Assembly: GCF_964204645.1 (NCBI RefSeq)
Contig: NC_134026.1
Coordinates: 15,100,150 to 15,164,149, forward strand
Source of the DNA: Tubulanus polymorphus
Taxonomy: Eukaryota; Animalia; Nemertea
Length of the DNA stretch: 64,000 bases
Reading direction: 5' to 3'
In this document: one piece after another, positions 1-64,000 of the stretch
Position numbering within the stretch: position 1 is the stretch's first letter
How the letters are laid out: each line of letters starts with the position of its first letter
Notes under the pieces: generated by a model
What the model was told of the DNA's origin: nothing
What the model saw: the letters and a program-made list of their open reading frames with translations, nothing else
The model's database searches: none
Translations under genes and position numbers: made by a program

Positions 1-898
1 AACCAACATATCAAATCCTAATGAACTGCATAGTATATTTTATCCTGATATAGCAACTTTCCCTTTTTGTATCAAAGATATAGTTTTCTGTTTTGTAAAT
101 TTTTTAGTGCCATCTGCAGCATAGAATCCAATGAAGAACCATTTTCTTAAATTATCTTTTGCATTTAATACATAATCTGGTACTATCTTTTCTTTAGTTG
201 AAGTATTACTTTTCACTATTGCATGAATATAGAATTCATCATTACATTTAATTGCAAAATCTTTAGTATTATTTACTTGTATATTATAAATTGCTGATGA
301 TTTCATAAAATCTATGATTTTAAATGTTTTATTTGGGTAAACTTCTTCACAGTATTTCTTTATTCTTTCTAATAATTTCAAATCTTGATTACATAAATAC
401 CAACAATATTGAGTTTTATTAACATGCTTATACACACCTGCTGAACCATAACCCATAAAAAGATCCTTAAATAAAATATTCTTTTTCTTCCAATGTTTCT
501 GGTTCTATATTACAAATATTATCAATGATTTCATCAAATGACATAGGGTTTATTCTTGGATAAAATCTTTTATGTAATAATTCATCCCCAATTTTTATAT
601 TAGTTGGTTTAATTTCATCACCATTTCGTTTAATTAAGCTATGATCTTCTGTAACATCTACAAACCCTAATTTAGTTCTAACTCTACAGATTTTCTTATT
701 TGTTTTATGCCTAATTATATTCTTTACTTTTTTCCATCCATTTCTTGTCCAATCATCCATTAATCCATTTATTTGTATTAATTCTTTTTCACCATATGAA
801 ATATAGAGTTCATTTTGTTTTGGAATTATTTCTGAAATTCTTCTTATTAATATTTGGTTATTGTATTTTAATAATATTGGGGTATCAGCTGTTACAGA
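1..898 (-). pseudogene. Intein (Hint + LAGLIDADG homing endonuclease) inserted in pPolB motif C; disrupted, C-terminus outside window
   Basis: Extein ...EILYFD is followed by SVTADTPILL (block A) and VTEDHSL (block B TxxH). LAGLIDADG-like helices FMGYGSAG and FFIGFYAADG follow, then a block-H-like LCSSLG. Stop/frameshift near 457-469 and a stop at 40-42. Confidence 0.85.
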
Positions 899-1366
899 AT
901 CAAAATATAATATTTCAATATGCTTTTCCCCGAAAAGTGGTTGTAAAACATTATAATAAAAATCATACATTAATAATTTTGATATTTCTAAAACAGTTGA
1001 ACCAATGAATATAGGTTTATTAAATTTCATTGACGTTCTTTTTAATTTTACCGCGGTTAAATAATCTTCAAATCTTTTATTTCCTAAATGTCTAGGACTT
1101 GATTGTCTTAATCGTTCAGAATCATTTACTAATTCAATATCATTTCTATTTCTAATATTTTCACATGTTTTTCCATAAAAACTATTATTCATTAATTTGA
1201 AGAAATCTTTTTCAAAATCTGTTTTAGATATGGTTCTCTGTTGATTTTTAAAATCTATATTTTTCTAACCACTTCGATTGATTAAATTCCATATATCTAT
1301 GTACTTTCTTTAATTTCATTCCTTGTTTTAGATAAAATTTTAACATTCTATAATGACCAATATAAT
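899..1366 (-). pseudogene. pPolB of Polinton A, palm region
   Basis: HYRMLKFYLKQGM, MNNSFYGKTCENIRNR (motif B) and KPIFIGSTVLEISKLLMYDFYY, with a frameshift near 1250. Closely similar to 51550-52225. Confidence 0.9.
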
Positions 1367-1416
1367 TAGGGTTTTCTGTTACATCACAGAAAACCCTATT
1401 GAGATTCGCGTGTTTC

Positions 1417-1417
<1 letters not shown>

Positions 1418-1451
<34 letters not shown>
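1418..1451 (+). repeat. (ATT)n microsatellite of the HINE
   Basis: About 11 ATT/TTA units directly after the terminal palindrome. Confidence 0.9.
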
Positions 1452-2487
1452 TTTTACCACACATTTTTTGTCAAAAGTACATAGGCTTTTTTACATTACC
1501 GCTGTTGCCGATACAATCCGTCTAATATCATTAAGCTCAGTACGATCTACAAATACTCCGTGCGAATTTTGAAGAATCAACGTTACAAAAGCACTGTCGG
1601 GCCGTAAACATCGAAAATTGAGCCCCATTCAAAGAGCCGACATGTTTTTCTAAGTCGTCTTGCCGAAATCTACCGCACGTTTCTTGTCACATCGATTATC
1701 AATTCAAGCATAAATTAACAAATTTATTACCGAAAGATTGCACATTCTGTCGCGGTTTTTAAAAACTAATTTTAACAGTAACCCATTTTCCTCATCAAAT
1801 TATATTACTGATACACAGGAAATATACTACTTTAGATTTTAAAAGCACTGTCGAGCCGTAAACATCGACAAATCGACGTGTGTCACTACATCGTCGTTCC
1901 GGGAATCAGCTGCGAGTTTCTCCTCATTCTGAGAATCAAATCGAGTACAAATTAATTTATTACTACCAGTGATTTGGCTGCGGGCGTCAAGCAGTTAATT
2001 TAGCAATACCTATTTTTCTTTACCAAATTTACCGTGTTTTTACTAAGATAAATCATAAGTGTACCGGGGAGTCGTAGGCCTTAACTAAACACGCCGAAGA
2101 GATATAGCGGAGAAAAGCTGTTATGTCGACGAGGTATCAAAATAAAAGAATACATTACTTTATTCGGCCGCGGCCCTCTATATCAATACCATCAATACTC
2201 TATATTTCCTACAGTACATACCGATCATTGTCAAATCCACAAGGTATTTACTGAATACAAGTATATAACACACTCCTATCCGTATGCTGGACTCACACTT
2301 GACATTCGGAGTAAGCGTTCGCAGTGGGGGAAAGGAGATCGTTCGCTGTGTCGCTTGAAGTGTTTATCGAGTTTTACGCGACCTTAAAGCTTTAGTATGG
2401 TGGCTGATAAGATAAAAAAACACGAATATGCAAATAAGGGCGACATTACGACAAAACGACAAAACTAAAATAACGCGAGAAAACAAT

Positions 2488-5057
2488 GATTTTGATTTTG
2501 TCGCCCGCGACAATTCATTATTTTGGTTTTATCGCCCACGACCATTCATTACTTTGGTTTTATCGCCAGCGACAATGCATTATTTTGGTTTTGTCGCCCC
2601 CGACAATTCTTCTTTTTGGTTTTTTCGCCCGCGACAATTCATTATTTTGGTTTTATATTTTGTTTTTGTCGCCCGCGAAATTTTTCTTTTTTGGTTTTGC
2701 CGCCTGCGACAATTCAATATTTTGATTTTATCGCCCGAGACAATTCAATATTTTGGTTTTATCGCCCGCGATAATTCATTATTTTGGTTTTGTCGCCTGA
2801 GAAAATTCATTATTTTGGTTTTATCACCCGCGACAATTCACCATTTTGGTTTTGTCGCCCGCGACAATTCACCACTTTGGTTTTGTCGCCCGCGACAATT
2901 CATTATTTTGGTTTTATCGCCCGCGACAATTCATTATTTTGGTTTCATCGCCCGCGACAATTCATTATTTTGGTTTTGTCGCCCCGACAATTCTTTTTTT
3001 GGTTTTGTCGCCCGCGATAATTCATTAGTTTGGTTTTGTCGCCCGCGACAATTCAATATTTTTTTATTTTATCGCCCGCGATAATTCATTATTTTGGTTT
3101 TATCGCCCGCGACAATTCATAACTTTGGTTTTATCGCCAGCGACAATGCATTATTTTGGTTTTGTCGCCCCCGACAATTCTATTTTTGGTTTTGTCGCCC
3201 GCGATAATTCATTAGTTTGGTTTTGTCGCCCACGACAATTCAATATTTTTTTATTTTATCGCCCGCGATAATTCATTATTTTGGTTTTATCGCCCACGAC
3301 AATTCATTACTTTGGTTTTATCGCCAGCGACAATGCATTATTTTGGTTTTGTCGCCCCCGACAATTCTTCTCTTTGGTTTTTTCGCCCGCGACAATTCAT
3401 TATTTTGGTTTTATATTTTGTTTTTGTCGCCCGCGAAATTTTTCTTTTTTGGTTTTGCCGCCTGCGACAATTCAATATTTTGATTTTATCGCCCGAGACA
3501 ATTCAATATTTTGGTTTTATCGCCCGCGATAATTCATTATTTTGGTTTTGTCGCCTGAGAAAATTCATTATTTTGGTTTTATCACCCGCGACAATTCACC
3601 ATTTTGGTTTTGTCGCCTGCGACAATTCACCACTTTGGTTTTGTCGCCCGCGACAATTCATTATTTTGGTTTTATCGCCCGCGACAATTCATTATTTTGG
3701 TTTTATCGCCCGCGACAATTCATTATTTTGGTTTTATCGCCCGCGACAATTCATTATTTTGGTTTTGTCGCCCCGACAATTCTTTTTTTGGTTTTGTCGC
3801 CCGCGATAATTCATTAGTTTGGTTTTGTCGCCCGCGACAATTCAATATTTTTTTATTTTATCGCCCGCGATAATTCATTATTTTGGTTTTATCGCCCGCG
3901 ACAATTCATTATTTTGGTTTTGTCGGCCGTGGCAATTCATTATTTTAGTTTTATCGCCCGCGACAATTCATTATTTTGGTTTTATCGCCCGCGACAATTC
4001 AATATTTTGGTTTTGTCGCCCGCGACAATTCAATATTTTGGTTTTGTCGCCCGCGACAATTCACCATTTTGATTTTGTCGCCTGGACAATTCACCATTTT
4101 GGTTTTGTCGCCCGCGACAATTCATTGTTTGTGTTTTGTCCCCCGACAATTCTTTTTTTGGTTTTGTCGCCCGTGACAATTCATTAGTTTGGTTTTGTCG
4201 CCCGCGACAATTCAATATTTTGGTTTTATCGCCCACGACAATTCATTACTTTGGTTTTATCTCCAGTGACAATTCATTATTTTGGTTTTGTCGGCCGTGG
4301 CAATTCATTATTTTAGTTTTATCGCCCGCGACAATTCATTATTTTGGTTTTATCGCCCGCGACAATTCAATATTTTGGTTTTGTCGCCCGCGACAATTCA
4401 ATATTTTGGTTTTGTCGCCCGCGACAATTCACCATTTTGATTTTGTCGCCTGGACAATTCACCATTTTGGTTTTGTCGCCCGCGACAATTCATTGTTTGT
4501 GTTTTGTCCCCCCGACAATTCTTTTTTTGGTTTTGTCGCCCGTGACAATTCATTAGTTTGGTTTTGTCGCCCGCGACGATTCAATATTTTGGTTTTATCG
4601 CCCACGACAATTCATTACTTTGGTTTTATCTCCAGCGACAATTCATTATTTTGGTTTTGTCGCCCGCGACAATTCTTGTTTTTGACGCCCGCGACAATTC
4701 ATTATTTTGGTTTTATACTTTGTTTTTGTCACCTGCGACAATTTTTTTTGGTTTTGTCGCCCGCGACAATTCAATATTTTGGTTTTGTCGCCCGCGACAA
4801 TTCATTATTTTGGTTTTATCGCCCGCGACAATTCAATATTTTGGTTTTATCGCCCGCGATAATTCATTATTTTGGTTTTATCGCCCGCGACAATTCAATA
4901 TTTTGTTTTTATCGTCCGCGACAATTCATTAAAATTTTGGTTTTGTCGCCCGAGACAATTCATTATTTTGGTTTTATCACCCGCGACAATTCATTATTTT
5001 GGTTTTGTCGCCCGCGACAATTCATTATTTTGGTTTTATCGCCCGAGACAATTCATT
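2488..5057. repeat. 31-bp satellite array (consensus ATTTTGGTTTTRTCGCCCGCGACAATTCATT)
   Basis: About 80 tandem 30-31 bp units, with higher-order blocks repeated at 758 bp (2523 vs 3281) and 368 bp (3976 vs 4344). All ORFs here are repeat artefacts. Confidence 0.97.
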
Positions 5058-5083
5058 AATTTCATTAATTGCTAATGACTTAA

Positions 5084-5406
5084 GCCGGACGTAGGTCGGC
5101 TTTGCGACGGCTTGTGACTGCGACGCCATTCGCCAGCGACGATTGTGTCGCAACGACTCCTCGACCTACGCTCCCTTGCGACGGGTTGCGACTGTCAGCA
5201 ACGCCAGTCACAAGGAGTCGCACGTGTTCTGCGACGTTCTTCTTTCTGCGACGCGACACGACTGTCACAACCGACCTACACGCTCTTGCGACTGGCAGAA
5301 ACTAGTCGTACACAGTCGCTGACAATCGTATCGCAACCGACTTGCGCCGAAACTTACGATGCAACGCGAGGATCGCATCGCGACGCAAGGCCGAACTACG
5401 TCCGGC
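5084..5406. mobile_element. MITE with ~25-bp TIRs flanked by TTAA
   Basis: TTAA|GCCGGACGTAGGTCGGCTTTGCG ... CGCAAGGCCGAACTACGTCCGGC|TTAA. The TSD could be TTAA or TA; superfamily not resolved. Confidence 0.8.
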
Positions 5407-5890
5407 TTAAGGTTACTGCGGAGCCCCAGAAATATCTTTTTTTTCGTTCATAGGACCTTTCGCTTAAAAATTCTTTCGTCGGAACAAAATTTATTTCGTT
5501 CCAACAAATAATATTCTGTTCGATTGAACCAATTTGAAAAAATCGTTAGACCATCAGAACATCAAGTTTTTCGTTCGAACAAGTATATTGTCAAAAGTTT
5601 TTTCTCCAAACCAAAATTATTAAGTATTTCGTTCAATTGTACAGAATTGTTATCATTCAAACATTCATTCCAAAAAATTGTTTTTGATCAACCAAATTTT
5701 TTTAACCGGGACAAAGTTTTTCATTTCAACAATAACATAGCTTTTTATTCGAACACATTTTTTGTCAGAATGAAGAAAAGTTTTGGTTCAAACAAAAAGC
5801 GTATTGTTTGATCAAACAGAATTGTTTTCATTCGAACACGATTTTCTTGTCGGAACATTAAGTTTTTTGGTCGAACAGCGTGTGAAGGTC

Positions 5891-6080
5891 ACGACAATTC
5901 AAGATTTTGGTTTTATCGCCCGCGACAATTCATTTTTTGGTTTTGTCGCCCGCGACAATTCAATATTTTGGTTTTATCGCCAGCGACAATTGATTATTTT
6001 GGTTTTATCGCCCACGACAATTGATTATTTTGGTTTAAACGCCCGCTTCGACAATTCATTCTTTTGGTTTTGTCGCCCAC
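5891..6080. repeat. Continuation of the 31-bp satellite
   Basis: About 6 further units of the same consensus. Confidence 0.9.
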
Positions 6081-6087
6081 TTTATTA

Positions 6088-7030
6088 GCTATATATCGCG
6101 ATATATCGTGTCAAGTCGACATGAATATGTCGACATATCGTGACGTTTTCACGACAAATTTCGCTTTTTTACGGAAGCGATAAAAGGCCTCGAGATGTCG
6201 CGTTCCAACTCGACAAGTCGCCATATTTATGTCGGCATACCGCGATATATCGCGTCAAGTCGACATGAATATGTCGATATATCGTGACGTTTTGACGACA
6301 ACTCGAGGCCCTTTATCGCTTCCGTACTTTTTCGCCCATTTTCCACGGGACAAGCCGTCATTTGAAGACACGTTGAAATGTAAGATGAGGACGCCAGTAA
6401 TATGGCGACTGTACGGAAGCGATGAAGGGCCTCGAGTTGTCGTGTTCAAACTCGACAAGTCGCCATATTCATGTCGATATATCGCGATATATCGCGTCAA
6501 GTCGACATGAATATGTCGACATATCGTGACGTTTTCACGACAAACTTCGCTTTTTTGCCCATTTTCCACAGGACAAGCCGTCATTTGAAGACATGTCTAA
6601 ATGTAAGATGAGGACGCCAGTGATATGACGACTGAGTTTCAAGTCGTCATGAATATGTCGACTTGTCGCGAGGAAAATGGTCATGAGAACGAAATATGTC
6701 GTCAAAACGTCACGATATGTCGACATATTGATGTTGACTTGACGCGATATATCGCGGTATGTCGACATAAATATGGCGATTTGTCGAGTTGGAACGCGAC
6801 ATCTCAAGGCCCCTTATCGCTTCCGTACGACTGAGTTTCAAGTCGTCATGAATATGTCGAATTGTTGCGAGGAATATGGTTGAGAAAACGAAATATGTCG
6901 TCAAAACGTCACAATATGTCGACATATTCATGTCGACTTGAAGCGATATATCGCGATATGTCGACATAAATATGGCGACTTTGTCGAGTTGGAACGCGAC
7001 AACTCGAGGCCCCTTATGGCTTCCGTACTT
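6088..7030. repeat. Foldback-like repeat: tandem CpG-rich units followed by the same units inverted
   Basis: ATATCGCGTCAAGTCGACATGAATATGTCGACATATCGTGACGTTTT at ~6100, 6248 and 6489; its reverse complement at ~6705 and 6903. Confidence 0.8.
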
Positions 7031-7918
7031 CCGTATATATGGGACCCGTACAAAACCGTCGCGACCTTTTATCACGACGAAATTATGTCGAACAAATTTG
7101 ATACATCGCGATTTATCGACATAATTAAGTCGATATATCGTGTTAATATCACGATAAATCGTTATACGGATCACGCCTTTCACCAATCTCGACGTCTGTA
7201 TCTCAACATAACCGCGTACCGTCGACATAATTATCACCCCTTTAGCTAAAATGTCGTGATACGTATGGCAATTTATTGAGACAATATCGCAAAAAATTCG
7301 ACATAAAAATCACGACATTTTAAATAAGGTCTTCCTAGTTACATCGATATATTGAGATAGTTAACATAATTTCAATAAGGGGACGCATACTTAATGATGT
7401 TTAATGTTAGATGAATATGAAAGAAGAAATGAAGTTGGCAGAAAAATTAAAATGACTTTATCATCACCAGAATCTGGTGGACATATTGAATGTTGGGGTT
7501 CAGGTAGAATACCCCAAATGCTGGGGCACAATAATAGTGTTCGGTACATGGTCAATGAACTAAATAGGTCATTCGCATCAATACTTTGTCACAATTGATT
7601 TGCGGTATATTTTGGATTACTGTGTATGTCATTTGTCAGGACATGAAACAGTAGAAGACTTAGGATACTACCTAGCGTGACTCCACTACTTAGAACTTAT
7701 TCCAAGATGAGGCGTTCCGTTGATTTTGGCTATTTTGGTTTTCGTTCAGAGATAACTGCTGAGCCATTTGGGCGACCTATCATTGATACTGTTTCCTAAT
7801 AGCCTGTTTAGTTAGTAATGGCTGATGTTGTGCCTTATCAAATGCTTTGTCGAAATCCACCGATGAACAGGATTCTAAGACAGCAGAAAACCCGTTATCG
7901 CTGCTTTGCAGCTATATT

Positions 7919-10900
7919 TGTATTTATTATTTTGAGTAAGTATTAATTTTTCTGTATAAACATGATCTTTCGGTTTTATTTTCTTCTGGTATTCACTTAA
8001 ATAACTATCATCAACGGCTAAATGTTCTGGGCAATATGGTAAGTTTCTTGTTTTAAACTTTATGTTATCAGGATATTCTTAATCAACTACAAAGAAATTA
8101 CCAATTGTTGCTTCATCTTCTAAACTCATAATTGCGCTTTTCCAATTCGTTTTATCATCATTTTCAACTTCTGCTAATATAAAATTTTTGTATGGTTGAG
8201 GTTGCATCATTTGCCCAACCATATAAATTATTGGCATCAATATATAATAATTTATATTCATCATTTGCTTTAAAATGTCTATCTCCCATAACACCACTAA
8301 TTCCACCTCTAATTGATTTTTCAAATAATAAAACCATGTCTGGTTCTTTTAATAAATCTAATTCTACATTTGTATATTTTAAACCACATTGCCAAGTTAA
8401 ACCAGGACTTGAATAACAAAAGCAGGGATCAACATTAAAATGATTCAAATTAACTTCTCTAAATTTTTCAAATATGTCAGTCAATATCATAACATCTGAT
8501 TCCAAGTATAAATCTACTAATTCACCATGATTTTCTATCATAAAATGATTCCAAATATTCAATGTTCTATTAGAAACTTCATCTTTCACATACTCCTCTT
8601 TTAATTGATCATAAAATTGTTCTTTTAATAATTCTGTTACATTAAAATCATCATGTGTTTTATAAAACGAATAAGGAATTGCGCCTTTATATCTCAATAA
8701 TTTAAAATCTTGTTCATTTGGATAATAATGTCGAGTTATTATAAAATCATTATCAACTAAATTTTTGCTAAATTATCTAATGAACTTGCTAGAAATCTAT
8801 AAGAATCTAAAAATCTAATGCAACCAAATTGAAATGAAATATAATTTTCAGATGTCTTAGCTAATAGTTTAAAATCATATTTTCTTACATTTGCTTCATT
8901 CATAGCATTATATTCTTCTATTTCTTGATTAATTGCGCCCAATTTTCCTGATAATTGTTTTATAAATAGATGGGTATCATAGCCTGATAATTTATGAAAT
9001 AATATTGGTACGAAATTAGCTTTCTTAGCTTGTAAATTGCAATCTTCATGAGCAGCGCCACGGTATTTTGAATTTAAATGATCGTGATCTCTAACTTTTT
9101 TATCAAATGAATAAAAACGTTTTTCACAGTAACAACAATGAGTTGCATAATCAAAATCAATTTCATCTTCTTTTTTCATAACTATTCTTTTATTTTTGTT
9201 TAATAATTGTGCGAAATCACTTTCTAATTCAATTATTTTGTTACAAAAATCATTAACTACATCTTCACCTCTAAAAGAAATATATTAACTTTCATATAAT
9301 TCAGGATAATTTGATTTTATATAAATTCCATAAGCAGCAGCTCTTTGATGAACTTTTTAAATTGTATTTATAATTGGTGGGTCTTGAATTATATCTTCAT
9401 TTAGTTCATTTTCTTTATCCATTGATTTTAAAAATAGTTTTTTGTTATATATTTCTTTTCTATCTTGATCAGTTAATTCTTTATTCAACGATTCAAAATC
9501 CCCATAAATTACAAATGGAACAATATTTTTAAATTTATGATTAGTAAATTTCAACTTACAATCTTTTTTTGTTGGCATTATTAATTTACAAAAATCTTTA
9601 TTATCACATAATTCTTTATGTTTTAGTAACGCATTTTCTGTCATAAATTTAGATAAACATTTTCTACGTAGATAAATTTTATTATGATGGTCACTTTCTT
9701 TTCTAAAGAATAAATCAATTTGTTTTAACCACATATAATGTTCATTTTCATCTTTTTTGTAATATAACAAATCTATAACATTTTCATCATCATAATATTC
9801 TGTTAAATATAAAGCTTCTAATGTATAATCTTTAATATTTTCACCTTTTGTATCTGGTAATTGCATTAATTCGAATACATTTATTTTTAAATTATTAACT
9901 TTTTCTATTTTAGGAATAATTTTTATAGTTACTGGATATTGATCAATTTTATATAATGTTTCATATTTCCGGTAATTTGTTTTTCTACAAACATGTTCTT
10001 CTGTTGCGTGTAAGCAACTAATAATTGACCATAGAAACATTTACTATCTTCATTTTGAACATTTATTACTGCTTTTGTTGTAAATGGATGCGTTAATATC
10101 CTTTTCTGTTGTAAAGTTTGAATCATTTTTAAACATTTTATTACTTTTTGATGTTTTATTTCTTTTTGTATTATAAACATTCAAATATAAAAATATAATT
10201 TCATTTAATGATAAGCCAGAACCCTCAAAATATCTTTCCTCAATATGACGTTTAAATTCATTAAATATTTTTTCTAATTTCGCTTTTATTTGTGTTTTTG
10301 ATATTGTTTCTTCACAGTGTGTTTGAATATTATAATCCATTTTTTCTTCTGATTTTACAAAACTTACTTTCCCAGAGATACTAATTTTTGGATATTCAAC
10401 ATCTGTAATAAAGTCCATTATTTTTTCCATGATTTCAATAAATTTACTATAATCTTCTATTGTTGCTCCTTTAAAAAATCTAAATATAATAGCTGCTGGT
10501 CCAATATTACTACGTAATGTTTCTAAAATTTCAATTGTATCTTTTATTTCTAGTGAATCGATATAATTTCTTACATTTTCCATGTAAGGTTTATTTGAAA
10601 TAGATTTAGTTTTTGAAACTGGTTTTTTTACTTGTTGAGGTTTATTATCAAAATAATCTGTTCCTAAAACATTATTACTTAAATTTTGTTTGTGTTTTTG
10701 CGATTCGAGATGTCTTTTATAATTCCTTTTTGCTATAAATTCATTACAAACTTCACATTTTATTTCATCCATATTCATATTTTCTAATTGTTCTTTTCTT
10801 TCATTGGAATTTTCTGGAGTTTCAAAATCTATAACATTTTTTATATGATTTGCAGTTTTTTCATGTCGTGCTTTATGAGATTTATCAATGTATTTTTTAC

Positions 10901-10940
10901 AACATGTACAATAATATTGATTTTCATTAACATCATTGTT
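7919..10940 (-). pseudogene. pPolB of Polinton A, N-terminal/exonuclease/motif A part (multiple stops and frameshifts)
   Basis: C2H2-like fingers (CEVC...HLESQKH), IYGDFES (exo I), CCYC...DHDHL...GAAHEDCNL (endonuclease VII-like), RFLDSYRF, and YIDANNLYGWAM (motif A). Confidence 0.9.
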
Positions 10941-11499
10941 TTCTGTCTGGTACTCACTATCTCCAATTTATTAGGGAAAAAAATTACCCGTGGTGATGAG
11001 TGGTGTGTCGCCCTCTCGCCCTCTGGTCTGAAACCCTGATATTCCAATTACTGGTACATTGTATATTCTTTTGGTCTTTTTAATTTATCTCACCTAAATC
11101 TATTCAATCCGTTTGTGTAAGCCTACAGTATTAGTACACTGTTGGGACAAATGGAAAACATGGCATAATAACGAAATTGGCATTATAAAGAATGGAACTT
11201 TCATCAAATTTGGGTTAGATTGGGCAAATTTGTTCTCTGAAATGGCATTTAGTGAGCAATGGCAATAAAAAGGATCGCATTATAATGAACTTTGAATTTA
11301 ATAACTATAAGGAAGAGGGCCTACCTGATTCATTAACTACTGCAGCGGCTGATGTCCAACGATGTGAATTTGCATTTACTGTTGAAATGTAGGTCGTGTC
11401 AGTACCTTGAAGAACACTGCCAGCATACTGTTGAATACACGTATGCAATTGAATGAAATTTGTTAAACAATGATCAATAATATTGAAATTAAACAAATC

Positions 11500-12385
11500 A
11501 ATCCTACCAAAATAGTCAGCATGCCACAACTATGCCCATCAAGTTGTTTCTGGTGAGGCGGTTCAATTATGGACCATTCAATATCATCAATGTCATGTCT
11601 AACAAGGGCTGTGGCTCAGTAAGTCAAGTAAGACCTTCTATTGAGATGAGCAACAGTTTGGAAATTATACATACAGTAATACATTGACATCGATAGAGAA
11701 TGAATAACGCAGTTTTCATAATGATTTCTTACTTAATATTCTTCAGTGCTTGAGCTTTTTGAAAATCAGATGCTCCAAATGGATCAAGGTAGACGATTTC
11801 ATAATTTGTGGGCTTGATCATCTAATATGAATAAAAAATGCATAATTTCTAAATACTTAATATTTGACAAATAAAAACCGAAATTATCAAATAATTATAA
11901 TCCTACTTACTACCAGAACCCAATGATTACCATCCTTGTTATAGCCGCCAATGATCATATCTTTGTTTTCAAAATTTATCTAGTTATCAAATAGATTTTA
12001 TGAAAGACAGCTCAAGAGTAAATGAAAAACAAGAAAAGTTATCGAAATACTACATACTTTCTTGAATAGACTATATTTGTATCGTGACAATCGGGGTTAT
12101 TATATAAGAATCAACAACCATACAGTCATACATACTTTTTCAGCTTCAAGGGCTAGAGCCATGTTTATCACCTGAAAAAAGAGTAAAACATATTGATATA
12201 AAGTTCAATGAAAAAATGCACATGGGATGATTTATTAGCCAGTAACAATACATGTTGTCTAGAACTGTATGAGATACTAATACAAACAAGAGTTTTAAGA
12301 TCTTCCAAAACAACACACAACTTACCTCACTAGTAACATAGGAATTTAATTTCAAGGACCGCAATCCCTCATCGGTCAAGAGATG
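11500..12385 (-). pseudogene. Intron-containing Ulp1/SENP-like (C48) cysteine protease relic
   Basis: Exons bounded by GT..AG encode SLKLNSYVTSE/VINMAL, IIGGYNKD(G)NHWVLV (His; frameshifted), IVYLDPFG (Asp) and PHQKQLDGHSCG (Gln/Cys). Confidence 0.72.
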
Positions 12386-12519
12386 ACTTATAAGTTTTTT
12401 AAGTATTTTGTTATTTTCCTGTTACGTGTTTCCACTGTATCCAAATGTAAAATAAATACTATACCTGCATATGCTATAGGACAGTTTCAGACAATTCGGT
12501 GGGATCATATGAGCTAGTT

Positions 12520-13444
12520 TTCGCTGGAAAAGGTGGTGGTAGTCATTCCGTGGACATCCAGAAATCGTGCTCAAAGCCCGAACTGCATTCGCTTTGCTGG
12601 GACTTTTTTTTCTTGGTGGTCGATCAAACACTCAGAAGTTAGATTCCAAGTACCTAGATTCGTTCCTTGCCAATTTTACTGGCAAAGAAATACATGACAC
12701 TCTTGAGTAAGGACAATCATATTCTGTTGCGTCCTACTTGGATGAACAGTGGACATCAGTGCCAAGAATTTACATGCATACAAAGGTAATCAAGTCTGAA
12801 TTATTTACTTAACTCCATACTTTCAGTTTTAGCATAGGAATATGGTATCTTATATCTTATTCCAGGTGCGCATGGATGGTGAAGAAGTGACCGCAGAAAC
12901 TGCACAGGCCAGTGTCATTGAGACCATTGAGCACGTGGTTGGAGCAAACGCCATTATTGAAAGCTCTAGGCAACTTGATGCCTTAAGTACTGGGAACATT
13001 TTTGAAAGAATTGACCAATCCGGTGTGGCTGAAACTACAGGAAGACTAAGCAACGACAGAAACGTTTCTCGCAACTGAGTATCTAGCTTCTGGTAACTTG
13101 GAGCAGCCTGATACGCCCACTATATCATTCCGGGTACCAGTATCAACTACTTACCATGAACCCCTATTGCCAGATGAGTTACCAGATCTTCCCTCATCAG
13201 ACGAGTTACCAGATATTCCCTCTGTGGATTTTCAGGGTGTTCCAGATTACACTATTCTAATCCGTAGAGCGGCGGTATTAAATGATATGTTAATTGCCTT
13301 TTCTGATCATGATATCCTTGGCAAGAATGTTGTTGCTCGCCTGATATAACCGAATGGGGATTTGGAAATGGGTGAAGGGAATGGAGTGTTTGCGGATGTC
13401 CTCAGTGATTTTTGGGATGAGCTCAAAAAACAAATGGGTGGCAA
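12520..13444 (+). pseudogene. HECT-domain (G2E3-like) gene relic, truncated by BEL LTR
   Basis: GKGGGSHSVDI...WDFFF.GG segment, then ILIRRAAVLNDMLIAF...*PNGDLEMGEGNGVFADVLSDFWDE, which resembles the start of a HECT N-lobe. Contains stops. Confidence 0.55.
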
Positions 13445-13642
13445 TGTCGAGAACAAGTGAGAAAAATTGAGAATTGAGTTCTAACGAACAACGTAATTAC
13501 ATTTATTTACACTACACTTTACGGATTTACATATGCTCTGCTCGCAAGAGCTGCAAAACGACAATTGCCGTACATATACCATACAGTCGATCATGCGCAC
13601 TAGTCGCGGCGCGAAAACCTTGGCGGGAAAATATTCCCGACA
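13445..13642 (-). repeat. 3' LTR of BEL/Pao retrotransposon (198 bp)
   Basis: TGTCG...CGACA ends, PPT GGGCCGGGAGTA immediately upstream on minus, AATAAA inside. Confidence 0.75.
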
Positions 13643-14533
13643 TACTCCCGGCCCAAACAGGTTGTACAAATAGACAGAAAACGAATTCCATCTAGATTAC
13701 GCCTGGTTAGATTGAAGTTACAAACTACAAATTACAAAACATGTGTGAACATAATTAATTATTACAATCGCGATAATTACGGTATCGTCGAATACACAGT
13801 TCATTGTGTCGAATTCAAACTATTCATTTCACGGATATTTTTACGTGCGATCCGCGCAGCACAGCGCTGCGGCCGGGCTGAGTGCAACTCCGAACCGAGT
13901 TCCGGACCACGTTCGACTGTCCGTTGATTCACCTCCGAAGGACCGGCATTTACCTCTAGCGGATAGAGTTTTGTTAACGGTCTACTAGTCGTTCCTGTTG
14001 TGGTTTTAAGTAACGCTGAACGCACGACGTTGTCCCGGCCGAAATTTAAACCGTTGACTCTCCCAAGCCTGCAGTCGACTCGCGGTCCATCATTATGAAT
14101 TAGGACGACGTCCCCAACGCGAACGCTTTAACTCCGACTTCAGGAATTAACGCAAACGAGTCTCACGCAAAGCTGTAAGTTAGACATGTTGCCATCTTTT
14201 CACGAAATGCTGATACAGGTGAGCTCGGTGCTTAGCTCTGTATTGAATAGCTGTCTCTTTGAACTCCGGATTGCGCAGATTATCGACGTTTACGACGGAA
14301 TACGGTACGGTTGATTTACGGCGTCCCTGAAACAATTGGGACGGTGTTATCGGATCAGGGTCGTTTAAATCACTGGACACGTACGTCAACGACCTATCAT
14401 TTAACACCGCTTCGATTTCGGTCACTATGGTTGCATGTTCGCCTCGATCGAGTTTGTTACGATGTAGAACTTTTCTCAGTAGCCGTTTGGTCATTCCAAT
14501 TAACCTTCCCCATAGACCCCCGAACCAAGGAGC
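13643..14533 (-). pseudogene. BEL/Pao pol 3' fragment (integrase core end + DUF5641-type tail)
   Basis: APWFGGLWGRLIGMTKRLLRK, EIEAVLNDRSLTY, PITPSQL, VGDVVLIH and RPLTKLYPLE. Frameshifted and cut off abruptly at 14533. Confidence 0.88.
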
Positions 14534-14555
14534 TAGGGTTAGGGTTAGGGTTAGG
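14534..14555 (+). repeat. Interstitial telomeric tract (TTAGGG)~3.5 at the BEL/PLE junction
   Basis: TAGGGTTAGGGTTAGGGTTAGG. Confidence 0.9.
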
Positions 14556-14669
14556 TTTAGAGATAGAGGTTAGGGGACCAAACCGAAGGTTTGGAGACCC
14601 CACTAGTGCACGGGCAGCGGGTTATCCCTGTAAAAAAGTAGTGAGAGTTAATTGTTGTAGTGAGGCGGT

Positions 14670-17007
14670 CTACGGGACGTTCATGCCTCGGGGTGTGTTC
14701 GTGTCGAGTCGTCGTATCCAGTCTTGTTCGGCTGCTTCGCGGATCGGTCTCGTGGAGCCTGGTAGGTGTTGGAGACCGTACACCCGAAAGTGTTCGCGGG
14801 TGTGGTCGGCTTGGTTGAAGTGGTCCGAGACTGGAGTCGAATTCTTCGTTCTGATGCGTGAGACGTGATGAGTGACGCGTTCTCGTAGAGACATTCCGGT
14901 TTGGCCGACGTACAGCATGTTGCACTTGGTGCATTCGATGCAGTATACAATTTCACGGGTCGCGCAATTAATTGTGCTGCGGATCGCGTGCATTTTGTTG
15001 TGGCTGCGGCAAACGGTTGTTTCTCGGACGAGTGGACACGTACGACATCTCGGTGTTCTGCATTTCTTGGTGCCTCGACGTCGGGTTGACGGAGTTCTTT
15101 GAGTAGACCTGGAAATAGAAGAATTGGAAACAACGGAAGTATTTCTGTTACGATGCGGTGAAGAGGGGACTCGGGGAGGGGGTGGCTCCGTGGGTTTGAG
15201 CTGCGACGAAGTTAGGAGATCTTTGAGACTCTTGTGCTTGGTGTAGGCGGTGACCGTGGTTACCTCGTCAGACCGGCCGGTGGCCGTAGCCAGTTCCGTA
15301 AATCTGGTTTGATTTTATTTTGATGTGTCGCAGTTCGCGGTCTTTGTAGCCACGACCTCTGAGTACTTTAAGGACGGTTCCGGACGCTGCGTGTAAGTCC
15401 GAATCGTTATTGCAGATGCGCCGGAACCGGAGAATTTGACTTTTAACTATACCGGAAAATGTGTGTTTAGGGTGAAACGAGGATCGATGTAGTAATTGAT
15501 GCGAATCGGTTGGTTTGAAGTAGACTTTGGTGTCTACTGTGCCACTTGTCTCGAATTGCGGGCCTTTGAAAGTGGTTACGTCCAGGAAGTTGACGCTGGT
15601 GTCGCTGATTTCGAACTTGAGTTTGATGGATCGGCTCACTGTTTGTAGGACGTCGATGAATTGCATCAACGTTTCGCGGCCGTGTTCCCAAACTATGTAG
15701 ATGTTGTCGATGAACCGAGCGTATAGCGATGGTTGGAGTTCGCTTCTGGACAGACCTTCTTTTTCCCATTCGGCTACAAAGATATTGGCATAAGAAGGAG
15801 CAAAACGCTTACCCATTGCGGTACCTTTTACCTGTAAATATGTGTTTTCGTTAAAGTTAAAGTCGTTTTTCTTCAGGCTGATTTCGAGTAGTTTCAGCAG
15901 CTCGGCATCCGGGCGTCCCGGGTTTGGGTTATCTCGGAGAGCTTGTCGGATGCTGGCGATACCCTCTTCGTGGGGGATGTTGGTGTAGAGCGAATCGATG
16001 TCCATGGTGACGAGTAACGCATCGGCGCTAAATTGTTTACCGGCCAAAATATCTAGAAAGTGGTTGGTATCTTTGACGTACGACGGGTGACCGCGGGCGA
16101 TCGGCTGCAAATAGTAGTCGATCCATTCCGAAATTTCGTAGGTTTCGGAGCCGCAGTCGGAGACGATCGGTCTCCCCGGCGGTACGCGATCGGGTACCGT
16201 CCACTTCTCGCGTTCTTTATGGATTTTGGGAAGCAGATAGAACTGCCTCTGTTTCGGATTATCGGGCGGTAATAGATATTCGGCGGTTTTTAGCGGGATG
16301 ATTTTTCGTCGAGCCATATTTTCGATGATTTCGCGAATTTCTTCCCCGGTCTGTTCGAAGATCGGTTGCTGCAGCGGCTGATAATACTCGAGATCGGCTA
16401 GTTGGAGCATGGCTTCGTGGACGTAGTCGTCGCGGTCCATGATAACCGTAGCGGAACCCTTATCGGCGGCTTTGATGACAATATTAGTGTTGTCACGCAG
16501 CTGCTGGAGGGCTTCGCGTTCCTGTTTAGTGAGGTTATCATTTACGCGACGCGTATCCCTGGTTTGTTGAGCCAATTCGTGCGCGTCGTTGCAGAACCCG
16601 GCGATTACTGGTTCTATTTCATCCGGAGCCCAACTGCTGGGCAGACGGAAACGCGGAGCCTCGCGGTCCGGTTTGTCTCGGAAGTGATGGTCGAGTTTCA
16701 CTAGCCGGTTGAATCGGCACACTCCCTTGGTGCGCTCGGTCGCGGCGGCATCAGAACCGATTTTTGGAGTCGGGCAATAAGTGAGGCCCTTTCGGAGTAG
16801 CTGATGTTGCGCCGGACTTAGGCGGAGTGAACGTGTGAGGTTGACCACCGGGCTCCCGAGAGCGGTGACCGGATCGCGTCGCGCTTGGTTTGGTGCCGGT
16901 TCTTCGTGTTCGTCGGACCTGGAAATGGAAGAAATCAGAGAAGCATTGGTTAATTCCGGTTGATTTAACTCACCAATAGTGGACCCGTTGGTCTCACTAA
17001 TACTTAG
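14670..17007 (-). pseudogene. PLE unit 1 ORF2 (RT + GIY-YIG), disrupted
   Basis: Catalytic FIDD changed to FIDN. A ~120-bp deletion with filler near 15310 causes a frameshift before the GIY-YIG domain. Confidence 0.9.
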
Positions 17008-18563
17008 TTTAAACCACTGAGCCAGTGGTCCAGCAGGGTGTTAGCTGTACCACGGTTCCAGTGGATCCCGTCTCCAACAACTCTGAAGCGTCGATCATCG
17101 ATGGGTGGTATCGCGGTGACGTCGTCGTGATTCTCGAGGAATTCGTTGAACTTCCGGGCGAACTGCTGGTGTTCGCGGGTCGTGTTGAGTTGAACGAAGT
17201 GGACGAACGAGTGCTGATACTTCTTGACTGCGGCGTTGATCAGGCGCTGTGTGGTCTTCCTGGCGGTCGCTTCGAAGTTGTTGTCGCGGTTGTTGATTCC
17301 GACGCTGATGATCACCGTATCCGGGCGATCTCGGCGCTCCGGTACAGCATCGATCAGGTCGGCGAGATGAGCTATCTTGCAGCCGGGGAAGCTCTCGATC
17401 TGGACGTCATCCGGACGGCGGCTTGATGTGATGTTACTCAGATTTGAGTCACCAATCACCAGAATGGGTCGCCGGGTTGGTGGCAGACTCCAATCCTGTT
17501 TCTTCCGACCCGTATTCGGATGACGGCGAACTTCCTGGGGCGCCATCGGTCTCGGTGTTGGCGTCGGACTTCGCGCTGGCAGTAGGCGCCCTGGTGACCT
17601 GTAATGAGACGGAGAGCTGGAAAGAGAAGAAGAGAGAGACGGCGTCGGACTGCTGGTTGGTGCGGTCGGCGTTCTCTGCGGCGGCGGCGGCGTCGGGTTT
17701 CGAGGCGGCGGCGTCGGACTTCTCGGTGGCGTCGGACTTCTTGGTGGCGGCGGCGGCGTCGGCATCGGACTTCTCGGTGGTGGCGCCATTCTGGTTGGTG
17801 GCGTCCTGGTGACATCCGCGTAGCTTCTCGGTGACCTGGAATCAGAAAAAGAAGGAGGCGCTGTGGGCGCGGCGGGCGCGGCTGCGGTTGGTGCAGGCGT
17901 CCTCGGCGTCGCGGGCTTTCGAATCTTCCGGCTCGGTCTCGGCGGCGGACGAATCTTCGGCTCCGTGGGTGCCTCCTGGTGGTGTGACCTGAAATGAGAA
18001 GGGGAAGAAGGTGGGTTAGATAGGACATTTCTGAGTTTGTCAGACAGAGCCTGACCGCGGAATTTCGACCGCAAATCCAGCGCGATGTTGAAAAGCCGGA
18101 TCGTTCCGGGGCTCAGACGGGAGCCGAAATTCCTCCGGGCCCATGTCAGGGCGACATCCTGTGCTGATAGACAGTCCGGCAGAGGATCACCCATTAGCTC
18201 AACAAATGTGGCAGCGTAATGGATGGTCAGCTCTTTCGAAACTGTCTCCATCCAGACGTCCGCGGCAGCGTGCAGCTGCACCGTTACTGCTTCGGTGCAA
18301 GCCGCCGGCCGCAGGAACATCTTCAGATGGTCCTTCTTCCTCCGAATCGCTTTCGGACCAGAGCTCAACTGGGCAAGGTGGTGCGCCACTTGAAGAGCTC
18401 TATAATAGGTTTTCGGCGACATCCCGGGTTGCTGGTGTCGCTCAGGGCGTCCTCCGCCCTTGCTGGTCTTCTCAGCTGGTGGTCGTTTCTTCTTTCGAGT
18501 AGATCGCTCCATTGACAGATATTTCGGCGAGGTTGCCTTCGTCAGTGTCAGTGCAGGAATCAT
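17004..18563 (-). CDS. PLE unit 1 ORF1: basic N-terminus, Pro/Ser-rich repeats, C-terminal SGNH/GDSL hydrolase
   Basis: ILVIGDSN (block I), SFPGCK (II), ISVGINN (III), GDGIHW (V); RSPTPPP repeats; 519 aa open. Confidence 0.85.
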   Translation of the reverse strand: MIPALTLTKATSPKYLSMERSTRKKKRPPAEKTSKGGGRPERHQQPGMSPKTYYRALQVAHHLAQLSSGPKAIRRKKDHLKMFLRPAACTEAVTVQLHAAADVWMETVSKELTIHYAATFVELMGDPLPDCLSAQDVALTWARRNFGSRLSPGTIRLFNIALDLRSKFRGQALSDKLRNVLSNPPSSPSHFRSHHQEAPTEPKIRPPPRPSRKIRKPATPRTPAPTAAAPAAPTAPPSFSDSRSPRSYADVTRTPPTRMAPPPRSPMPTPPPPPRSPTPPRSPTPPPRNPTPPPPQRTPTAPTSSPTPSLSSSLSSSPSHYRSPGRLLPARSPTPTPRPMAPQEVRRHPNTGRKKQDWSLPPTRRPILVIGDSNLSNITSSRRPDDVQIESFPGCKIAHLADLIDAVPERRDRPDTVIISVGINNRDNNFEATARKTTQRLINAAVKKYQHSFVHFVQLNTTREHQQFARKFNEFLENHDDVTAIPPIDDRRFRVVGDGIHWNRGTANTLLDHWLSGLN

Positions 18564-19259
18564 GCTGAACTAGCAGCAGCAGCAGATAAAAAAGACAAAC
18601 GCGCGGAGCGCGTTTTTAATGCTCGAGAGTGGTGGCCACTCTCCTACATTCAGGACGCGTAGGTGCATGATTATTTGCTTGATATGATGATAGGTATATG
18701 AGTTGAACTATTATGAGATGAACTAAGGGGGATGTGGGTGGTGTGATATTTGTGTGAGTGTGAAGGTACTGGTGGAAGGATTCAAACAAAGGTACATACA
18801 GAACGGACAGTTTTTATTTTTTAGGCGTTTTTGTTTGGTTCGGTCCTTATCAGGAGTTTGTTAGTGATTAGTTATAATATTTTTTTTTTTTTTTTTTTTT
18901 TTTTCTATAAATAGTGATTAATATAATACGTATATATCACAAGAGTCTATGATATAATATATGGTAGATATATATGTATATAATATGATACACAAAAATA
19001 GTGATTTTCCTCCGTTAAGGGGAGTCGCGATATAGTTAGAATACTTTGTCAATTACTATATACAAAACTTATAATTTCTTAGAAATGTTAATAAGAGTAT
19101 ATAGTTCTACTGCATATAGTTCGGTTCACGTGATGTGTTGTGTAAGGAGTAGCGACCTAGATACGGGCTACCTATATAGTTCTTGTAACACAAAGAAATC
19201 TTCCATTCAATTCTCCGACTACGCGGGTGTCGGTTCGTAGTAGAGTACACGCTATAGAG

Positions 19260-22013
19260 TTATAGAATTGACTTAAACGCTTCCACGATGTCTGAAGACG
19301 GCCATGGACTCGAAATATCGTAAAAGACACTCCTTAGTATCGGGTTATTTCGGTTGGAATTTAGGTAATTTTTCGTTAAGAGTTTAAAGCGCTGTTCCAC
19401 AGTTTCTATTCGAGCTTGCTTATGTAGGTCTGCCGTTCTTGTATAGCGCGGTTGGCCTAGAATGATTCGTAAGCATTTATTTTGGTGTATTTGAAGGCGG
19501 TCTAACTGACTACATGGGCAAGTTACCAGTATCGGAGCTCCGTATTCATAGATTGATCGAATGAGTAATTTAAAAGCAGTGAGTATGTATTCCATTTTTA
19601 CGCGGTTTCGTTTCAAAATAGCTAGTATTCCAATTCTTTTATTTGCCTTAATTAATCTCTCTGTTATTTCCAGATTCCAGCGTAAATTAGACGAAAAAGT
19701 AATTCCGAGGAATTTGGTAGAATTTGATAGCGGTATTTGTTGGCCGTGAACAGTGTGCTCAGTGTATGGGTCGGTATTTATTAGGCGACTAAAGTGTATA
19801 CTAACACATTTAAGCGCGTTTACTTTTAGCCTCCACATGTCACTCCATTGAGTTAGTTTGTCTATCGATTTTTGATGGAGATTTTCGATTGTTTTAGTTT
19901 TTACATTGTGCGTGTTCCATAGACTCATATCGTCTGCGAACAATGACGATTGACTATAATGACTAGCTTTAATTGTATCCGAGGGAAAATCGTTTATATA
20001 GATGATAAAAAGTGTCGGCGAGAAAATCCCTCCTTGAGGGACTCCAGCGTTTATTTGCCTTGGCTGGCTAATACACCCTTCATTAGCGACTTTAAAAGTT
20101 CGACCCTGTAGATAGTTTTTAAGTAAGAGCTTAAAGTTGGTTGGAATAGATAAATGATTAATTTTGTAGATAATTCCGTCGTGCCAAAGTTTATCGAACG
20201 CTTTCTCTAGGTCGAAAAATGTAGCACGCGTGCATTGCCGACGTTTTAGGCCTTTAGCGATATCATGAGACATTTTTAATATTTGATCTATGGTCGAATG
20301 TCCTTTTCGAAAACCAGCTTGTATTTCGGTAAAGAAGTTGGTATTTTCTAAGTAATCTGTTAATTTATTGTTCATGATTTTTTCGAAAATTTTGCCGATC
20401 GAGTTGGTTAAACTGATAGGACGCAAATTTTTGCAAAGTGTAGCATCTTTGCCGGCTTTTGGAATCATAGTAATTTTCGCAGACTTCCAGAATGATATAT
20501 AGTAGCCATTTCTTTGGCAGTAGTTAAAAATGTGACATAGGTGGGTTAAAAATATCGAAGGACAATTTTTAATAATCGCGTTCGTGATTCTATTTTCTCC
20601 GGGTGCTTTATTAAGTTTCAACCGTTTGATATAGCGTTTTATGTCTAGTTCAGTAATTGTTTCGTTTAATATATGACCCGTGTCTTCTTCAGTATTTTCG
20701 TATACGAAGTTTCTATTGGATTCTTCTACGAAACGTTTATGTTGATCGCTGAAGTTTGGATTAGTAGGCGTTTGAAAAACGTCGAATAAAAAGTCGGCGT
20801 ATAGTTCGACGATATCTTTATCGTTACTCGCGGTTTGATCGTTATAAGCTAAATTCGAAATAATGTTTTTTTTTATCAACGTTACGTTAATGTTTTTAAT
20901 ACCTCGCCAGAATTTACTCGAGTTCGGATTCGATGTATTTATGTCATCTAGTAGTTTTTTAGTCTTGTTATTTTTGTTGTCTCGCATAAGTTTTCTAATT
21001 TCAAGAGTTAATCTATTATATTGTGATTTTAAATAAGGATGACGCGTTTTAACGTATTCTCGTTTTAAATAACGTCGTCGTTTAATTATTAATTCTATAT
21101 TACGAGGTAAGCGGTCAACTCGTTTCGATCTTTTATTATTTTCCATGTTATTTTGTCTTTTAATTTCGTTAATTATTTCTAATTCTATTTTGCTGTAAAT
21201 ATTTTCCACCTGCTCGTTAGTAGTTAGATTTGTTGTATCGATCGCTGAGAGCTTGTCAGATACGTTGTCGTGGAATTTTGACCAGTCGATATTTCTCGTA
21301 GACAGTAAGTCGGTATATAGTTCGCGTTCGATGACTTTCGGACGCGTAGAAATATTTATTAAAATTGGTCGGTGATCACTATCGACGCTATCGCAAACAT
21401 GAAAAGAGTTTACTTTAGGGAATATGTGCGAACTACAAAGCGCTCTATCTAGAATATCAGTGTGTCCTCTCACGCGGTAATCATAATAGGTATGGTCTTT
21501 TGTATTTAATGAAATGAGACCGTGCGTATTAATAATGTTCGTTAGATTAATTCCGGCTGTATTAGTCGTACGGTTACCGAGTATCGGGTGTTTAGCGTTC
21601 AAATCACCCAAAATGAAAAAATTTTGATTCGATCGTTCAATGACTTCTACAAATTGTTGTTCGAGAATTTTTGCAGGTGGGCAATAAACCCCTATGACAT
21701 TGAAAGTACTGTTATCGTTATTTTTCACCGATAAAGCTATATATTCAGTTGAGTCGCTGTTAAAATTAAGAGTCAGTTGTTCGATAAACAGGTCACGGTT
21801 GTACAGAGCCATTAAACCCCCTCAGGATTTCCCTGTCCTCGGCTTATGGATTTTCTTATAATTTTTCGGATTAAAATTTATCGTTTTGCATTTAGTTTCT
21901 GCTACGAAAAGAATATCGATATTTTTATTCAAAAGTAATTCAGTTACTTCTGGCAATTTTTGCTTCACGCCGTTTATGTTTAAATAACATATATTCAGAG
22001 TAGACTTAGCCAT
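19260..22013 (-). pseudogene. LINE ORF2: AP endonuclease + reverse transcriptase, one in-frame TGA at 21822-21824
   Basis: ICYLNING, FVAETK, GDLNAKH and SDHRP (APE); LRPISL, QAGFR, DLEKAFD, GVPQGG and LFADD (RT). ORFs 21822-22013 and 19260-21812 are in the same frame. No RNase H seen. Confidence 0.92.
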
Positions 22014-22084
22014 GAGGAAAAGTTAGACAATTGTTTAAAAGAAAGTTAATGTGTTAGATTAAAATCAGTACATCGCTTACGATT

Positions 22085-22807
22085 TTATTTAGCTAGATTT
22101 GTGTCGCTAGCAGATAACGGTCTCGTTATTTTTATCTTACTCAGCCGGTGTGAGTTTTTCCCGACGGTATGTTCGTATATATCTTTACCGCTGATTTTTA
22201 AGTTAGTATGATCTAATGTGCTTTCGCTTATCCTCGCACAGATGTCGGATAGGCTATTTTCTTTGTTCATACGTACTCTGTAAATTATGTCTGCAATTAG
22301 CGATAGAAATGATGTTTCGTTTAGTATAATGATATTATTCGGTGGAGGGCTTTCTTTCGGTTTATCTAGTGAACTTCTACGTTTCGGTATAGGTCTTTGG
22401 TTTTTATTTTGTTCCGATGAAAAGGGTTTCTCGGATACAGATTGTTTTTTCTCAGATACTGTTTTTTTCTTTCGTGGTGTTGGTATCGGTTTCCTACGCT
22501 CTTTCGTTTCACTCGGTCTAGAGTTGGATTTCGACCTCGACCTCGACCTAGATCTCTCTCGTTGTTTCTTTTTAATTTCTTCCTGCACAAATGTGCAGGC
22601 TTTGTCGAAACTGCGGTGTTCTCCACCGCAGTTCGAACAAACGTAATTTTCTTTTATTTTACACTCATAGGTTTGGTGAAAGTGGGCGCACTTCGCGCAA
22701 ATTGCTTTGTCTTCTGTGCAGTTATATTGATTATGCCCAAACATCTGGCATTTCCTACATTGGAGTAGTGTTGGGCTGCGTCTATAAGCTACGCATTTCT
22801 TCCTCAC
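22085..22807 (-). CDS. LINE ORF1 (gag-like) C-terminal part with three CCHC knuckles
   Basis: CRKCQMFGHNQYNC, CAKCAHFHQTYEC, CSNCGGEHRSFDKAC, then an RS-rich basic tract. 5'-truncated. Confidence 0.88.
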   Translation of the reverse strand: MRKKCVAYRRSPTLLQCRKCQMFGHNQYNCTEDKAICAKCAHFHQTYECKIKENYVCSNCGGEHRSFDKACTFVQEEIKKKQRERSRSRSRSKSNSRPSETKERRKPIPTPRKKKTVSEKKQSVSEKPFSSEQNKNQRPIPKRRSSLDKPKESPPPNNIIILNETSFLSLIADIIYRVRMNKENSLSDICARISESTLDHTNLKISGKDIYEHTVGKNSHRLSKIKITRPLSASDTNLAK

Positions 22808-22822
22808 ATCATGCTGAACTAG

Positions 22823-25021
22823 GATTAGACACGGGTTTTTATACACGCAGCGCGCAACAAGTGAACAGTATTTGAGTTAGAAGTTAAGTGACCATATGAG
22901 ACCTTGTGATCTAGACTAATTGTACTTCTGTGATCAAGCTAATAGACAAACTAGGGGTCTGACTAATTATGCCTTTGATCCAGAGTGACTAGAAAACAGC
23001 ACTAATTATGGCCCTTGATCTAGCTGTTGAATAGTTTGCTTTGATGTATAGTTCTAAAGATCTAAAGAACGGCGTGTCTAATATAGAATTGAAAAGTTTA
23101 TTTCGATATAACCTGATAAATACTCAAAGTGTTTTCTATAAAGAGAAATCTAGAATATGTATTATTAATATACGTGAACCGGAATGTTCGAAATATGTCC
23201 GAGTTCAGTTTCAAAATTGCTTAATTCCTAATTAGTTTAGATGCGTTAATTAGCGGTGCGCGGCCGAGGCGTATTCCGATATACGCGTGTATACTAAATA
23301 GTCGTAAATGGTGAAATCCGGTTCTTAGTTAATCAAGTTTTCTCCGTATTCTAAAGCTTTTAAGAGCGGATTTTGAAATATCTACGCGGTATTCTACCGA
23401 AAATTGGATGAATTAGACAGCGCGGCGTCGGCGATTTAGTAGGAAGTTATAACCCGTAAGATCTAAATTACTGAGTGAGCGCGGGTGGTTAATTAGCCCT
23501 AATTATGGGTGACGAGTTTTGATAGAAATGTCTTACTAATACGTCTGTTTTAATTCTAAGTTCTTAAATATAATTCTATTAGATAAACTACGCTTATTTA
23601 GAGTTATTAGGATCGAGTAAAGCTATGTGAACTTGAACATGTGACAAATATATTCAGACCGGAGCGCGGGTATTCAGTAAATCGGTTTAAGCTTGCGTAG
23701 TTTGAGTGGTTCAAAAACACTATGATCTCTTCTTTAATCCGAAGGTTGAAATATATACGTGATATAAAACTCTTTTTGAATCGGGAATATTGGGCTGTGT
23801 TCTTTGAAAAAAAAAAACTGATGAGTTTGAAGGCGTCGTAACTGCGATTTTGTATAGAATTGAGTCGGATAATTAGTCAAGAGGCGCAGGTGGCCGATCG
23901 GTCACTAATTATGAGTGACTCGTAAACAGTGATTGATGTCCGTGGACTATTATTTATCCTATAAACTTCTTATACTTCTACAACCTATAGTGCGGTTTTT
24001 GAATATAGCTACTAATACTTTTGAGCGATCTCATTAGAATTGTTATGCGAAAATAAACTGTCTGTTTTAGAGAAATTTGAAACTTGACACCCGGGTCTAT
24101 ATAGAGTATGTTCCAAGAGTTGGCGCGTAGATACGATAATAGTTAATTAGGACGTAGCGGGTTAGGTCCCCGACCGAACGTTATAGATTAAACGGAGGTT
24201 AATTAGGGTGCCGCGGGTTCGAGTCCCGACCAGGCGCCGTTTAGTAATTGAATAGTTCTATTCTAAATGTTTTTTACCTATTCTGGATTCCTTTTAATTC
24301 TGAATCTTTGACGGATACAATAGTACTTTTCAGATGTTTCTACGATATAATCTTAGTGCCGACGCATATTTTCAAAATAAATAAGAGCGGTGGACAGGTT
24401 ACCGGTATCTAACGCGGGGCACCGGCAACCTGTCAGTACTAGCGGTTAATTTCGGAGCGGCGGGTACGGTTCCCGAGTATTCTCCGGAGCTTAATTCGGG
24501 TGCCGCGGGTTCGAGTCCCGATCAGGCGCGCCGTTTTAGTAATTGAGTATATTCTTACCTATTCTAGATTCCCTTTCTTTCTAAATTTATAATAGATTAA
24601 TTAATACTTTTCGGGTGTTTCTATGATATAATCACAGTGCTGACGCATATTTTCGAAATAGATAATAGCGGTGGACTGGTTACCGGTTTCTATCGTCCTG
24701 GGACAGGCAACCAGTCTGTACTAGCGGTTACGGTTCGGTTCCCGATATCGCGCTTTTGTTTATTTTTCTAACTGTTTCTGATATTTGGTCTGTCTTCTTA
24801 CTTACTGAATTTCGATTGAGTTTTCAAAGTAAAGCAGAGAGAACTAATTAAAAGATAAAAGGTTGATGATTCCTGTGGAGCTTGTGATCTTGGAGTTTGT
24901 TTTGTACTCTGTCTCTGAGCGGGTTTCTGCTTCAGGCGACGGAGGATGATTCTGCAAATAGATTGATGATTAATAATTAATCAGTTAAGATAATTTACGA
25001 GGGAAACCTGGCACGGGCTAA
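22823..25021 (-). promoter_or_regulatory. PLE unit 1 long non-coding leader (~2.2 kb), probably intron-containing
   Basis: Repeated at 29139-31284; no long ORF. Donor-like sites CA|GTAAGT (24805) and AG|GTAAGA (24558); acceptor-like TTCAG just before the ORF1 ATG; internal ~290-bp duplication. Confidence 0.6.
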
Positions 25022-25142
25022 GGTTAGGTTTAGAGATAGAGGTTAGGGGACCAAACCGAAGGTTTGGAGACCCCACTAGTGCACGGGCAGCGGGTTATCC
25101 CTGTAAAAAAGTAGTGAGAGTTAATTGTTGTAGTGAGGCGGT

Positions 25143-27602
25143 CTACGGGACGTTCATGCCTCGGGGCGTGTTCGTGTCGAGTCGTCGTATCCAGTCTTGT
25201 TCGGCTGCTTCGCGGATCGGTCTCGTGGAGCCTGGTAGGTGTTGGAGACCGTACACCCGAAAGTGTTCGCGGGTGTGGTCGACTTGGTTGAAGTGGTCCG
25301 AGACTGGAGTCGAATTCTTCGTTCTGATGCGTGAGACGTGATGAGTGACGCGTTCTCGTAGAGACATTCCGGTTTGGCCGACGTACAGCATGTTGCACTT
25401 GGTGCATTCGATGCAGTATACAATTTCACGGGCCGCGCAATTAATTGTGCTGCGGATCGCGTGCATTTTGTTGTGGCTGCGGCAAACGGTTGTTTCTCGG
25501 ACGAGTGGACACGTACGACATCTCGGTGTTCTGCATTTCTTGGTGCCTCGACGTCGGGTTGACGGAGTTCTTTGAGTAGACCTGGAAATAGAAGAATTGG
25601 AAACAACGGAAGTATTTCTGTTACGATGCGGTGAAGAGGGGACTCGGGGAGGGGGTGGCTCCGTGGGTTTGAGCTGCGACGAAGTTAGGAGATCTTTGAG
25701 ACTCTTGTGCTTGGTGTAGGCGGTGACCGTGGTTACCTCGTCAGACCGGCCGGTGGCCGTAGCCAGTTCCGTAAATCTGGTTCGGATGTTACGGGCTAGG
25801 GTTCGGTTGGCTTCGGAGTGAGGTAAGATAAGCGGTAAACGCTTTTTCGGCGGTTCGTCGGCCCGTTGTTGTTCTCGTAGATCTCGTTCGGCGTGGTGCC
25901 GTAGAGCTTGGCTTTTGATGTGTCGCAGTTCGCGGTCTTTGTAGCCACGACCTCTGAGTACTTTAAGGACGGTTCCGGACGCTGCGTGTAAGTCCGAATC
26001 GTTATTGCAGATGCGCCGGAACCGGAGAATTTGACTTTTAACTATACCGGAAAATGTGTGTTTAGGGTGAAACGAGGATCGATGTAGTAATTGATGCGAA
26101 TCGGTTGGTTTGAAGTAGACTTTGGTGTCTACTGTGCCACTTGTCTCGAATCGCGGGCCTTTGAAAGTGGTTACGTCCAGGAAGTTGACGCTGGTGTCGC
26201 TGATTTCGAACTTGAGTTTGATGGATCGGCTCACTGTTTGTAGGACGTCGATGAATTGCATCAACGTTTCGCGGCCGTGTTCCCAAACTATGTAGATGTC
26301 GTCGATGAACCGAGCGTATAGCGATGGTTGGAGTTCGCTTCTGGACAGACCTTCTTTTTCCCATTCGGCTACAAAGATATTGGCATAAGAAGGAGCAAAA
26401 CGCTTACCCATTGCGGTACCTTTTACCTGTAAATATGTGTTTTCGTTAAAGTTAAAGTCGTTTTTCTTCAGGCTGATTTCGAGTAGTTTCAGCAGCTCGG
26501 CACCCGGGCGTCCCGGGTTTGGGTTATCTCGGAGAGCTTGTCGGATGCTGGCGATACCCTCTTCGTGGGGGATGTTGGTGTAGAGCGAATCGATGTCCAT
26601 GGTGACGAGTAACGCATCGGCGCTAAATTGTTTACCGGCCAAAATATCTAGAAAGTGGTTGGTATCTTTGACGTACGACGGGTGACCGCGGGCGATCGGC
26701 TGCAAATAGTAGTCGATCCATTCCGAAATTTCGTAGGTTTCGGAGCCGCAGTCGGAGACGATCGGTCTCCCCGGCGGTACGCGATCGGGTACCGTCCACT
26801 TCTCGCGTTCTTTATGGATTTTGGGAAGCAGATAGAACTGCCTCTGTTTCGGATTATCGGGCAGTAATAGATATTCGGCGGTTTTTAGCGGGATGATTTT
26901 TCGTCGAGCCATATTTTCGATGATTTCGCGAATTTCTTCCCCGGTCTGTTCGAAGATCGGTTGCTGCAGCGGCTGATAATACTCGAGATCGGCTAGTTGG
27001 CGCATGGCTTCGTGGACGTAGTCGTCGCGGTCCATGATAACCGTGGCGGAACCCTTATCGGCGGCTTTGATGACAACATTAGTGTTGTCACGCAGCTGCT
27101 GGAGGGCTTCGCGTTCCTGTTTAGTGAGGTTATCATTTACGCGACGCGTATCCCTGGTCTGTTGAGCCAATTCGTGCGCGTCGTTGCAGAACCCGGCGAT
27201 TACTGGTTCTATTTCATCCGGAGCCCAACTGCTGGGCAGACGGAAACGCGGAGCCTCGCGGTCCGGTTTGTCTCGGAAGTGATGGTCGAGTTTCACTAGC
27301 CGGTTGAATCGGCACACTCCCTTGGTGCGCTCGGTCGCGGCGGCATCAGAACCGATTTTTGGAGTCGGGCAATAAGTGAGGCCCTTTCGGAGTAGCTGAT
27401 GTTGCGCCGGACTTAGGCGGAGTGAACGTGTGAGGTTGACCACCGGGCTCCCGAGAGCGGTGACCGGATCGCGTCGCGCTTGGTTTGGTGCCGGTTCTTC
27501 GTGTTCGTCGGACCTGGAAATGGAAGAAATCAGAGAAGCATTGGTTAATTCCGGTTGATTTAACTCACCAATAGTGGACCCGTTGGTCTCACTAATACTT
27601 AG
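25143..27602 (-). CDS. PLE ORF2: reverse transcriptase + Cys linker + GIY-YIG endonuclease (Neptune-like); no ATG start, frame open back to the ORF1 stop
   Basis: KAADKG, YLLPKIHK, GRPIVS, DIDSLYTNIP, GTAMG, RFIDD, FLD; CRTPRCRTC linker; IVYCIEC..C...YVGQT...R..HH, E.DWI..LDT..PRGMN. Confidence 0.95.
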   Translation of the reverse strand, partial: LSISETNGSTIGELNQPELTNASLISSISRSDEHEEPAPNQARRDPVTALGSPVVNLTRSLRLSPAQHQLLRKGLTYCPTPKIGSDAAATERTKGVCRFNRLVKLDHHFRDKPDREAPRFRLPSSWAPDEIEPVIAGFCNDAHELAQQTRDTRRVNDNLTKQEREALQQLRDNTNVVIKAADKGSATVIMDRDDYVHEAMRQLADLEYYQPLQQPIFEQTGEEIREIIENMARRKIIPLKTAEYLLLPDNPKQRQFYLLPKIHKEREKWTVPDRVPPGRPIVSDCGSETYEISEWIDYYLQPIARGHPSYVKDTNHFLDILAGKQFSADALLVTMDIDSLYTNIPHEEGIASIRQALRDNPNPGRPGAELLKLLEISLKKNDFNFNENTYLQVKGTAMGKRFAPSYANIFVAEWEKEGLSRSELQPSLYARFIDDIYIVWEHGRETLMQFIDVLQTVSRSIKLKFEISDTSVNFLDVTTFKGPRFETSGTVDTKVYFKPTDSHQLLHRSSFHPKHTFSGIVKSQILRFRRICNNDSDLHAASGTVLKVLRGRGYKDRELRHIKSQALRHHAERDLREQQRADEPPKKRLPLILPHSEANRTLARNIRTRFTELATATGRSDEVTTVTAYTKHKSLKDLLTSSQLKPTEPPPPRVPSSPHRNRNTSVVSNSSISRSTQRTPSTRRRGTKKCRTPRCRTCPLVRETTVCRSHNKMHAIRSTINCAAREIVYCIECTKCNMLYVGQTGMSLRERVTHHVSRIRTKNSTPVSDHFNQVDHTREHFRVYGLQHLPGSTRPIREAAEQDWIRRLDTNTPRGMNVP

Positions 27603-27608
27603 TTTAAA
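27572..27608 (-). promoter_or_regulatory. Candidate -1 programmed ribosomal frameshift signal (also at 16977-17013)
   Basis: GGT TTA AAC TAA gives an in-phase U_UUA_AAC heptamer, followed by a 7-nt spacer and hairpin TAGTGAGACC-AACG-GGTCCACTA. The -1 frame is ORF2. Confidence 0.8.
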
Positions 27609-29128
27609 CCACTGAGCCAGTGGTCCAGCAGGGTGTTAGCTGTACCACGGTTCCAGTGGATCCCGTCTCCAACAACTCTGAAGCGTCGATCATCGATGGG
27701 TGGTATCGCGGTGACGTCGTCGTGATTCTCGAGGAGTTCGTTGAACTTCCGGGCGAACTGCTGGTGTTCGCGGGTCGTGTTGAGTTGAACGAAGTGGACG
27801 AACGAGTGCTGATACTTTTTGACTGCGGCGTTGATCAGGCGCTGTGTAGTCTTCCTGGTGGTCGCTTCGAAGTTGTTGTCGCGGTCGTTGATTCCGACGG
27901 TGATGATCACCGTATCCGGGCGATCTCGGCGCTCCGGTACAGCATCGATCAGGTCGGCGAGATGAGCTATCTTGCAGCCGGGGATGCTCTCGATCTGGAC
28001 GTCATCCGGACGGCGGCTTGATGTGATGTTACTCAGATTTGAGTCACCAATCACCAGAATGGGTCGCCGGGTTGGTGGCAGACTCCAATCCTGTTTCTTC
28101 CGACCCGTATTCGGATGACGGCGAACTTCCTGGGGCGCCATCGGTCTCGGTGTTGGCGTCGGACTTCGCGCTGGCAGTAGGCGCCCTGGTGACCTGTAAT
28201 GAGACGGAGAGCTGGAAAGAAAAGAAGAGAGAGACGGCGTCGGACTGCTGGTTGGTGCGGTCGGCGTTCTCTGCGGCGGTGGCGTCGGACTTCTCGGTGG
28301 CGTCGGACTTCTTGGTGGCGGCGGCGGCGTCGGCATCGGACTTCTCGGTGGTGGCGCCATTCTGGTTGGTGGCGTCCTGGTGACATCCGCGTAGCTTCTC
28401 GGTGACCTGGAATTAGAAAAAGAAGGAGGCGCTGTGGGCGCGGCGGGCGCGGCTGCGGTTGGTGCAGGCGTCCTCGGCGTCGCGGGCTTTCGAATCTTCC
28501 GGCTCGGTCTCGGCGGCGGACGAATCTTCGGCTCCGTGGGTGCCTCCTGGTGGTGTGACCTGAAATGAGAAGGGGAAGAGGGTGGGTTAGATAGGACATT
28601 TCTGAGTTTGTCAGACAGAGCCTGACCGCGGAATTTCGACCGCAAATCCAGCGCGATGTTGAAAAGCCGGATCATTCCGGGGCTCAGACGGGAGCCGAAA
28701 TTCCTCCGGGCCCATGTCAGGGCGACATCCTGTGCTGATAGACAGTCCGGCAAAGGATCACCCATTAGCTCAACAAATGTGGCAGCATAATGGATGGTCA
28801 GCTCTTTCGAAACTGTCTCCATCCAGACGTCCGCGGCAGCGTGCAGCTGCACCGTTACTGCTTCGGTGCAAGCCGCCGGCCGCAGGAACATCTTCAGATG
28901 GTCCTTCTTCCTCCGAATCGCTTTCGGACCAGAGCTCAACTGGGCAAGGTGGTGCGCCACTTGAAGGGCCCTGTAGTAGCTTTTCGGCGACATCCCGGGT
29001 TGCTGGTGTCGCTCAGGGCGTCCTCCGCCCTTGCTGGTCTTCTCAGCTGGTGGTCGTTTCTTCTTAGATCGCTCCATTGACAGATATTTCGGCGAGGTTG
29101 CCTTCGTCAGTGTCAGTGCAGGAATCAT
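27599..29128 (-). CDS. PLE unit 2 ORF1: Pro-rich + SGNH/GDSL hydrolase (509 aa)
   Basis: IGDSN, PGCK, VGIND and DGIH motifs; near-identical to 17004-18563. Confidence 0.85.
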   Translation of the reverse strand: MIPALTLTKATSPKYLSMERSKKKRPPAEKTSKGGGRPERHQQPGMSPKSYYRALQVAHHLAQLSSGPKAIRRKKDHLKMFLRPAACTEAVTVQLHAAADVWMETVSKELTIHYAATFVELMGDPLPDCLSAQDVALTWARRNFGSRLSPGMIRLFNIALDLRSKFRGQALSDKLRNVLSNPPSSPSHFRSHHQEAPTEPKIRPPPRPSRKIRKPATPRTPAPTAAAPAAPTAPPSFSNSRSPRSYADVTRTPPTRMAPPPRSPMPTPPPPPRSPTPPRSPTPPPQRTPTAPTSSPTPSLSSFLSSSPSHYRSPGRLLPARSPTPTPRPMAPQEVRRHPNTGRKKQDWSLPPTRRPILVIGDSNLSNITSSRRPDDVQIESIPGCKIAHLADLIDAVPERRDRPDTVIITVGINDRDNNFEATTRKTTQRLINAAVKKYQHSFVHFVQLNTTREHQQFARKFNELLENHDDVTAIPPIDDRRFRVVGDGIHWNRGTANTLLDHWLSGLN

Positions 29129-29138
29129 GCTGAACTAG

Positions 29139-31284
29139 GATTAGACACGGGTTTTTATACACGCAGCGCGCAACAAGTGAACAGTATTTGAGTTAGAAGT
29201 TAAGTGACCATATGAGACCTTGTGATCTAGACTAATTGTACTTCTGTGATCAAGCTAATAGACAAACTAGGGGTTTGACTAATTATGCCTTTGATCCAGA
29301 GTGACTAGAAAACAGCACTAATTATGGCCCTTGATCTAGCTGTTGAATAGTTTATTTCGATATAACTTAATAAATACTCAAAGTGTTTTCTATAAAGAGA
29401 AATCTAGAATATGTATTATTAATATACGTGAACCGGAAAGTTCGAAATATGTCCGAATTCAGTTTCAAAATTGCTTAATTCCTAATTAGTTTAGATGCGT
29501 TAATTAGCGGTGCGCGGCCGAGGCGTTTTCCGATATACGCGTGTTTACTAAATAGTCGTAAATGGTGAAATCCGGTTATTAGTTAATCAAGTTTTCTCCC
29601 TATCTAAAGCTTTTAAGAGCGGATTTTGAAATATCTACGCGGTATTCTACCGAAAATTGGATGAATTAGACAGCGCGGCGTCGGCGATTTAGTAGGAAGT
29701 TATAACCCGTAAGATCTAAATTACTGAGTGAGCGCGGGTGGGTAATTAGCCCTAATTACGGGTGACGAGTTTTGATAGAAAAGTCTTACTAATACGTCTG
29801 TTTTAATTCTAAGTTCTTAAATATAATTCTATTAGATGAACTACGCTTATTTAGAGTTATTAGGATCGAGTAAAGCTATGTATAGGGGAGCCGATCTTGA
29901 ACATGTGTCAAATATATTCAGACCGGAGCGCGGGTATTCAGTAAATCGGTTTAAGCTTGCGTAGTTTGAGTGGTTCAAAAACACTATGATCTCTTCTTTA
30001 ATCCGAAGGTTGAAATATATACGTGATATAAGACTCTTTTTGAATCGGGAATATTGTGCCGTGTTCTTTGATACAAACTGATGAGTTTGAAGGCGTCGTA
30101 ACTGCGATTTTGTATAGAATTGAGTCGGATAATTATAAATTAGTCAAGAGGCGCAGGTGGCCGATCGGTCACTAATTATGAGTGACTTGTAAACAGTGAT
30201 TGATGTCCGTGGACTATTATTTATCCTCTAAACTTCTTATACTTCTACAACCTATAGTGCGGTTTTAGAATATAGCTACTAATACTTTTAAGCGATGTCA
30301 TTAGAATTGTTATCCGAAAATAAACTGTCTGTTTTAGAGAAATTTGAAACTTGACACCCGGGTCTTTATAGAGTATGTTCCAAGAGTTGGCGCGTAGATA
30401 CGATAATAGTTAATTAGGACGTAGCGGGTTAGGTCCCCGACCGAACGTTATAGATTAAACGGAGGTTAATTAGGGTGCCGCGGGTTCGAGTCCCGACCAG
30501 GCGCCGTTTAGTAATTGAATAGTTCTATTCTAAATGTTTTTACCTATTCTGGATTCCTTTTAATTCTGAATCTTTAACGGATACAATAGTACTTTTCAGA
30601 TGTTTCTACGATATAATCTTGGTGATACGCATATTTTCAAAATAAATAAGAGCGGAGGACTGGTTACCGGTATCTAACGCGGGGCACCGGCAACCGGTCA
30701 GTACTAGCGGTTAATTTCGGAGCGGCGGGTATGGTTCCCGAGTATTCTCCGGAGCTTAATTCGGGTGCCGCGGGTTCGAGTCCCGATCAGGCGCGCCGTT
30801 TTAGTAATTGAGTATATTCTTACCTATTCTAGATTCCCTTTATTTCTAAATTTATAATAGATTAATTAATACTTTTCGGGTGTTTCTATGATATAATCTC
30901 AGTGCTGACGCATATTTTCGAAATAGATAATAGCGGTGGACTGGTTACTGGTTTCTATCGTCCTGGGACAGGCAACCAGTCTGTACTAGCGGCGGGTTCG
31001 GTTCCCGATATCGCGCTTTTGTTTATTTTTCTAACTGTTTCTGATATTTGGTCTGTCTTCTTACTTACTGAATTTCGATTGAGTTTTCAAAGTAAAGCAG
31101 AGAGAACTAATTAAAAGATAAAAGGTTGATGATTCCTGTGGAGCTTGTGATCTTGGAGTTTGTTTTGTACTCTGTCTCTGAGCGGGTTTCTGCTTCAGGC
31201 GACGGAGGATGATTCTGCAAATAAATTGATGATTAATAATTAATCAGTTAAGATAATTTACGAGGGAAACCTGGCACGGGCTAA
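29139..31284 (-). promoter_or_regulatory. PLE unit 2 long non-coding leader
   Basis: Copy of 22823-25021. Confidence 0.6.
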
Positions 31285-31584
31285 GGTTAGGTTTAGAGAT
31301 AGAGGTTAGGGGACCAAACCGAAGGTTTGGAGACCCCACTAGTGCACGGGCAGCGGGTTATCCCTGTAAAAAAGTAGTAAGAGTTAATTGTTGTAGTGAG
31401 GCGGTCTACGGGACGTTCATGCCTCGGGGCGTGTTCGTGTCGAGTCGTCGTATCCAGTCTTGTTCGGCTGCTTCGCGGATCGGTCTCGTGAAGCCTGGTA
31501 GGTGTTGGAGACCGTACACCCGAAAGTGTTCGCGGGTGTGGTCGACTTGGTTGAAGTGGTCCGAGACTGGAGTCGAATTCTTCG
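31285..31584 (-). repeat. PLE upstream pseudo-LTR (3' 300 bp of a further 5'-truncated unit)
   Basis: Near-identical to 25022-25321 (end of GIY-YIG + 3' tail); abuts Polinton B polB. Confidence 0.9.
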
Positions 31585-34500
31585 CAGTTAAATGTTCTGG
31601 GCAATAAGGTAAGTTTCTTGTTTTAAACTTTATATTTTCAGGATATTCTAAATCAACTACAAAGAAATAACCAATTGGTGCTTCATCTTTTAAACTCGCA
31701 ATTGCGCTTTCCCAATCAATTTTATCATCATTTTCAACTTCTGTTAATATAAAATTTTTATATGGTTGAGGTTGCATCATTGCCCAACCATATAAATTAT
31801 TGGCGTCAATATATAATAATTTATATTCATCATTTGCTTTAAAATATCTATCTCCCATAACACCACTAATTCCACCTCTAATTGATTTTTCAAATAATAA
31901 AACCATGTCTGGTTCTTTTAATAAATCTAATTCTACATTTGTATATTTTAAACCACATTGCCAGGTTAAACCGGGGCTTGAATAACAATAACAAGGATCA
32001 ACATTAAAATGATTCAAGTTAACTTCTCTAAATTTTTCAAATATGTCAGCCAATATCATAACATCTGATTTTAATAAATCAACTAATTCACCATGATTTT
32101 TCATCTTAAAATGGTTCCAAATATTTAATGTTCTATTAAACATGATCATAAAATTGTTCTTTTAATAATTCTGTTACATTAAAATCATCATGTGTTTTAT
32201 AAAATGAATAAGGAATTGCGCCTTTATATCTCAATAATTTAAAATCTTGTTCATTTGGATAATAATATCGAGTTATTATAAAATCATTATCAACTAAACT
32301 TTTTGATAAATTATCTAATGAACTTGCTAGAAATCTATAAGAATCTAAAAATCTAATGCAACCAAATTGAAATGAAATATAATTTTCGGATGTTTTAGCT
32401 AATAGTTTAAAATCATATTTTCTTACATTTACACCATTCATAGCATTATATTCTTCTATTTCTTGATTAATTGCACCCAATTTTCCTGATTATTGTTTTA
32501 TAAATAGATGGGTATCATAGCCCGATAAATTATGAAATAATATTGGTACGAAATTAACTTTCTTAGCTTGTAAATTACAATCTTCATGAGCAGCTCCACG
32601 ATATTTTGAATTTAAATGATCATGATCTCTAACTTTTTTATCAAATGAATAAAAACGTTTTTCACAATAACAACAATGAGTTGCATAATTAAAATCAATT
32701 TCATCTTCTTTTTTCATAACTATTCTTTTATTTTTGTTTAATAATTTTGCAAAATCACTTTCTAATTCAATTATTTTATTACAAAAATCATTAACTACAT
32801 TTTCACCTCTAAAAGAAATATATTGACTTTCATATAATTCAGGATAATTTGATTTTATATAAATTCCATAAGCAGCAGCTCTTTGATGAAATTTTTTAAT
32901 TGTATTTATAATTGGTGGGTCTTGAATTATATCTTCATTTAGTTCATTTCCTTTATCCATTGATTTTAAAAATTGCTTTTTGTTATATATTTCTTTTCTA
33001 TCTTGATCAGTTAATTCTTTATTCAACGATTCAAAATCCCCATAAATTACAAATGGAACAATATTCTTAAATTTATGATTAGTAAAATTCAATTTATAAT
33101 CTTTTTCTGTTGGCATTATTAATTTACAAAAATCTTTATTATCACATAATTCTTTATGTTTTAATAATGTATTCTCAGTCATAAATTCAGATAAACATTT
33201 TCTACATAGATATATTTTATTATGGTGATCACTTTCTGTTCCAAAGAATAAATCAATTTGTTTTAACCACATATAATGTTCATTTTCATCTTTTTGGTAA
33301 TATAACAAATCTATAGCATTTTCATCATCATAATATTCTGTTAAATATAAAGCTTCCAATGTATAATCTTTAATATTTTCACCTTTTGTCTTTGGTAATT
33401 GCATTAATTCGAATACATTTATTTTTAAATTATTAACTTTTTCTATTTTAGGAATCATTTTTATAGTTACTGGATATTGATCAATTTTATATAATGTTTC
33501 ATATTTCCGGTAATTTGTTATTCTAGAACTATGTTTAATATCTTCTGTTGGATGTAAACAATGTAAACTAATAATTGACCATAGAAAACATTCATTATCT
33601 TCATTTTGAATATTTATTACTGCTTTTGTCGTAAATGGTAATTTAATATAATTGATGCTTTAATATCCTTTTCTGTTGTAAAGTTTGAGTCATTTTTAAA
33701 CATTGTTTTAGTTTTTGATGTTTCATTCCTTTTTGTATTATAAACATTTAAATCTAAAAATATAATTCGATTCAATGTTAAACCAGAACCCTCAAAATAT
33801 CTTTCTTTAATATGACGTTTAAATTCATTAAATATTTTTTCTAACTTCTCTTTTATTTGTGTTTTTGAAATTATTTCTTCAGAGAGTGTTTGAATATTAT
33901 AATACATTTTTTCTCCTGACTTTATAAAACTTACTTTCCCAGAGATACTAATTTTTGGATATTCAATATCTGTTATCAAATCTAGTATTTTTTCTATTAT
34001 TTCATTAAATTTACTATAATCTTCTATTGTTGTACCTTTAAAAAATCTAAATATAATAGCTGCAGGTCCAATTTTACTATGTAATGTTTCTAAAATTTCA
34101 ATTGTATCTTTTATTTCTAGTGAATCAATATAATTTCTAACATTTTCCATGTAGGGTTTATTTGAAATGGATTTAGTTTTTGAAGTTGGTTTTTTTACTT
34201 TTTGAGGTTTATCATCGAAATAATCTTTTCCTAAAACATTATTACTCAAATTTTGATGGTGTTTTTGTGATTCGAGATGTCTATTATAATTCTTTTTTAC
34301 TATAAATTCATTACAAACTTCACATTTTATTTCATCCACATTCATATTTTCTAATCACTCTTTTCTTTCATTGGAATTTTCTGAAGTTTCAAAATCTATA
34401 ACATTTTTTATATGATTTGAAGATTTTTCATGTTTAGATTTATTAGATTTATCGATGTATTTTTTACAATATGGGCAATAATATTGATTTGTATTAACAT

Positions 34501-34615
34501 TATTGTTTTCTGGCTGGTGTTCATTCTCCCCCATTTATAAGGAAAAAAAATTACTTGTGGTGATGAGAGCTAGTACTCTCGTACTCTGGTATGAAAGCCT
34601 ACTTTTCCAATTACT
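31585..34615 (-). mobile_element. Polinton B (same family as A): terminus + fragmented pPolB, truncated by the PLE chain
   Basis: ORFs 33617-34345, 32490-33458, 32136-32480 and 31585-32149 are closely similar to A. Terminus ...TTTTCCAATTACT ends at 34615. Confidence 0.9.
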
Positions 34616-35430
34616 GGTAAGACTTGTGAAAATATCAGAAATAGAAATGATATTGAGTTAGTTAGCAATGGTAAAAGAATTAGACATTTACAAACATATC
34701 CTAAATTCATTGGTAACAGAATATTTGATGGAAATTTAGCTGCAGTTAAAATGAGAACTTCTATGAAATTTAATAAGCCAATTTATGTTGGTGCTTCAGT
34801 TTTAGAAATATCAAAGTTATTAATTTATGAATTCTATTATAACGTATTACAACCTCATTTTGGAGAAAAACATATAGAAATCTTATATTTTGATACTGAC
34901 AGTTACATATTGAAGATAAAAACTAGTAACACAACAGATGATTTAAAAACATTAAAACATCATTTCGGTTTTAGTAATTATCCGAAAGATCATGAATTGT
35001 TTAGCAATGATAATAAAAAGGTGCCCGGGAAGTTTAAGGATGAATTAGGAGGTGAAGAAATGATAGAGTTCATTGGAATTCGAAAAATATAAAAATGTAT
35101 TCATATAAAACTAAAACTCATGAAGCTAAAAAGTTAAAAGGAATTACTAAAATTGTAGTAGAAAAGAATATTCATTTTAAAGATTACATCAATTGTATAT
35201 TTAATGAAGAAGTTAGAAAACATAAGATGAAATGTTTAAGATCAGAAGATCATGAAATGTTTATTGAAGAGATAGAGAAGATAAGTTTGAATCCTTTCGA
35301 TGATAAAAGATATATTTTGGATGATGGAATTCATACAGTCGCGTATGGTTGCAATTTAGAAGAATACTTAAAATTTAAAAGAGAAGAAGAGAAAGAAAAG
35401 GAAATAATGAACAGGATTATAACGTGTTAA
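34616..35430 (+). pseudogene. pPolB C-terminal part (intein-free), Polinton C
   Basis: GKTCENIRNR, EILYFDTDS, KKVPGKFKDE, KMYSY, KLKGI, LNPFDDKRY; frameshifts. Confidence 0.92.
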
Positions 35431-35439
35431 TAAAAATAT

Positions 35440-36140
35440 GTATCATAAATGGAAAGTACACAATCACAAACTATCAATATTACAAACAATAATGTGAATT
35501 GAAAAAACAACTCTCGGAATATTATAATAATTATAAAACGATGGTAAGCAAAGTTATTGTAGAACTTGTGTTAAAGAAATGAATAAGCAATACCGAGCAA
35601 ATAATCCAGATTATCAAAAGGAATGACGAAATGATAATCCAGAATATTTAAGAGATTGGAAAAAAGATAATAGAGAACATTATAATGAGTATCAAAATAA
35701 TTACCAAAAGAAAGATATAAAACGGATCTTAATTTTAAATTGAAACAATGTTTAAGTTCTAGATTAACAAAATTATTCAGTAAAGAAACCCATTCAGCCA
35801 CACTATCTAATTTATTGGGGTGTTCAGATGAATTTCTCAATTCATGGATAATATATCAATTCGACGATAAAATGAATGCAAAAAACTATGGTGAATACTT
35901 TAATGTTGATCATGTGTTACCAATATCTAAATTCAACATGAATGATGAACACAATCAGAAATTAATCTGGAGCTGAAAAACGTAAGACCTTTAGAGAAAG
36001 TTGAAAATATTAGGAAAGGTAACAAACTAGAAATTAAAGTATATTTAGATCAACTGGTTAAAGCAAAGACATTTGTTGAATTATGGAACTCAACACATAA
36101 TGAAAAATACGTTGAATATAAACGTTTAGAAAACCGGTAA
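35440..36140 (+). pseudogene. HNH-type endonuclease relic
   Basis: LLGCS..FL..WI..QFD.KMN..NYGEYFNVDHVLPISKF...N(V)RPLEKVENIRKGNK, the pattern of viral HNH nucleases; broken by stops. Confidence 0.6.
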
Positions 36141-37202
36141 CTCTCGATGTATGTCAAACTGCCTATGCAATTATACTAGCATCTGTGTAGCGTATTATAA
36201 ATTCAGTTGAATGGGGAGTAGTACCTCATTTGAATATTGATCGAACGTGCTATTTCTGTTGAAAAGAATTAATTAACTTCATCATAAAAGAACACCTGTT
36301 GCTCAGACAGACAGTGTTTGGCTGGTGAATAACTGGCAGTTATAAGCGCGCAGTGCATAAGCATAGGAACGCATAGGATTTCTCTCTAGAAACACAATTA
36401 GCAGTTTACAGTTCTAAATGTAATTACTGTTTTTGTTGTTATTAAGACGCCGGGAAACGTTAAACATGTTTAAGTGTATTAATCTATATTTGACAACTAC
36501 AACTTCAAGTTAGTTTTATTCTACGCTAGATATTTATCTTTTAGATAACAAAAGGCTACGCGTAACATGAAGACCATTGCTATTTGAGTCATGAAAGTGA
36601 ATATGGAAGGATGTGAAATCAGAAATTACGGATATTTCAATTCATGAGACTGTAGCAGTTTAGCCATACTGTATAGACTTTCAATGCATTACGTTTGCCG
36701 GAATTTCAATTGCGTCATTCAGTCGTTGTTAATGGTTACAGTGACAGATGTTGTATTATACTTTATTGATTTCCGCATTCCGCTCCTCTCAAAATACATG
36801 TGTTTATGAAATAGTAATTCCACCAGTCGTTTCTTTGAATTGATTTTCAGCTTCAGGATTTATTATCGAGAATCCGAAATGACTTATCTGGACAGTTATA
36901 GTTACTGCTCCTAATAGATAGACAAAAGTAGTGAGATATGTTAAATCCTAAGTATTAAAAATTACATATCTTTAACTAGCTAGTGAATTCTATTATATTT
37001 TTATTCAAAATCTAATATTTCTTTTCAAATGAAGAATACTTTATATTTTGATAAGATTTGAATAAAAAGTACATAACTTTAACTAGCTAGCCAATTAAGT
37101 ATCAACCTAAAGAGTTACTAGTATTAACCTAAAGAGTTATTAGTATCATTTGAAGAATAAGTATAATATTTTTTTTCGCTTTTTTCTCATGACATCTTAT
37201 AA

Positions 37203-37778
37203 ATGTCAAAGAAATCTAATAAGAATAGTATTGATATTGAAAAAACCTTAGATGATTTGGGCATTAGTGATAATAAGGATATTCCAACCAAAATTGAAAA
37301 TAATATTGATTATAATATTGATTTTGAATACTATTTAACATGTAAGCACCATCTTGAGTTATTAATTGCTTGCGGCAAATGTAATGAGTTTATTGGCAAA
37401 ACTATAACTTTTCAAGAATTAGATGCCATGAAACCGGATAAAGTAATCAAACATTTCAAAATATATGAAGAAGCTAGATTAGCTAGAATAAATGACTCTA
37501 TTCGTGATGGAATAGTTAAATGTTACTATAAATTATGTAACCGGATTATACCAATTGATTATGAAAATAAATTATATAGCGATTTAAAAAATGATTATTT
37601 AGTTATGACAGAATTACAGAAATGGGTTGGATACGCTTCATTTCAATTAGGAGGAATAATGACATTGATTTCTACTGGAGTTATAACATTTTCTAACATC
37701 AAACCTATAGAATACAAAGATAAAAATAAATCAGAAGATATTGAATCAGAAAAAAAATTAACTAAAATAAATGAGTGA
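37203..37778 (+). CDS. Polinton hypothetical protein (191 aa, hydrophobic C-terminal segment)
   Basis: ATG in TAAATG context like other Polinton genes here; lies upstream of integrase. Confidence 0.6.
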   Translation: MSKKSNKNSIDIEKTLDDLGISDNKDIPTKIENNIDYNIDFEYYLTCKHHLELLIACGKCNEFIGKTITFQELDAMKPDKVIKHFKIYEEARLARINDSIRDGIVKCYYKLCNRIIPIDYENKLYSDLKNDYLVMTELQKWVGYASFQLGGIMTLISTGVITFSNIKPIEYKDKNKSEDIESEKKLTKINE

Positions 37779-38128
37779 TGATATTAAGAAGAAACCTAGA
37801 TCCGAAAAACAAATTAAATGGGCAAGGGAATTGGGTAAAAGATCTGCAGAATTGAAAAGAGCCAAGAAAAAGAAATTAACTAATATAAATGAATCACAGA
37901 AATTATCTGTTGTTGATTCGAATGATAATCCATCTGATTCTTCTAATGCTGGAAGTAATAATAAATCATATATTAAAATTGGATTAGTAACAGTTATTAT
38001 ATTCTCATAATATATGAATATAAATTCAAATCTAATAATAATGATTCCGATGATAAACCTATTACACCAGAAAATAAATCAAATGATAAAACCAATGAAA
38101 ATAAACCAAGATTATTATTAATGGATTA
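37771..38128 (+). pseudogene. Polinton small basic protein with TM-like segment
   Basis: KKPRSEKQIKWARELGKRS motif; frame breaks near 38010. Confidence 0.5.
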
Positions 38129-38135
38129 AAAAAAG

Positions 38136-39968
38136 ATGAAAAAAGAACAATATTTAAGAGATTTATATTATAACCCAGAGAGTGAAGTATCATATTCTAG
38201 TGTTTCAGAATTATGGGATGAAATAAAATTTGATAAAGAAAATATAAAATATAGTGAATTAAAATTATGGTTACAAAACCACTCCACATATCATATCCAC
38301 AAGAAAATGGTTAAGAATTATTTAACGAGAAAAGTAATGGTTTCATATATTGATCAACAATGGCAAGCAGATTTAATTGACATGAAGAAATGTTATAAAG
38401 GTCGCGCATGATTATGGCAGCACCAAGGCAAAGCTCCAGTAATGTTGGATTTTAAGAGTGTTTCTTAGCTAAGACTCGGGATATTTTCTGGACTACATTT
38501 TGGATAAAAACTCAAGGAATCGTTTTCTGTGTGAGTAAATTGGAATTAACTTTTTAAAACTGCTATCTGGTGATTTTGATGTGAAAATTTCTGAGTACTA
38601 ACAATTACAACAAGATGGCGACACGTACATTATGGCATTCTATGAGACTTGGAATCATAGAACTTTGCACTCGTTCACCCAGGATATCCAGCAAGCTATA
38701 TGACAAACTATGTGCATTGGGAATACAGAAAACTACCAAGCGTGGCTGTAGATCAGGATCTAAATTGCTTAAACATATGAGAAGTAATAACTCAAACTAT
38801 GTCAGTTGTGCACCTGTGTTTACAACACCTGTTCTTTACAACCATAACAGGGCAATTAAGTGTGAAGTTAAAGCCGTGGATTTTTTTGGTGTTCCTCAAG
38901 GTTCAGTTTTAGGACCTAAACTTTTCAATATGTATATGAAACCCTTGTCGGAAATAATAGCTTCTCATGGACTTGACTTTCATATGTATGCTAACGACAC
39001 CCAACTTTATGTGTTCTTTTAAAAGAATTCAACTGCACAGCAGTTTGCTGCTATTAAGCGTCTTGAAAGTTGCCTGATTGATATTGAATGTTGGCTTAAA
39101 GGATAATATGTTGAAACAAAATTGTGACAAAACCGAGTCTTTGTTTTTCTGTTTTCCTCGTTATGTACCACCTACTGATGTACAACTGCATGTTGGTTCA
39201 GTTTCTGTAGTACCTGCTCACTCAGTACGGAATCTAGGTGCTATTTTTGATAGATCCATGAATCATCTGTCATAAAATCCTGTTATTTCCATATGAGAAA
39301 CATTGGTCGTATTCGTAAGTATCTAACTAGGGATTCTACCAAGTCAATTATTCATGCTTTGGTTACATCCAGGCTAAACTATTGTAATTCTTTGTTATCT
39401 AATATCCCGGCGACACAGATTTACAGATTACAAAAGGTACAAAATGTGGCAGCTAGAATAGTTACCCTCACTAAACGAAGTGAACACATTTCTCCTGTTT
39501 TAGCAGACCTTCATTGGCTGCCAGTCCGCTTTAGAATAGATTTTAAAATCTGTGTTTTGATATTTTCTATCCTTAAAAATGAGGCTCCTCATTATCTCTG
39601 TGACATGATTAGTTTTTATAGACCATCGCGAAATCTTAGATCTGTTAATTTTAATTCACTTTTTATTCCAAGTCTTTTAGAGTCTATGGCCCAAAAACTT
39701 GGAATGCCTTGCCTAGTCATCTTAAATGCAGTAAGTCTATTGAGTGTTTTAAAAAGAATTTAAAAGCACATTATTTTAGAATAACCTTCAATTGAAATTG
39801 TCTTACTGAATGTTCACTGTTTTTAAATTCAATATTGTAATGTTTTTATCACCATATTTTATTGTACGTCGTATTTCTTTATTTGTAAGTGCTCTGGAGC
39901 AGTTTCATTAATCTGGACAGGGCACTAAAACATGTATAATAATAATAATTCTAATAATAATATATATA

Positions 39969-40011
<43 letters not shown>

Positions 40012-40654
40012 GATACAATTCGATGAAGGTAATGAATTCTATAATAAACATTTCAAAAAATTATTATCTGAAAACGATGTAGAATATAAGAAGGGTTTAA
40101 TAAAACATTGAAAACAAGAATGTGGAAATACTTAACTGCTAATGAAACATATAAATATATCGATGTGTTAGATGATTTAGTGAAAGGTTATAATAATTCT
40201 AAACATTCAAGTATTAGTATGAAACCTATATAAGCTAGAAAAGAAGATAATTCAGAAATAGTTTGGAATAATTTATATGGTGCGTTTGTTACACATGATT
40301 TTGGAGAACCTAAATTTAAAATTGGAAAACACGTTAGAATATCTAAATATCAAAAAACATTTTATAAAGGTTATACTCCAAATTTTACTGAAGAAATATT
40401 TAAGATTAAAAAGACAATATTAACTAAACCTTTTGTTTATAAATTAGAAGATTTAAAAGATGAAGAAATATTAGGTTATTTTTACGAACAAGAATTATCA
40501 CTTGTGCCAAACCCAGATGAAATAGAATATAAAATAGAAAAAGTATTGAAAACAAAAAAACTTAAAGGAAAAAAATATTCTCTGGTGAAATATAAAGGGT
40601 ATGATGATAAATTTAATGAATGGATTTTATCAAGTAAAATTAAAAGAATAAATG
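38136..40654 (+). pseudogene. Polinton retroviral-like integrase with C-terminal chromodomain, interrupted by an L2/CR1 LINE and (TA)n
   Basis: LYYNP, QWQADLIDM, QFDEGNEF, YNNSKHSSI.MKP, KGYTPNFTEEIF, YKIEKVLK...VKYKGY...NEWI. Confidence 0.88.
38400..39960 (+). mobile_element. Internally deleted L2/CR1-group LINE relic
   Basis: KRGCRSG N-terminal motif joined directly to [40 protein letters not shown] and LHWLPV; ends in an (AAT)n tail. Confidence 0.85.
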
Positions 40655-40860
40655 AATAAAGATTTATTTATATTTGAACCGCATAATATGGTAGTTACTG
40701 GAGTAAAAAATTGTGGTAAAACACATTTTGTATTAGATTTGTTCGAAACTATTTATAAGAATCATTTTGATAATATAACATTATTCTGTCCTACTTATAA
40801 AATGAATAAAACACATAATAGAGATATAGTTCAGATAAAAAAGTTTATTATATTTATCAA
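40652..40860 (+). pseudogene. Polinton packaging ATPase (A32/FtsK-like) N-terminal fragment
   Basis: Walker A VVTGVKNCGKT followed by ITLFCPT, directly downstream of integrase. Confidence 0.78.
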
Positions 40861-40999
40861 ATATTATATTTATACTCGTATCATTCTTCCAATTCGTATG
40901 TTTAGAAGTTAAATATATATATTATTACACTCGTCCACTCGTACCATTCTTCCAATTCGTCCACTCGTCCATCAATATGTAAATAGAAATTAATCTTTT

Positions 41000-42075
41000 T
41001 CATTTTCATATTTTTCTTAAAGCTTATTATATTCTAACAATATATTCCTTTTCATTGGCATTGTTATAATTCCTGATTGATTCCCGAGTTTATATTTATA
41101 GAATGTTTCTCTTGAAAATATTTGTGGAATATAATTTTCGATTTCATTTTTAGATGGATGTTTATTTTAAAATTCTCTAAAATCATCATATTTAAGTTCA
41201 AATTAGTTCATTGCATAAGTTACATTTGGTTTAGAGTTATTTAACTTTTTCAATATGTCCTCTTTATCATTACTCGAGAAATAATTTATAAATGTTTTAA
41301 TATACCACCGATAATCTAATATATTCATTTTAATAAATTTCGGATTTATAATTAATGGATTTTCTATTACATTATCTGTACCAATATGTTTAATTGAGTA
41401 TCTATGATTCAATTGTTTATCATATATTACATATTCTTTACATTTTTCACACCAAGATTTAAATACCTGTATTGCATGGGCTGAATCATTTCCACCTTTA
41501 GTTTTTAATTTATAATGTTTTGACCAATTAGTCTTTGTTATACATTCATTACAGAAGGCACAATAATTTAGTTCTTCTTTGCATTTATCTTTATATATAT
41601 TAGCATATGTTTTTACTAATTGTAAAATATGTTCATCTTTTTTATGTGCAATAAATAATCATTATAATTATCAAAATCTTCTTCCCAATATGTGCATCTA
41701 ATGATATCTTTTGGTTTAACATTTGATTTTTCTATTTTATAGATAGAGGTAGATTCTGTTACATCTTCTTTTTTTGTTTCAATATTATCTTCTTTTTTTG
41801 TTTAATATTATCTTCTTTTTTAGTTTCGATATTATCTTCTTTTTTAGGTTCATTATTATCTTCTATTTTAGATTCAACATTATTTTCTATTTTTGTTTCA
41901 ATATTATCTTCCAATTTATGTTCAATATTCTTTTCTCTTTTACTTATTCTATATTTGAATTGATTAAAGTATTCTCCAAAATACTTACTATATTCATCAT
42001 AAGGTATTATATAATATATATCTGACATTATTTCACTTGGACTTTGTATTTCATATATCCTCCTTCCATTTATTA
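41000..42075 (-). pseudogene. Polinton C hypothetical gene relic(s), with a 24-bp EDNIETKK repeat; homologous to 60366-60929
   Basis: GRRIYEIQSPSEIMSDIYYIIPYDEYSKYFGEYFNQF is shared with Polinton E. Confidence 0.5.
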
Positions 42076-42099
42076 TAGAATTTTTTATTAAAACTAAAA

Positions 42100-43350
42100 T
42101 TTTAATACATAACACTATTCAATTGAGAATTTACAATATTTAATTGCGCGTCAGATGTAATATAAATGTGCATTTTGTAATTTAAACCTCCTTTATTCTT
42201 TTTCATGAATAATTGTATTCCATCTTTATTGTTCTGTAGGTAGTTTTTTCCCAGATCCATGTAATTATAGTTATCTTCAGTTGTTGTAAAATCTAACCAT
42301 AATGCATATTCATTGCCGGTTTAATAATCAATTTGATTAATATTACAATTTTCAGATGATTTTACTTTTTCATTCATAAATTGTTTTCTTATTTCTGGCC
42401 ACTGATCTATCATTCTCATTCCTTGACAAAATATTTTATTTGCTATACCTTCAATAAGTATTTCTACTTTTGTTATTTCAGTATTATAATAATTATCAAC
42501 CTGTATTGCGCCATTTGAATATGTTGCAATTGTAAAAAATATTAATACACCTTTAATAGATCATCTTGGGAATTTAATTTTCTCATTAATTATTTCATCA
42601 TTTGCATTAATAGTTACAGATTTAAATTTATCAATATAATCATATAATAATGAAAATCCTTGATTGTATTGAGTTTGAATTATGCTTGAAATATTTTCAT
42701 CAGTTACTGTATCATATTCTAAACATATATTCGATAATTTATATCCCATATCTTTAACAACGCTAGATAGCACAATTTCATTAACAGGAGCTAATATTAT
42801 TTCGAATATGATATCTTCTTGAATTGCGTATTTATACAAATTGCATTATTATTCATCAATTCGAAGTCTAATCGAATTTTATATTTGCTTCCATAAATCT
42901 TTTTAATCAAATTATCTGCGGTACGAGTTGCTATTGCGTCATTAGCTCCTGGTCTTAATTTATTATGGTTTTCTGATTGGATGCCTTGAAATATCATATT
43001 ATTTCTATTTTCTTTTGTTAACCATAAATCTTTATAATGCATAAATAAATTATAATCATCTCATGAAAAAACTTTTTCTTGTCCAATCTTTATAGTTAAT
43101 TTTTTAATCAAATATCTTCCAACATTATCAACAACATAATGATTATCATGGCCAGTTACTTTTATATCAGCTGATAAATAAATACTATTTGGAACATAAA
43201 AAGTATTTTGTGTTAATCGAGGAATTCTAACATATAAAGTTTCATCCGGATTAATATTTGAAGGATTATGACTAATTATATGATGAGATCTCTCTGCTTT
43301 AATAGCATTAGATATTCTAGAATTCTTAGAAGGATTTATATAACTCCCAC
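42100..43350 (-). pseudogene. Probable major capsid protein (double jelly-roll/hexon-like), Polinton C
   Basis: ~1.25-kb gene with HNPSNINPDETLYVRIP, YKDLWLT, YKLSNICLEYD, PR.SIKG.LIFF, LWLDF.TTED..LHGSG and ISDAQLNI. Assignment rests on recalled Polinton MCP motifs and gene context. Confidence 0.65.
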
Positions 43351-43643
43351 TAATTTATTTAACAAAAAAATTAATTATTTATTTTTTATCATATTCACTA
43401 ACCCAAAAATAATAGCTAAACCAATTGTTGTAAATAACATAGTTACAGCTGTTAGAATTGAAAGAATTGTTATACCTTCTAACTTAAATGATAATCTTAT
43501 TCTATCTTTCAATGATATATTAGAATCTGGTTTTATCAATAAATCTTTAAAAATAACTTTTTAATCTATTAATATTATAATCATATGATTTTAATAATAA
43601 TATAATTTCTTCTTTCTGTAATTATATGTTATATTCTAAATCA

Positions 43644-43754
<111 letters not shown>

Positions 43755-43924
43755 AAGTCTAGTAAGTAAAATCTAGTATGAAATTTTGGCAGAACCAATT
43801 AGATTTTGCTGTTTATTGTGCAACAACTGGCTGTGGTATAAGTTGGAATAATCATTTAAATAACTTAGATAAAAATTTGAATTATTCTGATTTAAAATTA
43901 ATTCACACAATATTTAGATTTCAT

Positions 43925-43997
<73 letters not shown>

Positions 43998-43999
43998 AT

Positions 44000-45625
44000 T
44001 CATCTCGAGTAAAAGTAACTTCATATGTATTAAATATATTTTCCATTTTAGAAATAAAAAACTGTTTCAGTAACTTTCTAAATTTCTAAATTTCTAAATT
44101 AACTAATGAGTTAAAAACTAAATTTTTATATGAAATATTTCTATTAAAATCTATTGCTGGAATATTATATTTGATTGATTTATTATATTGGGAAGCTTTT
44201 GGAAACCCCATTTATATAATTAAAAAATTAATAATTTATTAATTCTTTTAATAATTTATCCTGCTCTTCAATTGTTATGTTACCATTTAAACTTATTATA
44301 TAATCTAGTGTATTTTTTAATCCGTTAATTTCTTTTATATTGGATTTTATTTTTTCTTTATTACTTTTTATATTTACTTTTGAACTTATGCCGGTTAATA
44401 CACTTGATGATAATCCTAGTGCACCAATTGATATAGCTAAAGGTGTTAATGGTGAGAATATGCTAGAAATGTTATTACAGAACTAATTGTAACTGAACCA
44501 CTAATAATAAGATGATATATAATTTTACTTTTTAAATATTTTTTCTTTTTTATCTTTAAGTCATTTTCAAATTATAATATTTGTTTTTCCAAATATAATT
44601 TTAATTTAGTTTTATTTATATCATGAGGAATAATATCAATATTATCAACTTTATCATCCATTTATTTAGCAAAAAATAATATATAATTAATTAGTAAGTT
44701 TATAAGCAACAAATAATACAATATCTGTTCCACCTAAAATCCAAATTACGATTTGTTACTGTGTTATATACTCATAGCTTCATCGACTGATTGAAAATCT
44801 CTATGTGTAATTTTCTGATTATGTAATTCTTTATTAATATAATCCATATTATTTTGTCTTTTTTCTCTATATTCTTCCTCTGCTTTATATAATTTTACTA
44901 ACGCTGAATTATGCCTTTTCTGTTCAGTTAATGATCAATTTTTGTACGTCAATATGTTTAAATAAATAACCACCACCAGTAAATGCCAAAACGTAAAAAA
45001 TTGCTGACCCTATAATAGTTATATTTGCAGATGCCATTTATTTAGTAAACAAAATTACGCATTTATATAGGAGGAATATATTTTTGTTTTTCCAAATAAT
45101 CAATATTTAAATTAGATAAAGTAACTGCTAACGTTAATTTTGAAATATCATTGATATCAAATCTATCAACATTAACACTTCCCATTTTAAATACTTTTTT
45201 TAATACCATTGAATAACCAACAGTTCCAACTGATAGTAATGCTCCATTATATAATCCAGTTATTATCCACTTATTATCACTCATTTATTTATCAAAAAAT
45301 TATTATCTTCAAAATATTTAGTTATCTTATTTATGATTATTTTAACATTTATTTCATTACTACTTTTATGATTATCATATATTTCAGTTAATATGTTTTT
45401 AATATCATCAATAATTCCATCTTCATTTAATTCATAATATTCTAAGGGTGTTTTAATTAAATCAATTACTTTTTCTATATTATAATTTTCTTTATCAATT
45501 ATTGATGCATAGTAAAATGATTTACTTTTATATCAGTAATTACATCATTAAGTTTAATTCTCATTTCTTTACCATGTTTAAAATCAAACCCAAAACATAT
45601 ACTCGGTCCAACAGTTATATTCATT
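44000..45625 (-). pseudogene. Cluster of small Polinton C structural-module genes (homologues of 53926-55700)
   Basis: MSDNKWIITGLYNG..YLEKQKYIPPI, MASA.ITIIGSAI, MNITVGPSICFG and MGFPKA match the plus-strand copies in Polinton E. Confidence 0.7.
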
Positions 45626-45639
45626 TATATATCAAAAAA

Positions 45640-46398
45640 AAATATTCTTTACATCTTATAACTAATTCATAAATTACAGGAAAGTTATTCAAATCAATTA
45701 AGTATCCATTGTGATTTCTAATATCTAATCTACAATTATTAAATTGAGGAATGCATGGTTTGAAATCACACTCGGCTAAATTGTAATTTATTTGCGTTCC
45801 AAATTCTTTTACATTCTTCAACGGTAAAATATTCAATAAACCAGAATCACATATTGTATCTTTAGTTGCTTCAAATGTTTTTGTAGGATCAATTAAATTG
45901 CAATAAATATAAAAGTGTGTAAAGGGTATTAAGTTTGGTGTAGCATCAGCATTACATATCCTTACATCTGGAGTTATTCCTAAAATTTTAGCTAAAGGTT
46001 TTTTAACTAGAAATTGATGTTGATCTTCATTGCCTATTTTTATTCTTACTTTATCAGAGCTATCACTTTTAATAAGTCTAAATCTAATCCAGCAGATGCG
46101 CCCATTTTTGAGCGTGCTCTTTTATTAATTTCTTGAGCTAATATTTCTAAATTATATAATCCAGTTTAAGATAAAGATGAAACCATCTATTCTTATTTCT
46201 GTCATGATTTAAAAAGACTCCATGTTCAATACTTTTATCCGATATATTATAAAAAGAATTACATAAACTTACATTTACTAATTTTAAATCAACACAATTC
46301 TTAAATTCTCTATCTAATTGTACTAGTAAATTATGTGATTTATAATTTGTCAGTCTTCTAGAATCAACAAATATTCTGTATTCTTTTAATTCTACCAT
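45640..46398 (-). pseudogene. Probable minor capsid (penton-like) protein, Polinton C
   Basis: YRIFVDSRR...NSFYNI...GLYNL...IYCNLID...IRNHNGYLIDLN; frameshifted. Confidence 0.55.
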
Positions 46399-46412
46399 TT
46401 ATTTTACATATT

Positions 46413-46772
46413 TTATTCGAAATCTATTTCATGGTGTCCTTTTTCATTCTTACCCTTATGTATGAAATAGAAATCACCTGTACATAATTCTTCTAAATCT
46501 TCACTTGATATTCTATAAAATCTATCTGGTAAATATGTTCTGAATTTATATTTGTTACCTTTTAATCCTTCATATTCTAAGTGAATAACTAATTTATCAC
46601 CATACCTATTAGTAAGTGTTTCAATATTTGTAATGAAATATTTCTTATGAATTGTTAATTCTGTTAACTTTTTGAATTTATAATCTACTGATTTAGCATT
46701 TGTGATATCTTTTATTCTGTCTAGAAATGATTTGTTGTTCTCACTGTGTACTTGATTACTCTCCACTTTAAT
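46413..46772 (-). CDS. Polinton small hypothetical protein (homologue of 52773-53126)
   Basis: FKKLTEL...TNRYGDKLVIHL...YLPDRF; open frame, start codon appears mutated to GTG. Confidence 0.6.
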   Translation of the reverse strand: MKVESNQVHSENNKSFLDRIKDITNAKSVDYKFKKLTELTIHKKYFITNIETLTNRYGDKLVIHLEYEGLKGNKYKFRTYLPDRFYRISSEDLEELCTGDFYFIHKGKNEKGHHEIDFE

Positions 46773-47011
46773 ATCAAATTTTTTACTAAAATTGAACATA
46801 ACACTTGTTGAGGCTTGTAAATTATGAGGCTTGTGATTGGCTAGTGTAATAGGGAATACTCAACTGTGATTGGATAGAGTAATATTCAACTGTGATTGGC
46901 TAGTGTAGTTTTCTAGAACCATCCTCCAACTAGAACCATCTAGAATCAACATGTATTACGCAATACTCAGCGTGTTGAGACTTGTAAATTATGAGACTTG
47001 TGATTAGATAG

Positions 47012-47133
47012 AGTAATAGGGAATAAGTTATTTCTTATCAAAGGTTGAAAGGTCGAAAAATAAATTCGAGTGTGCGAGAATTTATTTTTCGACCTTTCGA
47101 CCTTTGGTATGAAACAACTTATTCCCTATTACT
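47012..47133. repeat. 122-bp palindrome with Polinton-like AGTAAT...ATTACT ends
   Basis: AGTAATAGGGAATAAGTT...AACTTATTCCCTATTACT; centre AAATTCGAGTGTGCGAGAATTT. Confidence 0.85.
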
Positions 47134-48468
47134 GCTCTCGACCGTTCTCGTTAGTGCCTGCCGCATCAATCTATCCGAGCACAGCTAGTACACAATCACT
47201 GTACTACTGTAATAGCACAACGCTGTCGACCGTTCTCGTTAGTGCCTAGCCGTGATGAGTGATATGTCGACCTCTCGACCTCTGATCTGAAACCCACATT
47301 TTCCAATTACTTTAGCCTGTAACGACGTGCACATTTCACTCGCGTGAACGTGCGTATCGGTACCAACATGCGAAACTTGTCAAACTTTTGCGTTCAAGAC
47401 GCTTAGACTGAACATAAAAGAAGATATCATATCATATGATATCATATATATGAAATAGATGGAATGATAATGTAGTAGTTTTAAATGTTTCGTAGCTGCT
47501 GTCCATTGACCGCAGAACAAAGTTAATCCCCTGATATGAAATATATATATTGGTTATAGTGATGTAGTAGTTCAGTGAGAATTCAAACTTATGGTTAATT
47601 TCGAGTGATCACAACGCTGACCAATAGAGAAAGCTGTAAGGCCTAAGAAAAGATGCATTAAGTATAACATATCGTTCAATATAATGAAGAAGTATTCAAC
47701 TGGCCATCTGATCACAACAATTGTTTGACTTATCTTATTGAAAAATACCGGAGAGTTAATGGGAGATCCCTGAATTCGAAACAATTACACACTCAATCGA
47801 TATGTTGAAAACACAATTTGCAATTGGTGGAGATGCATATTTTGCACCAAAAGCATGAAGTATATTATCTCTTCTTAGGCTGCTTCGTATTAGCAGAAAG
47901 TTGCTAATTATTGATTTTATACAAAATAATCATAAGTACCATGAGACTCCATAGAATATCGTTTTTCAATCATATGTACACGAATTATCGCGATATAAAG
48001 ACAGATAGTACTTCTATATTTCAATACTCTATACTCTTTACGTCTTATACTGTATATTTCTTTAGCAGTGTAAGTAAAGAGTGGATCAGCAGGCCACCTG
48101 AGACCATTCCATGATCTAAGGTCAGTTGCCAAAAGTTAGTACGTTTTCCAGTTAATAGTTAACATTTATAATGACAATTAAAACTTGCTAACCATTGCTA
48201 AAATAACTTTATACTTGTAGAATAGTCACACTCAAATGCGGAGAATTGATAATACGATAATACGATACGAAAACTCACTGTGTACAAATTCAAAAAGATG
48301 ATCTCGAGTGAGAGATCGAACGTTGTGTCGTAATTTTCTGATGATAAAACTTGGTTTGAAATTTGAAGTGTGTACATAGTGGATCTTTTTCATATTAATT
48401 GTGTATTTGGTCATGTATAATGGTTAATTTAAACTAACCTTTGAGAAACTGGTCCCGGAGCAGTTGTA

Positions 48469-48620
48469 AGTAATTGGTAATGTCTTGTTTCAAGCCAAAG
48501 GTCGAGAGGTCGAGCTCATAAAAAAATGAAAGTAAATTCTCGCACGCTCGAATTTATTTTCATTTTTCTACTCACTCGCCCCCTCAACCTTTGACTTGAA
48601 ACAAGACATTACCAATTACT
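48469..48620. repeat. 152-bp palindrome with Polinton-like ends, at the left edge of Polinton E
   Basis: Perfect 26-bp IR AGTAATTGGTAATGTCTTGTTTCAAG; centre AAATTCTCGCACGCTCGAATTT. Confidence 0.88.
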
Positions 48621-48699
48621 GTAATAATATTCATATAAATGAATATTTTATATATGAATAACTTTTAAAATCAATTTTAATAAGAAATTTGATATTAAC

Positions 48700-51600
48700 A
48701 TGGAAGCAAATAAGAAGTACTACTGTTCAACATGTAAATTAATATAGATAAATCTCAAAAAGCAAGACACAATAAAACTAAAACACATTTAGCGAATAAA
48801 TTAAAGTTAAAATATAAAGATGATATATTAGAAACTAAATTGGATGAATTAAAGAATGAAAAAGAAATATATAAATGTGATACATTTAATCAATCATTCA
48901 GTAACAAAAGATATTATAAAGAATATTTAAAATCTAAAAGTCATATTACAAATATCAATAATGATTTTTTAGGTGAAGATTATTTTGATAATGATAATAA
49001 CGATAAGAAACAAAGCATAATTAAAATAATAAAAAATAAATTAAACAATAAAAGACCATACATGGAAGATGTTAGAAATTATATTAATTCATTAGATAAT
49101 AAAAAAGAAATAGAGATAACTGAAGCATTTAAAAGTGATATTGGCCCAGCAGCTATCGAGTTTAAATTTCATAAAGGTAAAACATTAGAAGAAAATAAAA
49201 AATATATAGAAAATATGAAAAGTATTATAAAAATAATTACAGACGTAGAATACCCTAAAATTAGCATATCGGTTTAAGTAAGATTTTTGAAGATGAACCA
49301 ATTTATAATATAAATTCACATTCACAACATATTATTTCAAAACAGCATATAGATGATAAATTAGATAAATGTTATGATGAAATAAAAAGTAAAATAGAAG
49401 AGAAATATTTTGGAGGATCAGGTTTAACATTTGATGAAATAATATTTACATGTATACAATACAAAATATAATAAATTAACTAAATCAAAACCAATTGATG
49501 AAAGTAATTTATCATATAATAAAGATGATAATATAAATGGATCAAGTTACATTAAACTACCATTCAAAACTAGTGCTGTGATAAATGTACAAAATGAAGA
49601 GGATAAATGTTTTCTATGGTCAATAATTACATCCAGTTGAAGATTATAAACACAATAGTTTTAGATTAACACATTATAAACCATTTGAAAATAATTATAA
49701 GATAGATAATTATCCTGTTAGAATTAAAAATATCCCAAAAATAGAAAGAGATAATAATCTAAAGATAAATGTATTCGATTTAATCAAATTACCAAAAACA
49801 AAAGGTAACAATATAAAACATTATACATTAGAACCTTTATACCTATCAACAGATTATGATTCAAATGGTCTTATAGATATATTATATTATGAGAATCATT
49901 ATACGTCGATTAAAAGAATTGATTTATTTTTCATTCAGAAAATGATTTTGATAATAAAATATATCTATGTAGAAAATGTTTACATAAATTCAGTAATGAA
50001 AAAGCATTATTAAATCATAAACAATCATGTGAAAATCATGATTATTGTAAAATTATTTTACCAAATGAAAAATATAAAATATTAGAATTCAAAAAATATG
50101 ATTACAAAAAAAAGTACCATTTGCAATATATGGGGATTTTGAATCATTAAATAATGAATTAACTGACCAAGATAGAAAAGAAATATATTATAAATGAAAG
50201 AAATTAAATTCTAATTAAAATGATGTAATTGATTATTCAGATCCTATTAAACTAATAACAAATACTATTAAAAAGATTCATCAATCAGCTACAGCTTTCG
50301 GGTTATATGTAAAATCAGATTATCCAGAATTAATTAAAAGTGAATATTATCATTATAGAAATGAAAATGTATCAATCATTTTTGTGACTTATTAATTGAA
50401 TATGAAATAAAATTTAATGAAAAGTTAAATGAAAATAAAGAAATCATAATGACAAAAGACGATAAAGAAGAATTTGAGTTTGCTGATAAATGTTTTTATT
50501 GTGAAAAGACATTTAATATAAAAGATAAAAAAGTAAGAGATCATAATCATTTGAATGGTAAATTTAGAGGTGCGGCGCATGAGAATTGTAACTTACAAGC
50601 TAAAAAAATTAATTATGTTCCAGTAATATTTCATAATTTATCAGGGTATGATACTCATTTATTTACCAAAAAGCTATGTCATAAAATAGGAGAAATCAAT
50701 AATGAAATAGAAAGATTAAATTCAAATAAATCAAAAGATAAAATACCAACTTATAAATTTAAAATGTTAGCTAAAACATCTGAAAATTATATATCGTTCC
50801 AATTTGGGTGTTTAAGATTTATAGATTCATATAGATTTTTAAGTAGTTCATTAGATAATTTATCAAAATCATTAGTTGATGATGAATTAAAAATATTGAA
50901 GCAACACTATCCAAATAATGATGATTTTCAATTAATGAGATATAAAGGAGCAATTCCATATTCATTTTATAAAAATCATTATGATTTTAATATAACTGAA
51001 TTATTTAAAGAACAATTCTATGATGAATTAAAAAATGAATATGCTAAAGATGAAGTATATAATAGAACAATGAATATTTGGAATCATTTTGGAATAAAAA
51101 ATCATGGTGAATTAGTAGATTTATATTTAAAATCAGATGTAATATTATTAACTGATATATTTGAAAGGTTTAGAGATGTACATCTAAAATATTTTGATAT
51201 CGATCCTTGCCACTGTTATTCTAGTCTAGGTTTAACTTGGGACTGTGGTTTAAGATTTACAGATATAAAAATGGATTTCTTAACAAATATAGATCAATTA
51301 TTATTATTTGAAAAATCTATAAGAGGAGGAGTTGCAGGTGTATTAGGTGATAGATATTTCAATGTAAATGATAATCCTGTATATAAGTTATTATATATAG
51401 ACGCAGATAATCTATATGGTTGGGCAATGATGGAACCTCAGCCAAATGGAGTATTTCAAATAACTGAAGTTTTACAGTATGAAAATAATGATAAATTTGA
51501 TTGGAAGAAAAGAATTCTAGATATTGCAGATGATTCAGATACTAGTTAATTGTTTCTTGTAGATTTAGAATACCCTGATCATATTAAATTTAAATCTAGA

Positions 51601-52733
51601 AATCTAGCATACTGTCCAGAACATAAAACTGTAACACATGAAGAATTATCAAATTATCGAAAAAGAATTAAACCTGATAATCATATTCATACAGAAAAGT
51701 TTATGGTAACTCAGGAAGATAAATATAATTATGTAGTACATTATAGAATTTTAAAATTCTATTTGAATCAAGGAATGATTCTAAAAAAAGTACATAGATA
51801 TATTTCATTCAGTCAATCTAAATGGTTAGAAAAATATATAGATTTTAACACCAAACAGAGAACTAAAGCTAAAACTGATTTTGAGAACGATTTTTTCAAA
51901 CTAATGAATAATTCATTCTATGGTAAGACTTGTGAAAATATTAGAAATAGAAATGATATTGAGTTAGTTAGTAATGGTAAAAGAATTAGACATTTACAAA
52001 CATATCCTAAATTTATTGGTGACAGAATATTTGATGAAAGTTGTTAAAATGAGAAGAACTTCTATGAAGTTCAATAAACCAATTTATGTTGGAGCAACAG
52101 TTTCAGAAATATCAAAATTATTAATGTATGAATTTTATTATAACGTATTACAACCACATTTTGGAAAAAAATATATAGAAATCTTATACTTTGATACCGA
52201 CAGTTACATATTAACATTTACATAGATTAAAACTAATAATATAACAGATGATTTAAAAACATTAAAACATCATTTCGACTTCAGTGATTATCCTAAAAAT
52301 CATGAATTAAATAGCAATGATAATAGAAAGGTTCCTGGGAAGTTAAAGGATGAATTAGGAGGTGAAGAAATGATAGAATTTATAGGTATTAGATCTAAAA
52401 TCTGTTCATATAAAACTAATACTCATGAAGCTAAAAAGTTAAAAGGAATTACAAAAAGCGTTGTTGAAAAAAATATTCATTTCAAAGATTACATCAATTG
52501 TATATTCAATGAAAAAGTTAGAAAACATAAGATGAAATGTTTAAGATCTGAAGATCATGAAATGTTTATTGAAGAGATAGAGAATATAAGTTTGAATCCA
52601 TTTGATGATAAAACATGTTTTAGATGATGGTATACACACAGTCGCTTATGATTGCAATTTAGATGAATACTTAAAATTTAAAAGAGAAGAAACAAAAGAG
52701 AATGAGATTATGAAAAGGATTCTAACATGTTAA
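48700..52733 (+). pseudogene. Full-length but fragmented pPolB (intein-free), Polinton E
   Basis: IYGDFES, DHNHL.GKFRGAAH..CNL, YIDADNLYGWAM, NNSFYGKT, YFDTDS, KLKGI, PFDDK; many stops and frameshifts. Confidence 0.93.
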
Positions 52734-52772
52734 TCGGCTTTAATTCAATTTTGATAAAAATATGTATAATAA

Positions 52773-53126
52773 ATGGAGAGTAATCAAGTACACAGTGAGA
52801 ACAAAAAATCATTTCTAGATGGAATAAAAGATATCACAAATGCAAAATCACTAGATTATAAATTTAAGAAGTTAAATGAACTAACAATTCGTAAGAAATA
52901 TTTAATTACTAATATTGAAACAATTACTGATATATATGGAGATGAATTAGTTATTCACTTAGAATATGAAGGATTAAAAGGAAAAAAATATAAATTCAGA
53001 AAATATTTACCACATAGATTTCATAGATTATCAAGTGAAGATCTAGAAGAATTGTGTCCAGGTGATTTCTATTTCATATATAAAGGTAAGAATGAAAAAG
53101 GGCACCATTATATAGATTTCGAATAA
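52773..53126 (+). CDS. Polinton small hypothetical protein (117 aa)
   Basis: Homologue of 46413-46772; TAAATG start. Confidence 0.65.
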   Translation: MESNQVHSENKKSFLDGIKDITNAKSLDYKFKKLNELTIRKKYLITNIETITDIYGDELVIHLEYEGLKGKKYKFRKYLPHRFHRLSSEDLEELCPGDFYFIYKGKNEKGHHYIDFE

Positions 53127-53142
53127 AAAATATGTAAAATAA

Positions 53143-53909
53143 ATGCAAAATAAATTGAAAGAATACAGAATATTTGTTGATTTAGAAGGCTTACAAATTA
53201 AAAATCACATAATTTACTAGTTCAATTAGATAGGGAATTTTAGAATTGTGTAGATTTAAAATTAGTAAATATAAGTTTATGTAACTCTTTTTATGATGTA
53301 TCGGATAAAAGTCTTGATCATAATGCTTTTATGATTCATGTTAGGAGAAATAATAAATGGTATAATCTATTTCTAAAACCAGGATTATATAATTTAGAGA
53401 CTTTAGCGCAAGAAATTAATAGAAAGTCTAAGACAAAAATGGGCGCAGCTGCTGGATTTGGAATTGAATTTATTAAAAGTGATATTAATAATGAATTAAG
53501 AATGAAGTTAGCTAATGAAAAACAGCATAAATTTATAGTGAGAAAACCATTAGCTAAAATTTTAGGAATTGCACCAAATAAACTTCATGCAAATGTTGAT
53601 GGTATAGCAAATATAATGCCTTTTACACACTTTTGTATTTATTGCAATTTAATTGATCCTACAAAGACATTTGAAGCAACTAAAGATACAATTTGTAATT
53701 CTAGTATATTAAATATTTTACCAATAAAAAATGTTAAACAATTTCGAACGCAAATAAATTATAATTTACATTTTTCTGAATGTGATTTCAAACCATGCAT
53801 TCCAAAATTTAATAATTTTAGATTAGAAATTAGAAATCATAATGGATACTTAATTGATTTAAATAACTTTCCTGTAATTTATGAATTAGTTATAAGATGT
53901 AGAGAGTAA
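53143..53909 (+). pseudogene. Probable minor capsid (penton-like) protein, Polinton E
   Basis: Homologue of 45640-46398; KPGLYNLETLAQEIN, HFCIYCNLIDP, IRNHNGYLIDLNNFPV. Confidence 0.55.
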
Positions 53910-53925
53910 TTTTTTCACTATATAA

Positions 53926-56900
53926 ATGAATATAACAGTAGGACCGAGCATATGTTTTGGATTTGATTTTAAACGTGAGAAAGAAATTAAATTTGATATT
54001 AATGATGTAATAACACTTATCAAGAATATTGCATTTTTTAATGAAACAACATTTGAATATGAAAAAACAATAGATAAAGAAATTTTGAATATAGAAAAGA
54101 TTACTGATTTAATTAAAGAATCTTTAAGATTTTATGAATTTGATGAAGATTTTATTATCTATGATATCAAAAAATAATGACTGAAATATATACAAATAAA
54201 ACTAATAATATTATAAATATTGAAATAATTATAACTAAGTTTACTAAATATTTTGAAGATAGTATTTTTTTGATAAATAAATGAGCGATAATAAGTGGAT
54301 AATAACTGGTTTATATAATGGAGCATTATTATCAGTGGAAACTGTTGGTTACAATTGTATTAAAAAAAGTATTTAGAATGGGAAATATTAATGTTGATAG
54401 ATTTGATATCAATGATATTTTGAAATTAACATTAGCAGTTACTTTATCTAATTCAACTATTGATTATTTAGAAAAACAAAAATATATTCCTCCTATATAA
54501 ATGCGTAATTTTCTTTCTAAATAAATGGCTTCTGCAATTATAACTATTATAGGATCAGCAATTGTTAACGCTTTAGCATTTACAGGTGGTGGTTATTTAT
54601 TTAAGCATATAGATAAAAATGGTTCATTAGCAGAACAAAGAAGACATAACTTAGCATTAGAAAAATACAGTAAAGCAGCAGAAGAATATAGAGAAGAGAG
54701 ACAAAACTGTATGGATTATATTAATAAAGAATTATATGATCAGAAAATTACACATTTTTTCAAGAGATTTTCAATCAGTTGATGAAGCTATGAGTTTATA
54801 TAACGCAGTAACAAATAAAGAAAAATTACATCTATATAAACCTAAATTATCAGATTATTATACCCCAAGTAAAGACCAACAGAAATATGAAATAATTTGG
54901 ATTTTAGGTGGAACAGTTATTGTTATATTTATAGCATATAAATTTACTAATTAGTAATTTCTTTTCTAAATAAATGGATGATAACGTATATTAATATTGA
55001 TATTATTCCTCATGATATCAGTAAAACTAAATTAAAATTATATTTTGAAAAACAAATATTAGAATTTGAAAATGATTTAAAAGTTAAAAAGAAAGAATAT
55101 TTAAAAAGCAATATTATATATCCTTTTTATTATTAGTGGTTCAGTTACTATTAGTTCGATGATAACATTTTTAGCAATATTCTCACCATTAACACCTTTA
55201 GCTATCTCAATTGGCGTGCAAGGTAAGTTCAAGTGTTTTTACCGGAATAAGTTCAAAATTAAATATAAAAGGTAATAAAGAAAAAATAAAATCTAATATA
55301 AAGAATTAAATAAATTAAAAAATACATTAGATTATATAATAAGTTTAAATGGTAATATAACAATTCAAGAGCAGGATAAATTATTAAAAGAATTAATAAA
55401 TTATTAATTTTTTTGTAATATAAATGGTAGATAGTTTTCCAAAAGCTTTCCAATATAATAAATCAATTGAATATAATATTCCTGCAATAGATTTTGATAA
55501 AGATATTTCATATAGAAATGAAGTTTTTAATTCATTAATTAATTTAGATATTTATGTTACTGAAACTAATAATTTTAATGTTAAAATGGAAAATATATCT
55601 CATGTATATTTGATTAATTTTATAAAATTGAAAGATGAAAAACAATGGTTATTAACATCTAATATGAAGTATTGGCAGAACCAATTAAATTTTGCAGTTT
55701 ATTGTGCAACAACAGGATGTGGAATAAGTTGGAATGATCATTTGAATAATTCTAAATATGAATTAATTCAAAGTTTATTTAGATTTCATACTTATTTTCA
55801 AATAAGATTAATATTAAATGAATTAGAGACCCCTTTGCCAGGATCTAGATATTTTAAAGAATTAGATAATAATATTAATTTATCAAAGTTTTATAAAATT
55901 TGTAATGAATTTAATATAGATGTAAATAATTCTGATTTTAGAACAAAAATTGGACCAAAAAGATCACTTCCTTGCGCTAAAAAGATTGCAGAATATTGTG
56001 CACTTCCCATGCCAATTAATAGTTATTACAATATCTATAATGATAAATTAGGTTATGGTAAAATAGAAAATACGGATTTAGAAACATTAAATTTCAGTAA
56101 ATTACCGAAATTTTATGATAATTTAAAACAAGAAAACAATAATGGTTGGGTTTATTTTATTTTAGAAAATAGTGAAGGATTTACAAAAGCTGGTATATAA
56201 AGAATAAATCAATCAATTAGAACTTATTTGATATGTATTCTAGGATCACAGGTTGAAACAAGATCCCCAATAATTGGAAATTTAAATACATCATTTGATA
56301 CACAAAAACAATCCAAAGTATTATTTGAAGATTCCATTCATAATGATAAAAATAGATCGATTCCAGAAAATATAGTTAGGTACCAAAATTATTTAGATAA
56401 ATCTCGTATAAGATTAGATTATTGTATAGGGCCCAATTTATTAATTATTTCTGATGATTTAATATTAAAGATGGGAAATATAATTGGTTATAATAATTTA
56501 ATGAAGACTGCAACAATAAATAATTCATTTGGATTAAATGATATAAATAAAAGGATTATTACTGCTCCAAAACCAATGGAAGGTGAAACAATTAAAAAAC
56601 ATATTCAATCAACAGAAACTAAAACAAAAAATATTAAATTGGATAATGATTCTAAAATAAAAGATTACAATACTACAGAAAGTATAGAAACTGATATTAT
56701 TCAACATGATATAATTAGAACTAATAATGATAATAAATCCCATGAAAATACTTAATTAGCTATAACTTGTATAGGAATTGTAATTGGAGGAATATTATAT
56801 TTCAAATTTTAATTTTTGTAAGATATAAATGGAAGTAGGTGGAGAAGCTTATGAAATGGGAGAAATGGGAAATAATAATGATGGATTCATACCTGATGAA

Positions 56901-57787
56901 CCACAAACTGATTTTAATGAAACTAATATTGATAATGATGATGGATCAGCATATAGTTCTAATTTAGCAGATAGTGGTTCTAAAGCCCCTTCAACAGACG
57001 AGTTTGATAAAAAAAAACTAGATCGAGAATAAATGCTGAAAACGAAAATCCAGATTTAGTAAAACAAAATTTAGAAAATAATGAATTCATATATAATTTC
57101 CAACCTATATCTGAAAGATCTGGATATAATATAAATAATAAAGGTGCTAGACCTTTAGTACAAGAACTAAAATCGTTAGATGGTGAATATTATTATCATT
57201 TGGAAGATGATTATTATATTAATATCACTTGTAAAAATTTAAAAAAAATATTAGCAGTATCAACTTTGAGTAATTTACAACCATCTAGAATTAAAAGAAT
57301 AAGTAATAGTAATGAAATAGAAAATGTTACCGACACAGAAATAAATCAAAATAAAAGAGTATTTAAAGAAAGAATTAATGAATTATTTGAAACAATCAAT
57401 AATAATTTAGAAACAGAAACAACTTCTGAACAGAATATGACATCCAAAACTAGTAAACTTAAATCAAATAAAGTTCCAATTGAAAAACTTTTACCGAATG
57501 GATTAAAAGATGCAACGGATCAACAATTAGAAGATTTAAATATATTTTCTGATGAAGCATTTAGAGAAATTATAAGTATACGAAATAAAGATGATAAATT
57601 TGCACATGACAAAAGTATAAGAGATTTTAAAATTAGAACTTTAGAAAAAGATAGAACTGATAAAATTAAAGAAATAGAACAATCAAAATTAGATGGAGAT
57701 AATAAATTTATTGAAGAAATTGAATTTAAAAAAAGGAATGCATATTTAGACAAAGAAAAAGATGATTTAGAATATAAATCCTTCTAA
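53926..57787 (+). pseudogene. Series of Polinton E hypothetical genes (53926, 54281, 54525, 54974, 55424-56810, 56829)
   Basis: Each starts in TAAATG context. Includes ALAFTGGGYLF..EQRRHNLALE and WQNQLNFAVYCATTGCGIS..FRFHTYFQIR..GFTKAG motifs; most are broken. Confidence 0.7.
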
Positions 57788-60332
57788 GAATTCAAGAATA
57801 TCTAATGCTATTAAAGCAGAAGGATCTCATCATATAATTACTCATAATCCTTCTAATATTAATCCTGATGAAACCTTATATGTTAGAATTCCTTGATTAA
57901 CACAAAATACTTTTTAACACAAAATACTTTTTATGTTCCAAATAGTATTTATTTATCAGCTGATATAAAAGTAACTGGTCATGATAATAATTATGTTGTT
58001 GATAATGTTGGAAGATATTAAATTGAAAAATTAATTGTAAAGATTGGAACAGAAACAGTTTTCTCATTAGATGATTATAATTTATTTATGCATTACAAAG
58101 ATTTATGGTTAACAAAAGAAAATAGAAATAATATGATATTTCAAGGCATCCAATCAGAAAATCAAAATAAAATATAGCTGCAAGCAGCGATAACGGGTTT
58201 CTGCCTTTCTGGGTAGAATGTCGTTCAGGGATGTGAGTAAAGATTTCACCCAAAATCAGTTCGTTACATACCGTTTTTTTGAAAGAGTGCCACCAAGGGG
58301 GTCAACTCAAAACATGGATATGTTGGCCCACATATGCTACTACGCGCAAAGTACTAATGTGCCAGGTTGGTTTTGGGGAAAATAACATGAAGCTACGGTG
58401 TTTTTACCATTCCCTAGTGACAGTTTAAGCGCATATATATTCGGTTATTATTAGTTCCGAAGAAAAGTCGACTAGATAAGAAAACCGAATTTGGCCCAAA
58501 GCACAAATTTGGCCAATAGGGTAAACTATGCAGGAGGGAAGGCCTTATAGTGTTACTATTAGTAGAGGAGTGACAAGTCAGTCTGACAAGTCAAGCGATC
58601 AGATGGGGACTACAATTCACATATGAAATTGACGTCCAATAACCATTATAAAAACATAATCACGAACGGTACCATCACTCCCCATTACTGACTGTCACTG
58701 GTCTCTGGGTAGCAATCATTCTTTATCGGTGCAGTGGATAGGTATTTTCATCTGACTTTGTTCTTCTATGACATTACCATCGCCGTGATGTACATGTACA
58801 AGGGACCTCCAATTTGTAATGTATGTGATGTATAAACTGACTTTAGACCGTTTAATATCGACAATAACAAGGTATCACCGACGCTGACATTTTCTGACCC
58901 TTACTAGTATGACCCGCCTTTTGGACCGGACCAATTCAATTCAATTAGGAAAACGCGTACCGGTACAGTAAATAAATAAACCGCTGTTGATTTTTCGAAG
59001 TATTGATATCCACGAACAAAATTATACTATTATAGTATGTTTAAAAGGAACTGCTTTTAATAACAGTATGAATAAACATACTTCACAAACAAGGAAGTAC
59101 ATTTTTAACTTGTGAATGGTCGAACCCCAGTTATTCACAGTAACCTGTGATTTGGATATTCTCGGAGCCTTCCTTCTTTATTTATTTATGAAATGACGTC
59201 ACAAACATTCAGATTCGCGCCAGTATGCGCGCCATGATCGATGATTGCTATTTCCACTGGTGTTATCTTTAAGTAACTTCAAGTTTAAAATAGGAAGCAC
59301 AGTACATCCTTAGAAACTACGCGCAGAAAGAGAATGTTATATTATTATCAGAGTTTAACATTTCGTTTCAAAGTTGTTAGTAGTCAAATCTAGTAGAAGA
59401 TGATTTTTATGTGACGAAACTCAGTGGAAAATATGTTAAAATAATAATCAACAGGAATCCAATAGGGTTTCTGCAGAGGCAGCAGAAACCCTAATCAAGA
59501 TCAGAAGCTAATAATGCAGTAGTTACTAATGCTACAGATAATTTGATAAAAAAGATTTATGGTAGTAAATATAAAATTCCATTAGATTTTGAATTGATTA
59601 ATAATAATGCGCCTTTATATAAATATGCAATTCAGGGATATTATATTCGAAATAACATTTGCTCCTGGTAATGAAATTGTATTATCAAGTGTCGTTAAAG
59701 ATATGGGTTATAAATTATCAAATATATGTTTAGAATATGATACAGTAACTGATGAAAATATGGCGAGCACAATTCAAACTCAATATTATGAAGGATCTTC
59801 ATTATTATATGATTATATTGAAAAATTTAAAATTGTAACTATTAATGCAAATGATGAAATAATTAATGAGAATATTAACTTCCCAAGAAGATCCATTAAA
59901 GGCTTATTAATATTTTTTACAATTGCAACATATTCTAATGGTGCAATAAATGTTGATAATTATTATAATCCTGAAATATCAAAAGTAGAAATAACAATTA
60001 AAGGTATAGCAAATAAAGTATTTTGCCAGGGAATGAGAACGATTGATCAATGGCCAGAAATTAGAAAACATTTTATGAATGAAAAAATTAAATCATCTGA
60101 AATTGTAATATTAATCAAATAGATTATTATACCGGCAATAAATATGCACTATGGTTAGATTTTAGAACAACAGAGGATAACTTATTACGTGGTTCTGGTA
60201 ATGGTTCTGGTGTGGGATACAATTATTCATGAAAAAGAAAAAAGGAATCAAAAATTTAAAAATGCTCATTAATATTATATCTGACGCGCAATTAAATATT
60301 ATAAATTCTCAATTGAATAGTGTTATGTATTA
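57775..60332 (+). pseudogene. Probable major capsid protein, Polinton E, interrupted by a HINE
   Basis: Homologue of 42100-43350; split at 58171-59493. Confidence 0.65.
58171..59493 (-). mobile_element. Second Helentron-type non-autonomous element (HINE-like), ~1.3 kb
   Basis: AATATAGCTGC-AA-GCAGC-GATAACGGGTTTCTG at left and palindrome AGGGTTTCTGC-AGAGGCA-GCAGAAACCCT at right: the same terminal architecture as 1367-7918, inverted. MCP frame continues across it. Confidence 0.75.
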
Positions 60333-60544
60333 AAATTTCAATTTCAATAATAAATTTTATAATAAATGGAAGGAGGAATATATAAAATACAAAGTCCAAG
60401 TGAATTGATATCAGATATATATTATATAATACCTCATGATGAATATAGTAAGTATTTTGGAGAATACTTTAATCAATTCAAATAAAGAATAAGTAAAATA
60501 GATAATAATAAAAGTTTCGTTGTTGATAATTTAAGTAATGAAAT

Positions 60545-60650
60545 TGATAATAATGTTATTCCTTCGACATCTGATAATGTTATACCTTCTACATCTGATA
60601 ATGCTTTACATTCTACATCTGATAATGTTTACCTTCTACATATAATAATG
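60545..60650 (+). repeat. 24-bp coding minisatellite (GATAATGTTATACCTTCTACATCT)~4
   Basis: Four tandem units in the Polinton E relic gene. Confidence 0.8.
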
Positions 60651-60929
60651 AAATAATATTAAAATATTGTGAAAATAGAAATTATTGTGGTTATTGTAAA
60701 GGCGAATTTTCAAACAGTCTATCAAATTGGAATAACCATATGAATACAGCTGTACATATTACTAATGTTATAAACGTGTTGGTTTAAGAGAATTTATAGA
60801 ACACCCATTTAGATATGTAACAAAGTTTGTTTCAAATAAAAAAGTAAATGGTAAAGATTTATATAAAGATTTATTAGGTTAATTTTTATCTAAGGAACCT
60901 GAACTCAGTAAAGCTGAATTAGATTTAAC

Positions 60930-61356
60930 TGATGATCGATTGCCTCTAAGATGTCTTCTCTCCAAAAATCAAACTAACGACCAGGCAATCTCATAGGATC
61001 TACTGCTGACAACTGTCCTGGTGGCTGCCAAAAATTGAACTCCCTCTCTCTACTTGTTCCCCAACTTAACTACTATCTCCCTCTACCAAGTTTCAATTGC
61101 GTGATCTCTCCCTACCAAATTTAGTGTGGTTTCTACAGAATCTGCAGCCTCCATCAACCACTCTCCGCCTAGAAATATATTCCCAACCACCAACACTACA
61201 TACCAAGTTTCTGAATCATGTTTTCTGAACTATTCCCTTAGACTAAGATATTTCTTGTTTGCTTCGTTAAACCCAACTGTTCCCATTAAATCATTATTTT
61301 TTCCCAGACGTTACTAATATTTATTTCATTATTTGGTTAACCCTAGTCAACTATCA
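60930..61356 (-). repeat. Probable 3' LTR of an env-bearing LTR retrotransposon
   Basis: TGAT...ATCA ends; PPT GCCTGGGGGGA directly upstream on minus; abrupt end of Polinton sequence at the left boundary (+/-3 bp). Confidence 0.6.
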
Positions 61357-62803
61357 TCCCCCCAGGCTTAATTTTTTTCGCCCCGAAAAACAAATGGCAA
61401 CCATCCAGACATGAACTTTATTCAACCAGATTAAATATAAGATAAAACAATATACAAACAATACAATACAGATACGACAGCATTCTTAAGGAATTTAATT
61501 TAACATAATAATCATCAGTAGTTTATATTATCATAATTAATATCATCATTCATTTATCATTATACATGGCAATTTATTTATTCATTGAACTAATTTTATT
61601 CATTAATGCATTATTAAATATGTAAAAAATTTTTTTTTCCATGATTCTATTTTCACTTCCGCAGCAGTTCAGCATACAACGCGCAAAACAAAAGTTGATC
61701 ATTTATGTACGATAATTGAATGCACAACAAGTTCAATCAAGTCATTTAATTAACAAGAAAGTGTCGAAGCATGAATCGGTACCACTCACACACAATAACG
61801 CACCCATTTAGATGGCGAATCAGAATCTTCTCGAATAACGGCGGCTCTCGCGTCGACAAACGGTCTCCATTCAAAAGCATCAAATCAAATAACCGTACAA
61901 ATGCCATGAGTACACAACAAAATACGATAAAAGACGTACCATAAGGTATACGACATGCCACAGACGAACACTAATCAATTCGATTACAGCGCAAACGATG
62001 ACGAAGCGGTTTTCTTTTCTTTTCCGAACGAACAACTGACAGCTAATAATACAGAATGATGGCCATAGGTGTTAACGAACAAGCTAGTACAGTCTCATAG
62101 CTCGTTTCGGTTTTATTTTTCGAATGGACCATACTACGATCCTGAATATAATTATCTTTCACACCGTCCATAATATGCGTGACTTCCAGGGATCGCAAGA
62201 ACGACGGCACCATATTGAGAATCACTCTCCAGAACGATTCAGCAGCGGTATAACGGAACAAGCGACCGAACGCTCGACAATCTGCACGAACAGCGAATTG
62301 GGCGAAGTCCGAACAACGGCATTCAGATCCAGGATACGGACGATCGCGCTAAGTTGAGGTCACGTAAAGCGAATCCGGCGACTGCAAGTATATGTGAAGA
62401 TGGCGACGGCTACGGTCTCACGACGATCTCGAAACAGTACAGTTCATTCCCGATGAGTTCGACTCTGGCCGGAACGAAAGTGACATGGAACAACCCAAAC
62501 AAAACTAAGCAATCAAACCCAAAACACTCCCCATGGTTTTGCAGATAAAGATAGCATAGCAATAATATATGAGATTTTCAGTAAATAGATAAGGTACAAT
62601 TCACTCCCAATGCTAAACCAAAAGATCCCGATAAATGATAATTATGCAACGATATACGATATAACATACGTTATATAGTTCCAAATGAACGTAATATCTT
62701 TTATAAATAATAAAGGAATTTGCAATTTATGACTATAGAACCAAACGAACATAGCAACACGACTACATTCCAAATACGAATAATTTCATAAAATTTCCAA
62801 AAC

Positions 62804-64000
62804 TTAAGGCTGATAAAGTGACAAGTCCGGATAAAGACCTGACCTCCCACCTGGTCTCCCAGCTAAACTAGATGCATCAATATTTCGAATCATGTCTTGA
62901 GAATATTGAATCTCATGAGGTATACCTTTATCTTCACTGATCGACAAAGGAACCAAAAGATCGTGATGTTTAACATATATCCGTAAAGTAAATGATGAGC
63001 TCATAATCAATCTTCCAATTCGCCTATATAGAGAAGGCTTGACCGGAATTTTATCCGGAAAATCAATAGCAATTCCATCATACTGAATTTTACAAGGTGT
63101 AACCCAATCAAGATTGATAAATAATTTAAAGAAATGAGAATTACAATGTAGCTTACGTAAAGCAGGGGATCCAAGTAAGGAAATACTGCCCGCACAGGCA
63201 TTAAGATCAATTAATGGAAGTAAGATACATTCATTCCAATCCGAAATCTCTAAAAGTAGTTGTGATTTACAACGTTGAACCATATTACGCCTGCCCCTTA
63301 GAAAGGTAAATAGGTATTTAATATCATAACACAGGAAATGCAACGCACAGTAGATAATAGCCAGAAGAACTATCGTGTCAACTAGAAAATTGGAATCGTC
63401 GTCAATTAGCGATTGAGCAACCCGCGAAGACTGTTCTAAAAATGAAATAGTCCGATTAGACTGTATAACCGTTGCCCCAGCAAGTGGTGCTGCATGAGCT
63501 GCACCCAAGGCTGCAACCGGAAAAATACCCCCTGGATTATACCGTATCATGAAGAAAATATAAACTGACATAGCAAGCGCCGCTATGCTCAGAATAGTAG
63601 GAACCGATATAATGCCTATAGACGATGGAGATGAAAATATATGTCGCAAATTATCTTTAGCTAGTTCATTCTTTAACGCGTCGGCCTTTGAGGCGAACAA
63701 ATCTACATTAGACTTATGCGTTGAAGCCAATTTCTTAAGATCCGTTGAAAATTTAGCGTCCTTTGATGCTACCAAATCCCATGATTCTTTATTCAGTTTT
63801 AAGGGTGGAACCTCAACCATGGGCGCTTTCGATAACTCATTCCCCCTTATCTTTCTCAAATCTGCAGCATTAGAGAACAACGAATGCAGCACAGGTAAAT
63901 TTACTACATGCAAAACAGTTTTATCCTCCTTTCCAATATGACAACCTGTGAGTTTATAAGGGATCCGAAAAGATGACGCAATTATAGAGCAAAAACAAGG
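62804..64000 (-). CDS. Env-like membrane protein (C-terminal part) of an LTR retroelement; starts beyond the window
   Basis: Open frame >369 aa with a helical stretch and two hydrophobic TM-like segments (IISVPTILSIAALAMSVYIFF; TIVLLAIIYCALHFL), upstream of a long 3' UTR, PPT and LTR. Confidence 0.55.
   Translation of the reverse strand, partial: PCFCSIIASSFRIPYKLTGCHIGKEDKTVLHVVNLPVLHSLFSNAADLRKIRGNELSKAPMVEVPPLKLNKESWDLVASKDAKFSTDLKKLASTHKSNVDLFASKADALKNELAKDNLRHIFSSPSSIGIISVPTILSIAALAMSVYIFFMIRYNPGGIFPVAALGAAHAAPLAGATVIQSNRTISFLEQSSRVAQSLIDDDSNFLVDTIVLLAIIYCALHFLCYDIKYLFTFLRGRRNMVQRCKSQLLLEISDWNECILLPLIDLNACAGSISLLGSPALRKLHCNSHFFKLFINLDWVTPCKIQYDGIAIDFPDKIPVKPSLYRRIGRLIMSSSFTLRIYVKHHDLLVPLSISEDKGIPHEIQYSQDMIRNIDASSLAGRPGGRSGLYPDLSLYQP

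Follow-up and report, generated by a model that had tools for sequence, protein, structure and literature searches.

On the minus strand, positions 898 to 1 of the window (the whole 64,000-nt stretch of DNA analysed here) code for a LAGLIDADG intein that begins with Ser; 298 of its ~354 residues, counted from the N-terminus, fall inside the window. The intein interrupts motif C (YFD|S) in the protein-primed polymerase (pPolB) of a Polinton. We consider it very probable that this is a decayed intein of the pol-c type, belonging to a lineage that likely passed from giant viruses into Polintons on a single occasion and then likely spread among them by homing. The allele itself is known, and it is the host class, the Polinton pPolB, together with the genomic setting for which we found no earlier report.

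The polymerase fragment that bears the insertion (copy A) includes an N-extein at 899–1368 (minus strand, 77% nucleotide identity to a second polymerase, copy E). Motif B of the pPolB lies at ~1198, the N-extein closes with the first Asp of motif C, and it contains a frameshift near 1258. The insertion lies between the Asp and the Thr of motif C, i.e. at the pol-c or position III site, and the junction is formed by the Asp codon at 899–901 and the Ser codon at 896–898, with which block A starts. EILYFD|SVTADTPILL and VTEDHSL are present, as originally noted, and share one minus-strand frame (467–1264), which starts in pPolB motif B. The N-terminal splicing (Hint) region, with the block A Ser and block B TEDH (641–652), occupies 570–898 (minus), and the intein continues in a second frame (40–504). 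Two LAGLIDADG-like motifs had also been proposed; sequence reading and tblastn confirm the second as intact (109–129, minus, in the second frame), whereas a frameshift interrupts the first (~445–480, minus), which also has a substitution at the catalytic position. With a frameshift at 452–489 and an in-frame stop at 40–42 after the second motif, copy A has no open frame with two acidic-residue LAGLIDADG motifs. Judged from these breaks, the intein and its polymerase are both pseudogenes here, and copy A is capable of neither splicing nor homing, the latter because its endonuclease is broken.

That the insert descends from a true intein follows from its unbroken homologues. The first 144 residues were used as query against 5.8 billion proteins, which yielded 325 proteins from 528 candidates. 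The best match, P0001, is an unbroken protein of 1693 aa with DNA_pol_B_2, LAGLIDADG_3 and Intein_splicing (Pfam), and its intein of 354 aa reads YGD|SVTSDTP at the start and GFPLIISN|TDS at the end. It is 65% identical to the insert over 144 aa (E 1.4e-50), and tblastn aligned P0001 residues 1184–1481 with positions 1–898 in two frames (62% identity, and 55% over 163 aa in the second frame), giving 55–65% identity between the two inteins. On these alignments the similarity is not due to chance. Positions 1–898 thus correspond to the N-terminal 84% of the intein and run off the window, so that the C-terminal junction is expected 56 residues (~170 bp) outside it, and the far junction rests on homologues. 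Two short records come nearer to copy A than P0001 does, each at one end. P0320 (71%) has the junction HIEILYFD|SVTADTP, identical to that of the window; in P0259, which is the closest C-terminal relative of copy A among the matches listed (77% identity with the second piece across 90 aa), the intein finishes with N|TDA, after which the polymerase resumes.

The structure of the P0001 intein was modelled from a 57-row alignment (pLDDT 90.6, pTM 0.91), and its best Foldseek matches in the PDB are intein structures, TliVMA (E 4e-17), PI-PkoII (6e-17), PhoVMA and PI-PfuI (to 3e-14). Among viral models, those closest in fold are the PolB proteins of a phycodnavirus, Pandoravirus, Marseillevirus and Megavirus. 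Hence, the expected Hint fold is present, as seen on the modelled P0001 intein rather than on copy A. The Pfam search gave a divided answer: P0001 is matched for both Hint and LAGLIDADG, whereas the pieces of copy A alone stay under the curated cut-off (Intein_splicing, E 0.0013–0.0046, with 0.0013 for the Hint region at 570–898). Together, the insertion site and the kinship with same-site inteins bear out the proposal of a pol-c (position III, YGD|TDS) Ser-type LAGLIDADG intein in a Polinton pPolB.

Because the region is heavily rearranged and the far junction lies beyond the window, one might suppose an assembly chimera, or stray giant-virus DNA inserted beside a Polinton fragment. We regard this as extremely improbable. 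The fusion is in frame and falls exactly at motif C, the same junction recurs in the independent P0320 and P0001, and the G+C content of the copy A intein (25%) is near that of the exteins (22–24%). Moreover, a pPolB extein was found beside the intein at none of 120 viral or metagenome loci (the best 80 of 131 metagenome loci, with viral scans of 18, 4 and 19); the genomic context of unbroken pPolB inteins is thus not seen in these loci. With P0001 as query no locus was returned from viral contigs, and a scan of prokaryote genomes gave no match.

The preferred reading, an intein resident in a decayed Polinton, also agrees with the organization of the window. DNA_pol_B_2 matches on the window pieces, as on P0001, identify a protein-primed PolB of Polinton type. 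At 7914–11056 (minus) lies an N-terminal part, likely of the same pPolB (zinc finger, Endonuclease_7 and exonuclease; Pfam DNA_pol_B_2 and Endonuclease_7), which is broken by 6 in-frame stops in 4 HSPs. Since this part and copy A abut within 7 bases when aligned on copy E (51726/51732), they likely formed a single gene that was split by the 6.5-kb insertion at 1369–7913; the Polinton to which copy A belongs extends off the window. The insertion consists of hairpin, TTA repeat and 31-bp satellite arrays: a GGGTTTTCTG hairpin with (TTA)n stands at one end and the same motif near the other, with 77 copies of the satellite and nested inverted repeats at 6093–7028, and we take it to resemble a non-autonomous element of Helentron/HINE type.

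Copy C (34615–35431, plus), a broken C-terminal pPolB fragment, and copy E (48864–52734, plus), a whole-length but broken pPolB delimited by Pfam and nucleotide alignment, both read EILYFD|TDSY, as had been noted, with the Asp codons at 34892–34894 and 52193–52195. They had been taken for empty alleles nearby, a view that does not hold: they are 75–77% identical to A at the nucleotide level (75% for C) and 87% to each other, and as members of a sister family with an empty site they are not alleles of A. A second N-terminal pPolB copy of the family of A (31589–34619, minus, 91% nucleotide identity to 8019–11056) stops short of the intein site. At 34615–34619 this minus-strand family-A N-terminal polymerase is joined back to back with the plus-strand C-terminal fragment of the family of E, which is a rearrangement between two Polinton families. 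Just after copy C, a free-standing HNH-like ORF fragment occurs at 35701–35976 (HNH_4 E 0.079).

Other candidate Polinton genes all lie in neighbouring fragments. At 38130–40912 (plus), putative integrase pieces that include a chromodomain and are separated by a LINE fragment precede a fragment of an A32-type packaging ATPase (Chromo E 2.9e-5, Pox_A32 E 6.9e-5, rve_2 E 0.13, with further motifs recognized by reading), and the Pox_A32 match itself (40661–40810) belongs to a neighbouring element that has no link to copy A. A likely double jelly-roll capsid fragment (59598–60122, plus) was recognized by Atlas look-alikes only (Capsid_NCLDV and DJR-like_dom, with scores of 0.95–0.96 but of low recognition value); a homologous copy lies at 41926–42960 (minus), and Pfam named no family for most capsid-side ORFs. 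The structural-gene side of the Polinton is present in two opposite copies of 84–90% identity, at 41926–46796 (minus) and 52744–60510 (plus).

The remaining surroundings comprise DUF5641, which we take to be of BEL/Pao type and metazoan, retroelements with GIY-YIG, LINEs and satellite, and no host gene was identified in the 64-kb window. The nearest Atlas clusters of the polymerase are mostly from Arthropoda, with others from Mucoromycota and Mollusca. From the retroelements and the mostly arthropod clusters, an animal host is likely. Two Penelope-like elements (RT and GIY-YIG) at 14542–18573 and 25015–29138 are 98–99% identical, each with an upstream ORF that weakly matches a GDSL lipase, and 22808–25321 and 29124–31584 form a duplication of 2.3–2.5 kb with 97% identity; the pair and the duplication are either recent insertions or assembly duplication.

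Three protein searches, each contributing its best 120 matches, gave at least 339 distinct rows, and among the matches listed 38 of 339 join a pPolB extein to the intein and 7 of 339 have the extein only. A search of 50% representatives added no further pPolB host among 121 new rows. The fetched proteins include 29 complete pPolB inteins, near-copies counted, of 333–354 aa. Ser1, the terminal Asn, the +1 Thr and both acidic endonuclease-motif residues are kept in all of them, the block B TxDH in 27/29, and the residue before the terminal Asn is His, Lys or Ser. Across 8 representatives the endonuclease region (51.5% identity) and the splicing region (55.6%) are about equally conserved. One intein-bearing relative, P0249, is attributed by its source label to a MAG of Ca. 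Thiodiazotropha ‘ex Ctena orbiculata’; this is probably DNA of the symbiont's host that was binned with the symbiont, and as evidence on the origin of the intein-bearing Polintons it is no more than a hint. The empty pPolB relative P0340 has a C-terminal fusion to a deoxynucleoside-kinase-like domain (precomputed PF01712). Related Ser-initiated inteins were also seen in type II topoisomerases (P0017, P0027, P0029, P0030, P0046, P0081, P0100 and P0131), where they follow the Asp of the metal-binding loop, a second acidic active-site target for this intein group.

To place the lineage, 205 inteins were thinned by identity to 134 rows (16 hosted by pPolB, copy A included, 110 from the same site of other PolBs, and 8 topoisomerase inteins, on which the root rests), with the copy A intein read with X at its breaks. 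The ‘PolB’ label of these rows derives from precomputed PF00136 and junction patterns, applied without a row-by-row check, and since the searches began from this lineage, the outgroups are sampled with a bias towards its closest kin. In this quick tree the pPolB inteins form a single clade (SH-aLRT 100) nested among PolB inteins. A careful tree of 45 hand-picked rows, with 5 near-copies left out, supports the clade at 100/100 and the pairing of copy A with P0001 at 99/98. The sister group of the clade there consists of 11 PolB inteins (97/93), a link that stays open in the quick trees. Four members of the sister group match, fully or almost fully, inteins from contigs with a giant-virus MAG label, which is also borne by 17/19 viral loci that share the C-terminal signature of the clade. 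Trees and viral fold matches point to the PolB inteins of giant viruses as the closest kin outside the clade, in line with the link to large DNA viruses that was originally predicted.

The same prediction spoke of exchange with co-infecting large viruses, and here the trees point elsewhere. Repeated recent intein trade between Polintons and such viruses would account for the shared site and for nearest relatives in giant-virus PolB, and viruses have been argued to be intein vectors in the accessible parts of Ogata et al. and Gallot-Lavallee et al. (PMC549080, PMC10710043). However, all 16 pPolB inteins form one clade on a long stem (0.26–0.47 changes per column), no giant-virus intein falls inside that clade in the 134 rows, and the best identity of a giant-virus-type intein to that of P0001 is about 42% among the matches listed; we therefore hold such trade to be very unlikely. 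A single clade on a long stem fits one old acquisition from giant-virus PolB followed by spread among Polintons, and by this phylogeny the lineage likely entered Polintons once.

Within Polintons, part of the spread appears to be lateral. The pPolB of P0005, presumably of VSR type judging from its motifs (Pfam did not name the domain), has exteins that hardly align with those of P0001 (best E 0.019), and its intein is 46% identical (E 2e-99) and nests within the pPolB clade (99/92 in the careful tree), although an AU test did not reject a placement outside the other pPolB inteins (p 0.108). When mapped on an extein tree of 25 rows, the presence of the intein requires 6 changes, and starred branches force 4 or more of them; the count does not separate gains from losses.

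A footprint at the site itself was found in the P0126 cluster, of which 15 members out of 136 were listed, as proteins. Seven bear the intein, six are empty and two are short of the site, and the exteins of the listed members are 94–99% identical. Intein-bearing and empty copies differ by 1.4–1.5% upstream of −9, by 44% at −8 to 0, by 38% at +1 to +8, by 16–17% further on to +50 and by 3.8% beyond. All 9 fixed differences are within −6 to +44 residues of the site (0/200,000 random draws, under a crude null). In the seven intein-bearing copies the flanks have a single haplotype (0% difference at −8 to +8), similar to the one that accompanies the intein in other clusters. From these protein alignments, the pattern is consistent with homing in which a short flanking tract was co-converted. 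Among the six empty copies, motif C takes three forms, YTD|CDS in two, YFD|TDA in three and YGD|TDA in one, and such changes may represent target escape.

In the empty pPolB copies P0233 and P0235, Cys replaces the Thr between the motif-C aspartates, in polymerases that are otherwise 97–98% identical. In the P0252 cluster (15 listed of 121), the empty P0366 is 98–99% identical to the intein-bearing P0363 and has the same flanks. P0358 was considered as an empty twin of P0253 and rejected at 77% identity. In the window itself there is no clear sign of co-conversion near the site (27/30 for A against C and 24/30 for A against E closest to the site). The earlier suggestion of homing between intein-bearing and empty copies, which might take place between chromosomal copies or during free viral replication, agrees with the footprint in the related P0126 family and fails for copy A itself, which cannot home.

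The intein might instead be an old, purely inherited cargo. The empty copies would then have arisen without homing, the intein having been lost precisely or removed through recombination with relatives that lack it. For the Endonuclease_7-type polymerases the intein and extein trees broadly agree, so that much of the spread is vertical, and the two parts are about equally diverged (P0001 against P0126, extein 45%, intein 47%). Short-tract recombination from empty relatives could also produce local differences, and around the site the empty copies also differ from one another (23% at −8 to 0). However, relaxed selection would erode the endonuclease, and both of its motifs are kept in all 29 complete inteins; the seven intein-bearing P0126 copies have a single flank haplotype like that of other clusters; and P0005 requires a lateral step. 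On balance we consider inheritance alone improbable, if less so than the other alternatives, and continue with homing after a single entry.

Established intein chemistry assigns excision to four residues: Ser1, the His of block B, the Asn that closes the intein and the Thr that follows it. The unbroken relatives of copy A would accordingly splice by the class 1 route, with an acyl shift at Ser1, attack by the Thr+1 of TDS and cyclisation of the Asn, and the block B His would take part in excision. Splicing would rebuild the catalytic D-T-D loop of the polymerase, and an intein-bearing Polinton would for this reason need splicing to replicate. The endonuclease is predicted to cut empty motif-C DNA, and repair would then copy the intein with a short flank. 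Copy A would have been fixed in a host chromosome and have decayed along with its element.

Because a cell must contain two element genomes and express the endonuclease for homing to occur, the intein would mark recent Polinton activity. A bolder possibility, which we advance tentatively and regard as less likely than not, is that the homing element is active in animal genomes and drives through multicopy germ-line Polintons, from which empty copies escape by an altered motif C. This would constitute a natural gene drive and an arms race at a polymerase active site, and would make splicing in animal cells essential to intein-bearing Polintons. Families in which both states occur at 94–99% identity allow direct tests of homing, co-conversion and target escape. 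More generally, the pPolB clade would be a route for inteins, in many copies, into what are likely animal chromosomes, and would record an old gene transfer, with giant viruses as donors and Polintons as recipients, between two polymerase classes that differ greatly.

In the main texts of the openly accessible full-text literature, we found no account of a Polinton polymerase that carries an intein. The word ‘intein’ has no occurrence in PMC10748475, PMC11131425 or bioRxiv 10.64898/2026.06.19.733378, the accessible parts of PMC12220804 and PMC13768754 gave no such description, and the main text of PMC10710043 mentions none of Polinton, Maverick, metazoa or animal. The inteins listed in the supplements of PMC10710043 and PMC5784728 might include a Polinton case, and the accessible texts give none. 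Two reviews state, in their available portions, that metazoan genomes lack inteins (PMC5784728, PMC8529194), and eukaryotic-virus inteins are listed for large DNA viruses only (PMC5784728). It is against these statements that an intein in a likely animal Polinton matters.

Nuclease inserts, by comparison, have precedent: HNH and VSR inserts occur in Polinton pPolB2 according to the accessible text of PMC10748475, and in that of PMC11161782 Krupovic et al. guess that they derive from intein invasions. The host polymerase in the window likewise has an insert of Endonuclease_7/HNH type. No splicing domain is described for the pPolB2 inserts in those portions of text, whereas the Polinton intein is a separate, complete Hint and LAGLIDADG unit at the catalytic motif.

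The closest relative in design is the Mimivirus PolB intein, which represents the position III or pol-c allele also known from archaeal and giant-virus family B polymerases (PMC549080, accessible part). As far as that text describes it, it shares with the pPolB inteins the YGD|TDS site, the Ser start, the Asn end, the Thr at +1 and the LAGLIDADG domain, and its 351 aa compare with their 333–354 aa. The Mimivirus host is an RNA-primed PolB, whereas the inteins described here reside in the protein-primed pPolB (PF03175) of Polintons. The residues before the pPolB insertion vary (YFD, YMD, YLD, ASD, SSD, YSD and YGD), and, unlike the Mimivirus intein, the pPolB inteins are present in many copies in eukaryotic chromosomes. 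Inteins in endogenised viral-type DNA polymerases of Klebsormidium, Tetrabaena and Honda (PMC10710043, accessible part) are the nearest parallel in setting, being likewise viral polymerase inteins on eukaryote nuclear DNA. Those cases, as presented there, come from algae and a labyrinthulid, whereas the Polinton intein belongs to an integrase-bearing multicopy element, likely of animals, and differs from them in that intein-bearing and empty copies stand side by side.

What the first reader, a model, noticed from the sequence alone, without database searches (positions are those of the whole stretch)
14500..14580. PLE chain is anchored on a de novo telomere-like tract added to a broken BEL element
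Seen: BEL integrase stops mid-ORF at ...CCAAGGAGC, followed by TAGGGTTAGGGTTAGGGTTAGG and then the PLE 3' end. The internal junctions (25022, 31285) carry only GGTTAGG, preceded by GGGCTAA, so ~2.5 extra TTAGGG units are specific to the target side. The element RNA ends in ...CUAAACCUAACC, complementary to a G-rich overhang, and its 5' end points away from the tract. The two flanks of the chain (BEL vs Polinton polB) are unrelated and show no TSD. Known: EN-less PLEs (Athena, Coprina) prime on telomeric G-overhangs in this orientation, and PLE RTs are sister to telomerase. Inference: an EN-bearing PLE extended a telomerase-healed break, or added the repeats itself by reiterative copying, and the end was later re-fused.
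Basis: partly seen in the sequence, partly recalled or inferred. Interest (0 to 1): 0.78.

Follow-up and report, generated by a model that had tools for sequence, protein, structure and literature searches.

The report
Nuclease-bearing retroelement anchored on telomere repeats
The short chromosome-end repeat here is a recurring landing mark of a jumping gene, probably of a ribbon worm, that carries its own DNA-cutting enzyme yet ends on TTAGGG repeats in many copies, so it likely starts copying from telomere-type DNA ends, a trick we found described only for relatives that lack that enzyme.

Summary
The tract is real. 22 nt of telomere repeat (14534-14555) join a BEL integrase cut at 14533 to the 3' end of a Neptune-like Penelope element (esterase-like ORF1, RT, Cys linker, GIY-YIG). 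So 8 added bases plus 2 substitutions are junction-specific. Raw reads of an independent sample show this is a family trait. About 71% of 3'-end depth stops at this motif, 237 reads there continue into (GGGTTA)n, and 264 of 702 and 285 of 720 reads carry the two telomere-type letters. Related endonuclease-bearing elements often carry CCCTAA-like stretches after their stop codon (10 of 41 clusters; 88 sense against 4 antisense motif hits). Best reading: the RNA pairs with a TTAGGG-ended DNA primer, as nuclease-less Athena/Coprina do, and telomerase likely laid the seed on the BEL break. A repeat tail copied from telomeric master copies is a close rival. Re-fusion of a healed chromosome end is unproven and not needed. 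Reads could not confirm this particular junction. A new variant of a known kind.

The parts
13474..14533 (-). 3' remnant of a BEL/Pao LTR retrotransposon: end of integrase (cut just before APWFGG), DUF5641, polypurine tract and LTR starting at 13642; the left LTR boundary is approximate
   Evidence: tblastn of BEL proteins hits 14533-14162 and 14115-13825, nothing further upstream in the window; DUF5641 E 3e-8; PPT/TGT at 13640-13653
14534..14555 (+). Telomere-repeat tract TAGGG TTAGGG TTAGGG TTAGG; G-strand points into the element; 14534-14541 has no counterpart in the element
14542..14577 (-). Element 3' end at its anti-telomere motif (site 2, likely priming site 14542-14555; site 1 GGTTAGGGG near 14568-14576)
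   Evidence: alignment to internal copies; best TTAGGG-pairing 14-mer in 22808-29134
14573..14601 (-). Predicted RNA hairpin just 5' of the anti-telomere stretch
   Evidence: fold of the equivalent copy 2 region, coordinates; prediction only
14670..18569 (-). PLE copy 1: ORF1 (17004-18569), RT (15268-17040, motif C reads FIDN, 121-nt deletion near 15318), GIY-YIG (14670-15314); inactive
18513..18550 (-). Minimal type I hammerhead-like motif at the start of ORF1 (second copy at 29078-29115)
   Evidence: pattern scan; Rfam found no hammerhead; cleavage untested
18574..22807 (-). APE-RT LINE inserted in the pLTR, poly(A) at 18880-18904, 15-nt target duplication at 18559 and 22808
22808..25014 (-). 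pLTR extension / 5' region (tail at about 24964-25014); 41 substitutions in 2136 aligned bases against the second copy 29124-31277
25015..25028 (-). Internal copy of the element-encoded degenerate anti-telomere motif (GGGCTAAGGTTAGG on +), overlapping the second conserved GCCCGTGC motif (25011-25018); where most family 3' ends fall
25143..29134 (-). PLE copy 2, open frames: ORF1 511 aa with SGNH/GDSL-like C-terminus; ORF2 830 aa stop to stop with RT (FIDD), CxxxxCxxC linker and GIY-YIG
31278..31584 (-). 5'-truncated third copy (307 bp); joins Polinton-type polB at 31585 with no telomeric repeat

Best explanation
The tract is the recurring 3'-junction mark of an endonuclease-bearing, Neptune-like Penelope family whose RNA likely base-pairs with a TTAGGG-ended DNA strand and primes reverse transcription there, and at this internal site host telomerase likely laid the short seed on a break in the BEL element. 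Shown: the tract, the element-encoded near-complement (12 Watson-Crick plus 2 wobble-compatible positions over 14 nt), the orientation, the family-wide coupling of 3' ends to TTAGGG, and the open GIY-YIG frame in copy 2. Inferred: internal RT initiation at the motif; pairing with a G-rich 3' end; telomerase as the source of the seed; the element's own nuclease as a possible maker of the break; template jumps onto the RNA tail as the source of tandems; loss of the BEL remainder by deletion at insertion or by recombination between near-identical copies.
For: Reads of run X5 (other sample and study than X1) laid on the internal junction: mean depth about 1289 in the body, 374 in the tail and 230 in the extension, so 71% of depth ends at the motif, 11% in the tail and 18% reads through. 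237 reads end at 25015 with a (GGGTTA)x5 majority (agreement 0.72). 199 reads end at 25022 with a mixed majority whose last letters are GGGTTAG (0.60). 25018 C>T is in 264 of 702 and 25021 A>G in 285 of 720 reads, from 134-139 starts. In contig run X1 the telomere form has depth 1000 of 2273. Joints from 5'-truncated copies back to the tail (24964-24991) total 54 reads at 4 joints, against 2 reads with (GGGTTA)x3 between two copies; one search shows two such tail joins (34 and 19 reads, partly the same molecules) whose letters start directly with tail sequence. So the RNAs that RT jumps onto seem to carry the ordinary tail, not a CCCUAA tail. One X4 contig shows a 5'-truncated end followed by TTAGGG-like repeats. 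Relatives: 10 of 41 clusters have excess CCCTAA/CCTAAC in 400 nt after the stop (8 of 12 with terminal EN, 2 of 29 with nested EN, p<0.05 against dinucleotide shuffles); 88 sense hits, 4 antisense, 19 expected. Precedent: telomerase-laid interstitial repeats at breaks, half with flank deletion (PMC2246262, passages); internal RT initiation in a PLE (PMC11167929, parts 1-2 of 4).
Against: At most 1 base at the BEL break is in register with the repeat: 39 of 42 BEL relatives with the motif have Arg before it and none Leu. About a quarter to a third of telomerase-type insertions in PMC2246262 also have none, so this weakens but does not exclude the reading. The one PLE tested in vitro primed without homology (PMC11167929). 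The window's 5' junction has no telomeric cap. 31 of 41 related clusters show no excess of the motif. Up to about 145 reads belong to sister families that share only the terminal 35-90 nt (loose ends behind 25050 and 25107), so the counts at 25015/25022 are not purely this family. Only 12 of 53 loose-end rows were shown and 21 of 82. Tract lengths and flanks could not be read copy by copy. The BEL junction itself is unconfirmed by reads. TTAGGG as this species' telomere repeat is inferred, not measured.
Confidence: 0.47

Rival explanations
1. 3' transduction: master copies sitting on real telomeric arrays are transcribed through into the repeats, the RNA carries a (CCCUAA)n tail, and ordinary endonuclease-led insertion at internal sites such as BEL copies a variable piece of that tail. 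No telomerase acts at the BEL break.
For: Many junction reads run on for about 30 nt of repeat, so long-tract donors probably exist. Almost no in-register homology at the BEL break. PAc primes without homology and starts inside its RNA (PMC11167929). L014 shows a degenerate-to-perfect CCCTAA run and then unrelated flank.
Against: Tandem joints overwhelmingly use the ordinary tail (54 reads against 2 with repeats between). Read-through and tail-ended copies mostly keep the degenerate C/A letters: about 380 such reads, and T/G counts close to the junction groups. These joints could, however, stem from few master arrays.
Confidence: 0.3
2. Rearrangement remnant: the chain formed on a true telomere, and a later deletion or ectopic recombination joined it to BEL inside the repeat array, leaving 2-3 units.
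For: Unrelated flanks, no target duplication, BEL remainder missing, and a heavily rearranged neighbourhood of broken polB copies. Copies differ by 34 substitutions in 4002 bases and 41 in 2136, which fits a mosaic history.
Against: The group of 199 reads ending at 25022 suggests short repeat pieces on non-repeat flanks elsewhere too, which would need many such accidents. No other telomeric array lies in the window.
Confidence: 0.1
3. The element's own RT makes the TTAGGG units by telomerase-like reiterative copying of CCCUAACC (site 1, at the foot of the hairpin) and then resets to site 2 for full-length synthesis.
For: Site 1 can template the six-letter unit and lies next to a predicted hairpin. 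PLE RTs are sister to telomerase (PMC8557442, passages). Short tracts on poorly homologous flanks would follow naturally.
Against: The site where ends actually fall (site 2) has two Cs and would give TTAGG units. Site 1's Cs are paired in the predicted stem. A backward template reset is needed. I found no such activity reported in the papers seen.
Confidence: 0.08
4. Assembly artefact: two loci were joined at the repeat or inside the PLE chain.
For: The flanks are unrelated.
Against: The tract is only 22 nt, the join is clean, and junctions of the same form are common in raw reads of another sample. Copy 1 carries private substitutions (14694, 14809) that almost no other read shares, as expected of a real single locus.
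Confidence: 0.05

Closest known systems
Neptune-type EN+ Penelope-like elements (PMC8557442 passages; esterase ORF in PMC5408684 passages)
   Same: RT plus C-terminal GIY-YIG in one ORF, CX2-5CxxC linker, CxxC inside the nuclease core, upstream esterase-like ORF, partial tandems with pLTRs, minimal hammerhead-like motif, bias to simple repeats
   Different: The repeat at the junction is the telomere hexamer, the RNA carries its complement at the site where most 3' ends fall, and short tracts appear on targets that lacked them. The passages seen name (TA)n, (CA)n and (C)n as targets of EN+ PLEs, not TTAGGG.
Athena / Terminon and Coprina EN-deficient PLEs (PMC6431247, PMC3846280, PMC13159263 passages; primary papers PMC1890498 and PMC5850863 not held)
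   Same: Reverse-complement telomeric stretch at the 3' end, same polarity relative to the G-strand, head-to-tail chains, possible use of breaks as well as telomeres, esterase ORFs in some families
   Different: This family keeps a GIY-YIG domain in the RT frame. Its hammerhead-like motif lies 2-4 kb from the anti-telomere stretch, not next to it. The stretch is degenerate. The window copy is internal and has no telomeric cap at its 5' end.
PAc (Poseidon) internal initiation and 'tail' (PMC11167929, parts 1-2 of 4)
   Same: 3' ends at defined internal sites plus an optional 25-50 nt tail
   Different: PAc primes without homology at AT-rich cuts; here the main start site is complementary to the repeat found at the junction
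Short interstitial telomeric sequences laid by telomerase at breaks (PMC2246262 passages)
   Same: A few perfect TTAGGG units at a break with loss of flank
   Different: Here the units are followed by retroelement cDNA, and in-register homology is 0-1 base
TRAS/SART telomere-repeat-specific LINEs
   Same: Nuclease-bearing retroelements tied to telomeric repeats
   Different: They are APE-type R1 LINEs that cut existing arrays; different enzyme class, and they do not explain short tracts on a non-telomeric target

Membership tests
Neptune-type EN+ PLE | RT and C-terminal GIY-YIG endonuclease in one ORF | tested here: met
   ORF 25143-27635: RVT_1 E 9e-8 and GIY-YIG E 4e-4; DKG, GRPI, FIDD and nuclease R/E/N motifs
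Neptune-type EN+ PLE | CX2-5CxxC linker between RT and EN; CCHH motif with two Cys inside the GIY-YIG core | tested here: met
   CRTPRCRTC at residue 664 and IVYCIECTKCNMLYVG at 701; downstream His residues seen in the translation; definition from PMC8557442 passages
Neptune-type EN+ PLE | Tandem or partial-tandem structure with pLTRs and a minimal hammerhead motif | tested here: met
   2.x-unit chain; TGACA-CTGACGA-stem II-GAAA-TATC-TGTCA at 29078-29115, of the kind in PMC4209133 passages; not found by Rfam; cleavage untested
Neptune-type EN+ PLE | Upstream SGNH/GDSL esterase ORF (in some Neptune-like families) | tested here: inconclusive
   Lipase_GDSL_2 E 1.9e-4, below the curated cut-off; 4c1b ORF1 protein E 0.025; GDS..GxN..DxxH pattern upstream in 15 of 28 loci with enough flank, window included
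Neptune-type EN+ PLE | RT phylogeny groups with reference Neptune rather than Nematis or Coprina | not tested
   No named reference sequences were at hand; the tree (quick method) holds only unnamed relatives and places the window's RT in no well-supported group
Athena/Coprina telomere PLEs | No endonuclease domain | tested here: not met
   GIY-YIG present in frame with RT
Athena/Coprina telomere PLEs | Reverse-complement telomeric stretch at the 3' end, in G-overhang-priming orientation | tested here: met
   14/14 pairable positions (12 Watson-Crick, 2 wobble), best such site in 22808-29134; 3' ends coupled to TTAGGG in reads
Athena/Coprina telomere PLEs | Hammerhead ribozyme directly beside the anti-telomere stretch | tested here: not met
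   The only convincing hammerhead-like motif is at the ORF1 start, 2.2 kb and 4 kb from the motifs
Athena/Coprina telomere PLEs | 5'-truncated ends capped by telomeric repeats | tested here: inconclusive
   Absent at 31584; one X4 contig and 2 X5 reads show it
Athena/Coprina telomere PLEs | Location at or near chromosome ends | not testable with these tools
   No genome held; 150-nt reads cannot tell telomeres from interstitial arrays
Telomerase-made interstitial telomeric sequence | Tract absent from the ancestral target | tested here: met
   The tract interrupts a conserved integrase motif; 0 of 42 BEL relatives with the motif show the Leu-Thr run it would encode; protein-level test only
Telomerase-made interstitial telomeric sequence | 1-5 nt of target in register with the repeat | tested here: inconclusive
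   0-1 base, depending on a codon that could not be seen

The most novel reading that the evidence does not exclude
A retrotransposon that joins both PLE lifestyles: its GIY-YIG nuclease cuts an internal site, TTAGGG repeats are added to the cut end (by recruited telomerase, or in the boldest form by the element's own telomerase-like RT from CCCUAACC), and the RNA then pairs with that fresh seed to prime. It would thus create its own telomere-type target anywhere in the genome and seed interstitial telomeric repeats. The trait may extend across a wide unnamed group of esterase-bearing EN+ PLEs.
Probability: 0.3. Interest if true: 0.85.

Novelty: new variant of a known kind. Interest (0 to 1): 0.62.

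Why it matters
The papers seen split PLEs into nuclease-bearing elements that insert internally and nuclease-less ones that pair with telomeric overhangs (PMC8557442, PMC6431247, passages). A young, multi-copy family with an open nuclease frame whose 3' ends often sit on TTAGGG blurs that split. It supplies a living candidate for the proposed step between telomere-bound and free PLEs. Copy 2 has open frames and an in vitro PLE assay exists (PMC11167929), so two old questions become testable: whether a PLE RT primes on G-overhangs by RNA pairing, and whether it can add repeats itself. Nine literature searches showed no description of an EN+ PLE family with TTAGGG junctions. Repbase, Arkhipova 2006 and Koyama 2013 were not read, and Gladyshev 2007 and Arkhipova 2017 are not held, so prior mention cannot be excluded.

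Tried and rejected
Whole-genome junction census: impossible, no genome held. Direct read test of the BEL junction: the tool skips the repeat-like stretch. Expression: no RNA holder listed, which is no evidence either way. Rfam found no ribozyme in 14000-32000; the hammerhead-like motif comes from a pattern scan only. 'The tract is native BEL sequence' (a Leu codon would give TAG): rejected, 0 of 42 relatives have Leu there; 5 of 47 lacked the motif. 'Chance': rejected. 'One-off event': rejected. 'Slippage at the priming site': disfavoured, it gives five-letter units. Microhomology at the 5' junction: an 8-nt match seen against a 71% identical polB copy is absent from the 91% identical copy, so it was not accepted. 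Tree of 44 RTs: the careful search did not finish; the quick tree leaves the window's element unplaced. In the relatives test 10 of 80 loci (79 fetched plus the window's copy) lacked a detectable EN, and 11 of 53 clusters were dropped for under 150 nt of 3' flank, among them L061, which has four CCCTAA in a row. The loci are the best 80 of 302 relatives, single contigs of unknown hosts, so element-encoded motif and target tract cannot be told apart there. The supplement of PMC8557442 was searched for three telomere terms; the places shown (2 per term) gave nothing relevant. PMC12602865 (a Neptune in killifish) has no occurrence of 'telomer'. Earlier findings of this scan: none on this genome or sequence.

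Full report
Observation. Window 14534-14555 is TAGGG TTAGGG TTAGGG TTAGG. It is unique in the window and far beyond chance. To its left is the 3' remnant of a BEL/Pao element on the minus strand. Homology to full-length BEL proteins starts exactly at 14533, and the upstream part of BEL is not in the window. Of 47 BEL relatives, 42 show the APW motif; 39 have Arg before it and none Leu. The tract is therefore not BEL sequence, and at most its first T could be. To its right begins a minus-strand chain of 2.x copies of a Penelope-like element (14542-31584), interrupted by a LINE with a 15-nt target duplication. The chain ends 5'-truncated against a Polinton-type polB fragment with no telomeric repeat.

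The internal copies read GGGCTAAGGTTAGG at the same place, which is 12/14 identical to the telomere repeat. Both differences are wobble-compatible if the RNA pairs with a telomeric G-strand, and this is the best such 14-mer in the 6.3 kb scanned. The junction-specific part is 8 added bases plus 2 substitutions. The element has a second short site, GGTTAGGGG, at the foot of a predicted hairpin.

The element. ORF2 of copy 2 is open, with RT motifs, a CxxxxCxxC linker and a GIY-YIG domain. ORF1 ends in a weakly scoring SGNH/GDSL-like domain. A minimal hammerhead-like motif lies at the ORF1 start (Rfam silent). These features fit Neptune-type elements as described in passages of PMC8557442, PMC5408684 and PMC4209133; the RT was not placed against named references. 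The copy at the junction is dead (FIDN, 121-nt deletion). The best database hit is labelled Tubulanus polymorphus, 96% identical, so the host is probably this ribbon worm. TTAGGG as its telomere repeat is inferred from the general metazoan pattern (PMC2678813 passage).

Family-wide test. No genome was held, so reads were used. On the junction itself the tool skipped the repeat-like stretch, which leaves this join unconfirmed. On the internal copy, raw reads of run X5 (a sample and study different from X1; about 12% of the run read, 2135 reads laid) give mean depth 1289 in the body, 374 in the tail and 230 in the extension: 71% of depth ends at the motif, 11% in the tail and 18% reads through. 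237 reads have loose ends at 25015 with majority (GGGTTA)x5, agreement 0.72. 199 reads at 25022 give a mixed majority ending in GGGTTAG, agreement 0.60. 81 reads at 25007 share one non-telomeric flank. The telomere-type letters occur in 264 of 702 (25018) and 285 of 720 (25021) reads, from 134-139 starts. Contig run X1 has the same form at depth 1000 of 2273. Caveats: up to about 145 reads come from sister families sharing only the terminal part; 12 of 53 loose-end rows were shown; reads like human DNA may be dropped without notice; tract lengths were not resolved per copy. Even so, coupling of 3' ends to TTAGGG is a family trait.

Two kinds of ends. Tail-type ends (24964-24991) appear as joints from 5'-truncated copies of the same element: 54 reads at 4 joints, and groups of 34 and 19 reads that start directly with tail sequence (partly the same molecules). 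Only 2 reads show (GGGTTA)x3 between two copies. One X4 contig shows a truncated 5' end followed by TTAGGG-like repeats. I infer that first priming happens at the anti-telomere motif, while later template jumps use the RNA's ordinary tail. This argues modestly against an RNA that already carries a CCCUAA tail.

Relatives. 79 loci (best of 302) were fetched from metagenome contigs. After removing loci without EN, clustering at 85% and dropping 11 of 53 clusters with short flanks, 10 of 41 clusters besides the window's show excess CCCTAA/CCTAAC within 400 nt after the stop: 8 of 12 with terminal EN and 2 of 29 with nested EN. There are 88 sense hits, 4 antisense and 19 expected. L017 has its CCCTAA stretch between two copies of a conserved GCC(C/A)GTGC-like motif, as the window does. 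L014 and L061 end in runs of perfect units. Six terminal-EN clusters with the motif form one well-supported branch; the window's element is unplaced (quick tree). These are single contigs from unknown hosts, and 31 of 41 clusters show no excess.

Mechanism. Most likely (0.47) the RNP starts reverse transcription at the internal motif, using a TTAGGG-ended 3' DNA end held by 14 pairs. On real telomeres that end exists. At BEL it was probably made by telomerase acting on a break, perhaps the element's own cut; telomerase-laid interstitial repeats with flank deletion are documented (PMC2246262). The weak point is the lack of in-register bases at the break. The close rival (0.30) is 3' transduction of repeats from telomeric master copies, helped by the finding that a Poseidon element primes without homology (PMC11167929). 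A rearrangement remnant (0.10), self-synthesis from site 1 (0.08) and assembly error (0.05) follow. Slippage at the main site would give TTAGG, not TTAGGG.

Comparison and novelty. It works like Athena/Coprina at its 3' end but is not a member: it has an endonuclease, and its hammerhead-like motif is not adjacent to the repeat. It is built like Neptune. Passages of PMC8557442, PMC6431247, PMC3846280 and PMC13159263 assign overhang pairing to EN-deficient PLEs only, and nine searches showed no EN+ family with TTAGGG junctions. Key primary papers were not held and Repbase could not be searched; bioRxiv supplements were closed and could bear on this. Three earlier AI notes from other genomes describe similar short TTAGGG tracts at retroelement ends; they are leads only. 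Verdict: a real and family-wide feature, a new variant of a known kind, with the origin of the seed still open. Interest 0.62.

Noticed in passing
L002-L079: Many relatives (29 of 41 clusters) have the GIY-YIG domain nested before the last ~65-residue segment (AY.[RK]N.NL.D.L) that precedes the nuclease in the window's element: two RT-EN layouts in one group, clustered on the tree.
   Followed up: partly
window 25011-25018, 25081-25088; L003, L006, L011, L017, L022: A conserved 3' UTR motif GC[CG][CA]G[TC]GC occurs on the sense strand in 20 of 42 clusters (antisense 1 of 42), twice within 20-130 nt in 6 of 42. The family's 3' ends cluster at the second copy, so it may mark the RT start or protein-binding site.
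   Followed up: partly
window 25022-25110 (loose ends behind 25050 and 25107; before 14588): Other repeat families in the same species share only the terminal 35-90 nt or carry other degenerate telomere-like ends; they may be non-autonomous partners or sister PLEs.
   Followed up: no
window 25792-25913 versus 15318: The 121-nt deletion in copy 1 starts at a second telomere-like 14-mer inside ORF2 (GGGCTAGGGTTCGG, 13/14 pairable); possibly chance.
   Followed up: no
window 18574-22807: An APE-RT LINE with poly(A) and a 15-nt target duplication sits about 10 nt from the PLE's hammerhead-like motif, at the ORF1 start.
   Followed up: partly
window 27599-27635: ORF1 and ORF2 overlap in different frames, which suggests frameshifting or reinitiation.
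   Followed up: no
window 1-1368, 7914-11056, 31585-35431, 48864-52734: At least three broken, partly inverted Polinton-type polB copies (71-91% alike); two of them break within about 100 nt of the same point.
   Followed up: no
window 2489-5062 and 6091-7028: A 31-nt satellite array (77 copies) and a nested palindromic 199-nt repeat interrupt one polB copy.
   Followed up: no
window 24137-24730 and 30404-30992: An internal ~290-nt duplication within the pLTR extension contains a tRNA T-loop-like motif (GGGTTCGAGTCCC); Rfam gave only a chance-level hit.
   Followed up: no

Follow-up and report, generated by a model that had tools for sequence, protein, structure and literature searches.

A Tubulanus Penelope-like element with a predicted SGNH esterase at the end of ORF1 and a likely –1 frameshift into the reverse transcriptase

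Penelope-like elements (PLEs) are the sister group of telomerase. In retroviral gag–pol and coronaviral 1a/1b, –1 frameshifting uses an X XXY YYZ heptamer, a 7-nt spacer and a downstream structure; most ribosomes terminate and a minority slip. By gag–pol logic, the structural protein is made in excess of the polymerase. Esterase ORF1s of Neptune-like PLEs were reported in 2013 and 2017 (PMC3905857; PMC5408684). The parts of these two papers available to us place the esterase of Neptune1_Ren at S383–S538, assign it no coiled coil or Arg-rich motif, and describe no slippery site, hairpin, helical N-domain or NADAR domain. A PLE ORF1 set off from the reverse transcriptase (RT) by a frameshift with a pseudoknot appears in the Figure 1 legend of PMC8557442 (preprint 10.1101/2021.04.23.441226), again as excerpted. 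GDSL ORFs of Terminon/Athena and of Vesta LTR elements also place an intact SGNH domain on a retroelement, yet in the excerpts of PMC5408684 they occur as accessory genes or ORF3s, and the elements that carry them either lack an endonuclease or are of the LTR kind.

We analyzed a window of 64,000 nt from the nemertean Tubulanus polymorphus (contig NC_134026.1, positions 15,100,150–15,164,149); all features below lie on its minus strand. ORF1 (27599..29128), of 509 aa from the first ATG, carries the SGNH domain at its C-terminus. It is followed by the ORF2 open frame (25143..27635), of 830 aa, –1 to ORF1, with its first ATG at codon 201. ORF2 encodes an RT with N1, DKG and core motifs, a CX4CxxC linker finger (ORF2 residues 701–709) and, at the C-terminus, a GIY-YIG endonuclease with Cys and His zinc ligands, the marks of an endonuclease-bearing (EN+) PLE. 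A CX2-5CxxC finger between RT and endonuclease is shared by Neptune and Nematis (PMC8557442, in part), and the finger here occupies that place. Neptune1_Ren and other esterase-bearing Neptune-like PLEs also resemble this element in ORF1 size, C-terminal SGNH domain, GIY-YIG endonuclease and Cys-rich linker finger, as far as the available text of PMC3905857 and PMC5408684 goes. This closeness, including that to Neptune1_Ren, is one of layout and not of tree position. The element likely belongs to the Neptune clade. An esterase in a PLE ORF1 is not new: this is one more member of a class known since 2013. With a probability of about 80%, we read ORF1 as the first gene of a two-gene EN+ PLE, likely Neptune, encoding a helical domain, a linker and an esterase, and likely joined to ORF2 by a gag–pol-like –1 frameshift. 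Directly observed are the domain layout, the slippery site, the overlap in the –1 frame and the fact that ORF1 is linked to RT, and all of these are conserved.

The element (unit B) is part of a tandem array. Its long 3′ untranslated region (22808..25142) ends at the insertion point of a 5′-truncated LINE encoding an AP endonuclease and RT (18574..22807), beyond which lies unit A (14542..18573), with an intact 519-aa ORF1 (17004–18563) and the same frameshift signal. In unit A a net loss of 122 nt ahead of the endonuclease disrupts ORF2, and the unit ends in TTAGGG-like repeats. A 15-bp duplication flanks the LINE (22822–22808 and 18573–18559), the signature by which its insertion is seen to have split one head-to-tail array into units B and A. 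Because of this, the two ORF1 copies are not independent. Upstream of unit B is a partial unit, or pseudo-LTR (29124..31584), made up of an endonuclease end and 3′ untranslated region and ∼97% identical to 22808–25321. A minimal hammerhead ribozyme motif lies over ORF1 codons 5–17 (29078..29115); its cleavage point is predicted to fall between 29083 and 29082, leaving 5 nt up to Met18. The motif, which was missed by Rfam, has a fold z of –1.7, and one of this type occurs at 27 of 61 related loci. Together, the partial-tandem pseudo-LTR and the predicted hammerhead motif fit a PLE. Since the ribozyme motif overlaps codons 5–17, Met18 (29077; 492 aa) is a likelier start codon than the first ATG.

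Both ORF1 copies were confirmed as open, with no stop or frameshift, and their DNA is ∼98% identical. The 10-aa length difference is made up of 8 aa (one linker repeat unit) and 2 aa after residue 21. Hence the indels are in-frame, as had been noted, but they are not confined to the Pro-rich linker, the 2-aa one sitting in the N-terminus. The description of the N-terminus as basic also needs narrowing. It applies to a short segment, residues 18–47 (28988..29077; pI 11), unstructured in the model, but not to residues 48–180 (28589..28987), a conserved folded domain modeled as six helices, one of 35 residues. This N-domain matches no named family or fold: no Pfam family was common to more than 2 of 33 members, Foldseek gave no match with E ≤0.001 in the PDB or among viral models, the best structural Z among 48,161 chains was 6.7, and an Atlas search yielded weak unnamed matches only. 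The absence of matches does not prove a new fold. Homology of the N-domain to the RT N-terminus was considered but gained no support, as a profile gave marginal matches only (2 of 120 ORF2 relatives, E >0.004).

Residues 181–345 (28094..28588) form a disordered linker of Pro, Ser, Thr and Arg, with 30% Pro and 19 S/T-P sites. The RSPTPPP repeats originally described are present in a looser sense: the exact unit occurs once in the 509-aa copy, whereas R[SN]P[TM]P is repeated, four times there and five times in the 519-aa copy, and Tandem Repeats Finder reports an 18-nt unit in 2.7 copies. The Pro repeat is brief and lacks conservation. The Pro content of the 509-aa copy compares with 4–19% in 32 related loci, and linker length is highly variable. 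Phospho-regulation at the S/T-P sites, also proposed, is not supported by conservation among these loci. Other domains can stand at this position: 38 of the 150 best relatives (of 901) have NADAR there, as do 12 of the 61 loci, and one relative (P0227) has an AlkB-like oxygenase.

The C-terminal domain (residues 346–509; 27602..28093) was predicted to be a catalytically complete SGNH hydrolase. All four blocks (I, II, III and V) are indeed present in both copies: GDS (361–363), G384, GxN (412–414) and DxxH (488–491), with Ser363, Gly384, Asn414, Asp488 and His491. The statement holds for the residues; activity is putative. The match to Pfam GDSL_2 (Lipase_GDSL_2) is below cut-off (E 0.0013; 19.7 of 32.9 bits), a cut-off passed by one of 60 scanned relatives (P0136). 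The model of residues 351–509 (pLDDT ∼58–89 by block) has a flavodoxin-like alpha/beta fold, and in a Foldseek search of the PDB, among the matches listed, all 37 with E ≤0.001 were SGNH/GDSL proteins, with OatA, PAF-AH, TesA and 4c1b at the top. A profile of 24 sequences matched 4c1b with E 6.9e-11 (next match, 0.0023), and 4c1b was also the best PDB match of the single sequence (E 0.025). Judged from model and profile, the ORF1 C-terminus has the SGNH fold and belongs to the SGNH family. Since 4c1b is the esterase of ZfL2-1 (CR1-1_DR) ORF1p, the suspected relation to LINE ORF1 esterases is also borne out.

ZfL2-1 ORF1p has the same catalytic S, G, N, D and H. As here, its esterase is C-terminal and follows a poorly conserved linker, and no RRM was found. 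The differences are several. The host of ZfL2-1 ORF1p is a CR1/L2 LINE rather than a PLE, and its upstream part is a five-heptad coiled coil, where the model here shows a six-helix domain. The ZfL2-1 type has two transposon-specific residues, His191 and Ser228; the first is replaced by Thr410 in the 509-aa copy, and by Ser in 112 of the 150 best relatives. The ZfL2-1 esterase, which binds liposomes, has a pI of 10.8, compared with 6.7 for the 509-aa copy and a median of 9.5 for 147 relatives. The neutral value of the 509-aa copy does not bear out the membrane targeting originally proposed, pI being no more than a hint on lipid binding. Of the 148 relatives covered (within the best 150 of 901), 144 retain S, G, N and H together, and 120 of 149 have strict DxxH. 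Several relatives, P0106 among them, have lost catalytic residues (Ser kept in 55 and His in 53 of 60 rows). Units A and B differ in the esterase by five amino-acid changes and two silent ones, too few for a selection test.

These patterns bear on what the esterase might do. It is possible, though we would not favor it, that the frameshift holds and the esterase is not a membrane anchor but a deacylase whose substrate is an ester of a small molecule, a protein or a nucleic acid. ORF1 would then carry it as one of a number of maintenance enzymes that can be swapped. The catalytic residues are kept far better than surface charge, 15 of 147 related domains, the 509-aa copy's included, having a pI below 7.5. 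Liposome binding by ZfL2-1 is independent of the active site (PMC3905857, in the portion available), and for that reason conservation of the triad calls for another explanation. The NADAR and AlkB-like domains in the linker would likewise suit a set of exchangeable enzymes. Yet pI is at least 9 in 117 of the 147 domains, as expected for binding to acidic lipids. Of solved structures the nearest relative is one that binds liposomes and that, by the same partial source, has no detectable peptide deacetylase activity.

The joint between ORF1 and ORF2 points to frameshifting. No ATG occurs in the first 200 codons of the ORF2 frame, and a Met before motif N1 is absent from 45 of 58 ORF2 frames (present in 13). 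Immediately before the ORF1 stop, in phase, is the slippery heptamer U UUA AAC (27602..27608), which is also the heptamer of coronaviruses. The junction is identical in units A and B (heptamer at 17013–17007 in A), and a separate contig spans it unchanged. ORF2 overlaps ORF1 in the –1 frame in 61 of 61 paired relatives, which hold 60 distinct junctions, and a canonical in-phase heptamer is found in 55 of the 61, against 2.5 expected, and absent from 6. Independent sets of proteins give the same picture. Read in the –1 frame, the heptamer encodes FK[LP], which occurs in 23 of 53 sufficiently long ORF2 relatives (2.85 expected), and the last two ORF1 positions are Leu in 135 and Asn in 121 of the best 150 of 901 relatives. 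In relative P0106, the esterase end is joined in frame to the RT.

A stimulatory structure is expected 5–9 nt downstream of a –1 slippery site, and a hairpin with a bulged A (27589) is predicted 7 nt 3′ of the heptamer (27572..27594). Across 60 sites, local folding is strongest 6–36 nt 3′ of the heptamer, at –1.78 ± 0.33 kcal/mol versus shuffles (best of 27 windows). The bulged hairpin recurs in one register, picked after viewing the sequences, in 15 of 20 clade members versus 0 of 200 shuffles. Its stability in unit B is modest (z –1.8; 11 of 200 shuffles equally stable), and the relatives' mean folding z over 60 nt is only –0.27. Across 20 junctions, neither covariation tests on fixed columns nor a consensus fold gave a signal, and an Rfam search returned no frameshift element or ribozyme, only two chance T-loop matches. 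A pseudoknot as a general feature was rejected, a strong one being predicted in 2 of 59 relatives versus 15 of 885 shuffles. The element shares with the frameshifted PLE of PMC8557442 an ORF1 ahead of the RT and a likely frameshift joint, while its downstream signal is apparently a short bulged hairpin and not the pseudoknot of that legend. These data suggest that a programmed –1 frameshift at U UUA AAC likely fuses ORF1 to the RT–endonuclease.

We consider it unlikely that ORF2 instead has a message of its own, made by splicing or by separate initiation, with the slippery site a relic. Donor-like (27568) and acceptor-like (27514) sites do lie just 3′ of the ORF1 stop, and the sense strand has five pyrimidine-tract AG|GTC motifs, all in one codon phase. 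RefSeq model XP_074646585.1, of a sister copy (96% identical), starts with two different residues and breaks off ahead of the endonuclease, which is how a model built on splicing would look; PLEs are moreover known to retain introns (PMC8557442, in part). Yet none of the nearby donors skips the ORF1 stop in frame, and past the 27514 acceptor the first ATG is that of codon 201. Acceptor-like sites are unenriched in relatives, whose 222,578 nt contain 28 on the sense and 80 on the antisense strand; by contrast, the heptamer and –1 phase are near-universal. Contigs of unspecified library type had no GT..AG joint at the candidate sites, a result that carries no information on expression or splicing.

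That ORF1 belongs to an endonuclease-bearing PLE, as originally proposed, was checked at other loci and holds far beyond one genome: ORF1 adjoins the RT in 61 of 77 RT-related loci. The paired loci span two deep RT clades (in a tree by a quick method, with SH-aLRT support only, its taxa being relatives alone) and keep the same order, overlap and phase; in 14 of the 16 unpaired loci the RT frame begins ≤335 nt from the contig start. A captured host gene or chance RT neighbor, an idea left room by two in-window copies that come from one array and so alone say nothing on linkage, and by the single-ORF description of the clade in available parts of PMC8557442, is refuted by this linkage.

Under the frameshift reading, established –1 frameshift biology would have the majority of ribosomes end at the TAA, giving free ORF1 protein. 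Some would pause at the hairpin and slip –1 at U UUA AAC, giving a fusion of ∼1,330 aa (∼1,310 from Met18); by no other route would RT motifs N1 to DKG be reached in frame. Surplus ORF1 protein, by analogy with ZfL2-1 ORF1p, may use its helical domain and basic stretches to coat and assemble element RNA. The esterase may act on or bind an acyl substrate, perhaps lipid as in ZfL2-1; this is the weakest step. We found neither a protease domain nor one of capsid or nucleocapsid type, and the likeness to retroviral gag–pol and coronaviruses is one of expression logic only. A bolder version, which we regard as doubtful, would make ORF1 of this large PLE lineage a Gag-like scaffold of unnamed helical fold, with an esterase at its end and a slot for swappable cargo, filled by NADAR, by an AlkB-like oxygenase or, as here, by a Pro-rich spacer. 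Frameshifting by –1 on a short bulged hairpin would bring all of this to the RT in cis, and the enzymes would strip host-added marks (ADP-ribose, alkyl, acyl) from element RNA, cDNA or proteins. If true, these enzymes would be counter-defence of a kind found in RNA viruses.

RT expression and packaging in PLEs are poorly known. The intact, recently active-looking unit described here offers a compact test case: the slippery site is 7 nt long and the predicted hairpin 23 nt, the esterase keeps all its active-site residues, and the N-domain is foldable. Going by the junctions compared, the survey shows the two-ORF, –1 frameshift layout to be the rule in this PLE lineage, and for this reason gene callers often clip the RT N-terminus and overlook ORF1.

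The window is AT-rich and eukaryotic in composition. An ORF search located ORF1 of unit B, a Penelope-like element (PLE), at 27599–29128 (minus strand; 509 aa) and its copy in unit A at 17004–18563 (minus strand; 519 aa), the two being 98% identical in DNA. As originally predicted, all four SGNH blocks (GDS, G, GxN and DxxH) are present in both ORFs. The length difference, previously ascribed to repeat number in the linker, is so only in part: one 8-aa repeat unit lies there, and the other 2 aa map near the N-terminus. Both insertions of the 519-aa copy also occur in contigs from other runs. Self-comparison of the window revealed a partial unit, or pseudo-LTR, upstream of unit B (31584–29124, minus strand). 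Units B and A are separated by a 5'-truncated LINE, and because a 15-bp duplication flanks this LINE, they can be assigned to one head-to-tail array. ORF2, the reverse transcriptase (RT)–endonuclease frame, best matches a RefSeq protein from the ribbon worm Tubulanus polymorphus (96% identity), which makes this species or a close relative the probable host. In unit A, a net loss of 122 nt has detached the ORF2 endonuclease.

Pfam gave only a sub-threshold match of ORF1 to GDSL_2. The best PDB sequence match was the ORF1 esterase of the LINE ZfL2-1 (4c1b), with E values of 0.025 for the single sequence and 6.9e-11 for a 24-sequence profile. An AlphaFold2 model built on a 5-row alignment has a mean pLDDT of 53.6, with better values over the C-terminal domain; in a fold search it retrieved SGNH hydrolases, consistent with the fold first proposed. 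A search of 1.84 billion representatives yielded 901 ORF1 relatives at E up to 0.001. Of the best 150, 148 span the four sites, and 144 of these retain the full set of S, G, N and H; a strict DxxH is found in 120/149. His191 of ZfL2-1, called transposon-specific in that protein, is replaced by Thr in the window's esterase; 112 of the best 150 relatives have Ser there. The window's esterase domain is neutral (pI 6.7); a pI of 9 or more is seen in 117/147 relatives. One 951-aa protein, P0106, has the esterase end joined in frame to RT-GIY-YIG, with the catalytic His replaced. The ORF1 esterase is real, well preserved, and of a kind already in print: the consulted portions of PMC3905857 describe esterases in PLEs (example, Neptune1_Ren) and demonstrate esterase activity and liposome binding for ZfL2-1, and those of PMC5408684 assign esterases to canonical Neptune-like PLEs of fish and molluscs.

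ORF2 has 830 open codons from 27635 (25143–27635, minus strand), overlapping ORF1 in the –1 frame. Its first ATG is codon 201, downstream of motifs N1 and DKG. The heptamer U UUA AAC (27602–27608, minus strand) lies in phase immediately 5' of the ORF1 stop, and a predicted hairpin (27572–27594, minus strand) begins 7 nt past it. Linkage of ORF1 to this RT, part of the original prediction, extends beyond the window. One metagenome scan confirmed 580 candidates, from which the 77 best loci were taken. In 61 of these, ORF1 adjoins RT; in 14 of the other 16 (all except L037 and L038), the RT frame begins ≤335 nt from the contig start. ORF2 overlaps ORF1 in the –1 frame in 61/61 paired loci, which include near-duplicates and represent 60 distinct junctions. 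A canonical in-phase heptamer is present in 55 of them, versus an expectation of 2.5 based on the remainder of ORF1, and is UUUAAAC in 36 of the 55. The signal occurs in both main clades of the RT tree, leaves a footprint in two independent protein sets, and is found also in elements lacking an endonuclease in the RT frame (8/61 so labelled, one a broken copy).

Support for structure downstream of the heptamer is mixed. The positional folding profile of the junctions was positive, and a register-specific test, with the register chosen after inspection, found the hairpin in 15/20 sequences (the window, 18 loci from the same clade, and L022) versus 0/200 shuffles. Pseudoknot and longer-window folding, fixed-column covariation and consensus folding of relatives' junctions were null. 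A pseudoknot search of these junctions gave no support for one after the heptamer. The Figure 1 legends of PMC8557442 and its preprint, each consulted in part, state that PLE ORF1 can be, or often is, frameshift-separated with a pseudoknot. Our literature search, which lacked key PLE papers, found no paper describing a slippery site in PLEs (parts of PMC3846280, PMC6431247 and 10.64898/2026.07.22.740005 served as background only).

From this conserved two-ORF layout, we infer ribosomal slippage. Most ribosomes would release ORF1 protein at its stop, and a fraction would slip to give an ORF1–RT–EN fusion, such that slippage would fix how much coat-like protein is made relative to enzyme. RNA coating and self-association by ORF1 are presumptive, as is the esterase substrate. 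The main rival is that ORF2 is expressed via splicing. Five pyrimidine-tract AG|GTC motifs resembling 3' splice sites (28560, 28407, 28194, 27514 and 25582, minus strand) all fall on AGG codons in one phase, at about ten times the relatives' rate, but they are not conserved among relatives; no matching in-phase donors were seen in the window. In P0004, a RefSeq model for a sister copy, the final residues before the stop are SDEG. Splicing from a donor-like site beyond the RT thumb into the acceptor-like site at 25101 (25739 to 25101, minus strand), with the endonuclease skipped, would be consistent with this end, which may be an annotation artefact.

A minimal hammerhead motif overlaps ORF1 codons 5–17, and motifs of the same kind occur in 27/61 related loci. 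Both features are seen in 22 loci, and in 20 of these ORF1 is not open until past the predicted cut. Because of this overlap and the relatives' frame openings, Met18 (29077) is probably a likelier start than the first ATG. Minimal hammerheads are described in PLEs, Neptune included, in the portion of PMC4209133 consulted.

Residues 48–180 of ORF1 are alignable over 33 sequences, with three invariant residues, and are predicted to form six helices (pLDDT 91). This N-domain was found in 85/92 relatives of 400 aa or more, and family, structure and model-database searches gave no family or fold match for it. The RSPTPPP repeats noted originally are present as RSPTP units, yet they are local: the linker is 30% Pro in the window's ORF1 versus 4–19% across 32 related loci, where its length varies from 94 to 496 aa. 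In some relatives, a NADAR (ADP-ribose-removing) domain precedes the esterase, occupying the place of this linker. NADAR is present in P0003, in 38 of the best 150 relatives and in 12/61 loci (L003, L005, L006, L010, L016, L032, L040, L058, L060, L064, L067 and L070); the window's ORF1 has none. Pfam scans for NADAR covered 27 chosen loci and four proteins, then the first 60 among the 92 relatives of at least 400 aa, which gave 25 matches, 23 above cut-off. A single relative, P0227, has an AlkB-like oxygenase instead. Within the same scope, our literature search found no report of NADAR in PLEs; the accessible part of PMC12477816 places it in Gypsy elements and an oyster Tx1 LINE ORF1, not PLEs.

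The element likely belongs to the Neptune clade, because it combines an esterase ORF1 with a CX4CxxC finger between RT and GIY-YIG; the RT tree here has unnamed relatives alone. Such a Cys-rich finger marks Neptune and Nematis, according to the sections of PMC8557442 consulted. Seven loci (L035, L043, L055, L062, L069, L074 and L076) have the same ORF1 and frameshift and an RT frame that ends without an endonuclease. On the tree, endonuclease-less relatives are nested within endonuclease-bearing (EN+) groups at two or more positions.

TTAGGG-like repeats terminate unit A just past the ORF2 stop (14534–14575), and contigs of other runs likewise exit the element here with TTAGGG-like loose ends (positions 14534–14575, 25015 and 31278–31285). 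Over the ORFs, contig depth exceeds that of the long 3' region several-fold. Together, these patterns hint that an EN+ element primes on telomere-like repeats. At 24193–24730 and 30460–30992, the 3' untranslated region contains a repeat in two copies of ∼250 bp (79% identity); a tRNA T-loop-like (box B-like) motif lies on the plus strand of each copy. Elsewhere, a 31-bp tandem satellite (∼80 copies) spans 2489–6080. Broken AT-rich ORFs at 467–1192, 9357–10778, 31585–34345, 48864–51631 and 53331–60122, two of which match protein-primed DNA polymerase B, suggest decayed Polinton/Maverick-like elements; the upstream end of the PLE array is inserted into one polymerase gene.

With the frameshift already partly in print, what these sequence comparisons would add to the picture of the family is a survey of it across related loci, together with the unnamed N-domain and the slot that NADAR appears to occupy in ORF1.

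Follow-up and report, generated by a model that had tools for sequence, protein, structure and literature searches.

A Penelope-like retroelement (PLE) of the nemertean Tubulanus polymorphus carries in its coding sequence a ladder of strong 3' acceptor-like sites sharing one codon phase. This ladder is a real, lineage-specific oddity, for which we infer the mechanism. The element lies on the minus strand of a 64,000-nucleotide stretch of contig NC_134026.1, called here the window, to which all coordinates refer. In the explanation that we prefer, and to which we give about an even chance, the sites would be spliceosomal 3' acceptors, maintained as nucleotide sequence in one Neptune-type family and yielding shorter RNAs.

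The element is of the Neptune type, a clade label given by architecture, and its closest homolog is a RefSeq model from the same species (96%). ORF1 (27599..29128), which starts at AUG 29128 or 29077, encodes an N-terminal domain, a Pro/Ser/Arg-rich linker and an SGNH (GDSL-like) domain. Its Pfam match to Lipase_GDSL_2 is under the cut-off (E 2e-4 to 0.0013), and the translation contains the GDS, G, GxND and DxxH blocks of an SGNH hydrolase. ORF2 (25143..27608), in the -1 frame, encodes a reverse transcriptase (RT; RVT_1, E 9e-8, above the cut-off), a CX4CxxC linker and a GIY-YIG endonuclease (EN; E 4e-4, 1.5 bits under the cut-off, with homologs also found). RT followed by a C-terminal GIY-YIG is the order of EN+ PLEs, and the linker before EN (CRTPRCRTC) has the CX2-5CxxC form of Neptune, a feature which PMC8557442 also reports for Nematis. 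The overlap of both frames at a slippery heptamer TTTAAAC (27608-27602), followed by the ORF1 stop and a hairpin at 27594-27572 (whole signal 27572..27608), is a predicted -1 frameshift, and 47 of 49 two-ORF relatives have a slippery site at the end of ORF1.

Downstream of the coding region, the 3' tail (25015..25142) contains a hairpin and C-strand telomere-like repeats (CCTAAC units), and read ends at its boundary carry TTAGGG-like letters. Neither the frameshift region nor the tail folded better than shuffled sequence (z -1.2 to 0.3). Upstream of ORF1 comes a 2.15 kb leader or spacer (29129..31277) with donors at 31068/31064, 30823 and 30543 and an acceptor-like site at 29389. It is preceded by a 5'-truncated copy (31278..31584) made of the ORF2 end and the tail, with an acceptor at 31363, which gives a partial tandem or pseudo-LTR with a 6263-bp period. 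At the ORF1 start, a motif at 29078..29115 (CUGACGA, stem II, GAAA, palindromic stem III) fits a minimal hammerhead in pattern and fold when compared with the description in PMC4209133; its predicted cut falls 5 nt before AUG 29077. A similar motif is present near the ORF1 start in 10 of the 28 relatives having enough upstream DNA. Rfam returned no hammerhead, its sole matches being two tmRNA-fragment chance hits, and an ARAGORN scan found nothing.

The initial annotation had described five acceptors in the PLE coding sequence and a sixth in the tail. All six are found on the minus strand with the positions and sequences given, and their acceptor-like character, their location in linkers and the PLE identity of the element hold. 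Site 1 (28557..28590, exon start 28559, 10.8 bits) ends the ORF1 N-terminal domain and reads CTAAC, tract, TTTCAG/GTC, the reported CTAAC being 28 nt before 28559. Site 2 (28404..28434, exon start 28406) scores 10.5 bits. Site 3 (28191..28240) is a tandem of CAG/CTC at 28211 (12.3 bits) and CAG/GTC at 28193 (4.9 bits), both in phase 2. Site 4 (27511..27545, exon start 27513, 8.4 bits) has TTAAC at -32 and lies in the linker between the frameshift site and RT, and site 5 (25579..25612, exon start 25581, 8.4 bits) in the linker before the CX4CxxC/GIY-YIG module. The tail acceptor (25098..25125, exon start 25100, 9.7 bits) reads TTAAC, T6, ACAG/GGATAA. As described, the five coding sites split an AG/G codon in phase 2, with peptides FRS, SRS, YRS, SRS and SRS. 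The statement that all are YAG/GTC is correct for the five words, but it overlooked that the best AG of site 3 is the stronger CAG/CTC at 28211, 18 nt before 28193, so this uniformity is partly a choice. TAAC-type branch-like words occur at -21 to -40 in four of seven sites (28559, 27513, 25581 and 25100), and none was found 18-40 nt upstream of 28406, 28211 or 28193. T-rich islands end at these AGs in three of three cases in ORF1 and two of four in ORF2.

Acceptors were scored, with a threshold of at least 7 bits, by a weight matrix of textbook frequencies that is not trained on the host and gives four hand-picked host introns just -1.8 to 3.2; Pfam gave no confirmation of the small host exons chosen for this calibration. 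The comparison with codon-preserving shuffles that had been proposed came out in favor of the sites: the two ORFs contain five sites of at least 7 bits against a mean of 0.18, a number reached by none of 1000 synonymous shuffles, although this test is possibly inflated by non-independence of the sites (tract identity 6-12 of 17; 5.8 expected). Codon permutation gave a mean of 0.10 and again none of 1000 reaching five. Thus, pyrimidine tract, YAG and G occur together beyond coding chance, as in U2 3' acceptors. Taken by itself, the YAGGTC word shows only weak enrichment, 31 of 1000 shuffles having five. The antisense coding strand has no site of at least 7 bits, donors in the ORFs are neither enriched nor depleted, and two host-style sites in the window fit the 14-nt consensus within two mismatches. 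The linkers that contain the ORF2 sites are long: the one from the slippery site to RT has 74 amino acids against a median of 37 in 40 relatives, and the EN linker exceeds those of all 27 aligned homologs.

A rival explanation, which we regard as possible though rather unlikely, is that the sites are a passive by-product: Ser-rich low-complexity linkers, formed by slippage and internal duplication of an S-x-x-R-S unit, would mimic acceptors and any splicing would be noise. Phase 2 is indeed the sole frame in which the tracts give a Ser-rich, stop-free, non-hydrophobic peptide, and 66% of the sites arising in the protein-preserving null land there. Moreover, sites 1 and 3 nearly duplicate each other (SSPSH[FY]RS), sites 4 and 5 have SSISRS in common, and relatives lack the sites. 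However, the protein does not require the nucleotide choices made. Of 19 Arg-Ser dipeptides, AGG is the Arg codon in five, precisely those at the acceptor-like sites, and in none of the remaining 14. Each of the five sites has C at the synonymous position -3 and G at the synonymous position +1, with +4 variable, and T occupies 17 of 29 four-fold third positions in the tracts against 89 of 568 elsewhere, the regions being picked post hoc. In addition, homology among the sites is confined to the acceptor core, branch-like words are present, and a site of like anatomy lies in the tail, outside the coding sequence. The common phase itself probably arose as a by-product, since no other frame reads the tracts as a serine-rich linker. 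In the preferred explanation, one tract-CAG-GTC module may have been copied within the element, or have arisen repeatedly, and the phase would be shared because modules survived only in the frame reading as such a linker.

Some other nucleic-acid signal, such as a protein- or RNA-binding word TC..TT.CAGGTC, a nuclear-receptor half-site AGGTCA or a recursive splice site, appears very unlikely. The 14-mer is more specific than a splice consensus requires and AGGTCA occurs in three of five sites, but the surplus specificity coincides with Ser codons and a second half-site is absent. Recursive splicing was rejected: read as a donor, the GTC side reaches only -0.1 to -0.8 or less (CAG/GTC at most -0.1).

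The sites were also reported in a second unit of the window, unit 1 (14542..18573, minus strand), which has a 122-bp replacement in ORF2 and a LINE inserted at the ORF1 start. All do recur there (17988, 17835, 17598, 16918, 15108 and 14627), but this copy is 98.2-99.3% identical and offers no independent conservation. Comparison of the copies led us to reject intron loss for the indels between both units (6, 24 and 122 bp). Loss of the motifs in relatives had been named as evidence against the acceptor interpretation, and loss is what was found, for distant relatives (33-56% in RT). Of 75 related loci, 59 have no coding site of at least 7 bits, 14 have one and two have two, with phases split 4/9/5. 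The 14-mer is absent from 78 loci, its peptide proxy is missing from 149 of 150 ORF1 relatives, and a 60% homolog lacks the EN-linker motif. Since two is the highest number of such sites in any of the 75 loci, the ladder is family-specific by sequence comparison. No shorter ORF1 homologs were found.

How could the sites be used? PLEs can bear acceptor sites because introns are retained through retrotransposition; spliced PLE introns are published (PMC2377424; PMC4209133), as are spliced messages of GDSL and env-like ORFs (PMC5408684; PMC4402516). The leader donors lie upstream of the hammerhead-like motif and the ORF acceptors downstream. In the preferred explanation, upstream donors of the element or of a host gene would join the acceptors to give shorter RNAs that skip the motif before ORF1, and splicing from a leader donor to the three ORF1 sites would produce RNAs that are capped and cannot be cleaved. 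The in-frame AUGs 28360 and 28141 on such RNAs may then yield Pro-SGNH or SGNH alone. Since the hammerhead-like motif separates all leader donors from all ORF acceptors, a cleaved RNA would have orphan acceptors. This favors trans-splicing, in which acceptors on the uncapped, donor-less RNA take a spliced leader. We consider it highly improbable, for the cleavage is itself predicted, an AUG-ending leader (phase 0), also rejected as a candidate, opens only 46-120 amino acids at the sites, and the literature searched gave no paper tying spliced-leader trans-splicing to nemerteans.

The modular products suggested by the initial annotation fared unequally. Shortened ORF1 forms are plausible from the sequence, and SGNH alone has an anatomical route, AUG 28141 being the first AUG after 28211/28193, in frame, and opening the 180-amino-acid SGNH domain. 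After sites 1 and 2, products would need leaky scanning because the first AUG (28386) is off-frame. "RT-EN without frameshift" and "EN only" found no support in the anatomy: the first four AUGs after 27513 and the first two after 25581 are off-frame, and no element donor fits. Six leader donors score at least 0.5, and all of them lack an open AUG upstream, whatever the phase; the leader has no phase-2 donor with an upstream AUG that could serve an in-frame ladder, and the stronger ORF donors are in phase 0 or 1 of their own ORF, none fusing ORF1 in frame. The only phase-2 donors with an upstream AUG in the ORFs are weak ones reached from off-frame AUGs (28054 from 28599; 26635; 26350). Therefore, both products would need a foreign exon.

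Such an exon would be provided by a gene trap, the cis reading of the initial annotation, where copies, often 5'-truncated, in host introns would be spliced to host exons as in-frame host-SGNH, host-RT-EN or host-EN fusions. Phase-2 joining opens 319, 268, 197-203, 789 and 145 amino acids at the five sites, which lie at domain borders, and TE acceptors capturing host donors are published. In DNA-like runs, with one depth figure per contig, the leader is covered less deeply than ORF2, which is what many 5'-truncated copies would produce, a weak point in favor. Introns in phase 2 are the rarest, which would make this phase a poor choice were fusion selected, and length-limited searches revealed no Tubulanus model in which ORF1 follows a host N-terminus. 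We hold the gene-trap reading to be improbable.

Two donors inside the ORFs suggest further products of the preferred mechanism. The first (G/GTGAGT at 27568), not in the initial annotation, lies beside the frameshift signal and defines a candidate 55-nt intron (27514..27568) whose removal would put ORF2 out of frame; a weaker donor at 27592 would give a 79-nt intron to site 4. Joining of the element's own donors to 27513 and 25581 would be out of frame, a possible off-switch for RT-EN. The second is a phase-0 donor GAG/GTAACC (25730..25739, intron start 25736), and splicing it to 25100 may yield RT without endonuclease, the in silico junction reading GRSDEG-stop. The RefSeq gene model of the 96% copy (XP_074646585.1) has exactly this C-terminus, and 27513 is not used at its N-terminus. 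An extended reading, in our judgment quite improbable, would make of the frameshifted two-ORF element a splicing switchboard: ribozyme bypass gives esterase only, the small intron turns RT-EN off and 25736-to-25100 splicing gives EN-less RT, toggling between genome-wide insertion and telomere-attaching, Athena-like behavior. Under this reading, the EN-less RT message would end in telomere-complementary repeats.

Contigs were available from runs not on record as RNA, and contigs lose rare forms. Of these runs, X4 looks RNA-like, judged from its low, patchy cover, and X5 gave no contig on 25140-31400. Neither the 11 joints listed for X1, X3 and X4 contigs (25140-31400) nor the 12 listed for X4 and X2 contigs (25040-29450), again from runs not recorded as RNA, have minus-strand GT-AG ends. 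None of the loose ends listed (18 of 89 and 12 of 65) begins exactly at an acceptor, and X4 contigs 27477-27684 and 25415-25664 pass unspliced through 27513 and 25581, in assemblies from which rare forms are lost. The literature searched gave no report of a PLE acceptor ladder.

Little is known about how PLEs express ORF1 relative to RT-EN, or about what makes them retain spliceosomal signals. Should the sites be used, they provide six exact junction coordinates for splicing-based control in a PLE, and the predicted EN-less RT isoform would connect the EN+ lifestyle with the telomeric EN- one. Should they be unused, they show clearly how codons of a Ser-rich linker can imitate acceptors and mislead gene models.

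Among known systems, the element resembles Neptune-type EN+ PLEs, with RT, CX2-5CxxC linker, C-terminal GIY-YIG and pseudo-LTR partial tandem (Craig et al. 2021, PMC8557442), an ORF1 set apart by a frameshift, an esterase as ORF1 (esterase ORF in PMC5408684) and a hammerhead-like motif. It differs from what the consulted passages describe, and from the 75 related loci, by its five strong acceptor-like sites in coding linkers. Like Penelope of Drosophila virilis, it would retain spliceosomal sites through retrotransposition; there, spliced and unspliced RNAs coexist and the intron end adjoins the hammerhead (PMC2377424; PMC4209133), much as the weak AGs 29134/29129 lie just before helix I in our element. 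Penelope, however, has a single, experimentally shown 75-nt 5' UTR intron with a cognate donor, whereas here several coding acceptors without an in-frame cognate donor are known from sequence. The ORF3/env subgenomic messages of LTR retrotransposons, including the bdelloid GDSL ORF3 (PMC5408684; PMC4402516), join a 5' donor to an internal acceptor so that a downstream domain is expressed alone, which would suit the SGNH-only form, but those are separate ORFs and our acceptors lie within ORF1 and ORF2. Sense-strand TE acceptors able to capture host donors are a further likeness (10.1101/838045; PMC10901741); these are described as cryptic and weaker than annotated sites, in contrast to the acceptor-like sites described here, which are the strongest of their unit and in one phase. 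Finally, the C-strand telomeric repeats at the 3' end and the GDSL ORFs recall the Athena/Terminon EN- PLEs, as described in PMC6431247 and PMC8557442. Unlike these, our element has an intact GIY-YIG, and its hammerhead-like motif does not adjoin the telomere-like repeats but is separated from them by about 2 kb; it is the 25736-25100 splice that would bring it close to these PLEs by yielding an EN-less RT.

From 14542 to 31584 the minus strand carries a single Penelope-like element (PLE) repeated in tandem, with a period of 6263 bp, in which a 5'-truncated copy (31278-31584, minus) is followed by a 2.15-kb leader (the spacer before ORF1), unit 2 (29128-25015, minus), a second leader, a LINE at the next ORF1 start and then unit 1, which is 98.2-99.3% identical to unit 2. 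This LINE (APE-RT and zinc-knuckle ORF, 18570-22808) is inserted exactly where ORF1 of unit 1 begins and has a 15-nt target duplication, and a hammerhead-core-like word lies within it at 19292 (+). ORF2 matches the RVT_1 and GIY-YIG profiles, and ORF1 matches Lipase_GDSL_2 weakly; the top ORF2 homolog is a RefSeq model from Tubulanus polymorphus (96% identity), the runner-up reaching 60%, which points to this nemertean or a near relative as the likely host. TTTAAAC-TAA closes ORF1, ORF2 lies in the -1 frame and, by the general consensus for slippery sites used here, such a site ends ORF1 in 47 of 49 two-ORF relatives. A minimal hammerhead-like motif (29115-29078, minus; second instance at 18513-18550, minus) overlaps the ORF1 start, with a predicted cut 5 nt 5' of the AUG at 29077; it occurs near the ORF1 start in 10 of the 28 relatives with enough upstream DNA, and anywhere in the locus in 27 of 78 related metagenome loci. 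ORF1 frameshifting in PLEs is already in print in a figure legend of PMC8557442, as are esterase ORFs in PMC5408684.

C-strand telomere-like repeats occupy the common 3' end of this EN+ element (25015-25050, 14530-14575 and 31278-31310, minus) and occur in 18 of 78 related loci, against none for the G-strand with the same patterns. Domain order varies among close ORF2 homologs (P0003-P0029 versus P0002, P0013 and the ORF2 studied here): the segment 'LPL...AY.R..NL.D.L' precedes the ZnF-GIY-YIG module in some and follows it in others, which suggests that the endonuclease module moved. In one ORF1 relative (P0125), the N-terminal and SGNH domains are separated by a PF08719 (NADAR) domain.

Re-reading the sequence confirmed all six acceptor positions proposed by the initial annotation, five in coding sequence (exon starts 28559, 28406, 28193, 27513 and 25581) and one in the 3' tail (25100). 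Scored with a weight matrix built on textbook frequencies, the unit's best acceptors are 28211 (12.3 bits), 28559, 28406, the tail site (31363/25100), 25581 and 27513 (8.4 bits); the next after the best seven reaches 6.6 bits, and 28193, in tandem with 28211, scores 4.9. On this matrix four introns picked by hand from a gene remnant nearby score only -1.8 to 3.2, and two further host-style sites 9.6 and 7.5 bits. The motif excess is real and statistically striking: when scored, as had been proposed, against codon-preserving shuffles, the ORFs hold five sites of at least 7 bits versus 0.18 expected with synonymous codons shuffled and the protein kept, and 0.10 with codons permuted, a count that none of 1000 sequences reached in either scheme. 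The antisense strand of the ORFs has no site of at least 7 bits on the same matrix. In tract regions picked post hoc, four-fold third positions are T in 17 of 29 cases (elsewhere 89/568), and among 19 Arg-Ser pairs the five coded with AGG are precisely the five sites. Tracts share 6-12 of 17 positions between sites versus 5.8 expected, and homology stops at the core; all may derive from a single module. The most likely reading, on which we stand evenly balanced, is that these are true acceptors maintained at the nucleotide level; a signal of another kind seems very improbable.

The common phase claimed for the coding sites holds, all five being phase 2, with p about 0.02 from permutation phases assuming independence. 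Phase-2 introns are rare. Read in either other frame, the tracts encode Phe/Leu-rich or stop-containing peptide, phase 2 alone giving a Ser-rich linker, and holding the protein fixed puts 66% of null sites in phase 2. Selection for in-frame splicing is therefore not required to explain the shared phase. The same facts favor passive mimicry of acceptors by the Ser-linker, a clearly weaker yet still appreciable possibility, against which stands the excess found with the protein kept.

The comparison with relatives covered 75 of the 78 loci (RT ORF, 33-56% identity), three being dropped since the RT motif was not in one frame. Conservation of the ladder in diverged relatives did not materialize: coding sites of at least 7 bits number none in 59 loci, one in 14 and two, the maximum, in 2 (phases 4/9/5), and the 14-nt consensus is absent from all 78. 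A tail acceptor within 150 nt is found in 6 of 60 relatives, and a peptide proxy gives three sites in the ORF1 studied here and one across 150 relatives. The linker from slippery site to RT is 74 aa versus a median of 37 in 40 relatives, and the EN linker exceeds those of 27 homologs, P0002 included. Few sites in relatives together with longer linkers here mark the ladder as an addition specific to this lineage. Inside the family, majority tract differences (28221, 28580, 28414) are pyrimidine-to-pyrimidine or keep the branch-like word, and a minority variant has five differences just upstream of 25597, four synonymous and still pyrimidine; both are weak indications, since transitions dominate. 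As judged from these comparisons, the ladder is family-specific, and splice use of its candidate sites is a prediction.

The initial annotation considered acceptors alone; we added donors, at 30823 (5.9 bits), 27568 (4.4 bits), 26426, 26407, 31064, 30543, 28054 and 25736. The six leader donors all lack an open upstream AUG, whatever the phase; ORF donors fall in phase 0 or 1 relative to their own ORF, and phase-2 routes use only weak donors with off-frame AUG starts (28054 from AUG 28599; 26635; 26350). The element's own donors consequently offer no in-frame route from ORF1 into RT-EN, and the modular in-frame products once envisaged find little support. Their SGNH-only form fares better: after a leader splice to 28211/28193 the first AUG (28141) is in frame and opens a 180-aa SGNH domain, the in-frame AUG being the second (28360) for 28559/28406. 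RT-EN and EN-only forms fare worse, the in-frame AUG being the fifth after 27513 and the third after 25581. Fusion with host exons by gene trapping, in which donors would come from outside the element, appears unlikely, and trans-splicing onto the sites is the least probable of the readings. Nemertean terms had no match in the text of PMC7986045.

Donor 27568 and acceptor 27513 delimit a 55-nt candidate intron directly 3' of the frameshift hairpin, whose removal would send ribosomes that have frameshifted into a wrong frame (32 aa); alternative donor 27592 gives 79 nt, the four measured host introns being 80-95 nt. The start of the RefSeq model does not use 27513, and 25736 joined to 25100 would translate as ...GRSDEG-stop, exactly the C-terminal end of that predicted model. 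Among the contig joints listed, from runs not recorded as RNA, none is GT-AG, which is uninformative because contigs drop rare forms. One contig of run X4 starts at 27508, 5 nt 3' of acceptor 27513, and carries 33 letters of foreign sequence at that start; two others link 27148 and 27477 to one point, 26731, via non-templated letters; none of these is GT-AG.

Each leader carries two ~250-bp repeats, 79% identical (24193-24730 and 30460-30992, +), whose antisense strand has a tRNA T-arm-like word, GGTTCGAGTCCC; each also holds a strong donor in sense orientation. ARAGORN made no tRNA call in them, and an antisense Pol III promoter or SINE is possible. Elsewhere, a decayed multi-exon gene remnant with introns of 80-95 nt (11237-12200, minus), which we took by eye to be Ulp1-protease-like, was not confirmed as such by Pfam, and an exon-like stretch lies at 12866 (+). 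Labels by eye also cover several regions of decayed DNA polymerase B, Maverick/Polinton-like and in part inverted (1-1300, 8100-11000, 31600-61000), a 31-bp satellite (2350-5100) and a BEL/Pao-like integrase end (13600-14540) interrupted by unit 1.

Leader donors all lie 5' and coding acceptors all 3' of the hammerhead-like motif, so that, if the sites are true acceptors, such splices would remove the putative ribozyme and yield shorter messages lacking it. A shortened ORF1 would be translated from its own AUGs, splices at 27513 and 25581 would give non-productive RNAs, and RT without EN might be a further product. The literature searched by keyword, as far as consulted, held no report of a PLE acceptor ladder. 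Introns persist when PLEs transpose, an antisense or unspliced template being a possible route (PMC3846280), and PMC2377424 reports that the Penelope intron is required after transcription; sense-strand splice sites would thus be cheaper for PLEs than for other retroelements.
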